The translations under genes were made by a program, and so were the position numbers. Below, piece by piece: positions 1 to 64,000 of a stretch of 64,000 nt of DNA. The notes below the pieces were generated by a model. That model saw only the letters and a list, made by a program, of their open reading frames with translations, did no database searches and was not told where the DNA came from. Source of the DNA: an uncultured Acidobacteriota bacterium. GTDB taxonomy: Bacteria > Acidobacteriota > Vicinamibacteria > Fen-336. Where the stretch lies: assembly GCA_963720545.1 (NCBI GenBank), contig OY970399.1:2624001-2688000 (forward strand). Reading direction: 5' to 3'. Each line of letters opens with the position of its first letter. The stretch's first letter is position 1.

Positions 1-1721
<1,721 letters not shown>

Positions 1722-1739
1722 AGTCCTCCGACTCGTCTG

Positions 1740-1793
1740 AATGTAAGTAGTGAGTGAGTTATTGTCAAGTTTATTGAGTGTTAAAAACTTATA
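1740..1793 (-). promoter_or_regulatory. sigma70 promoter of clpB overlapped by two HAIR-like (HspR) operators
   Basis: Minus strand TTGACA (1768-1763), 17 nt spacer, TACATT (1745-1740). Plus strand AGTGAGT-N7-TGTCAAG (1749-1769) and ATTGAGT-N7-ACTTATA (1773-1793) resemble CTTGAGT-N7-ACTCAAG. Confidence 0.65.
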
Positions 1794-1835
1794 GGCGGTG
1801 CCTGCGCCGAGCCCGCTAGACTTCCTGCACTCTTC

Positions 1836-4043
1836 ATGGGCGTGGCACTCCCCGCAGCCGTCTTCCTCAGTGGCGCCGCCGCCCTCATCTATCAGGTGTG
1901 CTGGCAGCGGATCCTGGCGCTGCACACCGGCATCGGCCTCTTTTCGGTGGCGCTCATCGTCGGCGCATTCATGGCCGGGCTTGGCCTGGGCAGCCTGATC
2001 GGCGGCGGCCTGAGCGAGCGCTTCGAGCGTCGCCAGGCCCTCCTGGCGTTTGCGGCGCTCGAGCTGCTGATCGGTCTTTTCGGCGCTCTCAGCGTGCGGA
2101 TCTATTACGACTGGCTGTACCTAGGCCACGCCGCGCTCTACGGGCAGAGCTGGCGCGCGGTGCTGTTGCATTTCGCGGCGCTGCTGCCGCCCACCCTGCT
2201 GATGGGGATGAGCCTGCCGTTCCTCACCCGCGCGACCGTGCGCTCGGCGGATACGGCGGCGCGCGCCGTTGCCTGGGTCTACGGCATCAACGTGCTCGGC
2301 GCCGCTTTCGGTTCGGTGGCGGCGCCCTGGTGGTTGATTCGCAGCCACGGGATGCGCACCGCCGTCGCTGTGGCCGCGGTCGCGAACCTTCTGGCCGCGG
2401 CGGCGGCGCTTGCGGCCGCGCGCGCGCCCGCGCGCTCGAGGGCGGTCGAGACGACGGCACCGCTCGTCTCGGGCACCCGCTGGCCGCCGCTGCACTGGAT
2501 GGCCCTCTACGCGCTCAGCGGCTTCGTCGCGCTGTCGCTCGAGATGGTGTGGTTCCGCGTGCTCGACATCGCGGTGCGTGCCACAGCCTTCACCTTCGGC
2601 ACGCTGCTCGCCATCTACCTGCTGGGAAACGCGGCCGGCGCGCTCGGGGCGCGCTTCATGAAGGCCGGCGGCCATGGTCCGCTGGCGCGCTTCATCGCCT
2701 GCCAGTGCGCGCTATTGGCGTTGTCGGCGCTGGCGCTCGCCGCCCTCGTTTACGCGCCGGTCCACTGGCCGCTCGTCTCGTGGCTGGCCGACATCTGGGA
2801 CGGTTCCCGCTCGTTCAACCTGGGCGGCGCGTGGGACGGCGGTTCCGTGTTCCGGCTCTACGTGTTGCTGCCGGCGCTCCTCTTTGGTCTGCCGACGATC
2901 CTCATGGGCGTGTCGATGGCAACCCTGCAGACCGCGGTGCACGACGATCCGCGCACCAGCGGGTTCAAGGTCGGCTGGCTGCAGGCGGCGAACATCGCCG
3001 GCTGTGTCGCCGGTGCGCTGTTCGCGGGCATCGTGCTCCTCAACAGCCTCGGCACCACCGGCACGCTGCGCGTGCTGGTCGCATGCGCATTCGTGTTCCT
3101 GGCGTTCGGCTTCCGGCTGTTGCCCGCCGCGCGCCGCTCTTTCGCCGCGTGGGCCGCCGTGATCGCCGCGGTGCTCATGGTCCTGCCCGGACAGGACCGC
3201 TTCTGGCTGCGCTTCCACGGCGAGATGCCGGGCCGTTCGCTGGTCGAGGAGGATGCGACCGGGGTGGTGGCGCTCACCCCCGGGCGCCACGACACCTGGG
3301 CGATGTGGGTGAGCGGCAAGCATTTCAGCACCTTGCCCTACGGCGGCACGCACACGCTGCTGGGCGCGCTGCCGTCGATGATGCACGCCCGGCCCGAGCG
3401 CATCGCGCTCATCGGCCTCGGCTCCGGCGACACCGCCTGGGCGTCGGGCAGCCGCAGCAACGTGACCCGCGAGATTCGCGTCTTCGAGATTTCGGCGCCG
3501 CAGAAGGCGATTCTCGACCGGCTGCGAGCGCAACGGCTGGCGCCGCGGGCGCTCGAGCAGTTCCTGGCCGACCCGCGGGTGAGCCTGCGAGTCGCCGACG
3601 GCCGCAATGCCATCGAACAGTCGAACGAGCTCTACGACGTCATCGAGATGGACCCGCTGCGCCCGTCCAACGCCTATTCGGGCAACCTCTACTCGCGCGA
3701 GTTCTTCGCGCTCTGCGCCCGCAAGCTCCGGCCGGGCGGGTTCATGTGCACCTGGGCGCCGTCGCCGCGGGTGCGCGCCACCTTCCGCAGCGTGTTCCCT
3801 TACGTCGTCGACTTCCAGAACAGCACCATCCTCGTCGGCAGCCTCGATCCGTTTCCGCTCGACGTCGCCGCCTGGCAGGCGCGGCTCCTGGAAGGAGGGG
3901 TGAGCGGCTATTTCGGCGAGCAGCGCACCGCCGAAGTGCGCGCCGCGCTAGCCACGGCGCAGGTCGTGCCGTTCCAAGGCGCCGCCGCACGCGAGATCAA
4001 CGTCGACCTCTTCCCACGCGACGAGTTCAACACGCAGGAGTAG
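1836..4043 (+). CDS. Fused MFS-like membrane domain / spermidine synthase-like protein
   Basis: Two membrane repeats ([14 protein letters not shown] and [13 protein letters not shown]), then [13 protein letters not shown] and LYSREFF motifs. Confidence 0.85.
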
Positions 4044-4053
4044 CCTCGCGCGC

Positions 4054-4314
4054 ATGGATCCGGGCGCCGTCGTCGAAACGTTCGGAACGGCGGTCGAAGC
4101 GCAGCTGTGCCGCGCCGCGCTGGAGGCCGCCGGCATCGAGGCGTGGGTGATGGGCGAGAACCTCGCCGGCGCCCATCCGGCGCTGGGCATGGCGATCGGC
4201 GTGCGGGTGCTGGTGGCGCCCGCGGACGAGGCGGCCGCGCGTGCCGTCATCGCCTCCCTGCAGGGCGGCGCCGCGCGCCAGGACCACAAGGACGACGGGC
4301 CCGACGCCGCCTGA
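4054..4314 (+). CDS. DUF2007 (putative signal-transducing) domain protein
   Basis: EAQLCRAALEAAGIEA...GVRVLV pattern in an 86 aa protein. Confidence 0.75.
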   Translation: MDPGAVVETFGTAVEAQLCRAALEAAGIEAWVMGENLAGAHPALGMAIGVRVLVAPADEAAARAVIASLQGGAARQDHKDDGPDAA

Positions 4315-4353
4315 GGCGGCCGCAACATTCGTTGTACGATTGACGGACCTTCC

Positions 4354-5550
4354 ATGACCTCCCGCTCCAGACTTTTTCGATACGCTGGGTGCGCCCTTGC
4401 GCTTGCCGGGCTTTGGGGTTGCGGCCGGTCGAAGGCGAGCGACAACGGGCCCAAGCCGATCCGCGCGCGCGTGGTTGCGGTCAAGACCCGCGAGGTGCAG
4501 CGCACCGTCCAGTCGGTCGGCTCGTGCCACGCCTTCGAGGAGGTCACGATCGGCTCGGAGGTGGACGGCCGCGTGCAGCAGGTGTTCGTCGACATCGGCG
4601 ACAAGGTGGACCAGGGCCGGGCGCTGGCGCGCATCGTGCCCCTCGAGCTGAGCCTCGACGTCGACGAGCAGCGCGCCTCGCTGAAGCAGATCGAGTCGCG
4701 CCTCACCGCCCCCGACGGCGCTCCGATCGCAAACCCCGGCGAAGCGGCCGAGGTGCGCAAGGCCGACGCGGATCGCGCCGACGCCCGGCAGAAATACGAC
4801 CGCGCCAAGGAGCTGATGGCCGAGGGCCTGATCTCGAAGAGCACCTTCGAGGAGGTCGAGTCGCGCCATAACTCGACGCGCGCCGCCTACGACATGGCGC
4901 TGCAGAACGTCCGCAACCTGCAGGCGCAGGCGGCGCAGCGCAGCGCGTCCCTGGCGCGGGCCGGCAAGAAGCTGGGCGACGCCACCATTCGCGCGCCGTT
5001 TAGCGGCGAGATCCGCCAGCGGCTGGTGAGCCCGGGGCAGTACGTCAAGATCCAGACGCCGGTGATGGTGCTGGTGGACGCCGACCCGATCCGCGTGCGC
5101 CTCAACGTCCCTGAAAAAGTCGCCGGCTGGATCGCGATCGGCCAGGCCGTAAAGGTGCAGGTGGAGGCCTATCCGGGCCGCGAGTTCGCCGGCAAGGTGT
5201 CGCGCATGAGCCCGTCCGTGGACATGCAGACGCGCACCCTCGAGGTGGAGGCGCTGCTCGACAACAAGGACGGCTTGCTGAAGCCGGGCTTCTTCGCGCG
5301 CGCCGAGATCGTCTCGAACCACGTGGACCGCGCGCTGGTGGTGCCGCAGGAGGCGCTGCGCTACCTGTACGGCGTCTACAAGATCTACCGTGTCGAGAAC
5401 AAGACCCTGCACGAGACCGAGGTGACGCTCGGCTCGCGTGAGGGCAGCGAGGTCGAGATCGAGAGCGGCCTCGACGCCGCCGCGCGCGTGGCCGTGCCGC
5501 TCGACGGCGGCGCGCTGAAAGACGGCGCGCCGGTGGCCGAGGAGCGTTAG
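4354..5550 (+). CDS. RND efflux periplasmic adaptor subunit (lipoprotein)
   Basis: Lipobox LWGC, GDKVDQG, TIRAPFSG and LKPGFFARA motifs. Confidence 0.92.
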   Translation: MTSRSRLFRYAGCALALAGLWGCGRSKASDNGPKPIRARVVAVKTREVQRTVQSVGSCHAFEEVTIGSEVDGRVQQVFVDIGDKVDQGRALARIVPLELSLDVDEQRASLKQIESRLTAPDGAPIANPGEAAEVRKADADRADARQKYDRAKELMAEGLISKSTFEEVESRHNSTRAAYDMALQNVRNLQAQAAQRSASLARAGKKLGDATIRAPFSGEIRQRLVSPGQYVKIQTPVMVLVDADPIRVRLNVPEKVAGWIAIGQAVKVQVEAYPGREFAGKVSRMSPSVDMQTRTLEVEALLDNKDGLLKPGFFARAEIVSNHVDRALVVPQEALRYLYGVYKIYRVENKTLHETEVTLGSREGSEVEIESGLDAAARVAVPLDGGALKDGAPVAEER

Positions 5551-5557
5551 CGCGCCC

Positions 5558-8500
5558 ATGAGCCTCGCGGAGGTCTGCGTCAAGCGCGGCGTGTTCGCCG
5601 TGATGCTGATCGCCTTCCTGTCGGTGCTGGGGGCGTTCTCGTTCCGCGACCTCGGTGTCGATCTCTTCCCGCGCGCCGATCCCGCCACCGTCAACGTCAC
5701 CATCAACCTGCCGGGCGCGACCCCGGAAGAGATGGCGACCACGGTGGTGCTGCCGCTCGAGGAGGTGCTGTCGAGCGTCAGCGGCATGGACGAGCTCAGC
5801 TCCATGACCACCGAAGGCTCGGCGCGGATCACCGCCAAGTTCGTGCTCGAGCGCGACATCGAAAGCGCCGCACAGGACGTGCGCGAGAAGGTCTCGGGCG
5901 CCTTGCGCGACCTGCCGCCCAACATCCTCTCGCCGGTCATCCAGAAGGCCGACCCCGACGCCGATCCGGTGCTGTCGGTGGTGGTGTCCGGCGACCGCAA
6001 CCTGCGCGAGACGACCGAGATCGCCGACAAGCAGATCAAGCGCGTGCTCGAGACCGTGGACGGTGTCGGCGAGGTGAGCCTGACCGGCGCACGCCTGCGG
6101 CAGATTCGCGTGTTCGCCGACGCCGACAAGCTGGCGGCCTACGGCCTCACCATCGTGGACGTCGCCGACGCGGTGCGCGCCGAGAACGTCGAGGTGCCGA
6201 GCGGCACCATCGTGCGCGGCAACTCCGAGCTCGGCATCCGCACCCTGGGCCGGCTCGACGCCGTGTCGCAGTTCGGCGACGTCATCGTCAAGAACGTCGC
6301 CGGCACACCGGTGCGGGTGCGCGACGTCGGCTACGTCGCCGACAGCTTCGCCGAGCCGCGCTCGTGGAACATGCTCGAGGGCAAGGAAGCGGTCACCCTC
6401 GACATCCGCCGCCAGTCGGGCACCAACACCGTCGAGATCATCGACGCGGTCAAGAAGAAGATCGCCGCCCTGCAGCCGAACCTGCCGACCGGCATTTCGC
6501 TGCGCACCATCCGCGACCAGTCGATCTTCATCAACGCCTCGATCGAGTCGCTGCAGGAGCACCTGCTGCTCGGCAGCATCCTCGCGAGCCTGGTGGTGCT
6601 GCTCTTCATCCGCAGCTGGCGCTCGGTGGTGATCGCCTCGGTCGCCATTCCCACCTCGATCATCGCCACCTTCACGCTGCTGAAGCTGATGAATTTCACG
6701 CTCAACAACATGACGCTCCTGGCACTGACGCTGGCGGTCGGCATCGTCATCGACGACGCCATCGTGGTGCTCGAGAACATCGTGCGCTTCATCGAGGAGA
6801 AGAAGTACGAGCCGCGGCTCGCCGCCATCGAGGCGACGAAGGAAATAACGCTCGCGGTGCTCGCCACCACCTTGTCGCTGGTCATCATCTTCCTGCCGAT
6901 CGCCTTCATGAGCGGTTACGCGCGCCGCTACGTCAACGAGTTCGGCTGGACCATGGCGTTCGCCATCCTGGTGTCGATGCTGGTGAGCTTCACGCTCACG
7001 CCGATGCTCAGCTCACGCTTGCTGCGCGCCTCCGAAGGCAGCCGCGGCAGCCACGGCTCGAAGGACTGGAAGTTCTTCACCTGGATCGACGGCAAGTACG
7101 GCACGGTGCTGCGCTGGTCGCTCGACCACCGCACGCTGGTGCTCGCGATGGTGGCGGTGGTGTTCGTGCTGACCATTCCCCTGAACGCCCTCGTCGGCCG
7201 CGACTGGATCCCGCCCGATGACGAAGGCGAGCTGACCGCATCGCTGAACCTGCCGGAAGGCACGTCGCTCGCGGTCTCCTCGAAGGTGGTGCGGGAGCTG
7301 GGAGAACGCATCGCCGCCATGCCCGGGGTCTCGTTCGTGAACCCCTACGTGCACGAGGGGATCATGAGCCACATGCACCTCTACGTGAAGCTCGTGGACC
7401 GCGCCGAGCGCAAGTTCTCGAACCTCAAGGCTGCGCAGGACATGCGCGACCTGTTCGCGACCGTGCCGAACCTGCGCTACAAGGTCATCATCCCGTCGGC
7501 GCTCGGCGGCGGCGAGCTGTGGTTCCCGATCCGCGCCCTGATCCTCGGCCCCGATCTCGAGACGGTCGCCGGCATCGCCAAGCGCGCCTCCGACCGCATC
7601 GTCAAGATCAACGGGCTCACCGACGTCGACACCACGGTGAGCATCAACAGCCCGGAGCTCGAGGTGCAGATCGACCGCCAGCGCGCCTCCGACCTCGGCG
7701 TGCGCGCCGCCGACCTCGGCAACGCGCTGCGGCTGATGATCGCGGGCGAGGACCAGATCACGACCTACAAGGAGGGCGACGAGCAGTACGACGTCACCCT
7801 GCAGCTCATCCCCGAGCAGCAGAAGAACCCGGAGACGCTGGGCCGGCTGATGATCCCGTCGAGCAAGAACGGCATGGTGCGCCTCGACAACGTCGCGAGC
7901 GTGCAGCGGGGCCTGGGCCCGGCGCGCATCGAGCGCTTCAACCGCCAGTTCCAGGTGACGATCTTCGCCAACAACCTGCCCGAGCTGCCGCTCGACTCGG
8001 CCGCGCGGCAGACGAGCCAGGCGATCCGCGACGTCGGCCTGCCACCCGGCTACTCGTTCCGCTTCATCGGCTCGGTGAAGATCCTCGACGAGACCACCAC
8101 CAACCTGATCCTCGCGTTCCTGCTGGCTTCGATCTTCATGTACATGGTGCTGGCGGCGCAGTTCGACAGCTTCGTGCACCCGTTCACCATCATGCTGAGC
8201 CTGCCGCTGTCGATCCCGTTCGCGCTCTTCTCGCTCTGGGTCACCGGCCGCACCCTCAACCTGTGGAGCTCGCTCGGCGTGCTGCTGCTGCTCGGCATCG
8301 TCAAGAAGAACGGCATCCTGCAGGTCGACTACATGAACAAGCTGCGCGCCGAGGGCGTGCCGCTGCGCGAGGCGGTGCTGCAGGCGAACCACGTGCGGCT
8401 GCGCCCGATCCTGATGACCACGTTCTCGATCGTCGCCGGCCTGATCCCGACCGCCATCGGCTACGGCGCCGGCGCCGCGCAGCGCTCGGCGGTGGCGGTG

Positions 8501-8659
8501 ACCATCATCGGCGGCCAGATGCTGTGCCTGCTGCCGACGCTGGTGGTGACGCCGGTCGCCTACATGGTGTTCGCGGAGATGGAGCAGCGCGGCTTCAAGG
8601 CGAGCCTGCGGTCGGCGTGGGCCCGCATGGGAGCAAGGCTCGGCCGCACGGCGTCGTAG
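5558..8659 (+). CDS. RND efflux permease (AcrB/MdtC family)
   Basis: 1033 aa with GIVIDDAIVVLENI, GIVKKNGIL and RLRPILMTT. Confidence 0.95.
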   Translation: MSLAEVCVKRGVFAVMLIAFLSVLGAFSFRDLGVDLFPRADPATVNVTINLPGATPEEMATTVVLPLEEVLSSVSGMDELSSMTTEGSARITAKFVLERDIESAAQDVREKVSGALRDLPPNILSPVIQKADPDADPVLSVVVSGDRNLRETTEIADKQIKRVLETVDGVGEVSLTGARLRQIRVFADADKLAAYGLTIVDVADAVRAENVEVPSGTIVRGNSELGIRTLGRLDAVSQFGDVIVKNVAGTPVRVRDVGYVADSFAEPRSWNMLEGKEAVTLDIRRQSGTNTVEIIDAVKKKIAALQPNLPTGISLRTIRDQSIFINASIESLQEHLLLGSILASLVVLLFIRSWRSVVIASVAIPTSIIATFTLLKLMNFTLNNMTLLALTLAVGIVIDDAIVVLENIVRFIEEKKYEPRLAAIEATKEITLAVLATTLSLVIIFLPIAFMSGYARRYVNEFGWTMAFAILVSMLVSFTLTPMLSSRLLRASEGSRGSHGSKDWKFFTWIDGKYGTVLRWSLDHRTLVLAMVAVVFVLTIPLNALVGRDWIPPDDEGELTASLNLPEGTSLAVSSKVVRELGERIAAMPGVSFVNPYVHEGIMSHMHLYVKLVDRAERKFSNLKAAQDMRDLFATVPNLRYKVIIPSALGGGELWFPIRALILGPDLETVAGIAKRASDRIVKINGLTDVDTTVSINSPELEVQIDRQRASDLGVRAADLGNALRLMIAGEDQITTYKEGDEQYDVTLQLIPEQQKNPETLGRLMIPSSKNGMVRLDNVASVQRGLGPARIERFNRQFQVTIFANNLPELPLDSAARQTSQAIRDVGLPPGYSFRFIGSVKILDETTTNLILAFLLASIFMYMVLAAQFDSFVHPFTIMLSLPLSIPFALFSLWVTGRTLNLWSSLGVLLLLGIVKKNGILQVDYMNKLRAEGVPLREAVLQANHVRLRPILMTTFSIVAGLIPTAIGYGAGAAQRSAVAVTIIGGQMLCLLPTLVVTPVAYMVFAEMEQRGFKASLRSAWARMGARLGRTAS

Positions 8660-8681
8660 CGTTCCGGATCGCCCTCGGCGC

Positions 8682-9338
8682 ATGCATACGAAACCAAAGA
8701 CCGACAACCAGCGCACAGTTGCTGGTTACGAGGCGTATGCAACGAAGTACGCGCGACGCGTGTCGCGGCGCCCGACTGGCCTGGGCAAGCAGGCGCTCGA
8801 CCGACTGGCCACGCTGGCTGGCCCAGGCGGCAGGGTCCTCGAGATCGGCTCGGGCCCGGGTTGGGACGCCGACTACCTGGAGTCGCGGGGCCTGCGGGTG
8901 CGGCGAACCGACGTCAGCAAAGCGTTCCGCGACCTGCAGAGACAGCGCGGCAAGCGGGTGGGTGCGCTCGATCTTCTGAGAAATGACCTCGGTGGTGGCT
9001 ACCAAGGTGTGGTCGCGCTGTACGTGCTGCAGCACGTCGGCCGCTCCTACATCCCCCGCGTGCTGCGCAAGATCGTTCGCGCGCTTGCTCCCGGTGGCGG
9101 TTTCCTGGTTTCTATCCAGGAGGGCTCGGGCGAGTCCTGGGAATACGGCGAATCCGGCGACTACCACGTCGTCCGCTGGACGCGCGCCGAGTTCACCGCT
9201 CGGCTGGCAGCTGTGGGCCTCGCCGTTTCGTGGTGGCGCCGCCTGACCAGGGAACGGCGCTGGCTGATCTTTCTGGCAACCAGGCCCGAAAAACCCTCGT
9301 CTCAGTCCAGCCGGCGCAGCACGAAGCACTTCAGGTAG
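8682..9338 (+). CDS. Class I SAM-dependent methyltransferase
   Basis: VLEIGSGPG motif I and RALAPGG. Overlaps the next gene tail-to-tail. Confidence 0.8.
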   Translation: MHTKPKTDNQRTVAGYEAYATKYARRVSRRPTGLGKQALDRLATLAGPGGRVLEIGSGPGWDADYLESRGLRVRRTDVSKAFRDLQRQRGKRVGALDLLRNDLGGGYQGVVALYVLQHVGRSYIPRVLRKIVRALAPGGGFLVSIQEGSGESWEYGESGDYHVVRWTRAEFTARLAAVGLAVSWWRRLTRERRWLIFLATRPEKPSSQSSRRSTKHFR

Positions 9339-10492
9339 TACGTCTCCGGCGCGCTCAGCAGCACCGGATGATCGCGTCCCTGCCGGCGCTTCTCCACGAT
9401 GGTGGCGCGCACGCCCGCGTCGGCGGCCGCTTCCGAAAGGATCTGTTCCAGCTCGCCTTCGTGGATGTGGTACGAGCACGAGCAGGTGATGAGGTGGCCG
9501 CCGGTCGTCAGCAGTTTCAGGGCGCGCAGGTTGATTTCCTTGTACCCGCGCCAGGCGTTGGGGATGGCCGAGCGGCTCTTGGCGAACGCCGGCGGGTCGA
9601 GGACCACCAGGTCGAAGCGTTCGCCCGCGCGCTCCAGGTCGTGCAGCACGTCGAAGCAGTTGGCGTCGCGGGTCTCGATGTTGGCGATGCCGTTGCGCGC
9701 GGCGTTCTTCTGCACCCGCTGCAAAGCCTCCGCTGAAAGATCCACGGCGAGCACCGAGTCGGCGGCACGCGCCGCCTGCAGCGCGAAGCCGCCGTTGTAG
9801 GTGAAGGCGTCGAGCACCCGCCCGCGCGCATAGCCGCGCGCCGCGACGTGGTTCTCGCGCTGGTCGAGGAAGAGACCCGTCTTTTGCCCTTTCCACAGGT
9901 CGACCTCGAGCCGCACGTCGCCCTCCTCGACGATGACCTCTTCGGGAACCTCGCCGTGCAGGCAGGTGACGAGCGAGGGCAGCGACTCGAGCCGGCGCAC
10001 CTTCGGGTCGTTGCGCTCGAGTATTCCCTTTGGTGACAAGCGCGCAGCCAGGTGCGCAACGATCTCGTCCTTGCGCGACTCCATGCCCTGGGAGAGTGTC
10101 TGGATGACGAGGTACTCGCCATAGCGGTCGACGACCAGCGACGGCAGCAGGTCGCCCTCGCCGTGCACCAGCCGGCAGGCACCGGCCCCGGCCGCGACCG
10201 AGGCCCGAAAGTCGATCGCGGCGTCGAGCCGCTCGGCAAGCCAGTGCGGCGACAGCGTCTCGCCCCACGCGATCATCCGCAGCCTGATCTCGGAACGCGG
10301 TGAGTAGAGCGCGAAGCCCACGGCCTGGCCGGTCGACGCGTGCACCACCACGATCGCACCCGGTTCGAGCGCGCCGCTCTCGATGACGTCGGAGGCGTAG
10401 ACCCACGGGTGGCCGCGCCGCACGCGCGCGTCGCCCCGCCGCGACAGCGAAACGGAGCCCGTTGCTAAGGCGGAGGGCGCAGCGGGAGGCAT
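9302..10492 (-). CDS. rlmI: 23S rRNA m5C1962 methyltransferase, RlmI family
   Basis: PUA-like GHPWVY, HGEGDLLPSLVVDRY, GQKTGLFLDQREN, LDPPAF and TCSCS motifs. Confidence 0.85.
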   Translation of the reverse strand: MPPAAPSALATGSVSLSRRGDARVRRGHPWVYASDVIESGALEPGAIVVVHASTGQAVGFALYSPRSEIRLRMIAWGETLSPHWLAERLDAAIDFRASVAAGAGACRLVHGEGDLLPSLVVDRYGEYLVIQTLSQGMESRKDEIVAHLAARLSPKGILERNDPKVRRLESLPSLVTCLHGEVPEEVIVEEGDVRLEVDLWKGQKTGLFLDQRENHVAARGYARGRVLDAFTYNGGFALQAARAADSVLAVDLSAEALQRVQKNAARNGIANIETRDANCFDVLHDLERAGERFDLVVLDPPAFAKSRSAIPNAWRGYKEINLRALKLLTTGGHLITCSCSYHIHEGELEQILSEAAADAGVRATIVEKRRQGRDHPVLLSAPETYYLKCFVLRRLD

Positions 10493-10532
10493 GGGGAGGA
10501 GATTGTAGTGGATCTGCTAGGCTGCTTTCGAA

Positions 10533-10715
10533 ATGGAAGCGCGTGCCGCGAACGCCGAGCGTATGACGCCGGATATCGACGAGAACGGCGTGGATCGTGC
10601 CCAAATCAGGGAAATGCTCGCGCTTTCGCCCGAAGAACGGTTGCGAAAAGCCACGGAGTTCATCGAAGCCGTGCTGGAGATTCGGGACCTGAATGAGGCG
10701 CGCCCGGTTCGCTGA
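10533..10715 (+). CDS. Small hypothetical protein, partner of the downstream nucleotidyltransferase
   Basis: DENGVDRAQIREMLALSPEERL. Overlaps the start of the next gene. Confidence 0.6.
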   Translation: MEARAANAERMTPDIDENGVDRAQIREMLALSPEERLRKATEFIEAVLEIRDLNEARPVR

Positions 10716-11187
10716 ACTTCTCCAGCTCCTCGCTGGCAATCAGGTCGAGTTCATCGTGGTTGGCATGACCGCGGGAGTCTTGCAGGGAGCCCCGCTGACG
10801 ACGATCGATCTCGATATCGTTCACCGCAGGACGACCGAGAACGTCGCGCGCCTGTGCGACGTCCTCACGACCCTGGACGCGGTCTACCGCCACGACCCGC
10901 GTGCCCTGCGGCCACAGGCATCGCATCTCGCCGGACCAGGACACCAGTTGCTTGCAACGAATCATGGCGACCTGGACTGTTTGGGTGCCATAGACGACGA
11001 TGCGGCCGGCTACGAGCAGCTGCTGCCGCGCACTATTGAAATGTCCCTAGCGAGTGGCCTCCCGATCCGGGTCTTGAGCCTGGCTGCCCTTATTGAGGCC
11101 AAGGCAAGGGCTGGACGGCCGAAGGATCTGGCGGCGCTGCCTGCTCTGCGCGCCACCCTCGCCGAGGTGGAGAGCCGCTCTAAGTAA
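10693..11187 (+). CDS. Pol-beta superfamily nucleotidyltransferase-like protein
   Basis: [24 protein letters not shown] (G...DxD) and [13 protein letters not shown]. Confidence 0.75.
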
Positions 11188-11212
11188 GAGCGCAGACGAT
11201 AAGATTCCTCCC

Positions 11213-12488
11213 ATGCACCATCTTCTGCGCACCGACCCGCAGGTTGCCGGGGCGATCGTTGACGAGACCAGGCGCCAGGGCGAGCAGCTCGAGCTGATCG
11301 CGTCCGAGAACTTCGTTTCCGAGGCGGTGCTCGAGGCGCTCGGCACGACGCTCACGAACAAGTACGCCGAGGGCTATCCGGGCAAGCGCTACTACGGCGG
11401 CTGCGAGTTCGTGGACGTGGTCGAGAACCTGGCGATCGCCCGGGTGAAGGAGCTGTTCGGCTGCGATCACGCCAACGTCCAGCCGCATTCGGGCGCGCAG
11501 GCCAACACCTCGGTCTACATGACCGTGGCGCAGCCGGGCGACACCGTGCTCGGCATGAACCTGTCGCACGGCGGCCACCTGACCCACGGCCACCCGCTCA
11601 ACTTCTCCGGCAAGTTCTACAAGATCGTGCCCTACGGCGTGCGCAAGGAAGACGAACGCATCGACTACGACGCGATGCTGGCGCTCGCGAAGGAGCACCA
11701 GCCGAAGATGATCGTGGTGGGTGCCAGCGCCTACCCGCGCATCATCGACTTCGCCGCGGTGCGCCGCGCCGCGGACGCGTGCGGCGCCGCCATCATGGCC
11801 GACATCGCGCACATCGCCGGGCTGGTGGCGGTGGGGCTCCACCCCTCGCCCGTGCCGCACGCCGACTTCGTCACCACCACCACCCACAAGACGCTGCGCG
11901 GACCGCGCGGCGGCCTCGCCATGTGCACCGCCAAGTGGGCGAAGGACCTCGACCGCGTGGTGTTCCCCGGCGTGCAGGGCGGGCCGCTCATGCACGTCAT
12001 CGCCGCGAAGGCGGTCGCCTTCAAGGAAGCGCTCGAGCCTTCGTTCAAGGCCTACCAGCAGCAGATCCTGGCGAACGCCCAGGCGCTGGCCGCAGCACTT
12101 TCCGGCGAGGGCTGGCGGCTCGTTTCTGGCGGCACCGACAACCACCTCATCCTCATCGACGTGTTCGCGCGCGGCATCACCGGCAAGGCGGCGGAGGCGG
12201 CGCTCGAGAAGGCCGGCATCACCGTCAACAAGAACACCATCCCCTTCGACACCAACTCGCCGATGGTCGGCTCGGGCGTGCGCATCGGCACCCCGGCGCT
12301 CACCACCCGCGGCATGCGGCAGGCGGAGATGACGCAGGTCGGCCAGTTGATGTCGCGGGCACTGCAGTCGGCCGACAACGACACCGAGCTCGCGGCGGTG
12401 CGCGCCGAGGTGCATACGCTGTGCGCGCGCTTTCCGCTGTACGCCGAGCGCCTGGAGGCTTACGAGGCTGCTGCAACCGCACGCGCCT

Positions 12489-12490
<2 letters not shown>
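11213..12490 (+). CDS. glyA: Serine hydroxymethyltransferase
   Basis: [23 protein letters not shown] and [13 protein letters not shown]. Confidence 0.97.
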
Positions 12491-14442
<1,952 letters not shown>

Positions 14443-14446
14443 GCGC

Positions 14447-14863
14447 ATGTTCGAGGCGGCCTACGAAACGACGTTCTGCGCCACCCATCGCCTGACGCGC
14501 GGCGGCGAGTTTTTGGAGCCGCTGCACGGCCACGACTGGCGCGTCGAAGCGGTGGCGGCGAGCGACACCCTCGACGAGATCGGCGTCGTCATCGATTTCG
14601 AGCACCTGAAAAAGGCGGTGGGCGAGGTGGCGCGGCGCTTCCACTACGCGGACATCAACGCGCATCCCGACCTCGCCGGCCAGAGCCCCTCGGCGGAAGT
14701 CGTGGCGCGCTACTTCTTCGACTCGGTGCGAGCCCTCCTCGGCCAGGACGGCCGCCTGCTGCGCCGTGTCCGGGTCTGGGAAGCGCCCGGCTGCAGCGCC
14801 GTCTACGCCCCTGCCGCAGCCGCCGAAGAACCCGCAAAAAAAGCAGACGGCGTGCGAAACTAA
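14447..14863 (+). CDS. 6-pyruvoyl-tetrahydropterin synthase family protein (PTPS-III-type motif)
   Basis: ATHRL, EPLHGH, IDF, PSAE and VWE motifs. Glu, not Cys, precedes HGH. Confidence 0.85.
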   Translation: MFEAAYETTFCATHRLTRGGEFLEPLHGHDWRVEAVAASDTLDEIGVVIDFEHLKKAVGEVARRFHYADINAHPDLAGQSPSAEVVARYFFDSVRALLGQDGRLLRRVRVWEAPGCSAVYAPAAAAEEPAKKADGVRN

Positions 14864-14896
14864 CTGCATCCTATTTCCAGGAGGACTCAAGGCTTC

Positions 14897-15844
14897 ATGA
14901 GGAAAATTGCCTTCTATTCCACCCTTGCGATCGCAGCGCTCGGCTTTGCCGGCGGCGCTTTCGCCCAGACCGGCACCGCGCGCGGCAAGGTTCTTGACCA
15001 GGACAAGAAGCCCGTCGAAGCCGTCACCATCAAGATCGAATACCTCGGCGGCGTGACCCGCGCCTACGAGACGAAGACCAACAAGAAGGGCGAGTACACC
15101 CAGGTGGGCCTGCAGCCGGGCGACTACAAGGTCACGGCCAGCAAGGAGGCCTACCAGGGCGCCTTCGCCGAAGCCAAGATCAACCTCGGCGATCCCACGT
15201 ACCTGCCCGACCTCATCATCAACTCCGCCGCCGCCAAACAGGCCGAGGCGAACGCGGCCAACGAGGAGCTGCAGGCGCTCTTCAAGAAGGGCTACGAGGC
15301 CGCCCAGGCGCAGGACTTCGCGACCGCCGAGGCCGCCTACAAGGAAGCGATCGCGAAACAGCCGGAAATGGCGCAGGCCTACTTCAACCTCGGTTTCGTC
15401 TACGTGCAGAAGAAGGACTGGGCGAACGCCGAAGCGCAGCTCAATACCGCCTTGCAGAAGAAGCCCGACTACGACGCCGCCCAGTCGCTGCTCGCGACCG
15501 TCTACACCGCCAGCGGACAGACGGAGAAGGCGAACGCGATCATCTCGACCAGCAAGGACCCGAAGCTGCTGCTCGACGTGGGCGTCGGCTTCCTCAACAG
15601 CTCCAAGGCCGCCGAGGCGCGCGAGGTGTTCCTGAAGGCCGAGGCCGCCGACCCGAGCCTCTCCGAGGTCCAGTACCTGCTCGGCAATGCGGCGCTGCAG
15701 ATGGGCGACTACGCCGAGGCAGTGACGCGCTGGGAGAAGTACCTGGCGATGAACCCGACGAACGTCCAGTACAAGGAAGCGGCGGAGAAGATGCTTCCCG
15801 ACATCAGGAAGGCCGCCGCGGCGCCGAAGCAGCCGCAGCAGTAG
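14897..15844 (+). CDS. Secreted carboxypeptidase-regulatory-like domain + TPR protein
   Basis: Signal peptide, a GKVLD...TNKKGEY...GLQPGDY beta-sandwich, then TPR repeats. Confidence 0.8.
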   Translation: MRKIAFYSTLAIAALGFAGGAFAQTGTARGKVLDQDKKPVEAVTIKIEYLGGVTRAYETKTNKKGEYTQVGLQPGDYKVTASKEAYQGAFAEAKINLGDPTYLPDLIINSAAAKQAEANAANEELQALFKKGYEAAQAQDFATAEAAYKEAIAKQPEMAQAYFNLGFVYVQKKDWANAEAQLNTALQKKPDYDAAQSLLATVYTASGQTEKANAIISTSKDPKLLLDVGVGFLNSSKAAEAREVFLKAEAADPSLSEVQYLLGNAALQMGDYAEAVTRWEKYLAMNPTNVQYKEAAEKMLPDIRKAAAAPKQPQQ

Positions 15845-15893
15845 GAGCCATACGACAAGCCTTCCTGAAGCGCTCGCGGCGGTTCGCGAGCGC

Positions 15894-16550
15894 GTGGCCG
15901 CGGCCGCCCGCGCGTCGGGCCGCCGCGCCGAGGACGTGACGCTCATCGCCGTCACCAAGACGCATCCGGCCGAGACGGTGCGCGCGGCGTTCGACCTCGG
16001 TGTGCGTGACTTCGGCGAGAACAAGGTGCAGGAAGCGGAAGGCAAGCTCACCGGGCTTGCCGACCTGCGCGCGGGCGATGCCCGGTTTCACCTCATCGGC
16101 CACCTGCAGTCGAACAAGGCGAAGAAGTCCGTCGAGATCTTCGACTCGGTGCAGTCGCTCGACAGCGTCGAGCTCGCGCGCCGCCTGCACCGCTTCGCCG
16201 TGCAGCAGGACAAGGTGCTGCCGGTGATGATCGAGGTGGACATCGCCGGCGAGGAAACGAAGAGCGGCGTCCCGGAAAAAGAGCTGCTGCCGCTCCTCGA
16301 ACAGGTGCGCGCGCTGAACGCGCTGCGGCTCGACGGACTGATGATCGTGCCGCCTTACAGCGACGACGCCGAGGACACGCGTCCTTACTTCGCGCGGCTG
16401 CGGGCGCTGCGCGACGCCGCCTTGCAGCGCGAACTGCTGGACGGCGGCGCACTCTCGATGGGCATGAGCCACGACTACGCCGTGGCGATCGAGGAAGGCG
16501 CCACCCACGTGCGCGTCGGCACCGCTCTGTTCGGCGCGCGTCCTCGTTAG
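15894..16550 (+). CDS. yggS: PLP homeostasis protein YggS (true start probably slightly upstream)
   Basis: AVTKT, FGENKVQE, HLIGHLQSNK, LSMGMS and VRVGTALFG. Confidence 0.93.
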   Translation: MAAAARASGRRAEDVTLIAVTKTHPAETVRAAFDLGVRDFGENKVQEAEGKLTGLADLRAGDARFHLIGHLQSNKAKKSVEIFDSVQSLDSVELARRLHRFAVQQDKVLPVMIEVDIAGEETKSGVPEKELLPLLEQVRALNALRLDGLMIVPPYSDDAEDTRPYFARLRALRDAALQRELLDGGALSMGMSHDYAVAIEEGATHVRVGTALFGARPR

Positions 16551-16552
16551 TG

Positions 16553-17287
16553 CTAGTGCACCCAGCCCGAGTCGCCGTTGCCTTTTTTCTTCTTCTCGAC
16601 CATCTTCAGGTGTGACGGGCGGCGCGCGCTGCGCAGCAGCCGCGACATGTTCCAGCGCACCAGCAGGTTGTTGAAGGACCGCACGTAGAAGAGCGACGCG
16701 CCGATCGCGGCGAAGTGGGGAACGTAGAGCGCGACGCCGGAGAGGAGCGCGAAGAGCAGCGTGCCGGCGAGCGTCAGGATGACGAGCGTGCGGCCCTGCA
16801 CCGGCAGCACGAAATAGAGGAGCAGCTGGCGCGTGGGGAAGAGTGTCGCCCAGGCGACGATCAGCCCTTCGACCACCGGCCAGGTGCTGAGGTAGCGCAT
16901 CGCGCCGAGGTCGCGCCACACGAGCGAAACGAGGAGGGTGGCGGCGGCCGCCACGATGCCGATGCCGGCATAAAAGGCGAGGAAGCGGCGCGGGCCCCAC
17001 GCCGCAACCAGGTCGCGGCCGAGGAACGCGAGCACCAGGATGCTGAAGATGAGGCCCAGCGGGTCGAGCTCGAAGAAGCACCAGCTGACGGCCCGCCACA
17101 CCTCGCCGCGCAGCAGCAGCGCCGGCACCAGAGCGACCTGGTCGAGGAGCGGCAGCGAGGCGCCGCGGCCGGCCACGGCCAGGACCACGGATGCCGCGAC
17201 GATGAAGCCGCACAGCCACACGATTGCCGCGGGAAACGGCGCGCCGAGGATCCAGACGGTCCGGCGCGCGGGGGACGAGGGAGCCAT
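16553..17287 (-). CDS. Rhomboid-like membrane protein
   Basis: GEVWR motif, several TM helices, LYFVLPV and PHFAA. No GxSG motif. Confidence 0.7.
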   Translation of the reverse strand: MAPSSPARRTVWILGAPFPAAIVWLCGFIVAASVVLAVAGRGASLPLLDQVALVPALLLRGEVWRAVSWCFFELDPLGLIFSILVLAFLGRDLVAAWGPRRFLAFYAGIGIVAAAATLLVSLVWRDLGAMRYLSTWPVVEGLIVAWATLFPTRQLLLYFVLPVQGRTLVILTLAGTLLFALLSGVALYVPHFAAIGASLFYVRSFNNLLVRWNMSRLLRSARRPSHLKMVEKKKKGNGDSGWVH

Positions 17288-17304
17288 TCCCAAGCGTAAC
17301 CTCG

Positions 17305-18600
17305 TTAGAAGCCGGCGCGCAGCGTGACCAGCACCTCGTCGGGATGCAGGCTGCGGCCGTCCACCTGCATGTCGTGGCGCGAATATTCGAGCGTCACGTC
17401 GGTGCCCTTCGCGACCCCGACGCGCAGGCCCAGGTCGAGCTTGCGCCAGTCCCAGCCGACGGACGGCCCGGGATAGGCGTCGGGCGTCGTCCAGTCGTTG
17501 TCGATCCGCGAGAAACGCACGACCGGCTGCAGCAGGTGGCCGCGCGGCTCGAAGCGCCACGCGAACTCGGCCTCGAAGCCCGAGCGCGGCAGGCCGGCAA
17601 TCTCCTGGTCCACCCACTGCCCGAAGAAGCGCAAGCCGCCGGCACGCGCCTCCGCGTTCACGCCCCATTCGCGCTTGCGGTCGCCGCGAAACGGCAGCGG
17701 CTGGCCGTTGCCGCGCAGGAGCTGCAGGTCGCCGCTGTAGGTGGTGCCGGGCAGGTCCACGCGGTCTTGCAGGCGCCGCGCGAAGTACCAGCCGAAAATG
17801 TCCACCGCCCGCTCGAGCCCGCCGCCTTTCACCCCGATGCCGCCGCCCCACTCGAAACGGCCCGACAGCGACGCGCCGGGACGCTGCGCGTCATAGAGGA
17901 CGGGGAAGCCCGACTGGTGGATCGGGAAGACGTTGCCGGGCTGGCGCTGCGGCGTGCCGTTGTCGCCGGCAAGGGCGTTCGTGTCGCGAAAGAAGACCGG
18001 GTTGCCGTTCGCCAGCATCGCGCGCCAGTAGAACCGGCCGTTCACGACACCGCCAGCCTGCACCTGCGGCTCCTCGAACCGGCCGACCGCGGTGCCCCAC
18101 AAGCCGTAGCTCTCGAGGCGCCGGCGCACCTGCTTGGTGAAGCGTGGCGCGAGGCCGGCGGTGAGGTAGAGCGAGCTGCCTTCGGCGTCACCGACCGCCA
18201 GCGGCTCGACCGCGGGGCCGATGCGCACGAACGCCTCGCGCAGCTTGAAGCGGTCGTCGGCAGAGGTCGGGTTCCGGTTGTAGAAGTCGCGCACGTGCAC
18301 CTCGATGCGCAGGAACACGTTGTGAAAAACGTCGCCTTCGGCGTGCAGGTTTAGGGTCGACACCTCGAACGCGCGGCCCGGCTCCACGGTGCGCAGGAAG
18401 ACTTTGTCCTGGCCCGGCGGCAGGAAGTTCGGCGGGAACGGGAAATGGTCTTCGACGGCGACGTCGTGCGAATCGCGGTAGTGCGCCTTCACTTCCGCGC
18501 CGAAGCGGAAAGGCTGACGGACGGCGAGCTGGGCCGCGGCCGGAGATGCCGCGAGCAGCGAACCGAGAAGCGCCGCGCCGACGCTCCGCGGCCGGCTCAC
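17305..18600 (-). CDS. Hypothetical outer-membrane beta-barrel protein
   Basis: GTG start overlapping the tkt stop, a signal peptide, LREAFVRIG and a C-terminal Phe (TLRAGF). Confidence 0.65.
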   Translation of the reverse strand: MSRPRSVGAALLGSLLAASPAAAQLAVRQPFRFGAEVKAHYRDSHDVAVEDHFPFPPNFLPPGQDKVFLRTVEPGRAFEVSTLNLHAEGDVFHNVFLRIEVHVRDFYNRNPTSADDRFKLREAFVRIGPAVEPLAVGDAEGSSLYLTAGLAPRFTKQVRRRLESYGLWGTAVGRFEEPQVQAGGVVNGRFYWRAMLANGNPVFFRDTNALAGDNGTPQRQPGNVFPIHQSGFPVLYDAQRPGASLSGRFEWGGGIGVKGGGLERAVDIFGWYFARRLQDRVDLPGTTYSGDLQLLRGNGQPLPFRGDRKREWGVNAEARAGGLRFFGQWVDQEIAGLPRSGFEAEFAWRFEPRGHLLQPVVRFSRIDNDWTTPDAYPGPSVGWDWRKLDLGLRVGVAKGTDVTLEYSRHDMQVDGRSLHPDEVLVTLRAGF

Positions 18601-20423
18601 CGCGCCTTGCGCACGGCCTTGATGATGGCGTCCTTCGTCAGGCCATGGGCGGCCATCAGCTCTTCCGGCTTGCCCGAGCGCGGAGTGGTGCGCACGCCGA
18701 GGATCTCGACCGGACAGCCGCCGGCCACCGCGGCCAGGACGGCCTCGCCGATGCCGCCGCACACCGAGTGGTCCTCGACCGTGATGATGCGCCCGGTCTC
18801 CCGGCAGGCGGCGACCAATGTCGGCGCATCGAGCGGCTTTACCGAGTAGAGGTCGATGACGCGGACGTGGACGCCCTCCGCCGCGAGCGCGTCGGCTGCG
18901 TCGAGCGCCTCGAACAGCGTGACGCCTGCGGCGACGATCGTGGCAGTGTCGTTGTCGCTGCGGCGCAGCGTCTTCGAGCCGCCGACCGGGAAGGTCGCGG
19001 CGTTGTCGTAGATGACCTTCGTCTTGGGCCGGGAGGTGCGGATGTAGACGAGACCCGGGGTGCGCGCCGCGGTTTCCACGATCCGCTCGGCGCTCACCGC
19101 ATCGGCGGGGTAGAGGACCGTGCTGTCGACCAGCGCGCGCATCATGGCGAGGTCCTCGAGCGCCATCTGCGACGGCCCGTCCTCGCCGATCGAGACGCCG
19201 GAGTGCGAGCCGCAAACCACCAGGTGCGGCGGCTTCGAGTACGCCGCCATGCGCAGGAAATCGTAGGCGCGCGTCAGGAAACACGCGAACGTGGACGCGA
19301 ACGGGATCTTGCCCTCGGTGGCCATGCCGAGCGCCACCCCGATCATGTTCTGCTCGGCGATGTACCCTTCGACGAATTGATCGGGCGCGGCCGCCTTCAG
19401 CTTTTCCGCGAAGGTCGAGTTCTTGGTGTCGCCGTCGATCGCCACCACGTCGCGCGACTGCTTCGCCAGCGCCGCGATCGCCGTGCCGTAGGCCTCGCGG
19501 GTCGCGACCTCCTGGCCCTTCTGGTACGCGGGCGCCGCCTGCAGCGCGGGCTGCGCGCGCCAGGTGACCGCGGTGTAGCGCCGCGGCTCGACCTTGATCT
19601 CGACATCGGTGTCGCCGAGCTCGGCGACGGCGCGCTCCATTTCTTCGCCCTTCTTGAACGGCTTGCCGTGCCAACCCTCCTTGTCCTCGACGAAGGAGAC
19701 GCCCTTGCCCTTGAGCGTGCGGCACACGAGCGCAAACGGCTTGCCGGCGCTGGCGCGCGCACGTTTGAACGCCTCGCGCAGCGCGCGCACGTCGTGGCCG
19801 TCCACCGCCGCCAACTCGAAGCCGCTGGCGCGCAGCCGCGATTCGTAGGCCGAGAGGTCGTGCTCGAACATCGTCGGGCCGCTCTGGCCGAGGCGGTTCA
19901 CGTCCACGATGGCGCACAGGTTGTCCAGGCCCTGGTGCGCGGCGAAAGACGCCGCTTCCCACACCGAGCCCTCGGCCATCTCGCCGTCGCCGAGGAGCGC
20001 ATAGACGCGCGCCGGAGTGTGGTCGAGCTTGCGTGCCTTGGCCATGCCGGCCGCCGCCGACAAGCCCTGGCCAAGAGAGCCAGTGGCGACGCGCACCCAC
20101 GGCATGCGCGCCGTCGGGTGGCCCTCGAGCCGGCTGGTGTATTGGCGCAATGTCAGCAGGTCGTCGTCGATCGCTCCCGCCTCTTTGAGCGCTGCCCACA
20201 GGATCGGCGCGGCGTGACCCTTCGACAGCACCAGCACGTCGGCGTCGCGGCCGCTCGGGTCGCGCGGATCGAAGCGCATTTCGTCGAAGAACAGCACCGA
20301 CATGATCTCGGCGGCCGACATGCACGTGGTCGGATGGCCGGAGCCGGCTGCCGTTGTGGCTTCGATGGAATGTCGGCGCAGCTTCTGCGCCATGCGCGCA
20401 AGCGTCTGGTTTTCTACCAGCAT
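18597..20423 (-). CDS. tkt: Transketolase (short type resembling animal TKT)
   Basis: GSGHPTTCMSAAE, SKGHAAP, TGSLGQG, GDGE, IAEQNM and GEDGPSQM. Confidence 0.92.
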   Translation of the reverse strand: MLVENQTLARMAQKLRRHSIEATTAAGSGHPTTCMSAAEIMSVLFFDEMRFDPRDPSGRDADVLVLSKGHAAPILWAALKEAGAIDDDLLTLRQYTSRLEGHPTARMPWVRVATGSLGQGLSAAAGMAKARKLDHTPARVYALLGDGEMAEGSVWEAASFAAHQGLDNLCAIVDVNRLGQSGPTMFEHDLSAYESRLRASGFELAAVDGHDVRALREAFKRARASAGKPFALVCRTLKGKGVSFVEDKEGWHGKPFKKGEEMERAVAELGDTDVEIKVEPRRYTAVTWRAQPALQAAPAYQKGQEVATREAYGTAIAALAKQSRDVVAIDGDTKNSTFAEKLKAAAPDQFVEGYIAEQNMIGVALGMATEGKIPFASTFACFLTRAYDFLRMAAYSKPPHLVVCGSHSGVSIGEDGPSQMALEDLAMMRALVDSTVLYPADAVSAERIVETAARTPGLVYIRTSRPKTKVIYDNAATFPVGGSKTLRRSDNDTATIVAAGVTLFEALDAADALAAEGVHVRVIDLYSVKPLDAPTLVAACRETGRIITVEDHSVCGGIGEAVLAAVAGGCPVEILGVRTTPRSGKPEELMAAHGLTKDAIIKAVRKAR

Positions 20424-20540
20424 CAGGGAGGGGTCTCCGGTGGAACGGTTGATCGAGCAGCGATTCTGCGTTGGGGCACGCCGATGGTCAACCGCTTTCT
20501 GCGCTTGTTGCCGCAGCGGACTTGGGGGAGCATCGTGTCC

Positions 20541-22070
20541 ATGACCACCGACGCGGCCGCGCAGGTAATCGCCTATCCTGCGCCCGGCGCGCGCGCAACG
20601 TCGTCCGGCGATGAGCCCCTGCCGCCGCACGTCATCACCTTGTTCGGCGCCACCGGCGACTTGTCGCGGCGCCGACTGCTGCCCGGGCTCGCGCACCTCT
20701 CGCTCTCGGCGCTGGCGCCCGACATCCAGGTGGTCGCGACCTCGCTCGACGACCTCGACAACGAGCAGTTCCGCAAGTTGGTCTCGCAGGCGATGCGCGA
20801 GTTCAGCCACCGCCAGCTGGAGCGTGACCAATGGCACCGCTTCGCCGAGCGCGTCAACTACGTGCCGGCGAGCCGCGGCGCGGCCGGCCTCGCAGCCGCG
20901 GTGGCGTCGGCAGAGGCGAAGCTCGGTCCCCAGGCGCAGCGCCTGCACTACCTGAGCGTGCCGCCGGCAGCGGCGCCGGTGGTCATCCAGACGCTGCGCG
21001 AGGCAGCGCTGGTCGCGCGCGCCCGCGTCATCATGGAGAAGCCGTTCGGCACCGACCTGCGAAGCGCCATCACGCTCAACGACCGGGTGCACGAGACCTT
21101 CGCCGAGTCGCAGATCTTCCGCATCGACCACTTCCTCGGCAAGGAAGCGGCGCAGAACATCCTCGCGTTCCGCTTCGCGAACGGCCTGTTCGAGCCCATC
21201 TGGAACCGCAACTTCATCGACCACGTCCAGATCGACATCCCCGAGACGCTCGGCCTCGACCTGCGCGCCAACTTCTACGAAGCGACCGGCGCCTACAAGG
21301 ACATGGTGGTGACGCACCTCTTCCAGGTGCTCGCGTTCGTCGCGATGGAGCCGCCCACCGCGCTCGAGCCGCGCGCCATCAGCGAAGAGAAGAACAAGGT
21401 GTTCCGCTCGCTGCTGCCGATCGACCCAGGCGACGTGGTGCGCGGGCAGTACTCGGGCTACCGCGAAGAGAAGGGCGTCGCGCGCGACTCCGACACCGAG
21501 ACCTTCATCGCGCTGCGGGTCGGCCTCGACAACTGGCGTTGGGCCGGCGTGCCTTTCTACCTGCGCACCGGCAAGCGCATGGCCGAGGGCCAGCGCATCA
21601 TCTCGATCGCGTTCAAGGAAGCGCCGCGCACCATGTTCCCGGTGGGTTCGGGCGTTGGCGCGTCGGGTCCGGACCACCTCACCTTCGATCTGGCCGACGA
21701 GTCGAAGGTGTCGCTGTCTTTCTACGGCAAGCGGCCTGGGCCGGGCATGCGGCTCGAGAAGCTCAGCATGCAGTTCTCGACGCAGGAAACGGATCGCGCC
21801 GGCGACGTGCTCGAAGCCTACGAGCGGCTGATCCTCGACGCGATGCGCGGCGACCACACGCTCTTCACCACGGCGGAAGGCATCGAGTCGCTGTGGGAGC
21901 GCTCCGTCCCGCTGCTGCGCAACCCGCCGCCGGTGAAGCCGTACGCGCCGGGCTCGTGGGGACCGAACGCCATCCACCAGCTGGTGGCGCCGCACGCGTG
22001 GCGGTTGCCGTTCGAGCGCGCCTGGCGCACGCGCAAGGCCGAGCCCGAGCCCGAGACGCCGCTCACCTAG
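20541..22070 (+). CDS. zwf: Glucose-6-phosphate dehydrogenase
   Basis: FGATGDL, EKPFG, RIDHFLGKE, RWAGVPFYLRTGK and EAYERL. Confidence 0.95.
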   Translation: MTTDAAAQVIAYPAPGARATSSGDEPLPPHVITLFGATGDLSRRRLLPGLAHLSLSALAPDIQVVATSLDDLDNEQFRKLVSQAMREFSHRQLERDQWHRFAERVNYVPASRGAAGLAAAVASAEAKLGPQAQRLHYLSVPPAAAPVVIQTLREAALVARARVIMEKPFGTDLRSAITLNDRVHETFAESQIFRIDHFLGKEAAQNILAFRFANGLFEPIWNRNFIDHVQIDIPETLGLDLRANFYEATGAYKDMVVTHLFQVLAFVAMEPPTALEPRAISEEKNKVFRSLLPIDPGDVVRGQYSGYREEKGVARDSDTETFIALRVGLDNWRWAGVPFYLRTGKRMAEGQRIISIAFKEAPRTMFPVGSGVGASGPDHLTFDLADESKVSLSFYGKRPGPGMRLEKLSMQFSTQETDRAGDVLEAYERLILDAMRGDHTLFTTAEGIESLWERSVPLLRNPPPVKPYAPGSWGPNAIHQLVAPHAWRLPFERAWRTRKAEPEPETPLT

Positions 22071-23284
22071 CCGAGGCGCTTCACCACCACCACCGTGGCG
22101 TCGTCGTCCCAGGGCCGTGACAAGCCGTGGAGCTTCGACGCCTCGAACAGCCGCTCGGTGATCTCGCGGGCGCTGCGGTCGAGCGACGCGTTCACGACGC
22201 GCTCGACACCGTCGGTGCCGAAGAACTCGCCCTTGCGGTCGCCGCGCTCGACGATGCCGTCGGTGACCATCACCAGCACGTCGCCGGGCTCGAGCTTCAC
22301 GAAGCCGCGGCTGAACGCCACCTCGGGCAGCGGGCCGATGACGGTGCCGCCGATCGTGAGCTCCTGCACTGGCCCGCGCGTGAACAGCATCGGCGGCTGG
22401 TGTCCGGCGTTCGAGTAGATGAGGTTGCCGCCGGGCTCGAGCTCGCCGTAGAAGACCGAAATGAAGCGGCTCGACAGCGCGCTGCGGTGGATCACCTTGT
22501 TGAGCTTGGAGAGGACGTGGGTGATCTTCAGCTCCTTCTCGAGGCCCATGCGCAGGCCGGTCACGACATCGCGCACCAGCAGCGCCGCCGGCAGCCCGTG
22601 GCCGCTGGCGTCGCCGACCGCGATGCCCAGAAGCTCGGGGCCAAGCGGCAGGAAGTCGTAGAAGTCGCCGCCCACCTCTTCGGTGGGCTGGGTGCGGCAG
22701 CCGATCTCGTAGCCGGGGAAGTCGGGCGGCTCGAGCAGCAGGCTCGCCTGGATCTTCGCCGCTTCCTTGAAGCTGCCGCGCACGCGCTCGTCGCCGATGC
22801 GCGCGCCGAGCGCCGAGCGGATGGTGTTGAGGGCGAAGTCGAGCTCCTCGCGCACCCAGCCGAAGTCGAGGAAGAAGAGCACCACGTCGCGCCGCGGCCG
22901 CCGGCCGACCACGAAGCCGGCGGCGGCCACCGTCGGCTGCAGGCCGAGCGGTGTGGTCGCCGCGCTGGCGTTGTCGAAGAGAAACACGCCGTGCTGCAGG
23001 ACTTGCGCGAGCGGCGGGCTGTCGGGGTCGAGGGTGTCGAGCGGCGGCGCCGGCAGCGTGCCGACCGTCTTCACGATCGCAAAGCTCTCGCGGCCCTCGC
23101 GGTACAGCACCCCGGCGCGCAGCCGCAGGTCCTCACGAAAGGTCTGGAAGGCTTCCTCGATGAACTGCTTCAGCACCTCTTTCGAGGCCCGCCGGGTCTC
23201 GAGCGTGCCCAGCAGGCTGTCGAGCCGGCGGTAGAGAAGCTTCGGGTCGAGGTGCCTGGGCGAAGAAGCGGACATCGAAGGCAA
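22067..23284 (-). CDS. PP2C/SpoIIE (RsbU-like) Ser/Thr phosphatase
   Basis: VGGDFYD, GDASGHG, NAGH, TDG and DDAT. Confidence 0.9.
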   Translation of the reverse strand: MPSMSASSPRHLDPKLLYRRLDSLLGTLETRRASKEVLKQFIEEAFQTFREDLRLRAGVLYREGRESFAIVKTVGTLPAPPLDTLDPDSPPLAQVLQHGVFLFDNASAATTPLGLQPTVAAAGFVVGRRPRRDVVLFFLDFGWVREELDFALNTIRSALGARIGDERVRGSFKEAAKIQASLLLEPPDFPGYEIGCRTQPTEEVGGDFYDFLPLGPELLGIAVGDASGHGLPAALLVRDVVTGLRMGLEKELKITHVLSKLNKVIHRSALSSRFISVFYGELEPGGNLIYSNAGHQPPMLFTRGPVQELTIGGTVIGPLPEVAFSRGFVKLEPGDVLVMVTDGIVERGDRKGEFFGTDGVERVVNASLDRSAREITERLFEASKLHGLSRPWDDDATVVVVKRLG

Positions 23285-23299
23285 CGATGGTAGCGGAAT

Positions 23300-24461
23300 T
23301 TACGCTCGCCGCGCGAGTTGGGCCATCTCGTCGGCCACTTCCTCCACGGCCCGGTTCGGCGGCAGCCGCAGCAGGCGCGCGCGCATCGCCGCCAGGCGGC
23401 AGGGGTCGCTCTGCAGCTGCAGCGCTACGGCCGGCATCTCGCGCCAGTGGCGCACGCTCGCCCCGAACTCGCGCGCCGCGAGCATGCCTGCGTTGAAGCG
23501 CTCTTGCGGGATGGTGAAGGCGTTGTGTGTCACCACCGCCGGCAGGCCGTGATGGAAGGCTTCGGCGAGCGTGCCGGGTCCGGGCTTGGTGAGCAGCACG
23601 TCGCTGGCCACCATCAGTCGCCCCACTTCGTGCGTGAACCCGTAGGCGCGCAAGCGGCCCGAGGCACCAGCCTCGATGACCCGCAGCCGGCGCTCCAGGC
23701 GCTCGTTCTGCCCGGCGATGGCCACGACCGTCCAGCGCGGATCGGCGGCGAGCAGTGCCGCACGTCAGCGGCGCCATCTCCGGCGCGCCCTTGCCGCCGA
23801 AGAGACACAGCACGGTGAACGCATCCTCGGGCAGCCCCAACGAGGCGCGCGCAACGCGCGGCAAAAGCGCCTCGCGGCGGTGTGCGTTCGGGTCGATGAT
23901 CATTCCCGAAATGCGGCGCACGGCGGCGCCGAGGCCGGCGCTCTGCGCCTGTTGCGCGGCCTCGTCGGTCGCGACCAGCACGCGGTCGACGTCCCGGACC
24001 AGCCAGAAGTCGGGCGGAAAGTCGGCGTAGTCGGTGAGCGCCACCGCGAACGGCACGTTCGGCAGTGCCTGGCGCACGGCGTCGCGCAGCACCGCATTGA
24101 AGTTGGGCAGCACCGACAGCACCGCGGTCGGCTGCTGCACCGCGAGAAAGCGCGCGATGCACGCACTGAGCGCGCGCCGCCGCAGCTTGATGAGCGCCTG
24201 CAGCACGCGCAACTGCGGCACCAGGCCGAGCGTCATGCCGCGCTGCACCATGCTGTTGTAGAGGTCGTCGCCGCGAATCCCGAAGACGCGGCGCACCGGG
24301 TCGAGCGGCAGCATCACGTCGGCGAGGTCGTGCAGCGCCACCTCGAGCCGGGGATGGCGGCTGGCGGCCGCCGCGGCGATGGCGCGCGCCGCCGCACGGT
24401 GTCCGCCGCCGGCACTGAGGTAGAAAACGACTAGCTTTCCCGCCCGGCCGGCCTCGTCCAT
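23300..24461 (-). CDS. MGDG synthase/UgtP-like GT28 glycosyltransferase (frameshift near 23760)
   Basis: AGGGHRAAA, LTDY, FGGKG, KPGPGTLAEA and PQERFN. Confidence 0.85.
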
Positions 24462-24612
24462 CCTGAGCGACGATTGTGGCGAAGCCCCGTGACGACGGCG
24501 TGACGCCGCGGCATCGACAGCACTTCCGGCCCGTAACACACAGTTTCCGCGGTCATCACAGGAATGCGCCGCCCAGGGCCTAGCTTCTGGGGCAGCAAAG
24601 AGGAGGCCCCCG

Positions 24613-25506
24613 ATGAGGTGCGACCTTCATGTTCACTCGCGGCACTCAGGCTCCGCAAACGTGCCGCTGCTGCCGGGCTGGCTCGAGTGCTATTCCGAGC
24701 CCGAGGCTGTCTACGAGACGGCTCGCCGCCGCGGCATGGATATCGTGACCCTGACCGACCACGACTCCGTGACGGGCGCGCTGCTGTTGCGTGAGCGCCG
24801 TCCCGGCACCTTCGTGAGCGAGGAAGTGACGGTCCTGCTGGGCGGGGGACGCGAGCTGCACTTCGGCGTCTACGGCATCGACGAGCGCCAGCACGAAGAG
24901 ATCACGCGGCGGCGCAGCGACGGCGAGCGCCTGGTGGCGTACCTCGCCGCCAACGACATCCCGTTTGCGGTCAACCACCTGTTCTCGCCGCTCACCGGAC
25001 GGCGCCTCACCGCCGACCTCGACTGGGCGCTGTCGATCGCATCACTTCTCGAGACCGGCAACGCGATGCTGCCCGCGATCTCGAACGCGCTCGCCGACGA
25101 CGCGCGCCGCCGCATCCACGCCGGTGCCGTCGGCGGCAGCGACTCGCACGCGCTGCGCTTCGTCGCCCGCTCCTACACCGTAGTGCCCGGCGCCCGCTCC
25201 ATAACCGAGTTTCTCGACGGCTTAAGAGCCGGCAAGTGCCATGCAGAAGGCACGGCCTCGAACGGCATCGGCCTCACGCGGGACGTGCTTGACGTGGCGC
25301 TGGCCGGCGCGCGCAGCGGCATCCGTTCGGCGCGCGGGGCACGCAAAGCGCTACTCGCCAGCGTGCTGCTCGCGAGCGCGCCTTTGTGGGTGCCGGCCAT
25401 CGGCGCCGCGGTCGGCTGGAGCCGGCTGCGCGAGCACACCATGCCGCGGGTCTACGCGCTCGGCATGGCGCGCGCCGCGCAGCGCCGGCGCCTGGGGATC
25501 GCATGA
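24613..25506 (+). CDS. PHP domain metallophosphoesterase
   Basis: DLHVHS, TLTDHD, NH and GGSDSH. Confidence 0.85.
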   Translation: MRCDLHVHSRHSGSANVPLLPGWLECYSEPEAVYETARRRGMDIVTLTDHDSVTGALLLRERRPGTFVSEEVTVLLGGGRELHFGVYGIDERQHEEITRRRSDGERLVAYLAANDIPFAVNHLFSPLTGRRLTADLDWALSIASLLETGNAMLPAISNALADDARRRIHAGAVGGSDSHALRFVARSYTVVPGARSITEFLDGLRAGKCHAEGTASNGIGLTRDVLDVALAGARSGIRSARGARKALLASVLLASAPLWVPAIGAAVGWSRLREHTMPRVYALGMARAAQRRRLGIA

Positions 25507-25997
25507 ACGCGGTGCTCTCGTACCTCGAAGCTTCCGACCAGCGCATCGCCACCCGCGTCGCCGACTGGAGAACGCCACGCTGGCTGCGCCGCTGGATGAT
25601 CGCGATGTCGCGCCTGGGCGACGGCTGGCTCTGGCTGCCGTGCATCGCCTGGCTCGCCGCGCACGAAGCGTCGGGCCTGGAACGCGCGGCCAGCCTCGCG
25701 GTCATCGTCAACGCGGCAATCATCATCCTCAAGCGCCTCACGAGGCGGTCCCGCCCCGCAAATGGCGGTGCGCCGCCGATCTACGACCGCTATTCGTTTC
25801 CATCCGGGCACGCGATGAACGCCTTCGCGGCGTGCGGCGCCGTGGCGCTCGCCGAACCAGTCCTGGCACTTCTCGCACTGGCGCTCGCCGGCAACATCGC
25901 CGTGGCGCGCGTGGTCCTGGGACGCCACTACGCGAGCGACGTCATCGCCGGCGGCGCACTCGGTATTTTCGCGGCGGCTTTCGTCCGGCTTCTGTAA
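25503..25997 (+). CDS. PAP2 family phosphatase
   Basis: KRLTRRSRP, SFPSGH and RVVLGRHYASD. Confidence 0.88.
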   Translation: MNAVLSYLEASDQRIATRVADWRTPRWLRRWMIAMSRLGDGWLWLPCIAWLAAHEASGLERAASLAVIVNAAIIILKRLTRRSRPANGGAPPIYDRYSFPSGHAMNAFAACGAVALAEPVLALLALALAGNIAVARVVLGRHYASDVIAGGALGIFAAAFVRLL

Positions 25998-26009
25998 GCT
26001 TGGGAGCGC

Positions 26010-27510
26010 GTGGCGCGCTCTCATTCCTCCAAAGACCCGATCGCCGTCATCGACATCGGCTCCAACTCGGGCCGCGTGGTCGTCTACCGGCTCGATGCGG
26101 CCGGCGCCCTGCGCATCGTCGCCAGCGCCCGCGCCGGCCTGCGCCTGGTCGCCGACGTGGACGAATACCGCAAGCTCACCACCGAGGCGATGGACCGCGC
26201 CTTCGAGGCGCTCAGCGACTTTCGCGCGCTCGCCGAAGGCGCCGGCGCCCGCCGCATCCACGCGGTTGCCACCGCGGCGATGCGCGACGCCTCGAACGGC
26301 GACGCCTTCATCGCCCGCGTGAAGAAGCGCCTCGGCATCCGCATCGTCACGATCGACGGCAAGACCGAGGGCCGCTACGGCTTCATGGGCGCGCTGCACG
26401 GCCTGCCGGTGGAGAGCGGCTTCATCTTCGACATGGGCGGCGGCAGCATGCAGGTCTCGAGCTTTCGCGCAGCGGCGACTGGTGGAAGCGGTCAGCCTCA
26501 AGCTCGGCTCGCTGCGCCTCAGCAACCGCTTCCTGGAGGATGACCCGCCGTCGAAGGAAGACTTGCGCCGGCTGCGCAAGCACGTGCGCGGCGAGCTGGG
26601 CGAGATGGACCTGGCGAAGCTGCGCCGCGGCGAACAACTGGTGGGCACCGGCGGCACCGTCCGTAACCTGGCGAAGATCGACGCCCGCCGCAGCGACTTC
26701 CCGGTGGAGCGGGTGCACGGCTACCTGCTGTCGCGCGATTCGGTGGGCGAGATCGTCGAGCTCCTGTGCAGCACGAAGTCGTCGCGCCGCGACCAGATAC
26801 CCGGCCTCTCCGACGACCGCGCCGACTCGATCGTCGGCGGCGCCATCGGCATCGAATCGTTGATGGACACGCTGCGCGCCGACGAGATCGTGGTCTCGGG
26901 GCAGGGCGTGCGCGAGGGCCTGGCGCTCAGCCAGCTCGGCGCCAACCCGCCGTCGATCGAGGCGGTGCGCCGCACGTCGTTTCGTTCCCTCGGCCTGCGC
27001 TTCGACACCTGGAACGAGAAGAGCGCCGACCGCCGCCGTGGCCTCGCGACGGCCCTCTACCGAGCACTCGAGCCAAAGACCGACGCCGTCCACGTCGAGG
27101 CGCTTGCCCTCGCGGCCTACCTGCTCGACACCGGCCGCACCCTCGACTTCTTCAACCGCCACGAGCACACCGCCGAGATCCTGATGGCCGCCGCCCTCGA
27201 CGGCTTCTCGCAGCGCGAGATCGCCCTCGTCGCCGCGGTCGCGCGCCGTGCCGGCGCCTCGAACTGGGACCCTGCGGAGTGGTTCCCGCTGATCGACGAC
27301 GAAACCCGCGCCATCGAGCGCGCCGCCGTGGTGCTGCTGCTCGCCGACGAGCTGGAGGAGCGCTGCCGCGGCGAGCGCGCATTGTCGGTGCGAACCAAGG
27401 TGGGCCGCTCGAGCGTTACGGTGCGCGTCAAAGGCCTCGTCGGCTGGCGCGACACCAAGCTCAGCAACCGCTTCCACAAGGCGTTCGCCCGCGACCTCGT
27501 CGTGATCTAG
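26010..27510 (+). CDS. ppx: Ppx/GppA exopolyphosphatase (frameshift near 26470)
   Basis: IDIGSNS, ATAAMRDA, DMGGGS, GTGGT and GVREG, plus a C-terminal HD-like domain. Confidence 0.88.
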
Positions 27511-28166
27511 GGCCGCGCGTCGAAGAAGACCTTCACCGCAAGGCCGAGGAAGAGCAGCGCCGAGAAGAACGCGAGCCCGCTCGTCAGCTTCGTCCCCAGC
27601 CGCCCGTGCAGCCGCCCGGTGAGCCCACCGAGAAACGAGGACCACAGGAGCGAGGCGAGCGCGAACCCGCCAAAGAAGAACGCCAACCCAGCCCGGCCCT
27701 GACCAGCCGTGGAAGCAGCGATGAGCGCCGTGCCCGCGGTCGCGAACCACAGGATCGCGGTGGGCGAGGACAGCGCGACGGCAGCACCCCGGCCGAAGTG
27801 CCCAAAGAGCGAGAGCGAACGAGCGCCATCGCCGCCAGCGTTGGCATCGATCGCCTTAGGATGCAACGCTTCGCGCAGCATGTGGAACGAAAGCCACAGC
27901 AACGACGCAGTGCCCGCAATCCAGACCACGCGCCGCGCAACCGGACTTCCCATCACCGCGGCAGCACCCATCGCCGAGAGAAAGGCGTAAACGAGATCTC
28001 CCAGCGTCGCACCCGCGCCAAAGGCGAGCGCCGCACGCACGCCGTGCAGGATCGCGGTGCGCATCAGCGCCACGTTCACCATGCCGAGATCGACGCACAG
28101 CGACAGCGACAGGAGAAAACCGGCGATGAAGGGACGCAAGCGCGCCAAGATTAACGCGGCAGCCAT
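27507..28166 (-). CDS. LysE family amino-acid exporter
   Basis: LSLCVDLGMVN, GATLGD and ALSSPTAILWF. Hydrophobic, about 215 aa. Confidence 0.82.
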   Translation of the reverse strand: MAAALILARLRPFIAGFLLSLSLCVDLGMVNVALMRTAILHGVRAALAFGAGATLGDLVYAFLSAMGAAAVMGSPVARRVVWIAGTASLLWLSFHMLREALHPKAIDANAGGDGARSLSLFGHFGRGAAVALSSPTAILWFATAGTALIAASTAGQGRAGLAFFFGGFALASLLWSSFLGGLTGRLHGRLGTKLTSGLAFFSALLFLGLAVKVFFDARP

Positions 28167-28184
28167 CGAGTAAGCTGCCGCGCC

Positions 28185-30318
28185 ATGAACTGGACCGCCT
28201 TGCCGCTTCTCCTGTGCGCCTCGGCCGCAATCGCCGCCGACGCCCGCCGACATTCGACCAACTGGTTTCGCTGCAGCGCCCCTACGACGCAGCACTCTCA
28301 CCCGACGGCGCCAAGGTCGTGTACACGGTGCGCGGCACCGACTGGGACAAGAACGCCTTCACGCAGCGCCTCGCAATAGCCGATGTGAAAGCGGCAACCT
28401 CGCGACCGATAGCCGAGGGCCTCGAGTCGAGCTACGCCGCCCAGTGGTCGCCCGACGGCAAGCGCCTCGCATTCCTGTCGGAGAGGGAAGGAAAGACCCA
28501 GATATTCACCGCCGCCGCGGACGGCAGCGACGCACAAGCCCTGACGAACGTAACGACCGGCGTAGCCCTCTACGCCTGGTCACCCGACGGCAAGACCATC
28601 GCCTTCGTCGCGCGAATCCCCAGACCAGACGCACTAACCAAGCGCGACAAAGAGGAAAGCGGCTACGAGGTCGTCGGCGAGTACGCGCCACAAAGCCAGG
28701 TGTTCCTGGCGGACACAACGACAAAAGCAGTCAGCCAGCTCACGAGCGGCCAAAACTCCATACGCCGCTTCACCTGGTCGCACGACGGCAAAAGGATCGC
28801 CTTCGACCACCGCCCAAGCGACAACACCAACACCGAGTTCAACTCCGACCTCTCGGTGGTGGACGTCGAGAGCAAAGCGGTCAAAAGCCTCGTCAGCCGC
28901 CCAGGCCCGGACCAGTGGCCCGTGTGGTCGCCGGACGACACGCAGATCCTGTTCGTCACCGGCAACGGCAACGCCGGTCACCACTATTTTTCAAACGGCC
29001 AGCTCGCGACAGTCCCGGCACAGGGCGGGGAAGTGACGCTGCTGAAGGTGCAGCACGACGAGCTCATGATTCCGATCGACTGGGAGCCGTCGGGCATCTA
29101 CATGCGCTCGTTCGCGGGCCCGTTCCCCAACCTCTATCGCGTGAACCCAACGACCGGCGCAGTAACCCTCATGGCCCCCGGCAAGGAGTGGATCACCTCG
29201 GGAAGATCGTGGAACAAGGAGAAGAACGAACTCGCGTTCATCTGCGCCACCCCGCAGAGCTACGACGAGGTGTGCGTGGCGGCAGCTTCCAACAGGCACA
29301 GCCCCGATGACCGCGCGCCGCATCACGCAGTTCGGCGACCAGCTAAAAACCTGGCCAAAGACCACGCACGAGCTCGTCCAATGGCAAAGCGAGGACGGCA
29401 CAAAGATAGAGGGAGTGCTTCACAAGCCGGAGAACTTCGACGAAAGGCCGCCGCTACCCGCTGATGATCGTGATCCACGGCGGCCCGTCGTCCTACTCGC
29501 GCCCCTCGCCGGTAGACGAATGGGGCAACGACGTCCCCTATCCCATCGAAGTGTGGCTGAAAAAAGGCGTACTGGTGCTGGAACCGAACTACCGCGGCAG
29601 CCTCGGCTACGGCGAAGCGTTCAAGAGCCTCATCGTCGGCAAGCTGGGCCAGGGCGAGCCGGAGGACATCGTCTCGGGCATCGACGCCCTGGTGAAAGAA
29701 GGAATCGTCGACAACGACAAAGTCGGCGTCGCCGGCTGGAGCTACGGCGGCTACCTGACAGCCCTCCTCTCGGTCCGCTACCCGCAGCGCTTCAAGGCCG
29801 CCTCGGCAGGCGCCGGCATCACCGACTGGCAAACCGACTACGTCAACAGCGACATCGACGACTGGTTCCACGCCTTCTTCCGCTCAACGCCATGGGACGA
29901 CCCCACCGGCGCCTGGACCAAGGGCTCCCCAATGACCTATATCAAGGATGCCCGCATCCCCACCCTCATCCAGCACGGCGCCGACGACCCGAGAGTGCCG
30001 ATCGCGAACTCAAAGGAGTTCTACCGCGCCCTCCAGGACAAGAAGGTCCCCTCCCGCCTGATCTTCTACAAGGGAATGGGCCACATCCTCGACACCCCAA
30101 GAGCCATGCGCGCCGCCATGTCCCACAACCTCGCCTGGTTCGACCAGTACCTGCTCAGCCCGGAGAAGAGCCCCGGAGAAGTAACGCTCAGTCCCTCACT
30201 CCTGCGGTCCCGCCGTATACTCCGGCCAATGGCTCAGGGCCCCTCTCTCGCAGGCAGTACAACTCTGCGACGAAGGCGCTCGGCGACAGGGTCGAGACCG
30301 ATCCAAAAGAGGATCTGA
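28185..30318 (+). CDS. Secreted S9 family peptidase with beta-propeller (frameshifts near 28250, 29300 and 29450; 3' end uncertain)
   Basis: Signal peptide, WSPDG repeats, HGGP, PNYRGS, GWSYGG, HGADDPRVP and GMGH. Confidence 0.88.
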
Positions 30319-30522
30319 GTAACCTCCTGCTGAAGATCCCCAACGTCGGCAAAGCAGAGTTAGCCACCTCGACCAACGACTCTTTTGCCGCTCCAAGCTT
30401 CGAGGGGTGGCGCCCCTTGCCCTTACCGTTGGCGACAAGCCCATGATGTGCGGAAGTTCAACGCATCGCGGCAGCTCGGAAGCGCCGGCGCTAGCGGCGT
30501 AGAGGATCGTGGAACCAAGGGC

Positions 30523-31212
30523 ATGAGCGGCGGCGATCACCACTACCACGGCCACAGGCAGCGCCTCCGGGAACGCTTCCTGAAATCCGGTCTGGCTGGT
30601 TTCGCCGACTACGAGGTAGTCGAGCTGGTGCTTACTCTCGCAGTTCCGCGCTCAGACGTGAAACAGCCGGCCAAGGCCCTGATAGCGCGTTTCGGTAATC
30701 TGCGGGGCATCCTGGATGCACCCATCGAGGACATGCGCGCGATCGCCGGCATCGGGACCGTCACGCCGGTTGCACTGCGGATCATCAAGGCTGCGGCGAC
30801 GCTTTTCCTACAGCAATGCTGCGAAGGCTACGACTCGCTCGTGGATCCGGCCAGACTTGCGGACTTTTGGCGCATGCGGATCGGAGCTCTTCGGAACGAG
30901 GTCTTCGAGGTGGCCTACCTGGACTCGGCGCATCGGCTCATGCGGGACGGGGTCGAGACGCTCGAGGAAGGCACCATCGACCGGGCATCGGTGTATCCGC
31001 GCCGGGTGATCGAGGCGGCCCTGAAGCGGGGAGCAGCGGCACTCGTGCTCGCGCACAACCACCCGAACGGCAACGTCACGCCGAGCGAGTACGACAAGGC
31101 GCTCACGCGGGCGATCGTGCTCGGTGCAGACGCCGTGCATCTCAAGGTCGTGGACCACCTCATCGTGTCGGCGCAGGAAACCTTCAGTTTCCGCAAGGCG
31201 GGTCTCCTGTGA
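30523..31212 (+). CDS. radC: RadC family (HhH + JAB/MPN) protein
   Basis: GHRQRLRERF, GTIDRASVYPR, HNHPNG...PSEYD and DHLIV. Confidence 0.92.
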   Translation: MSGGDHHYHGHRQRLRERFLKSGLAGFADYEVVELVLTLAVPRSDVKQPAKALIARFGNLRGILDAPIEDMRAIAGIGTVTPVALRIIKAAATLFLQQCCEGYDSLVDPARLADFWRMRIGALRNEVFEVAYLDSAHRLMRDGVETLEEGTIDRASVYPRRVIEAALKRGAAALVLAHNHPNGNVTPSEYDKALTRAIVLGADAVHLKVVDHLIVSAQETFSFRKAGLL

Positions 31213-34087
31213 GCATCGCGTCCGCCATCGAGCAGCACTACCCGGGGCTCAACGACGCCCAGCGCGCGATCGTCGGTCATCTCGATGGTCCGCTGCTCGT
31301 GATCGCCGGTCCGGGATCGGGCAAGACGTTCAGCATCGTGCTTCGCGCGCTAAATCTCCTGCTGTTGGAAAAGGCACACCCCGGGCAACTCGTGCTATGC
31401 ACCTTCACCGAGAAGGCCGCCTTCGAAATGCGCGACCGGTTGGCCGCCGCGGCGCGCAAAGTGGGCTACACAGGCGACCTCTCGGAACTAGCAATCTCTA
31501 CAATCCACAGCTTCTGCAACCGCGTGCTCACACAGCACCGCCACCGGACGGAGCTCGGCCACAACTTCGACACACTTGACGAGCTCACGCAACTCCTCCT
31601 GATCTTCGAACACTTCGACGAGATTATTGGACCAGCGGAGAACGACCTCTTCCTCGGCAAGTGGAAGACTCGTTGGACGGCCATCGTCGGCGCGCGCGGC
31701 TACTTCGACAAGACTCACCGAGGAGCTCGTCGATCCTGAACAGCTCATCGTCTCCGCCGACCCCATTCTCGTACGCCATCGGCAACGCCTATCGGCGCTA
31801 CGAGCGTGCGCTGCTCGATGCCAACCGCACCGATTTCGCGCATCTTCAGCGCCTCGTTTACGACTTGCTCAGCGATCCCAGCACCGTGGACGCCGTGACT
31901 CGCGATCTCCGCTACGTGCTTGTGGACGAGTACCAGGACACAAACTACATTCAGGAGCGGCTCCTCCTCAAACTCACCGAGACGAGCCGCAACCTGTGCG
32001 TGGTCGGCGATGAGGACCAGAGCCTGTATCGCTTCCGCGGCGCCACGGTGCGGAACATTCTCGAGTTCCCGCAACGGATGCCCGGCTGCGCTACAGTCAA
32101 ACTAACGACGAACTACCGCTCCCACCGCGCGATCGTGGAACGCTACGACCGCTGGATGGCTTCGACGGACTGGTCGAACCGCAACGGCGCCTCATTCCGC
32201 CACGACAAGACCATCGAGGCCGACGCAGCGGCAACGCATCCTGAACTACCCCTCCGTCATCGCGATCTGGGGCAAGGACAAGCGCGACGAGGCCGCTCGT
32301 TTCACAGACATCGTCGAGTTCCTGAGAGGCAATCGGGTCATCGCCGACTACGGACAAGTAGCCCTGCTCCTGCACAGCGTGCGGGAGGAACACAGCGGCC
32401 CGTATCTCGCCGCGCTGGAGGCCAAGGGCATCCCGACCTTCTGCCCGCGAGCCCGCGCGTACTTCGACATTCCACGAGGTCCGCTGACCTGGTCGCCTGT
32501 TTCGCGGTGCTATTCGGCTGGCACGGCAACGGGCGCGGCCAGGTCGGCGGCGCGGTAGCCGAACTGGCCAACTACGTCGACGATGCCATCGTTCGAACTC
32601 GCCCGCCGCTTCGGCGCACCGCACCCGCTCGCCGAAGCGCTTGCAACTATGGACCGGCGAGATCGCCGGCCCTGCAGGAAGGCGAAGCGCTCGACCTGCG
32701 TCCGGCCGACTACTTCTACCACCTGCTCGCCCTCGACCCGTTCAAGAGCTGCGGTGAAGAACGAGAACATGCGCCCGCAACCTCGCGATCTTCTCCCAGC
32801 TGCTGAACGTCTTCCAGAGCTACTACCACTACACCGTCGTCACGCACCGCAACCGCGAGTTCCTCCGGTTACACTTTTTCAACAGCTTCCTGCGTCTGCT
32901 CTACGACGGCGGCATCAACGAGTACGAAGACCCGGACCAGCCCTTCCCCAAGGGCCACGTGCAGGTGATGACGATCCACCAAGCCAAGGGACTCGAGTTC
33001 CCGGTGGTCGTGGTTGGTTCGCTCGCGACGCAGCTCTCGAGCCCCAAGCAGATCGACCGCGACCTGCGGCCCCTTCTACCACCGCCCGCCCTTCGAGCCT
33101 GAGAACCGCATCACTCGCTTCGACCGCATGCGGCTGCACTACGTGGCTTTCTCGCGGCCGCAAAAGGTGCTCGTGCTTACGGCCCACGAGCCCCCGAAGG
33201 AGCACTTCACTCCCATCTGGCAGGGGCTCCCGCAATGGCCCTACGTGCAGAAGGAGTTGCTCGCCGCCCAGCGCTTCGAAGTGCGCGAGAGCGATGCCGG
33301 TCAAGAAGTCCTACAGCTTCACCGGCGACCTCAAGGTCTACGAGACCTGCCCGCGCCAGTACCAGTTTTTCCGCGAGTACGACTTCACGCCCTCGCGCTC
33401 GGCGGTGATCTTCTTCGGCCTGCTCGTGCACCAGACAATCGAGGAGATCCACCGCATCGCCCTCGACGGCAGGCTCGACACGCTCGACGAGCCCCGCATC
33501 CGCGAGCTCTTTGACCGCACCTTCCGCTACCTCGTCGCGAGCGACGTGCGGCCCATCGGCGATAGGGCCCGCGAAGCAGCGCTTCGTGCAGGTGATGAAC
33601 TACTTCCACCAGAACCAGCGACGAGATGCGGCGCGTCATCCAGACCGAGGTGGACGTCTCGCTGGAGAAGGACGGCTACATCCTCACCGGCAAGGTGGAT
33701 CTGCTGCTCGGCGGCGACGGCAAGCTGGAACTCCTCGACTTCAAGACCTCGCCGCGCCCGAAGGACTGCCCCGAACTGCTCGCCACTTACGAGCGCCAGC
33801 TTTGCACTTACGCCCATATCCTGGAGCGCCGCCACGGCAAACGGCACCCGGAGCGGCTGCTCCTCTACTGGACTTCCGAACCGCGCAAGCAGGATGCGCT
33901 AGTGGTTCTGTCCTACGACCAGAAGCGCGTGGAGGAGGCCGGCCTGCACTTCGACGAGACCGTGCGTCGCATTCAGGCGCGCGAGTTCGCGGTGACGACG
34001 CCGCCCGAGGCGGCAATCTGCAAGGAGTGCGACCTGCGTATGCTGTGCCACGCGGATGGCGTGATCAGCCGGGAGGCACGCGGCTGA
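31209..34087 (+). CDS. UvrD/SF1A helicase fused to a Cys4 (Fe-S) PD-(D/E)XK nuclease (multiple frameshifts)
   Basis: LNDAQ, AGPGSGKT, TFTEKAA, TIHSF, DEYQDTN, VGDEDQSLYRFRGA, NYRS, TIHQAKGLEF and YVAFSRP. C-terminal YETCPRQY, GKVDL, DFKT and ICKECDLRMLC. Confidence 0.88.
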
Positions 34088-37000
34088 TGGCGTGCGACTA
34101 CCTGACCATCCGCGCAGAGAACGAGCGCCGCTACGGAACCGACATCGGGCGCATCGGCCCGATGCTGCTCGCCGATCGGTTACGACGATCGTACCCACTT
34201 CATCTACGAGCTTCTCCAGAACGCTGAGGACGCCCTGCTCAAGCGCGGCTCGGGTACCGGCAAGCGCTCCGTCCGGTTTCAGCTTGGGCCAGGGGCGCTT
34301 CGGATCAGCCACTTCGGCAAGCCCTTCGACCAGGCGGACGTACGCGGCATCTGCGGCATCGCGGAGAGCACGAAGGACCTCACCGCAATCGGGCGATTCG
34401 GCATCGGATTCAAGTCGGTCTACGCCTTTACCGATCGGCCAGAGATCTACTCCGGCGATGAGAGCTTTGCGATCGAGAGCTTTGTCTGGCCGGAAGCTGT
34501 TCCGCAGGCTCGCAGGGACGCAGACGAAACCGTAGTGCTTCTCCCTTTGCGTCACGGGGAGGATGCAACGGAGATCGAATCCGGGCTGAAGCGGCTGGGC
34601 GCGGGCTCGCTCCTCTTTCTTCGCGCAATCGAGGAGATCGAGTGGAGCGCGGAGAGTCGGTTATCCGGAATCTACTTGCGGAGCCAGCCGGATCGGCTTG
34701 CCGACTCGGTGCGCAGGATCACCGTCATCGGCCAGTCTGCGGGCTCGCCGGATGTGGAGGAATCCTGGATCCTTTTCTCGAAGTCGGTCTTCTCTCCTGA
34801 AGGCGAGAATGTGGGCAACGTCGAGGTTGCGTTCTCCATCGGCCGGGATACGAAGTCGGGCAGCGAGACGTTGCGCCCCATCTCGCGCTCGCCTCTCGTG
34901 GTCTTTTTCCCGACGGCCTTGGAAACGCACCTCGGGTTCCTGCTCCAAGGTCCCTTTCGGACCACGCCTAGCCGGGACAACGTGCCCGCGCAGGATGCAT
35001 GGAACCGGCATTGCGTGGCCGAGACGGCAGACGTCGTGCGTCATGCACTCCTCTGGCTGAGGGACAACGGTCACCTCGACGCGGGTGCCTTGCGCTGCCT
35101 GCCGCTTGATCGCGCGAAGTTCCCGGAAGGCGCGATGTTCGCGCCCATCTTCGAGGGCGCGCGAAGCGCGCTCGCCGCAGAAGCGTTGCTTCCCCGTCAC
35201 GGCGGCGGGCACCTGCCCGCGAAACAGGCCCGGCTTGCCCGGACCCAGGAATTGCGCGAGTTGCTGAGTCCGGCGCAGCTCACGGCGCTGCTCGGCGCAC
35301 AGACCGAACTCGCCTGGCTGGATGGCGCGATCTCGCAGGACCGCACACCGGACCTTCGGGACTACCTAATCGAGGAGTTGCAGGTCGAGGAAGTCAGACC
35401 CGAGACCATTCTCCCGAAGTTCACCGCGCAGTTCCTCGAAGCGCAGCCCGACGAATGGGTGCGCCGGCTCTATGAGTTCCTCGGCGACCAGAAGGCTCTG
35501 CACTTCCGCGCGCGTGAGCTGCCCCTCGTGAGGATCGAGGACTGCCGGCATGTCCGCGCCCAGGTCAACGGCCAGCCAGAGGCATTCCTTCCCGGCGCGG
35601 TCGCCACCGAGTTTCCGACAGTGCGCCGGGCCGTATGCAACACGGAAGGGTCCCGCACTTTTCTCGAAGCGCTCGGCCTTACGGAGCCAGACCTCGTGGA
35701 CGACGTGATCGTCAACGTGCTGCCGCGGTATTCCACGGATCAGGCCGCATTGGACTCCGAGGCGTACGCGGCCGACATCGAGCGGATGTTGCGCGCGTAC
35801 CGAACCGACTCGGACAGCCGCCGCGGCCGACTGGTCGCCGCGCTTCGCGAGACCAAGTTTGTCGCGCCACGAGCGCAGAGCGACGATGCGCCGCGAATGG
35901 CCACGCTGGGCGACGTCTACCTCGCGACTGAGCGGCTGACGCGGCTTTTCGCCGGCGTCCAAGGCGTGCGCCTTGTCGATGACGGCTACGCGTGCCTGAA
36001 GGGCGAGGACGTGCGCGACGTACTCGAAGCATGCGGCGCCGTGCGCTATCCGCGTCCGGTCGAAGACACATCGCTATCATGGGAGGAGAGGCGCAAGCTC
36101 CGCGTGCGGGCGGGGCACGCTGAGACCTCGCATCAGAACGATCGCGTAACCGACTGGTCGCTGAAGGGTCTAGAAGCCTGGATCGGGATGCTGCCGGGAC
36201 TCGGCGCCGAGGAGCGTCGGGAGCGGGCCAGCTTGCTGTGGGAAGAGCTGGCGAACTTGGAGGAGCGGCGCGGCAAGGCTGTCTTCGGCGCGGTCTATAC
36301 ATGGACGCACTACGGGAGCTACAGGGCCGACTACGACGCAGCTTTCGTGCGACTGCTCAACGGCAAGGAGTGGGTGCCGGACGCCGACGGAACTCTTCGC
36401 CTTCCGTCCGCTGTCCTGTTCGATTCGCTCGATTGGAAACCGAATCCGTTTCTGCTCTCGAAGATTCGCTTCAAGCGGCCGGTCATCGACCAGCTGGCGC
36501 GCGAGGCCGGCATCGAGCCCGGCTTGCTCGACCTGCTCAGGAAACTGGGTATCGCAAGCGAAGCCGAGCTGCGCCATCGGCTTGGTGTGCAGCAAGAAAG
36601 CCCTGCCGGCGACGAGGGCAGGGGCGAGAGCGTCGATGACGCACTGAAGAGGCTTGGAGCCACGTGAACGAACAAGCCGCGGGCGACGGATCCGACAGCT
36701 GGCGCGCCGACACAAAATGGCGCACAAGGGGGCGTCGCTCCTGGTGGAAGGCGTTCTGGCTCTAGCGGCTGGAAGCGCACTCCGGGCGGCTCGGGAGGCA
36801 GGCCGTTCATCTCCTATATCGGGACGCATACTGACGACGAGGGGCGAGACCCAGACGGCCTGGATCAGGCGTCGCGCGTGGCGCTCGAGGCGAAGGGCAT
36901 CCGCGCTGATACGCGCAGGGGTCCTCGGTGGCAGCGCACGCCGACACACAATAGCGGCTTCGATCTCTTCGAACAGGGACCGGATGGCAGGCCACGCCGC

Positions 37001-37230
37001 TGGTGCGAGGTCAAGGCGATGACGGGCCGGCTCGCGGACCGGCCGGTCGGCCTTTCGCACACGCAGTTTCAGTGCGCACGCGAGCACGGCGAGGCCTACT
37101 GGCTGTATGTGGTGGAATGCGCTGGCACAGACGAGGCTCGCCTTGTTCGCATACAGAACACCGCTGGCAAGGCACGCACCTTTACCTTCGACACGGCTGG
37201 CTCGACATCGCCGAGACAGATTCCGAATAA
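34087..37230 (+). CDS. Sacsin-type GHKL ATPase with C-terminal DUF3883/NOV-like nuclease domain (frameshifts near 34180 and 37190; in-frame TGA at 36665-36667)
   Basis: HFIYELLQNAEDA, IGRFGIGFKSVY, LLFLRAI and QGPFRTTPSRD. C-terminal GFDL...EVK...LSHTQ...YWLYVV. Confidence 0.82.
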
Positions 37231-37253
37231 GAACCTCGAGAGGACTAACGCGC

Positions 37254-39103
37254 ATGGCAAAGATCGACATCACACGGACCGAGCTGGTCTGGCAAGGCAA
37301 GTACAACGAGGACGGCGCGCTGAAGGAGGTGCCGCGCGTCAGCCTGCCCTTCCAAGTCATCGAGACCGTCAACGAGAGCCGCGCCACGCGCGAGGCGAAG
37401 AAGGGCAGCGTGCAGGCCGGCCTCTTCGACTTCTATGAGGGCAAGGAGGGCGACACCTTCGAGGCGGGCTGGCGGAACAAGCTCATCTGGGGCGACAACC
37501 TGCTGGTGATGGGGTCGCTACTGGAGAAGTTTACCGGGAAGATCGACCTCATCTACATCGACCCACCGTTTCATAGCGGGGCCGATTTCTCGATTGAGAC
37601 GTCGGTTGGTGAGCAGGATCTCATCAAGGAGCCATCGTTAATCGAGGAGAAGGCATATCGCGACACTTGGGCCGGTGGTGCCGGTTCATACCTCGCGATG
37701 ATGAAACCTAGACTTGAGCTTGCGAGGGACCTCCTGGCGCCAAATGGAAGCCTATTCATCCATCTTGACTGGCATGTGGGTTACTTTGTTCGCGCGCTTC
37801 TCGATGAGGTCTTCGGTAGCGAGCGCTTCAGAAACGAAATCGTTTGGTACTACTACAACCGGTTTGCTGCTGACGGCCAGAACTTTGGGAGGAAGCACAA
37901 CGTAATCTTCTGGTACACGAAGGGTGGCGAAGTAACGTATCGGCCAATTGATGAGGCTCGCGACACCCCACAAAAGCGACTTCTCCGAAAGAAACACAAG
38001 GGTAGAGCCATTAATGTACGCGGCGAATCCGACCGAACTCGTCTACTACGACCAGACAACTAGACGCATCGACGACGTTTGGCGAATTCCGCTCGTACCT
38101 CCCGCTTCTTCGGACTACACGGGATTCGCGACACAAAAGCCCGTCGAATGAGTAAGTCGAATTCTTGAGGCTTGCAGCAGGCCAGGTGGAATTGTCGCTG
38201 ACTTTTTCTGTGGTTCTGGATCATCGCTTGTCGCGGCGGAGAAACATGGAGCCCGCTGGATCGGCTGCGATCTGGGCCGCTGGGGCATTCACGTCACCCG
38301 CAAGCGGCTGCTCGGGATCGAGAACTGCAAGCCCTTCGAGGTGCTGAACCTCGGCAAGTATGAGCGACAGTACTGGCAGGGGGTGACATTCGGCGAAACG
38401 AAGGGCAAGCCGATCGTCGAGCAGGCGCTCTACGAGTACCTGGCCTTCATCCTCAAGCTCTACCGCGCGCAGCCAGTCGCGGGGATGGCGCACCTGCACG
38501 GCAGGAAGGGCAAGGCCATGGTCCATATCGGCGCCGTCGATGCCCCCGTGACCATTGCCGAGATCGACGCAGCGGTGGGCGAGTGCGGCAAGCTTAATGC
38601 AGAGCGAGCTGCATGTGCTCGGCTGGGAGTGGGAGATGGGCCTCTATGACCTGATGGTCGAGGCCGCGAAGAAGAGCGGGGTGAAGCTTCTCCTCCTGCA
38701 GATCCCGCGGGAGGTGATGGAGCAACAGGCTGCCGCCAAGGGTGATGTGCGTTTTTTTGAACTGGCCTACCTCGAGGCGGAGATCAAACAGCCGAAGAAG
38801 CTCGCCGCGCAGGTGGTGCTCAAGGACTTCGTACTCCCCAACACCGAACTGATCCCTGAGGACGTGCGCAGCAAGGTGAAGAAGTGGTCTGACTACATCG
38901 ACTACTGGGCGGTGGACTGGGACTTTCAGAACGACACCTTCATGCAGGGATAGGTGGCCTACCGCACGCGCAAGGAGCGTAAACTTCCGCTTAGCTCCGA
39001 CGCCCACTCCTACGAGAAGAGTGGCCACTACCGCATCCTCGTCAAGGTGATCGACATCTTCGGCAACGACACCTCGCAGGCCTTCGACGTGGAGGTGAAG
39101 TAG
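37254..39103 (+). pseudogene. mod: Type III RM methyltransferase (Mod, beta class), interrupted
   Basis: WGDNL, IYIDPPF, RNEIVW, TQKP, DFFCGSG and VKVIDIFGND. In-frame stops at 38149 (TGA) and 38951 (TAG), frameshifts near 38030 and 38595. Confidence 0.85.
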
Positions 39104-39105
39104 CC

Positions 39106-41885
39106 ATGGCCAAGGCCGTCATCGCCTACGACAGAGAGCTGCCTGAGATACAGGGCCGCCAGCCATGGGAAAAACAGACTTCGTACCTGGTAAAGGACGA
39201 CGCGGCTCCGACCGGCTGGCGAGCGGAGACCTCTGGCCGCCGCCCGAGCCGACTGCTGCTGGTGCCGAGGATCCGCGCCGAAGTGGACGCTTGGCGCGCC
39301 GGCAGCTACCAAGGCGCGTCCGAGGTTACGCGGCGTCTCTTCGAATACTGGTTCGGCGACGACCACGAGGTCCCCGGCTTCGGCGTGCCTTTTCGCTATC
39401 ACTTCTGCCAACGCGAGGCAATCGAAACGCTGGTGTGGCTGGTGGAGGTCGCTGACCAGCGCGACAACCAGAAGCTCATTGAAACCCACGCGACGATTTT
39501 CAAGAAAGACTTGTTCACGAAGAACATCACCTTCCAGACCACGATGGACAGCCGGCGGCAACTGCGGCGCTATGTGCCGGAACTGGACGCTGAGGGCCTG
39601 CAGGACCTGCCGCCCCAGGATCTGCGTCGCTTCGCTCTCAAGATGGCGATGCGCTCCGGCAAGACCTAGGTGGTGGCGATGGCCATCGTCTGGGCCCGCT
39701 TCCACAAGCTGCGCTTGCCGGACTCGGAGATGTCCACCAATTTCCTGATCGTCGCGCCGAACATCATCGTTTACCAGCGGCTGGAGCGCGACTTCGCTGC
39801 CAACCGCATCTTTTACGAGCTTCCGCTGATTCCTCCCGAGTGGCGCGGGGCGTTTTCGCAGAAGGTGATCCTACGCGGCGAGGCGGCCGAGCCCGACGCG
39901 TCGAGCAACCTCTTTCTCACCAACGTTCACCAGCTCTACGAGTCGCGCGACGAGGAGTGGATGCTGCAGAACGCCGTCGAGGCGCTGCTCGGCAAGGAGC
40001 CTGCGAGGGACCACGCTGCTTCAGGCCAGCGCCCCATGCTGGAGCGCGTCAAATCGCTTCAGGATCTGATCGTGCTGAACGACGAGGCCCACCACGTCCA
40101 TGACGAGGATTTGGCCTGGAGCCGGTCGCTACTCGGCGTGCATCGCGCGCTGCCGAAAGGCCTCGCACTCTGGCTCGACTTTTAAGCCACGCCCAAGGAT
40201 CAGAACGCGATGTATTTTCCTTGGACGGTCTGCGACTACCCGCTTGCCCAGGCGGTGGAGGACCGCATCGTCAAGGCGCCGCTCATCGTCACCAAGGAGG
40301 ACGACGCCAAGCAGCCAAAGGACGACCCCGATGGCGTGACAGCCGACAACATTGGTGAGAAGTACGGCTACTGGCTGCGGGCGGCCGTACAGCGTTGGAA
40401 AGATCATTACAAGGTATACAAGCAACTCGAGGTATAGCCGGTGCTCTTCATCATGGCTGAGAAGAACGTTTACGCCGATGCAATCGGCGGATACTTATTG
40501 AAAACTAAGGACTTCCGCTTCAAGGAGACCGAGGTGTTGGTCATCCACACCGACGCAGCAGGCGAGATCACCAAGAAGGACCTCGACAAGGCGCGCGAGG
40601 CCGCCCGCGACATCGACAAGGCAGAGAGCAAGGTCAAGGCGATCGTTAGCGTGATGATGCTGCGCGAGGGGTGGGACGTCCGGAACGTCACCGTGGTACT
40701 GGGCTTGCGTCCCTTCACGGCGAGGGCGGAGATACTACCCGAGCAGGTGATCGGGCGTGGCTTACGGCTGATGACTCAGGTGAGCCCAGATCGGACACAG
40801 ACTCTGGAGGTACTCGGCACCCGCAACCTGCTCAACGTGCTGCGTAGCCAGCTTGAAGCGGAGGGCGTGGGGGTCGCCAGTACCAAGATCGATCCGATGC
40901 CACCGGTCATTATCTCGCCGATCAAAGAACGTCTCGCCTACGACATCGCGATTCCGATCACCAAGCCCAGCCTCGAGCATGACATCCGCAAGCTCTCCGA
41001 ATTGGAGGTCGAGGCGCTTGACGCCATTTACGAACAGGAAGATCTCGCCGAGGTGTTCCGGATAGAAAGCTCAAGCTCGAGTTCGCGACCACTGCGACAG
41101 AGGTCCATCAGGCCGACATCGCGTCGGACGAGTTGGCACCTGCGTCTGAGCTGCTTGCCCGCATCACCAACAAGGTCATCGACCGTGCCAAGTTGCCGAA
41201 TCGGTTCGCGGAGCTCTATCCCTCGGTGCGGGGCTACGTCGCGACCCGCTGCTTCGGCAGAACTGCGAATCTTGAGGACGAGACCCTCCTTTCCCACCTT
41301 TCCCGGTTGGAGCTGCAGGATGGCATCGCTAAGTATCTCGCCCGCAAGATCGCTGAGCTGACGATCGAGCGGCGTGCCATCGAGTTCGATAAAGCTGACT
41401 TCCGATTGTCTGATACGAAGCCGTTCAGTTGGCGGCGCAATCTCCCACCGCTTGAGGCGAGGAAGACGGTCTTCAACTACGTCGCCACCTACAATGAGTT
41501 TGAGCGCCGTTTCGCCGTGTTCTTGGATAAAGGGGCGAGCGACGTGTTGCGCTTCGCGTCCCTAGGCACGACCGAGCAGGGCGAGTCCGGCACCCAGTTC
41601 CGGGTCGATTACCTGAAGCCGAGCGGTGCAATAGGCTTCTATCATCCAGACTGGGTGGTCGTGCAGAAGACGAACGTCGGCGAAGTGAACTGGATTATCG
41701 AGACCAAGGGACGCGTCTGGGAGGGCACGACGGCGAAGGATGAAGCGCTGCAGACCTGGTGCTCACGGATCAGCCTCGCCACAGGAAAAACATGGCGCTA
41801 TACCAGGATCGACCAAGTCAAGTTCGATGGGTACACGCCGATAGACCTCAGCGATTTGCTCGATTCGTTGACGCGGCAGCTGTGA
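39106..41885 (+). pseudogene. res: Type III RM restriction subunit (Res), interrupted
   Basis: QREAIE, degenerate Walker A MAMRSGKT, DEAHH, F*ATP, MLREGWD, QVIGRGLR and C-terminal YHPDW...IETKG. In-frame stops at 39667, 40183 and 40435, frameshift near 41065. Confidence 0.85.
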
Positions 41886-42087
41886 AGTGGTCGAGCACCT
41901 ACGCCTCTAAGCACTGCCCACCATCCGGACCGCGAACACGCAACATCGTCTGATTCGCCCAGAACCTGCTATACCACGGAGAAGTAGCACGTGGGACTAT
42001 ATATTGCCGGCTGTTGCTGTCGCTGTGACCGAAGTCCGCGACAGGCACGCACCCTACACGGCGGCTTCTGAAGATCGACCATCGAGT

Positions 42088-42830
42088 TGACCTGCCCCCA
42101 AATCTAGCTCGCGTTAGGTTGGCATTTCTCCGGCCGGAATGGAGGGAATGACGCGATGCAGGCTTACGACGAAACCGATCATCGGTGCGCTGAAGGAGCA
42201 CACGAAGCCGGGCTGAAGGCTCGAAGTTGATGTGTAGCACGGCCTAGGGGAGCACACTATCTACCGCTGGAATCGAAATTGGGGGCGTGGATGTGAGCGA
42301 AGCGCTGCGACTGAAACAGCTCGAGGATGAAACCGACGGCTGAAGCATTGGTAGCCGACCTGACTCTGGACTACCATGCGCTAAAGGCGGTGGCGAGAAA
42401 AAGTGGTGACGACCACGCAGCGGCGTTCTGCGGTGAAATTCCTCACGAACGAGAGTACGCGGTGAGCCAGCGTTGTGCATGTCGGCTCCTCGGCTTGAGC
42501 GAAGCGACTTGTCGCCACCGTCGCCACGCATCGACCAGAATGTCAAGATTCACGGGCAGTTGACGACTCTGGCTGCGGAGCGGTAGGGGTGGGGCAATAT
42601 CTACGTGTGCAGGGGATATTTGCGCGACGTGCTGGTCAGCGAATGAACCACAAGCGCGTCTATCGTATCTACCGCGAGGCGGCCTGGCAGTGCGACGGCG
42701 CCGTCGGAAGCGGGATCGCTGGCTCTTACCGCCGGCCGATTGCCACGCCCACGCAAGGGAACGAGCGCTGGTCGATGGATTTTGGGGTCGACGGCACCTT
42801 TGCGTGCAGCCAAGGGCACGGAGGGTGAAC
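42088..42830 (+). mobile_element. Degenerate IS3-family (IS407-group-like) remnant
   Basis: Left end TGACCTGCCCCCA at 42088. orfA fragments RLKQLEDE and VADLTLD..ALKAV. orfB fragments VSQRCACRLLG, NHKRVYRIYRE and NERWSMDF. No DDE core or right inverted repeat found. Confidence 0.8.
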
Positions 42831-42911
42831 TCACTACACCGCACGTTAGCGTGAGCTGCAAATGGTCCCAACGGTATACTCCTGACAACACTTCTAGGTG
42901 GGGACAGCAGG

Positions 42912-45832
42912 ATGTCCTATTTCGGCGACCACTACGACTGTGTGCGCCTGCCAATCGGCGGCGCAGGGAAGCCTGGCCTACGACGTGGACAGCTCGGAGC
43001 GCTCCACGCGATCGCATCGCATTTTGTACTGAAGCGAGACGCGGCCCTCGTAACAATGCCCACAGGGTCGGGGAAGACTGCCGTCCTAGTCCTTCTGCGC
43101 CTCGCTCGAGGGCAAGGCGAGTCCTGGTTGTAACCCCTAGCCGCCTCGTGCGGGGCCAGATTGCTGAGGAGTTCGCCACGCTCTCAAGCCTCAAAGCAGC
43201 GGGAGCTCTTGCGGGAGTAGAGGACCTGCCGGCGGTTGTGGAGGTCGCAAAAAAGGATCACGTCACCGGAGGCTTGGAACAGTCTCTCTTCTGAAGGATG
43301 TCGTTGTGAGCACGCCGAACTGCGTTAGTCCAGCCCTTCGCGACGTACCGGAACCTCCCCCTGACCTTGTTCGACCTTGTGCTCGTGGACGAGGCACATC
43401 ACAGTGGGGCGCACACGTGGAACGAGTTGGTCGCCGCCTTTCCGATGGCGCAGAAGCTGCTTGTCACGGCAACACCGTTTCGTGCGGATCGCCGTGAGAT
43501 TAAGGCCACGTTGATCTACGTCTATCCGACGCGCGAGGCCTTCAACGATAAGGTGTTCGGACCCATTCGATACGAGGCGATCAAAGCCGATGCCTCCGAG
43601 GATCCCGACTCAGCCGTAGCGAAACGAGCCACAGAAGTACTTGCGGCCGACCGTAGCGCTGGCCTGTCGCACTTCCTCATGGTACGAACCGATGGTCGGG
43701 CGAGGGCAGACCACCTCGCAAAGATCTATGAGCCCACTGGACTCAAATTGCGTCTCGTTCACAGCCGTCACTCCCCGAAGGTCATCACCAAGACGATCGC
43801 GGCCCTTCGTAGGAAAGAGCTGGACGGCATCATCTGCGTGGACATGCTGGGCGAAGGCTTCGATTTCGCGAACCTCAAGATCGCCGCGATTCACAGCCCG
43901 CACAAGTCCCTTGCGATCACGCTGCAATTCATTGGCCGTTTCGCTAGGACGAATGCTCCGGACATCGGCCCTGCGACGTTCCTCGCGATTCCTTCTGACA
44001 TCGAAATCGAAGCGCAACGCATATACCGGGAGGGCTCCGAGTGGCAGGAGATCATTCCAAAACTCCTTGAGGTCCGGATTACCAGGGAGGAAAAAACGCG
44101 CGAGACACTCAGGAAATTCCACGTTGAGACGAGCGAGTCCGGTGACGTGGAAGACCTTTCACTCTACGCGTTGAGGCCGTTTTGGCACGTCCGTATCTAC
44201 AAGGTAGAGGATGGCGTCGATTTCGAAGGCGACCTTAACCTGCCTCATGGCATGAATGTCATTCATCGTGCCGAGGCTGAAGATCCTGATGCACTTATCG
44301 TCGTCACGCGGCAAGAAAGTCAGCCCGATTGGATCGACATCCCGATGTTCGAGCAGGTCGAGCACCACGTGTTCATGCTCTACTATCACGAGGCGTCCCG
44401 CCTCCTCTTCATCACGGCGTCGAAACGGACCCCGAGCCTCTACGATCGGATCGCCGCCGGTGTTGCCTCGAGTGACCCGGCTCTACTCGATCTCGACACG
44501 GTCAACAGGGCCCTCCGGGACCTTAAGGACACCGTGATGTATCAAGTGGGAATGCGGGTCCTTGGGCTCTCCAGGAGTTCCTCCTATGTCACGAAGACCG
44601 GTCCAAGACCGGCTGACGAGATTGCGCAAGGGGATGGCCGTCGCTTCGGCCAAGGGCACTGCATGGCCACCGCGGTCGACGAGGGCCAGAAGGTCACAAT
44701 CGGGCTAAGCAGCGGGTCCAAGGTGTGGGCCACCGACATACCCAGATACCCGAGCTCCTCGACTGGCTGGACGGCCTGGCCCAGAAGCTTGCTTCCGACG
44801 CGAAGGTCGATACGGGATCCGGATGGGACCGCCTGCCGAGTACACGGATTGTCTCAACTCTTCCAGACGGCCCTTTCGCCGCTGCCTGGAAGGACGTCGT
44901 CTATCGAAGCAATGTGATCATCCGTGGCCATGACGATCGCAACCAGCCCTTCGAGATACCGATCTTGGATCTCTCAATGGATATCGATCGAGCGGCCTCG
45001 TCTGCCGATGCCGTGATACTCGTGATTAGGCACGAGACGCTCTATTGGAGACTTCGTTTTTCGCTGACGGCGGCGACCCTGTTCTCGTTGGCCGAGAGCA
45101 ATTCACCAGGGCCGGTCGTTTATCACGACGGGCTTGAAGTGAGTCTCACACAGTACCTAGCCAGCGAACCCCCGTGCATATACTTCGCCGATCTCTCGGT
45201 GCTTGAAGGGCGCCAGCTCACGCGGCCCCGCTCTGACAGCCCGTTTGACGACGGTCAAGTGCGCGTGATCGACTGGGACACTGAGCAAGTCGACATCGAA
45301 GTCGAACGCGGTGCCAGCGCAAAAGGCTTGGCTTCAATTCACGACTACCTTGGCGTTCAACTTCGGCAAAAAATCTGACTCCGTAGTTGTCTACGACGAC
45401 GGTTCCTATGAGGTTGCTGACTTCATCGAAGTTGTCGGGCGTGGCGGGGACGTGTTTGTGACGTTCTACCACTGCAAGAAGTCCGCCGAATCCAAGGCCG
45501 GGGCTCGGGTTGAGGACCTCTACGAGGTCCTTGGCCAGGCCGTGAAGTCGACCGCATGGGCCTACGCCCGCGAGCGGCTATTTCGCCGCCTCCAGGAACG
45601 TGCCCATCGATCGCCCTGCCTCAACGGCGACATGAAGAAGCTCGAAACACTGTTGATGTCGAAGTTTGCACCCGATTACTACGACGTAGTAGTTGTGCAG
45701 CCCGGCCTCTCCAAGGCCAAGCTCAGCGACGAGAAGCTTGATCCGCGAGTCCGAACGCTTCTTGCTGCGACAGCTGACTACGTCACGGGGTCGGGACGCT
45801 GTCGCAGTTTCTTGATCATGTCTTCAGACTAG
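42912..45832 (+). CDS. Large SF2 (DEAH) helicase with a putative C-terminal PD-(D/E)XK-like nuclease (about 5 frameshifts)
   Basis: LRRGQ, MPTGSGKT, DEAHH, TATPFRAD, MLGEGFD and QFIGRFAR. C-terminal DDGSYEVADFI...FYHCK...LYEVLGQAVKS. Confidence 0.8.
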
Positions 45833-46232
45833 CCCTTCCGGGTGGAAGAATTGGCGGAAGTCGCTTCATCTTGGCGAACGTCCGTTGGACGTTTAACTTC
45901 GCGGCGCGTGAATCTCTTCTATAGATGTGGCGGAAGATCCCTTCCAATTCCTTCACTTCGGCGTGGGTGATGTTGTCCCAAACCTCGAAGACGGAGCAGT
46001 GGGTCCAGAGGTCCTTCTTCCTCTTGCGGTGGGACCGAAGTCGGGGCCCAATCCCTCCTTCCGCTGCCATCCCGACATAGACGACGTCGTATCGCCGAAT
46101 CCTGGGACGATATTTGTAAAGAACGTAGATGCCGCGCATTCCGCGCGGCAGATCGTCAATGTACTGCACCGAAACGAACTCTTCTTGCCGCTTGAAGAGC
46201 CTGAGTTCGCTGACCTTTGACTTGACGTTCAC
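45816..46232 (-). CDS. GIY-YIG nuclease family protein
   Basis: RGIYVLY...VVYVGMA...RLRSH...E...LN. Confidence 0.75.
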   Translation of the reverse strand: MNVKSKVSELRLFKRQEEFVSVQYIDDLPRGMRGIYVLYKYRPRIRRYDVVYVGMAAEGGIGPRLRSHRKRKKDLWTHCSVFEVWDNITHAEVKELEGIFRHIYRRDSRAAKLNVQRTFAKMKRLPPILPPGRASLKT

Positions 46233-46252
46233 GGCACGCTCCGCACGGGACC

Positions 46253-46846
46253 CTAGTGCGCGGATTGACCGCGCGGCTTGATGCTGCCTCGACGTGCCAG
46301 TGCAGCCCACGCTGCAACCGCCTTGTGTCCACGCAAGTCTGCGTACGTGTCCGTGTACGCCACGAACCAGGACAAGAGTCCATCCCATTCGGCGAGCTGA
46401 CCGGGCGGATGAAGTTGCCACCCGAGCTCCTCTAGCGTCCAGTTCGCTTTTGCGCTGTTTCGCAGCATTGATGTTGTTACTGAATTGTCGACCGTGTCGT
46501 TACCGCCGCGAGCAACAGGGTCAACATGGTCAATCGTCGGATACAGCTGCCAGTAAGCAATGTGCGTGTCGGACATCCTCCAGTTTGGGTGATAAGGAAA
46601 CGCGTCGCCGAGGCGGAGGGACAGCACGCGAAGAACGCCGGGAAACACGAGGCGGTGCCCGGAATAGCGATCGACGAAGCCGTCTCGCTTGAACAGCTCA
46701 AACGCTTCCGATGGGCGAAAAGTACGCGCTACCGGCGGCATTCGGCGGAATGGGTAGTCTTTTTGGAGGAGAGCAGTGGCCTGTCCGACGCGGGCGTGCG
46801 TCAACAGGTTGCAGACTTCCGACAAAACATCTGTTTCGGTGCCCAC
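46253..46846 (-). CDS. HNH endonuclease
   Basis: FKRDGFVDRYSG and TIDHVDPVARGGNDTVDNSVTTSMLRNSAK. Confidence 0.8.
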   Translation of the reverse strand: MGTETDVLSEVCNLLTHARVGQATALLQKDYPFRRMPPVARTFRPSEAFELFKRDGFVDRYSGHRLVFPGVLRVLSLRLGDAFPYHPNWRMSDTHIAYWQLYPTIDHVDPVARGGNDTVDNSVTTSMLRNSAKANWTLEELGWQLHPPGQLAEWDGLLSWFVAYTDTYADLRGHKAVAAWAALARRGSIKPRGQSAH

Positions 46847-46884
46847 GTGGGGGCGAGAGTATCGCAAGCAGCGGTCGACGGGGA

Positions 46885-47711
46885 CTACTTCCGGGCGGTG
46901 ACGGGAGCGCCGACGCGCAGGGGGCCCTTGCCGCGGTGCAGGGCGTTCTGGCCGAAGTAGACCTCGCCGCCTTCGCGGCGGCGGTAGGTGGCGAGGGTTG
47001 CGAGGGGTTCCTTGCCGCGGATGCCGGTGGCCTGGTCCACGGGGACGATCGAGCACCGGGCGCACGGCTTGACGATGTCGAGGGTCACCGCTTCCGACGT
47101 GCCGGGTTCGCCGATCATGAGCTGGTGCCAGTCATCCTCTTCGAATGGCGCGCTGCCGGCGATCACGAGGTTTGGGCGGAACCGGTTCATTGGCACGGCG
47201 GCTTCGCCCTTTTGCGTTGAGGCGCGCGTTCAGGTCGTCGAGCGAGGCCTGGCCGATGACGAGAAGAGGGAAGCCGTCGGCGAAACCGACGCGGCTGTCG
47301 GGTGGGGCGCGCGTTGGGTCTACGGGGCGCTCGAAGCTGTTCGGCGCGTAGACGAGGCGGCAGTCGGCGCCGAGGAACTCGCTCAGGCGCGCGGAGGCCT
47401 TGTTGTCGGCGAGCACCGCTTCGCACTCGTCGTCCCACACGACCACGGGCACGCGTGCGCGCTGCGTCATCCGGGACCGGCACCGCGATCGCCTGCATCC
47501 CCGGGGCTTCGACTACCAGACGCTGTTCGTACTCCAGCACTCTCAGCAGGGCCATCCGCGGCAGGACGCGCTGCGAGAGGAACTGTCCCTCGCCGTCCAC
47601 GAGCATCCATCGCCGGTCGAAGGCGAGGCCGAACTTGTCGAGGTTCGTTTTCTCGAGGCGGATGCCGGCGGCGGACTTCAGCGGGTAGACGTAGATGTCC
47701 TGAAGAAACAT
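46885..47711 (-). CDS. MOSC domain protein, YcbX-like (frameshifts near 47470 and 47200)
   Basis: IYVYPLKS, FDRRWML, FADGFP, RFRPNLV and KPCARC. Confidence 0.88.
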
Positions 47712-47898
47712 GGCTGGGGTTGAGTGGACCCTAGCACCGCCCAGTCCCTGGTGCTGCCGGCGGATCAGCCAGGATCGCCGTCACGGGCGGTGAGCACCAG
47801 GTAGGTGCAGGCGTCGCGGCTGACGAAGACGGTCAGGCCACCCCAACCCATATCTCATGCATACGACCCGGCTGCAGAAGTAGGCTTGCTTCGAAAAA

Positions 47899-50313
47899 AT
47901 GGCACTGACTGATCTTCGTCACGCGCTGCGCGGATTCCGGAAGACGCCAGCGTTCACACTCGTGGCCGTGGTCTCGCTCGCACTGGCGATCGGCGCCAAC
48001 GCCTTCGTGCTGGCCGTGCTCAACACGGTGGTGCTGCGCCCGTTCGAGGTCAGCGACCCACATAGCCTCTATCAGATTCGATACGGCGCGGCGATGAGTG
48101 GCAGCAACGTGACCACCTCTTATCCCGCATTCCAGGATTTAAGGCGGCGCAACACCAGCTTCAGCGACCTGATCGGGGTCTGGGCGTACTCGGAGGCGAC
48201 CCTCGGCGAGCGTGAGTCAGGGCCCAACGTGCACGGCGTCGCGGTGTCGGCCAACTACTTCGACATGCTCGGAGTACGGCCTCAGGTGGGGAGGCTCCTC
48301 CGCGCCGACGACGAGCAGGGCGTGAACTCGGCGCCGTACGTCGTCTTGGGTGACACACTGTGGCGCGGCACGTTTCATGGCGACCCCGATGTCATCGGCA
48401 CGACGGTGAGGCTGAACGAGCAGCCCTTCACCGTGATCGGCGTTGCCGAGCCGTCGTTTCACGGGACGGAGCGTTTCTCGTGGCCGGACTACTGGATACC
48501 CATCGTCAACAACCTCGGCGGCGCGGAATACCTTCAGAACCGGGAGCGGCGTGCGGTCCTGCTGATCGGTCGGCTCAAGACGGGAGTCACGGCGCAGCGG
48601 GCAACGGCCGATCTGAACGCCATAAGCAGCCAGTTGGCGCGGGAGTATCCGAAAACGGACAAGGCCGTCTCGATACGGCTGATCCGCCCGGGGCTGATGG
48701 GCGATGACGGTGAGGGCATTCGCCGCTTCCTCTACGGAGTGAACGTACTGACGCTCCTGCTGCTGGCGGGGGTCTGCGTCAACCTCGCCAGCGCCTTTGC
48801 CGCGCGGGCGGCTGATCGCAGCCGGGAGCTGGCGGTGCGCGTCGCATTGGGATCGAGCCAGCTGCGACTGGTCCGGCAACTGCTCACCGAGGCGCTGGTG
48901 ATCACGCTCATCGGCGGTGTTGCGGGGTTGGCGAGCGCGCGCCTGTTGGTGGCAGTGCTGAACCGGTGGCCGACAGCCTTGGGCTACGGCCACCAGCGCC
49001 TGGACCTCGACCTCGATCCGCTCGTGTACCTTGCGGGGTTGCTGCTGATCGTGGGCAGCGCGCTGCTGATCGGGGTGGTGCCAGCGCGGCAGGCGTGGGC
49101 GGGCAATTCGCAGCAGATGATCAAGAACGGTGTGGCCGACTCGTCGCGCCGGCGGTTGTCCGTCCGCGACTTGCTGCTCGTCACCCAGATCGCCATCTGC
49201 ACGCTCCTGGTGACGGCTTCGTTCGTGGCCGTGCGCGGAATGCAGCGGGCCCTCGATGGCTCCTCGGCCGGTATCAAACCACAAGGGGTGATGCTGGCCA
49301 CCATCGACCTCGGCCAGCTCAAGGGGCAGCTGGCGCTCGAGAAGCAGAAGGAGATGATCGAAGCCGTCCGCGGCGTCCCCGGTGCAACGGCAGTGGGAGC
49401 GGCGAGCGAGACGCCGATGAGCGGCGCGCGGCGTTTGTACCCGGTCTACCGGCCCGAAACGACGGAGTTCACCCCGGAGAACGGCGCGCTGAGCACCCAT
49501 GTGTTTCCGATGTCGCCGGAATACCTGAAGGCCGCAGGTACACGCCTTCTCGAGGGGCGGGACGTTTCCTGGCTAGATACGACGAATACTCCGCCGGTAG
49601 CGGTGGTGAACGAAACGTTCGCGCGCACCCTGTGGGGCGGTCGTCCGGCGATCGGTCAGCACTTCGTCCTTCAGGAACGCCTCACAGAAGTCGTCGGCGT
49701 GGTCGAGGATGGCAAGTACCACAACCTGGTCGAGTCGCCGGCGGCCGCGGCCTTCGTGCCCCTTGCGCAGAACATGGGCGCTGCCGTCCTGGTCGTGAGG
49801 GCGTCGCTGCCGCCGTCGCAGATCGGCGCGTCACTGCTCCACGCGCTCCGCAGCGTTCAGCCGAACGCGCCGATCAAGCTGCAGACGTGGCCCGAGGCGC
49901 TAGCACGCGTTCTGTACCCGGCCCGGGCCGCTGCGTTCGCACTCGGCGTCATGGGTCTCTTCGCCGTGATGCTCGCGCTGACCGGGATCTTCGGCACGGC
50001 AGCGCACAACGTGAGCCGCCGCATCAAGGACCTCGGCATCCGCATGGCGCTGGGCGCGCGCGGCGCGCAAGTGGTGTCCGCCGCGGTGGGGCGGCCTACG
50101 GCTCTGCTTGCGGTGGGATCGGCCTTCGGCCTTCTGGCAGCACTAGCCGCGGGCCGGCTACTGGGCCGCATCGTCTACCAGGCGCAGCCGGGCGATCCAA
50201 CGGTGTTGGCAGGCGCGGTGCTGGCGATGGCATTGATCGGAGTCGCCGGCTCTGCCATTCCGGCCCTGCGAGCACTCGCCTTCGATCCCTCGCGACTCAT
50301 GCGGGACGAGTGA
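47899..50313 (+). CDS. ADOP-type duplicated ABC permease (MacB/FtsX-like)
   Basis: DLRHALRGFRKTPAF, LAIGAN, RELAVRVALG, a second repeat GIRMALGA and the ending DPSRLMRDE. Confidence 0.9.
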   Translation: MALTDLRHALRGFRKTPAFTLVAVVSLALAIGANAFVLAVLNTVVLRPFEVSDPHSLYQIRYGAAMSGSNVTTSYPAFQDLRRRNTSFSDLIGVWAYSEATLGERESGPNVHGVAVSANYFDMLGVRPQVGRLLRADDEQGVNSAPYVVLGDTLWRGTFHGDPDVIGTTVRLNEQPFTVIGVAEPSFHGTERFSWPDYWIPIVNNLGGAEYLQNRERRAVLLIGRLKTGVTAQRATADLNAISSQLAREYPKTDKAVSIRLIRPGLMGDDGEGIRRFLYGVNVLTLLLLAGVCVNLASAFAARAADRSRELAVRVALGSSQLRLVRQLLTEALVITLIGGVAGLASARLLVAVLNRWPTALGYGHQRLDLDLDPLVYLAGLLLIVGSALLIGVVPARQAWAGNSQQMIKNGVADSSRRRLSVRDLLLVTQIAICTLLVTASFVAVRGMQRALDGSSAGIKPQGVMLATIDLGQLKGQLALEKQKEMIEAVRGVPGATAVGAASETPMSGARRLYPVYRPETTEFTPENGALSTHVFPMSPEYLKAAGTRLLEGRDVSWLDTTNTPPVAVVNETFARTLWGGRPAIGQHFVLQERLTEVVGVVEDGKYHNLVESPAAAAFVPLAQNMGAAVLVVRASLPPSQIGASLLHALRSVQPNAPIKLQTWPEALARVLYPARAAAFALGVMGLFAVMLALTGIFGTAAHNVSRRIKDLGIRMALGARGAQVVSAAVGRPTALLAVGSAFGLLAALAAGRLLGRIVYQAQPGDPTVLAGAVLAMALIGVAGSAIPALRALAFDPSRLMRDE

Positions 50314-50415
50314 GGCACGCCGCCGCGCCGCCTGGTCGAGGACGATTGGACAGGGGATAGTCACCCACGTACGATCCCGCCGCAAGGCGCATTTCGATCG
50401 GGAGGGGCGACATCG

Positions 50416-51132
50416 ATGAAGATCCTATGGCCGCGCGAAACTGCCGGAGCGCTTGGTCTCGCACTGGTGCTCGTTGGCTGTTCTCCCGCCTCCGCTCCTC
50501 GTCCAGCCGAAGTGGAGGCGACTTCCAAACTCCTCCCGGAACCTGTGGTGAATCACACGGCCGCGGACGCACAACAGGGGCAGAGGATCGAGCATGGCGA
50601 GCTGATCGTTGACGTGGGCGAAGCGACGCGACAGCTGAATGCGCAGCATCATCCGCACAAGGTTCTCGAGACTCGAAGAGTGCCCGGGCCGTTCCAACCG
50701 CCGGCCATGAAAGAGGTGAAGGATTTCGCCCTGCCGAAGAGCGCTCTGGACGTGATCAACCCCGGCCCTGGCGAATACGTACACGTCATGGAGGGTCAGC
50801 GGCACGGCTACCAGAATCTGACCATCGGTATCACCTACACCGCACCGGGCGGCGCGCCGCCGATGCACACCCACAAGGGCGAGGAAGCCCACGTGCTCCT
50901 AAAGGACCAGAAGGTTCTCTACGCACTCGGCGACAAGCTGTTCGTGCAGGAGGGCCCCTACATAGTCAACATTCCCGCCGGAGTGCCGCACTCCTTCCAG
51001 AACCTGGATGACCAGGTTGCGGAACTCGTCGTCATATTTCCGAGCAACGTCTGGGAGTACGACGTTCTCGACTACTTCCCGTTCTCCACGCCTGCAGCCA
51101 AGGCGATGGCGGCAGAAGCGAGACGGCGGTAG
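50416..51132 (+). CDS. Cupin domain lipoprotein
   Basis: Lipobox LVGC, PMHTHKGEE and IPAGVPHSFQN. Confidence 0.8.
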   Translation: MKILWPRETAGALGLALVLVGCSPASAPRPAEVEATSKLLPEPVVNHTAADAQQGQRIEHGELIVDVGEATRQLNAQHHPHKVLETRRVPGPFQPPAMKEVKDFALPKSALDVINPGPGEYVHVMEGQRHGYQNLTIGITYTAPGGAPPMHTHKGEEAHVLLKDQKVLYALGDKLFVQEGPYIVNIPAGVPHSFQNLDDQVAELVVIFPSNVWEYDVLDYFPFSTPAAKAMAAEARRR

Positions 51133-51135
51133 CGG

Positions 51136-53065
51136 TCAGTCCCGCGTGCTGCCGGCCGCGGCCGCGTGGCAGCCGGAGTCGGGGCCGACCACCGGCAGCA
51201 TCAGGCGCGAGGCGCGCGTGCTGGTGCGGTAGATGCGCTGGGTGGCGGGCTGATAGTCGGACGGCTTCGCGTGGTAGATGTCGACGAATTTCTGGGGGTT
51301 GCGGTCGAACATGGGGAACCAGGTGCTTTGCACCTGGACCATCAGGCGGTGGCCCTTCTTGAAGGTGTGGAAGCGGTCGGGCAGGGAGAAGTTGAACTGC
51401 GTCGCCTTGTCGGGGACGAGGGGGACCGGTTTCTCGAAGCTCTGGTGGAAGCGGCCGCGCATGATGTCGCCGGTCAGGAGCATCTGGTAGCCGCCCATGC
51501 GGACGCGGAGCGGGTTGTCCGGGTCGGCGTCCTTCGTGTCCTCTGGCAACACGTCGATGAGCTTCACCACCCAGTCGGAGTCGGTGCCGGTCGTGGACGC
51601 GAACAATTCCACTGGTACCGGGCCGGCGATTGTCAGGTCTCTGTTAGCGGTGCTGATTCGTAGACGAGGACGTCCGGGCGGGTGGCGGCGAAGCGTTGGT
51701 CCTCGACGATGAAGCGTCTTGTTTCGCCGGTGGCGATTTCCTGGGTGTAGGGCACTGGCTTTGATGGGTCGCTGCGGTACTCGTCGAAGCTGGTCGCTTT
51801 GACTGAGGCTGGTGTTTTGTCCCACTCCAGCTTGCCGTCGCCGCTGAGGTAGAGCGCTCGCGCGCTGGCTTTAGGTGGCCACTGGGTGCAGCGCTGCCAG
51901 TTGTTGGCGCCGGTTTCGAAGGCGAGCACCTTGGGGAGGTTTGCCGGCGGGCCGTCGCGCATCAGCTCCTCGAAGAACGGCACCTCCACCTCGTTGCGGA
52001 AGGTTTCGCCGGTCTTCGCGCCGAAGTTGATGGCGCCCAGGCTGTCGCCGGGTTGCGATGCCCAGCCGCCGTGGACCCATGGGCCGAGCACCAGGTAGTT
52101 GCGGTTGCCGGGGCTGTTCTTCTCTAATCCGGCGAAGGCGAGGAGGGCGCCGTTGAAGTCTTCGGCGTCGAACCAGCCGCCGACCACCAGCATCGGGTGC
52201 TTGATGTCCTTGAGGTGCGGCGAGACGTAGCGCGACTTCCAGTACTCGTCATACGTCCCATGGCGCATCAGGTCGTCCCAGGTCGGGGAGGTGTCGCCGA
52301 AATACTTGCGGGCGTTGGCGGCGGCGCCCATCTCCATGAAGAAGCGGAAGCTGTCGGGCGTCTTGTAGTCGAACTCCGGGTCGGGCTCGGCGGTCGGCTT
52401 GGGGCGGACGCGGCCGCTCTGCGACATCCAGTCGAAGGCGTAAGCGAGCTGGAAGGCGCCGTTCGAGTGCAGGTCGTCGCCGAAGAACTGGTCTTGCGGC
52501 GGCGCTTGCGGCGACGACAGGCGAATGGCGGGGTGCGCGTTTATGGCGCCCATCGATGCTTCCCATCCCGTCCACGAGACGCCGCGTTCGGCTACTTTGC
52601 CGTTGTGGTTTGGTACGTTCTTGAGCAGCCAGGTCACGGTGTCGTACATGTCGGTGCTGGAGTTCGGGGTCTTGTCGCCTGGCATGAACGGCACCTGGTA
52701 GATGAACTCGCCTTCCGACATGCCGCGGCCGCGCACGTCCTGGTACACGAAGATGTAGCCGCGCTTGCTGAACTCGACGTAGGGGCCGCCCCAGCGGCGG
52801 AACTTGCCGGGGCCGTAGGGCGGCTGGCCGTACGCGGTGCGGTTGACGAGGAATGGGGTAGGTCTTGCCGGGCGCCGCATCCTTCGGCGTATAGATGATG
52901 GTGAAGAGCTTGACGCCGTCGCGCATCGGCACCAGCTCTTCGCGCTTGTCGTAGTGGTCGGCAAACACGTAGTTGTCGGGCTGCTGGGCGGCGGCTTGCC
53001 GCGGACTCTGCCCACGGCAGGAGGCACAGCAGGGCGGCGAGGCACAGGGGTCGGTCGAGGCGCAT
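51136..53065 (-). CDS. CocE/NonD (S15) family hydrolase (frameshifts near 53010, 52855 and 51640)
   Basis: PMRDGVKL, QDVRGRGMSEG, GVSWTG, GWFDAED, GPWVHG and QSTWFP. Confidence 0.88.
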
Positions 53066-53097
53066 CTGAAGCTCCCTCCGCAGGGCGCCATTTTGCC

Positions 53098-53158
53098 TTG
53101 ACAGAGCGCGCGGCGCGGCTCATCATAACGCAAGACTACGTCTCATAATCGTGAGACG
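53098..53158 (+). promoter_or_regulatory. Putative promoter and palindromic operator upstream of the TonB receptor
   Basis: TTGACA at 53098-53103, 17 nt spacer, CATCAT. CGTCTCA-N6-TGAGACG at 53139-53158, then a GGAGG RBS. Confidence 0.55.
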
Positions 53159-53176
53159 AATTCACGGAGGCTCCTG

Positions 53177-56043
53177 ATGCGAGCGATGCTGCGGCTGCCG
53201 TTTTCGTTGTTCGTGGCGCTCGCGCTGGTCGCGGCGCCGGCATTTGCCCAGGTGTTCACCGGCCGCATCGACGCCGAGGTCCGCGACGCCAGCGGTGCCG
53301 CGATGCCCGGCGTGAACGTCGAACTGTCGCGGGCCGCTCAACGGCACCGCCTCCACCGACGCGCTTGGCCAGGCGCACTTCCTGAACCTGCCGGTCGGCA
53401 CCTACAAGGTGTCGGCGGCGCTCAGCGGCTTCGCCACCTACACCGCGTCCTCGGTCTCGGTGAGCGCCGGCAGCGCGGTGCCGCTTGCGCATCGCCATGA
53501 AGGTTTCCGCGCGCAGCGAGGAGGTCGAGGTCACGGCCGAGGCGCCGCTCATCGACAACAAGAAGCAGAGCACCGGCGTCAGCATCAGCAAGGAAGAGCT
53601 GGCCGAGATCCCCACCTCGCGCGACCCGCTTTCGATCGTGCAGAACGTGCCGTCGGTGGTCACCGACCGCATCAACGTCGGCGGCTCCGAGTCGGGCGGC
53701 CGCGCCAACTACTTCGCCAAGGGCGCGTCGAACCAGGACAACACCGTCAACCTCGACGGCGTCTCGCTGCAGGACGGCGGCTACGAGTACGCGCTCGGCC
53801 GCGTCGACTTCGACTCGTTCCAGGAAGTGCAGGTCACGACCGGCGGCGCCACCACCACCAACCCGAGCCCCGGCGTGCAGGTCAACTACGTCCTGAAGCA
53901 GGGCGAGAACGTGCCGCACGGCTCGGCGCGCATCTATTTCGACAACGACAGCCTGCAGAGCAACAACGTCACGCCCGAGTACGCCGCGGTCATTGGCCAC
54001 GACAAGGGCAACCGCATCGACCGCTACATGGACTACGGCTTCGAGATGGGCGGGCCCATCGTCAAGGACAAGGCCTGGTTCTGGGGCAGCGCCTCGAAGA
54101 TGGACCTGAAGCAGAAGGACCTGGCCGGCAACCCGGCGCGCACCACCATCAAGAGCTACGCGTTCAAGTCGGCGTGGCAGGCGACGCCGGCCATCCGCCC
54201 CTCGTTCACGTTCTTCCGCAGCTCCGGCGGACCGCGCGCGCTGGGCCTGTCGCCGGCGCGTCCGCCGGAAACGGCCCTCATCATCGACGCGCCGATCTCG
54301 CTCTACAAGGTGCAGAGCGACTTCGTGCTGGCGAAGAACCTGTTCCTCACGGCGCGGCTGTCGAAGTTCAACGCCAGCCAGAACTACACGCCCGCCGGCG
54401 GCATCGACAAGAACGTGGTGCTCGACTCGAGCGGCGTGTGGTCGGGTTCCTTCTTCTACGGCACCTCGGAGCGCCCGCAGACCGCGGCGGTCGTCGACGG
54501 CAGTTGGTTCAAGGGCAAGCACGAGTTCAAGTTCGGCTTCTCGTATCGCAGCACGCCCATCACCTCGTCCTCCAAGATCGCGAGCGACGGCCAGAAGATC
54601 TGGACCTTCCGCCTCGGCAGCTTCGCGCAGGACGGCGCCATGCTCGGCCAGGTGAAGCGCGACTGGAAGAGCGACACCACCGGCCACTTCGGCAGCGCCT
54701 GGGTGGGCGACACGCTGGTGTTCAACCGCGCCACCGTCAACCTCGCGCTGCGCTTCGACCGCAGCACCGGCTCCATCAACGAGGTCACCGTCCCGGCCGT
54801 GCCCAACGAGTCGCTGCTGCCCAGCGTCACCGCGCCCGGCATCGACGCCGCCCTCAAGTACAACACGCTGTCGCCGCGCATCGGCGTGTCCTACGCGCTC
54901 GACGAAAACCGCAAGACGCTGGTGCGCGCCAGCTACGGCATGCTCTCGAGCCTGCTCAAGACCCGCGACGTCCGCGCGCTCTCGGGCATCACCTACTCGG
55001 GCGTCTACTACTTCGCGATCGACGCCAACCACGACGGCATGGCGCAGCGCTCCGAGTTCCAGGGCGGGCCCATCGGCTTCTACGGCTTCGACCCGTCGAA
55101 CCCGGCCTCCGCGGCGAAGAGCGTCAACCGCATCGACCCCAACCTGAAGACGCCGCGCACCCACGAGATCGTGCTGGGCATCGACCGCGAGCTGATGTCG
55201 AGGTGGCGGTCAACGCCTCCTTCACCTACCGGCGCTTCACCAACGTCACCTGGAAGCCGCTCATCGGCGTGCGCTCCGGCGACTACGTGCGCGGCGCCGA
55301 CATCACCGGCACCTTGTTCGGCGAGTCCTACAGCGTGCCCTACTACGGGCTGCCCGCCGACAAGCTGCCGGTTGGCAACGGCCACGAGCTCGTGAACCGC
55401 GAGGGCTATCACCAGCGCTACATGGGCTTCGAGGTGTCGGCCACCAAGCGCCTCGCAAATCACTGGATGGCGCGCGTCGGCTTCTCGACCAACTCGCACA
55501 ACGAGTACTTCGACGACCCGTGCAACAGCCATCGACGACCCGACGCCGTCGCCGGAGTCGCCCGGCATCGACGGCGGCCCGGTGGTGTTCTCGATCCTCA
55601 AGGGCTCGGTGGGCAGCGGCACCTCGTACATCGTCCAGCCGAAGTACCAGTTCATCGCCAACGGGCTCTACCAGGCGCCGTGGGGCATCAACCTCTCGGC
55701 GAACCTGCTGGTCCGCCAGGGCTACGCGATCCCGTACTACATCCACACCGTGGACCGGGTGCAGGGCAACTTCCCGCCGCAGAAGAACGTGCTCGTCGCC
55801 TCGAGCGTCGACCAGTTCCGCCTCGGCGCGCTGTCGATCCTCGACGCGCGCATCTCGAAGAGCGTGAAGCTCGGCCACGGCGTGCAGGCGGCGCTCGACC
55901 TCGACGCCTTCAACCTGCTCAACAAGTCGACGGTGCTGGCGCGCCAGCCCGACCAGAGCCTGGTGGGCGCCACCGGCTTCAACAGCATCCAGGAGATCGT
56001 CAGCCCGCGCATCGTGCGCCTCGGGCTGCGCCTCAATTTCTAG
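53177..56043 (+). CDS. TonB-dependent receptor with N-terminal carboxypeptidase-regulatory domain (several frameshifts)
   Basis: Signal peptide, VRDASGAAMPG, EEVEVTAEAP, GGPIVKDKAWF, SPRIGVSY and the ending PRIVRLGLRLNF. Confidence 0.88.
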
Positions 56044-56074
56044 ACCGACGCCGTCTGGCCGCAGACTTGGCGGT

Positions 56075-58255
56075 GTGAAAGGTATCGTCGGCGTCGCGTT
56101 TGCGGCGGTTCTCTGCGTCGCTTTCGCGGGGTGCCGTCGCGACGGGGCAGGCGGGGTCGCCATCAAGGGCCCCATCGTCCTCGTGTCGATCGACACGCTG
56201 CGCGCCGATCATCTTGCGGCGTACGGCTACCGCAAGTGGCCAGACGCCGGCGATCGACGCGTTCGCGCGCGACGCCGTGGTCTTCGAGCGGGCGTATTCG
56301 CATTCGCCGCAGACGCTGCCGGCGCATGCCTCCATCCTTTCCGGCCGGCTGCCGTTCGAGCACGGCGTGCGCGACAACGTCGGCTTCACCGTGAAGCCTG
56401 GGCGAGGAGCTGCTGCCGGCGCTCCTCAAGCGCAGTGGCTGGGCTTCCGCCGGTTTCGTGTCGGCGTACGTGCTGCGCAAGGAAACCGGCATCGGCCAGG
56501 GCTTCGACGTCTTCGACAGCAACCTGCCCGCGGCCTCGGGCGAGTCTTCCTTCGGCCAGATCCAGCGCAAGGGCGAGGACACGCTCGCCGCCGCGCGCGC
56601 CTGGCTGTCTGGCAGCGCGCGACCCGCGGTTCTTCCTGTTCTTCCACGTCTACGAGCCGCACAAGCCCTACGAACCGCCGGCCCGATTCGCTGCGCTTGC
56701 GCCTTATGACGGCGAGATCGCCGCGGCCGATGAGTCGTTCGGCGGGCTGCTGCAGAGCCTGCGCGACCTCGGCCTCTACGACCGGGCGCTGATCGTGCTG
56801 CTCGCCGACCACGGCGAGGGGCTCGGCGACCACGGCGAGCAGGAACACGGCCTCTTCCTCTACAACGAGACGATCCGCGTGCCGCTCCTCGTCAAGCTGC
56901 CGCAGGCGCGGGGTGGCGGACGGCGAGTCACTGCCACGGTGCAGCACATCGACCTGGTGCCGACGCTCCTCGACATGGCTGGCGTTGCGCCGCCTTCAGG
57001 GTCGGCCTTGCAGGGTCGCTCGCTGCGGCCGCTCCTCGAAGGGACGCAGACGGCGCTTCGCGAGCCCGTGGTCTATTCCGAGGCGTTTTACTCCCGCTTC
57101 CACTTCGGCTGGAGCGAGCTGTACGCGCTCACCGACTCGCGCTACCGCTACATCCGCGCGCCGAAGGACGAGCTGTACGACCTCGAGTCCGACTTCGCCG
57201 AGCGCAACAACCTCTCGGCGGCCCAGCCGCAGACCCGCACCGCCATGCGCGCGGCGCTCGCGGCAAGTCTCGCTGGTTCGAAAGCCGAAGGGCCGGGCCA
57301 GGTCTCCGCCGAGGATCGCGAGCGGCTGGCGGCGCTCGGTTACGTCGGCGGCACCGCAGCCTCGATGGATGCCGATGCCGATACGCTCGCCGACCCGAAG
57401 GACAAGGTGCGCATCCTGGAGGCGTATCGCGAGGCGTCGGCGCTGGCGGGCCAGCGCCGCTTCGCCGAGGCGCTGCCGCTCTACCGCAAGATCCTGGCCG
57501 ACGATCCGGGGATGTCGGACGTATGGCTACAACTGGCGCAGGTCAGCCAGCGAGCCGGCGACGATGCGGGCGCCGCCGGCGCCTTTAAGCGCGCGCTGGC
57601 GCTGACGCCGAACGATTCCGGGGCGGTACTGGCGCTTGGCAACCTGCTGCTGCGGCTGCGCCGGCTCGACGACGCTGAGGCTCATGCGCGCCTCGCCCTG
57701 AAGCCCGCTCCGGCCGCAGCCCACGAACTGCTGGCGCGGATCGCCCTCGTGCGCGGCGACGGCGCCGGCGCCGAACGCGAAGCGGCGCTCGCGCACGCCG
57801 CCGACCCCACGCTGCCGCTGCCGCTCTACGTCAAGGGGCTGCGCCTCCATCACGCCGGCCGCTTCGCCGAGGCGCTGCCGGCGTTCCAGGAGGCAATCGC
57901 GCTGCTCGCGGGCCGCACCATCCAGTTGAACGGGCTGCACTACTACACCGGCGACACTCTCGCGCAGCTGAACCGCTACGCCGAGGCCGAAGCCGAGTTC
58001 GACAAGGAGCTGGCGCTCTTCCCGGACAACCTCAACGCGCGGGCCTCGCTCGCCATGCTGAACGTCGCAACCGGCCGCGAGGAGCGCGTGCGCAAGTCGA
58101 TCGACGACATCCTGCGCAGCGCCCCCACGCCCGAAGGCTACGCACTCGCCGAGGAGCTTTGGACCATGTTCAAGGCGCCCGACGAGGCGCGGGCCGTGGC
58201 TCTGGCCGCGAACCGCCGCTTCGGGCCTGGCTGGCGCAAGCGAGCGCCACATTAG
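56075..58255 (+). CDS. Sulfatase-like (alkaline phosphatase superfamily) lipoprotein with TPR tail (frameshifted)
   Basis: FAGC lipobox, [31 protein letters not shown] and LAALGY, then TPR repeats. Confidence 0.85.
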
Positions 58256-58275
58256 TTTCTGCTAGCGTCCCTTTC

Positions 58276-60228
<1,953 letters not shown>

Positions 60229-60246
60229 CCCATAGCTCGAAGGTCC

Positions 60247-60369
60247 GCGAGTGGTCCTGCGCGCGGGCTTCGGGCTCAGTGGAAGATCTGTCGCCCTCAC
60301 TCGTCGGCCCGCGACATAGAACGCCCTTCTGAGTTCGCGGCCTCCACGCCCGCGCTCCGAACCACTCGC
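60247..60369. repeat. Nested long hairpin downstream of acs
   Basis: Nested arms GCGAGTGGT/ACCACTCGC, GCGCGGGC/GCCCGCGC, GGGCTCAG/CTGAGTTC and TGTCGC/GCGACA. Confidence 0.65.
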
Positions 60370-60528
60370 CGTCCTCTACGTCTCGCCGAAGTCTGAGAGC
60401 TCCTTGCGCTTGCCCGAAGAATTTTCAGCCTGTCTAGCAGTCAAAGTACTGCTCGACACCCCAAAAACCCCTCCATCGCCGCGACGCTGAACGCCATTGA
60501 CTGGAGTTCGCGGCCTAACGGACATAGT

Positions 60529-60634
60529 CAACTGCGTCCGGACGCAGTTGCGTTACCAATCGGAACACTGGCTCCGACGAGATCCCTCGGTCGCAGCGCA
60601 AGCGATGGGCTCCTTGGGAAAACGGGAGGGTTAC
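60529..60634. repeat. Left arm: 22-bp palindrome plus ~56-bp inverted repeat
   Basis: CAACTGCGTCCGGACGCAGTTG (60529-60550) and GAGATCCCTCGGTCGCAGCGC...GGGAAAACGG...GGTTAC (60579-60634). Confidence 0.85.
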
Positions 60635-61092
60635 TTACACGCGGGGCATGATGGGCAGCCGTGGTCGAAGATGATGCGCCACTTGCCGTCCTTCTCCTTG
60701 CGCCAGACCGAGTTGTAGGTGCCAGTGCGCGTGCCGTCCGTGTCGTAGACCGGGCCGGTCGAGAAGCCGATGTCGCCGGAGGTTCCTACGGCGACGTCCT
60801 TCGGTCCCCATGAGAACTGCGCCTTCGGACCCTCGAAGAGCGACTTCCATTCCGCCGCCACGGCGTCGCGGCCGCGCACGGCGCCCTTGCCGCCCCAGAA
60901 GACGGCTTCCTCCGAAAGCAGGGCAGTGAACGCGACGTGGTCGCGGTCGGCCATCGTCTTCGCGAACGCCGTTTCGGCGGCGCGTACTTCTTCGGCAAGC
61001 GCTTCGTTTGATGGCGCGTCTGCCGCGTGCGCTATCACAGTGCTGCTGGCAACGAGAGCTAATGCGAATCCAATCAAGGACTTGAACGTCAT
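60631..61092 (-). CDS. Secreted DUF4440/NTF2-like (YybH-like) protein
   Basis: Signal peptide, EVRAAETAFAK, RGRDAV and YNSVWRKEKDGKWRIIFDHG. Confidence 0.85.
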   Translation of the reverse strand: MTFKSLIGFALALVASSTVIAHAADAPSNEALAEEVRAAETAFAKTMADRDHVAFTALLSEEAVFWGGKGAVRGRDAVAAEWKSLFEGPKAQFSWGPKDVAVGTSGDIGFSTGPVYDTDGTRTGTYNSVWRKEKDGKWRIIFDHGCPSCPACK

Positions 61093-61120
61093 GATGCCTC
61101 CGTTTTCGAAGGAGCCAAGC

Positions 61121-61278
61121 GTAACCGCATTCCGTTTTCCCGAGGAGTGGATCGCTGGCGCTGCGACCGAGGGATCTCTTCTGACCAATACTCAGGCCAT
61201 GAGTACGACGTCCTCATCGGGTGAGTATGGGCTCGCAACTCGACCGTGCTGGGGGTTACTGCGTCCGGACGCAGTAAC
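61121..61278. repeat. Right arm: ~58-bp inverted repeat plus 24-bp palindrome
   Basis: 61121-61178 is the reverse complement of 60579-60634, with the outer 21 nt identical. GTTACTGCGTCCGGACGCAGTAAC at 61255-61278. Confidence 0.85.
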
Positions 61279-61351
61279 ACCTCCGGAGGAAGTAACAGCA
61301 GATCGGTAGACGGCAACAACGGACGACGACGCAAGCGCCCGGGGAAACCGA

Positions 61352-61400
61352 GGAAGGGAAATCGACGGATTGGACGGGGACGGGAGGCCAATCCGTCGAT
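61352..61400 (-). terminator. Terminator-like hairpin after the esterase gene
   Basis: Perfect 13-bp arms ATCGACGGATTGG/CCAATCCGTCGAT, 3 nt after the stop, followed by a pyrimidine run on the minus strand. Confidence 0.55.
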
Positions 61401-61403
61401 GAG

Positions 61404-62914
61404 CTAGCGAAACAAACGCGACGCGAACTCGATGAAGTTGCGGCGCCAGACTGGCCAGGCGTGGGCGCCGGCGGTTTCGTGGTACTCGTGGCGGAGCTTG
61501 CGGTCGTCGAGCCAGGCGTGCAGGCGGCGGTTCATGCCGATGAGGTGGTCGTCGGTGCCGCAGGCGAGGTAGAGGAGGCGGCGCTCTGGCGCCGGTCGTC
61601 GGCGGCGCCGGCAGCTGCAGGTCGGCGGTGAAATCGTCGTCGAGCCCGCCGGTGCTGAAGGCGCCGACCCAGGCGAAGAGCTCGGGGTGACGAAGACCGG
61701 CGAGCAGCGATTCGAAACCGCCCATCGAGAGGCCGGCGACGGCGCGATCCGAGGCGCTGGTCGAGGTTCTATAGGCAGACTCGACCGCCGGCACTACTTC
61801 GTCGATCAGGGTCCGCAGGAAGAGCGAATAGCTGCGGCGGCGCAGCGCGAGTGTCGCGCAGCCCTGAGTCCCTCACGATGTCCATCGTGCCGTAGCCGAG
61901 CGGCATCACCACGATCATCGGCACCGCGCGTTTGCTGGCGATGAGGTTGTCGAGGATGACGTGCGCACGGCCCACCGCCGACCAGCCGCTCGCGTCGTCG
62001 CTGAACCCGTGGAGCAGGTACAGCACCGGCAAACGCCCGTTGTCCTGCGCTCCGTACCCGGGCGGCGTGTACACGAAGTACTCGCGGCTGTCGCCGGCGG
62101 CCGCCGAGCGGTACGTGTGGCGGTGCAGCGTGCCGTGGGGGACGTCCTGGACCTCCCAGTCCCGCGGCGGGGTGCCAGGCACCAGCACGGCGCTGCTCTG
62201 CGACAGCAGGTTCGGGTAGTACTCGGGGTTGCCCGGATCGGTGAGCGCCACGCCGTCAACGAGGAAGTGGTAGCCGTAGAGGTCTGGTTCGAGCGGGCCG
62301 GTCGTGACGCTCCACAGCGCACCGGCTTTCGTCATGGGTACCGCCTTGCCCTCGAGCTCGAGCTCGACTACCTGGGCGCTTGGCGCCGCCAGGCGAAACG
62401 TGACCCGGCCGTCGGGCAAGGGCTCGGGCGACGATGGTGCCGCGGCCAGTGCGGCCGTCTCGGGTCGTGACGCGGGATGCCACATGAGATGCGTGATCCG
62501 CCAGCGATTCTCCGCGCGCCTGAGACCCATGACGTAGACGTCGTCGAGACGCCGCGGCGTTCCGCCCTGCCGCGGCACGAGACGGCCGCCGTTGCGGCCG
62601 CGAATCAGCGCCGTGCTGCCGCTCACGCAGATCTCGTCGAGCCGCGGCTCGATCGCGGGTGCGAAGTCGTGGAAGAGCCCCTCGTAGCGCGGCCGGATCG
62701 CGTCGATGCCGACGACCGGCGCCTCGTTGGGCGGCAGCAGCACGGCATCGGGGGCGTAACTCGCAAGCACCGCCGCCAGATCGCGGCGGTTGTCGGCGGC
62801 GACGATGCCCTCGGCCACCGCCCGCGCTGCAGCCACCGCGGGGTCCGAGGGCGGCGCGCACGCCGAGCCCTCGGCCGCGGCAGCGAGCGCTACCGCGGCC
62901 AGGACCCCAAGCAT
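61404..62914 (-). CDS. DUF4440/NTF2 domain fused to an E-set domain and an alpha/beta esterase (frameshifted near 61830-61790 and 61590)
   Basis: Signal peptide, an NTF2-like domain, DGRVTFRL, VYTPPGY, YLLHG, GLSMGG and HAWPVWR. Confidence 0.8.
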
Positions 62915-64000
62915 CAGAAAGCGACGCCGGTCTTGATGTAGAAGCCGATGCGGCCTTCGCTCTTGGCGACCGACAGGGTCACCGAGTTGCGGCGGTTGGG
63001 GGAGGCGAACCACAGGCCGCCGCCGACGCCGTTGTGCCACTTGTTCGAGTCTTCGCCCTTCAGGTAGACGCGGCCGACGTCGTAGAGGCCGAGGATGCCG
63101 ATCTCGCCGGGAACGAAGATGAACGCGTTGCCGAGAGCCACGCGCAGCTCCGCGTTGCCGTAGACGACGCCGTCGCCGGCATAGCGCTGCGGGCGCAGGC
63201 CGCGGATCACGCCCGGATCGTCGCCGAGGCCGCCGATCGAGCTGACCGAACGGCCGCCGAGGAACGCCGACTCGAAGTAGGGGAAGTCGCCGAACACCTT
63301 CTTGCCGCCGCCGCGCAGCATGAGGATCACCTTGCCGGGGACCGACGGGCTCAGGTACGCGGCGAGCTCGCCGTGCAGCTCGCCGAACGAGTCCTCGATG
63401 TCGAGCGCCTCCGGGTAAGCGTGGCCGCCCGCCCAGAACTTGATGCCGCGGCTGGGCCACGCGGGCTTGTCGGTGGTGTCGATGCGCGCCTCGAAGCCGG
63501 CGCCGATCTGCGCGACGCTGTCAACAGTCAGTGCCGGCGGTATGAACCCGTTGGTTCCCGGGTTGCTGAAGGCCGGGTCGAACACCGGGTTGTCCTTCGG
63601 CTCGGTGTTGGTCCACTTGAAGACCGGCTCGAGCGACAGCTCGAGCTTGCCGATCGGGAAGACGACGCGCGGCGCCACCAGGAACTGATCGTTCTCGATC
63701 TTGCTGTTCTTGTCGGGCTCGATCTTGGGCGTCTCGTTGCCGAAGCCGTAGAAACGCAGGATGTCGTAGCCGGAGCCGAGTGCCGTGAGGCCGAGGCGCA
63801 CGTTCGAGTTCTCGAGGCGCTTGTCGAAGTCGTAGACGCCGCGGAACGCCTTCACCGTGCTCGAGAAGCTGAGGCTGAAGTGGTGGCGGGCCGAGAATGG
63901 GTCCTTGCGGAAGGCGTAACTCGTCGAGGTCAGCGAGGCCGTCAGGATGGCGCCGTAGTCGGTGCCGCCGGTGAGGCGCAGTTGCTTGATGGTGCGCCGG
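62914..64000 (-). CDS. Omp85/BamA-like outer-membrane barrel, C-terminal part (runs off the window)
   Basis: IRGLRPQRYAG, YGNAELR, DVGRV and GVGGGLW, with a C-terminal Phe. Confidence 0.78.
   Translation of the reverse strand, partial: RRTIKQLRLTGGTDYGAILTASLTSTSYAFRKDPFSARHHFSLSFSSTVKAFRGVYDFDKRLENSNVRLGLTALGSGYDILRFYGFGNETPKIEPDKNSKIENDQFLVAPRVVFPIGKLELSLEPVFKWTNTEPKDNPVFDPAFSNPGTNGFIPPALTVDSVAQIGAGFEARIDTTDKPAWPSRGIKFWAGGHAYPEALDIEDSFGELHGELAAYLSPSVPGKVILMLRGGGKKVFGDFPYFESAFLGGRSVSSIGGLGDDPGVIRGLRPQRYAGDGVVYGNAELRVALGNAFIFVPGEIGILGLYDVGRVYLKGEDSNKWHNGVGGGLWFASPNRRNSVTLSVAKSEGRIGFYIKTGVAF

Follow-up and report, generated by a model that had tools for sequence, protein, structure and literature searches.

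Mod and Res suffice for classical Type III restriction-modification (R-M) systems such as EcoP1I and EcoP15I. The neighborhood of UvrD-Cas4 with Type III Mod/Res was already reported in 2017 (Hudaiberdiev et al., BMC Evol Biol 17:232; PMC5704561), where occasional Schlafen-like ATPase-HTH and WYL/HTH genes appear among the neighbors and an ancillary role in unwinding and cleavage is proposed for UvrD-Cas4. The introduction of a preprint (10.64898/2026.09.30.754977) cites earlier work in which the single gene Tiamat (TmtA) gave protection when it was first tried; the text of the preprint describes ATPase activity and site-specific cleavage of ssDNA, and finds Tiamat adjacent to SF1 helicase-nucleases and to adenine methyltransferases, in one case inside a Type I R-M system. 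The terms "RadC", "JAB" and "Cas4" are absent from that text. RadC itself is presented in two studies as a predicted nucleic-acid-processing domain that is fused to DinG-type helicases and whose role in repair is disputed (PMC5512222; PMC11981726). Here, we describe a locus in which relatives of all these proteins are encoded in one row.

Gene order and domain content

The window (the whole stretch of 64,000 nucleotides that was analysed) carries five co-oriented genes at positions 30523-41885 of the + strand, namely RadC, a UvrD-Cas4-type helicase-nuclease, a short Tiamat (TmtA)-like sacsin/NOV_C gene, a Type III Mod and a Type III Res. These genes, and the lesions found in res, are:

30523..31212, + strand: RadC family gene, HhH-type N-terminal domain and JAB domain, 229 aa, intact (Pfam, NCBIfam)
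31209..34087, + strand: UvrD-Cas4-type SF1 helicase with PD-(D/E)xK nuclease and four cysteines, broken (Pfam, tblastn)
34087..37230, + strand: short Tiamat (TmtA)-like gene, sacsin/GHKL-type ATPase N-terminus and NOV_C (DUF3883) PD-(D/E)xK C-terminus, broken (Pfam, PADLOC, tblastn)
37254..39103, + strand: Type III Mod (N6/N4 DNA methyltransferase), spread over three frames (Pfam, PADLOC)
39106..41885, + strand: Type III Res (SF2 helicase-like ATPase and C-terminal endonuclease), broken (Pfam, PADLOC, tblastn)
39667..39669, + strand: in-frame TAG in res, in place of the TGG codon of seven homologues (the Trp that follows the Walker A GKT) (alignment)
40183..40185, + strand: in-frame TAA in res, a Ser codon in homologues (alignment)
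40435..40437, + strand: in-frame TAG in res, an Arg or Lys codon in homologues (alignment)
41064..41065, + strand: 2-nt insertion shifting res from frame 1 to frame 3 (comparison with homologues, tblastn)

The original prediction had described five co-oriented genes with tight junctions, and all four junctions were re-read identically. The RadC stop TGA (31210-31212) overlaps the UvrD start GTG (31209-31211) as GTGA, and the UvrD stop TGA (34085-34087) overlaps the ATG at 34087-34089 of the Tiamat-like gene as TGATG. A gap of 23 nt separates the TAA of the latter (37228-37230) from the Mod ATG at 37254, and 2 nt separate the Mod stop TAG (39101-39103) from the Res ATG at 39106. As in the homologous loci and as expected of Type III systems, mod lies immediately 5' of res on the same strand. 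Further defence-like genes are present downstream of the cassette within the window.

Pfam and PADLOC profile matches bore out the domain assignments originally made for the five genes. The RadC protein matched Pfam RadC (1e-32) and UPF0758_N (3e-7), as well as HHH_2, and belongs to the RadC family by NCBIfam TIGR00608 (168.7 bits, cut-off 133.85); it did not reach the equivalog NF000642 (174 bits, cut-off 180). Its JAB residues E...HxH...D are invariant among 31 cassette RadCs. Fragments of the second gene matched Pfam UvrD-helicase (1e-30), PDDEXK_1 (3.5e-15) and Cas_Cas4 (1e-5), together with AAA_19 and UvrD_C, and NCBIfam AddA, RecB and Cas4 gave partial matches, each below cut-off. Intact homologues are about 953 aa long. 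The Walker A motif, DEYQD, the nuclease D/D-x-K residues and four cysteines are invariant in 37 homologues (nuclease residues C710, C932, C935, C941, D826, D839 and K841 in the numbering of the L084 protein). The SF1 core, the C-terminal four-cysteine nuclease and the Type III Mod/Res neighborhood are those of the UvrD-Cas4-like fusion family. We know of no Chi-recognition subunit for UvrD-Cas4.

The third gene matched Pfam SACS (3e-14) and NOV_C (2e-8), PADLOC TmtA PDLC03968 (3.8e-51, profile positions 72-853 of 1486) and, at its C-terminus, PADLOC PDLC03969 (4.6e-25, positions 1348-1499 of 1563); an intact relative matched the NCBIfam sacsin N-terminal ATP-binding-like domain (3.5e-23). It has the N-terminal GHKL/Hsp90-like ATPase and the C-terminal DUF3883/NOV_C PD-(D/E)xK nuclease of TmtA. 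The full-length TmtA architecture includes a DUF3684 middle region, to which Pfam gave no match in this gene. Intact short relatives measure about 1050-1080 aa, compared to 1063-1782 positions in the PADLOC TmtA profiles, of which they cover only positions 72-853 and 1301-1509. Because of the length of about 1080 aa, the partial profile coverage and the lack of a DUF3684 match, we refer to this gene as Tiamat-like (short form).

The fourth gene is a Type III Mod: Pfam N6_N4_Mtase matched two fragments (5e-17 and 5e-10), and PADLOC MTase_III PDLC03633 matched four successive fragments (5e-57, 6e-28, 4e-14 and 3e-6) that jointly cover positions 16-612 of 616. An intact homologue matched MTase_III at 2e-124. 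The fifth gene was recognized as Res by Pfam ResIII (5e-6) and RE_endonuc (2e-5) and by PADLOC REase_III (2.8e-8), an intact homologue reaching 1.8e-17 for ResIII and 4.9e-17 for REase_III. This intact homologue scored 286 bits against the NCBIfam BPTD_3080 family restriction endonuclease, below the 800-bit cut-off, and by that score Res is a relative, not a member, of the BPTD_3080 equivalog. In a PADLOC scan of 22 fragments, no family of the Hma, DISARM, BREX or MADS signature proteins (HmaA-C, DrmA/B, PglZ/BrxC, Mad) was matched, the sole exception being a weak mad2 match (2.2e-6) of one Mod fragment.

Condition of the copy in the window

RadC is the only intact gene of the five, with zero indels relative to three homologues. 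The damage totals about 20 frame breaks and 4 in-frame stops. The UvrD-Cas4 gene has 14 single-base insertions relative to three intact homologues, and residues 1-953 of the intact homologue P0014 were matched by tblastn in 8 pieces whose frame changes successively. The Tiamat-like gene changes frame twice, at about 34180 and at about 37195, and is interrupted by one in-frame stop at 36665-36667; in tblastn with intact relatives, residues 1-31 fall in frame 1 and residues 32-1063 in frame 2, and the tail and TAA are in frame 1. Mod shows at least three frame-breaking indels relative to three homologues (8 nt and 2 nt deleted, 1 nt inserted), its frames being 3, 1 and 2 in order. Res carries the three in-frame stops and the 2-nt insertion listed above; in tblastn, its identity to the Res of locus L084 is 87% over residues 1-654 and 82% over residues 654-919. 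Owing to these stops and frame shifts, neither Mod nor Res has a full-length open reading frame in this copy.

The original prediction had noted that frameshifts would need repair. The frameshifts are real, but the damage had been understated, as four of the five genes are broken. The cassette of the window cannot be assumed to be active. For this genome, the island is a foreign cassette that, as assembled, is broken in four of five genes.

Recurrence and spread of the cassette

It had been proposed that recurrence of the order radC-uvrD-[x]-mod-res across phyla would support a coupled system. This recurrence was found, and [x] proved to be a genuine variable slot. The same order with the same tight junctions is present in many unrelated genomes, and the arrangement is therefore not due to chance. 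Loci were gathered by helicase similarity, and the following counts include related cassettes repeatedly and are not independent events. In the clade with at least 40% identity to P0014, Mod lies downstream of UvrD-Cas4 in 21/29 loci (those with a full-length UvrD-Cas4 gene and at least 2.5 kb downstream) and is followed by Res in 18/20. In the clade with 31-39% identity, the corresponding figures are 17/24 and 14/14. Mod is downstream of UvrD-Cas4 in 33 of the 36 loci from a viral collection and Res is present in 31 of the 36, while plasmids yielded 30 records with a match; in each of the three inspected, a helicase, a methyltransferase and a Res-like protein follow one another. UvrD-Cas4, Mod and Res thus stay adjacent down to 32-37% identity, in two deeply separated clades and many phyla and on chromosomes, plasmids and viral contigs, and this trio is the deep core of the cassette.

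UvrD-Cas4 also occurs without Mod/Res, in 8/29 loci of the clade with at least 40% identity (two of these eight contigs, L081 and L104, end just past a Tiamat gene) and in 7/24 loci of the 31-39% clade. Examples come from a Chloroflexota subclade, from prophage-like DUF1351/RNase_T contexts and from DEAD-helicase fusions, and UvrD-Cas4 can therefore work in other settings.

With Res as the seed, a search of 401 genomes from the phylum separated two groups. Res proteins of at least 73% identity were in cassette context in 6/6 genomes, the window's included; UvrD-Cas4 is present in five of them and lost in one, with RadC kept. In genome G130, RadC, Tiamat, Mod and Res are kept and UvrD-Cas4 is not detectable. 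Among distant Res genes (31-39% identity) of the same phylum sample, UvrD-Cas4 or RadC was found in 0/11 loci, six of which have at least 8 kb upstream of Mod. This shows that the cassette Res subfamily keeps accessory genes and differs from the ordinary Type III Res proteins in its phylum.

RadC is directly upstream of UvrD-Cas4 in 35/63 clade-A loci versus 0/25 clade-B loci (loci with enough upstream sequence; the clade split comes from a quick, midpoint-rooted FastTree). Being absent from 28 of the 63 clade-A loci and all 25 clade-B loci, RadC is dispensable to the core. Where the two genes meet, RadC stop and UvrD start overlap by 4 nt in 20/36 junctions and lie within 15 nt in 29/36.

The slot between UvrD-Cas4 and Mod is empty or holds Tiamat, a Schlafen-like ATPase-HTH gene or a PD-Lambda-2_B-like gene, and unknown ORFs are found there also. 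At locus L089 its occupant is a canonical long TmtA (PDLC03969, E = 0). L207 and L095 have precisely the order RadC-UvrD-Tiamat-Mod-Res; L094 has a partial Mod without Res, L170 ends within Mod, and L006 and L210 have one extra gene. In searches seeded with Tiamat, close relatives were beside the UvrD-Cas4 cassette in 2/2 cases in the phylum sample and 5/5 in the viral collection, and four of the finds have a different, divergent arrangement adjoining the distant cassette clade. The short form does not stand alone as TmtA does: in the window it sits between UvrD-Cas4 and Mod, and all seven close relatives adjoin the cassette.

These results modify the view that the three upstream genes form an accessory module. 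The Res subfamily does keep accessory genes, but they are not one fixed module, since UvrD-Cas4 belongs to the core, RadC is restricted to one clade, and Tiamat is one of several occupants of the slot.

The cassette is highly mobile. Its helicase-nuclease is 74-87% identical among Planctomycetota, Betaproteobacteria, Pseudomonadales and Vicinamibacterales, and within the window's own family a relative of it, even at 30% identity, is present in just 1 of 58 genomes. The GC content of the region is 0.57-0.67, against about 0.69 for the genome. The distribution is patchy and the cassette is horizontally transferred.

Discussion

We favor, at a probability of roughly 0.55, the reading that the locus is a broken copy of a mobile Type III-like Mod/Res cassette co-inherited with UvrD-Cas4, RadC and, in the present variant, a short Tiamat-like protein, and that the predicted role of these additions is to unwind and degrade DNA flagged by Mod-Res as foreign. 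As we found no experiment on any member of the cassette, we infer every step of the mechanism. Mod would methylate host sites, and Res with Mod would recognize and cut unmethylated DNA, as EcoP15I-type enzymes do. Cleavage by Type III systems is ATP-dependent and needs inversely oriented sites that are unmethylated, and hemimethylation protects the host. UvrD-Cas4 could load at the resulting break or nick, unwinding and degrading the DNA in the manner of AddAB and RecBCD, which would make a single Type III cut irreversible independently of the host RecBCD. RadC, with an HhH DNA-binding part and a JAB metal centre, may process nucleic acids together with the helicase, by analogy with RadC-DinG fusions. 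The Tiamat-like GHL ATPase, with its ssDNA-cutting PD-(D/E)xK domain, might use the ssDNA made by the helicase, resembling MutL with UvrD.

The textbook Type III system consists of two genes. The whole subfamily described here, which occurs in several phyla as well as on plasmids and viral contigs, has retained between one and three additional genes for DNA processing. If the accessory genes work with Mod/Res, the cassette would show how a restriction cut becomes irreversible degradation without the host RecBCD, and RadC and Tiamat, both poorly understood, would gain a fixed and testable partner. Tiamat has homologues in plants and animals, NO VEIN and sacsin.

A bolder version, which we consider speculative and unlikely as it stands, would unite RadC, UvrD-Cas4 and the short Tiamat as subunits of a single restriction complex that follows the logic of mismatch repair. 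Mod/Res would read methylation, a MutL-like Tiamat nickase would load the UvrD-type helicase-nuclease at marked DNA, and RadC would trim the displaced strand. If so, one Type III recognition event would set off the processive degradation of invading DNA, and alternative second effectors, each controlled by that methyl mark, would be plugged in at the slot. It would also give a first defined biochemical job to RadC, which to our knowledge has gone decades without an accepted function.

The accessory genes could instead serve the cassette rather than immunity, UvrD-Cas4 and RadC repairing or processing Type III breaks in under-methylated host DNA and so easing establishment in new hosts. The high mobility of the cassette would suit such a role, and UvrD, AddB/RecB-type nucleases and, historically, RadC have been linked to recombinational repair. 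In PMC5704561, the nuclease is compared to RecB/AddB in promoting recombination, and the presence of RecB in most hosts is taken to suggest a dedicated rather than a general function. However, plain Type III systems spread without helpers, as in 11 loci of the phylum sample, the repair role of RadC is disputed, and the defence-type cargo of the slot (Tiamat, Schlafen-like, PD-Lambda-2_B-like) fits an offensive role better. We regard this explanation as doubtful.

Somewhat less probable still is that independent systems (a RadC/UvrD-Cas4 pair, a stand-alone Tiamat and an ordinary Type III R-M) are stacked and move together by proximity with no functional coupling. Tiamat was protective by itself according to the work cited in 10.64898/2026.09.30.754977, UvrD-Cas4 is also found without Mod/Res, the slot holds unrelated cargo as a hitch-hiking hotspot would, and more defence-like genes follow downstream in the window. 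Against this, the adjacency of UvrD-Cas4, Mod and Res has outlasted divergence to 32-37% identity as well as transfer, and the start/stop overlaps are conserved. In addition, the helicase-linked Res subfamily is distinct (6/6 close versus 0/11 distant loci) and the short Tiamat was beside the cassette in 7/7 seeded finds, in two arrangements. It is quite improbable that the accessory proteins come into play ahead of Res or in its place, as a back-up arm when phage anti-restriction blocks Mod/Res, for instance, or by opening DNA for Mod/Res: the original prediction had raised this possibility and the persistence of the G130 cassette without UvrD-Cas4 makes the arms separable, but neither sensor nor regulatory domains were found by Pfam and NCBIfam in any of RadC, UvrD-Cas4 and the short Tiamat, and the data give no sign of a trigger, leaving pure inference.

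Comparison with known systems

The original prediction had not recognized a named system in this gene order, and the order does match known ones in part. UvrD-Cas4 with Mod/Res is described in PMC5704561, Tiamat is a named system to which the PADLOC TmtA match points, and the neighbors of Tiamat figure in the preprint; RadC as a cassette partner was in no paper that we found in the literature. Hma, DISARM, BREX and MADS share the general logic of a self-marking methyltransferase with helicase, ATPase and nuclease effectors, and the DUF3883 domain of HmaA (Hma) is related to the Tiamat nuclease.

Among helicase-nucleases, AddAB, RecBCD and AdnAB similarly combine an SF1 helicase with a RecB-family nuclease, and the cysteines of UvrD-Cas4 (one upstream plus CxxCx5C) resemble in their arrangement those of the AddB and Cas4 iron-sulfur nucleases. 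Unlike those housekeeping repair enzymes, UvrD-Cas4 consists of one chain of about 953 aa and is encoded by a mobile R-M cassette. The fusions reported in 2017 likewise join a UvrD helicase to a Cas4-like PD-(D/E)xK nuclease beside Mod/Res; RadC has 0 occurrences in the main text of PMC5704561, which does not describe the helicase-Mod slot or its occupancy by Tiamat and offers its prediction without experimental test. RadC-like DinG, as presented in PMC11981726, resembles the cassette in pairing a RadC JAB domain that keeps the E/HxH/D metal site with a DNA helicase. There, the RadC domain is fused to a DinG-type SF2 helicase, whereas here a separate RadC has a start/stop overlap with an SF1 UvrD-type helicase-nuclease.

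The single-gene anti-phage system Tiamat (TmtA) shares with the short form the N-terminal GHKL/Hsp90-like ATPase and the C-terminal DUF3883/NOV_C nuclease, but the short form is embedded in a Type III cassette instead of standing alone. Finally, the cassette has in common with classical Type III systems of the EcoP1I/EcoP15I type a Mod just upstream of Res, the N6_N4_Mtase domain, and an SF2 ATPase with C-terminal endonuclease. It differs from them in a Res subfamily that matches PADLOC REase_III weakly and travels with one to three extra genes.

Gene content and junctions of the cassette

As the original prediction held, five co-oriented genes lie on the plus strand of the window between positions 30523 and 41885. 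They were identified by Pfam and PADLOC scans of 22 stop-to-stop segments.

Genes of the cassette (window coordinates, strand, identification)
From 30523, stop ends 31212; +; RadC (Pfam RadC, 1e-32)
31209-34087; +; SF1 UvrD helicase with Cas4-like PD-(D/E)xK nuclease, UvrD-Cas4 (UvrD-helicase, 1e-30; PDDEXK_1, 3.5e-15; Cas_Cas4, 1e-5)
34087-37230; +; sacsin-type ATPase with NOV_C/DUF3883 end (PADLOC TmtA, i.e. Tiamat, 3.8e-51; C-terminus, 4.6e-25)
37254-39103; +; Type III Mod (MTase_III PDLC03633, 5e-57)
39106-41885; +; Type III Res (ResIII, RE_endonuc, REase_III 2.8e-8)

The very tight junctions claimed for these genes were found to the base. RadC ends and UvrD begins within the four bases GTGA (31209-31212) and the UvrD stop overlaps the next ATG as TGATG (34085-34089), while 23 nt separate the TAA at 37228-37230 from the Mod ATG at 37254, and 2 nt the Mod stop TAG (39101-39103) from the Res ATG at 39106. 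GC content is 0.57-0.67 over 28-47 kb, compared with about 0.69 genome-wide. A tRNA scan, a search for flanking direct or inverted repeats, and promoter and terminator patterns revealed neither island borders nor operon signals beyond the chance level.

A second RadC gene, presumably the housekeeping copy, is present outside the window (G000:C1:3982620-3982976, in the same genome). Since it scores higher against the Pfam model (140 bits versus 115), the RadC of the cassette is an extra paralogue. Further defence-like genes follow res at 42740-47065, still within the low-GC stretch: an SNF2/ResIII-type helicase broken into at least three ORFs (42740-45832), weak PADLOC matches to the candidate systems PDC-S71 (45311-45832) and PDC-S14 (45816-46421, minus strand), and a 270-aa ORF without any family match (46253-47065, minus strand).

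Recurrence of the gene order

The order radC-uvrD-[x]-mod-res had been proposed for examination in other genomes, where the cassette proved to be widely conserved. The C-terminal nuclease fragment matched 1479 proteins at E ≤1e-5, the best 120 being 82-91% identical and most of these 951-956 aa long. An intact 953-aa UvrD-Cas4 homologue (P0014) was then used as seed, yielding 79 loci from species-representative genomes and 78 from metagenomes, in which RadC, UvrD-Cas4, Tiamat, Schlafen-like, Mod and Res genes were mapped by tblastn and neighbours were checked with Pfam. Loci with at least 40% identity to P0014 form clade A (74 loci), and those with 31-39% identity, mostly from Bacillota and gut metagenomes, form a distant clade. 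The two were separated in a quick FastTree with midpoint root and SH-like support only.

Among the 29 clade-A loci with a complete helicase gene and 2.5 kb or more of sequence beyond it, 21 have Mod downstream, and Mod is followed by Res in 18/20. Two of the eight loci without Mod are on contigs that stop directly after a Tiamat gene (L081, L104), another carries a 1487-aa HEAT-repeat ORF (L011), and the remaining five are helicase-only loci, Chloroflexota among them. RadC is directly upstream in 35/63 loci with at least 750 nt of upstream sequence. A 4-nt overlap between its stop and the start of UvrD occurs at 20 of 36 junctions, and the two are within 15 nt of each other at 29 of them. RadC-positive loci occur in nearly all clade-A subclades of the quick midpoint-rooted tree, with scattered losses.

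In the distant clade, Mod follows the helicase in 17/24 loci and Res is present in 14/14, and upstream RadC was found in 0/25. Distant-clade loci without Mod show prophage-like DUF1351/RNase_T contexts, DEAD-helicase fusions or unrelated contexts. Several members (L015, L017, L020, L026, plasmid L173 and L174) encode a Res-like protein of about 865 aa, in which Pfam (genome loci) or plasmid annotation sees only a C-terminal TnsA-endonuclease-N domain. The match of this protein to REase_III is marginal (1.8e-6), and annotation pipelines therefore do not call it Type III.

Cassettes were also found in viral-collection contigs and on plasmids. In the viral collection, Mod was present in 33 of 36 full-length loci, Res in 31 and RadC in three. 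Matches of 1e-40 or better occur in 30 plasmid records. Three of these were inspected (Blastomonas, Enterococcus and Nitrosomonas; two are typed as conjugative and one as mobilizable), and all encode consecutively a helicase, a methyltransferase and a DEAD/DEAH or TnsA-endonuclease-N protein.

A variable slot between UvrD-Cas4 and Mod

UvrD-Cas4 and Mod are separated by one of four distances (about 0-60 nt, about 1.4-1.5 kb, about 3.2 kb or 4.5-4.7 kb), and the occupants of this slot vary.

Slot occupants
None
Schlafen/AlbA_2 or DUF4062 protein with HATPase_c_4 and Fic-like_C domains
Short Tiamat, about 1080 aa
Canonical long TmtA (L089: PDLC03969, E = 0; L104)
Small ORF (112 aa) plus HTH_3/Peptidase_M78 protein, PD-Lambda-2_B 3.6e-33 (L082:4480-5917, L106:12911-14369)
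Unknown ORFs

Judged by its profile match, the PD-Lambda-2_B-matching protein is another putative defence-type occupant. The exact gene order of the window is found in L207 and L095 as well. L004 and L091 also match it, both on contigs that begin inside UvrD. In L094 Mod is partial and Res absent, in L170 the contig stops within Mod, and L006 and L210 have one additional gene.

Searches seeded with the short Tiamat found it beside a UvrD-Cas4 cassette in 2/2 close relatives from the phylum sample and 5/5 from the viral collection; these numbers are small, and such single-protein scans reach close relatives only. Four viral short Tiamats (L213, L216, L218, L220) are placed differently, being upstream of, divergent from and adjoining distant-clade UvrD-Cas4/Mod/Res cassettes whose helicases are 35-37% identical to P0014. 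They are 54-55% identical to the clade-A Tiamat and nest within those of clade A in a quick tree. On these small numbers, the short Tiamat is optional for the cassette, yet specifically associated with it, in two arrangements.

Association with one Res/Mod subfamily and horizontal mobility

The reciprocal search, seeded with Res, covered 401 genomes of the window's phylum, 17 of which had a match. Cassette context was found in 6/6 genomes with a Res of at least 73% identity, including that of the window. In four of these six (G059, G393, G205 and the window), Mod and Res are preceded by UvrD-Cas4, and G198 has its cassette divided between two contigs. The sixth, G130 (L169, G130:C1:2231000-2250900), has RadC, about 1.1 kb without a UvrD match, Tiamat, a Schlafen-like ATPase-HTH gene, Mod and Res; here the helicase-nuclease seems to have been deleted and the remaining genes retained. 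Neither UvrD-Cas4 nor RadC was found at any of the 11 loci with a Res of 31-39% identity, six of which have at least 8 kb of upstream sequence. The difference between close Res (6/6) and distant Res (0/11) indicates that the accessory genes track one Res/Mod subfamily, not Type III systems generally.

A Tiamat-like gene (28% identity across about 500 aa) also stands downstream of a distant Type III Mod-Res pair (about 29% identity) in one genome, where UvrD-Cas4 is absent (L171, G226:C1:1886000-1905900). Tiamat-like genes may here have come together with a Type III system independently.

A UvrD-Cas4 relative, even at 30% identity, occurs in only 1/58 other genomes of the window's family, and copies 74-87% identical are found in Planctomycetota, Betaproteobacteria, Pseudomonadales and Vicinamibacterales. 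It follows from this distribution that the cassette moves horizontally. The same observations, a single family genome with even a distant relative and near-identical copies in other phyla, were the grounds for rejecting RadC and UvrD-Cas4 as a housekeeping pair of Vicinamibacteria, a reading prompted by the 82-91% identity across more than 100 clusters.

Damage to the copy in the window

RadC is the sole intact gene of the five. Compared with three intact homologues (80-82% DNA identity), UvrD carries 14 single-base insertions, few of them at base runs, no deletions, and one in-frame 3-nt insertion. By tblastn, the intact 953-aa homologue is covered over residues 1-953 in pieces, with the frame advancing stepwise. 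The Tiamat-like gene shifts frame twice, near 34180 and near 37195, and is interrupted by an in-frame stop at 36665-36667. Mod lies in three frames, and its MAFFT alignment shows two deletions (8 and 2 nt) and a 1-nt insertion. Three in-frame stops interrupt Res at codons that are sense in seven homologues, so that four in-frame stop codons are present in all, each arising by substitution.

Lesions in Res (window coordinates, strand, change)
39667; +; stop, TAG for TGG
40183; +; stop, TAA for a Ser codon
40435; +; stop, TAG for an Arg or Lys codon
41064; +; 2-nt insertion

The surroundings are also affected: the flanking Ppx gene is broken in two by a +1 shift and an S9 peptidase reads through frames 2, 3 and 1. 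The stretches concerned (31209-34087, and also 26463-26468 and 28214-30446) have the look of a local patch in which the consensus carries insertion-type errors. A genome-wide error rate is made less likely by rpoB, elsewhere in the genome, which is one open 1470-aa frame.

Neither natural pseudogene decay nor assembly error was retained as the sole cause of all lesions. An insertion-only pattern lying mostly off base runs, as in UvrD, is unlike natural decay and favours assembly error, as do the +1 shift in Ppx and the frame changes of the S9 peptidase. Real mutation, on the other hand, is favoured by the four stop codons, because these are substitutions. Lineage-specific synonymous/non-synonymous changes in the window (UvrD 24/14, Res 37/45), a crude measure, are not clearly different from those of intact relatives and give no clear sign of long neutral decay of the cassette. 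In public reads, one run contained just 6% of the sampled words. The damage may have a mixed cause.

Possible mechanism

The catalytic residues are invariant in 37 helicase-nucleases (Walker A, DEYQD, nuclease D/D-x-K and four Cys), and E, HxH and D are invariant in 31 RadCs. A pathway can be envisaged in which Mod and Res would discriminate and cut, and UvrD-Cas4 would load at the break or nick and degrade the DNA, by analogy with AddAB and RecBCD. RadC might assist the helicase, and the single-stranded DNA so produced could be cut by Tiamat.

The genes of the cassette show conserved coupling and co-inheritance. Many cassettes lack RadC, UvrD-Cas4 is also met outside this setting, and one natural variant is without UvrD-Cas4. 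The genes may be independent systems stacked together. Alternatively, the accessory genes may serve in self-repair or establishment, or they may be a back-up arm.

Comparison with known systems

The original prediction of an extended Type III restriction-modification defence operon stands in part, as regards a real and widely conserved cassette, but the core association was already published in 2017 and the middle gene is a member of a named family. The main text of Hudaiberdiev et al. (2017; PMC5704561) describes UvrD-Cas4 fusions as monophyletic, with Type III Mod and Res as their commonest neighbourhood. It also reports WYL/HTH and Schlafen-like ATPase-HTH genes at these loci, and considers an ancillary unwinding and cleavage role of the fusion likely. 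"RadC" does not occur in that main text. The literature searched contained the term "UvrD-Cas4" nowhere else, no paper from 2018 on joining Type III restriction-modification with Cas4-like proteins and helicases, and none tying RadC to this cassette. RadC itself is presented in PMC5512222 and PMC11981726 as a JAB-fold domain of disputed function, with predicted nucleic-acid processing and DinG-type helicase fusions.

Tiamat is a named anti-phage gene (preprint, October 2026, 10.64898/2026.09.30.754977). The text of that preprint reports that Tiamat has ATPase activity, nicks duplex DNA weakly and cleaves single-stranded DNA at specific sites, and it draws an analogy with MutL-UvrD. The commonest neighbours of Tiamat are given there as helicases, often nuclease-fused, and adenine methyltransferases are found nearby only where a helicase is present. 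"RadC", "JAB" and "Cas4" are absent from its text; its figures and supplements define the neighbourhood types and may already show the arrangement. Set against these reports, the novelty appears to be threefold: in one clade RadC is a translationally coupled partner, a plug-in slot lies between helicase and methyltransferase, and a short form of Tiamat is specifically tied to the cassette.
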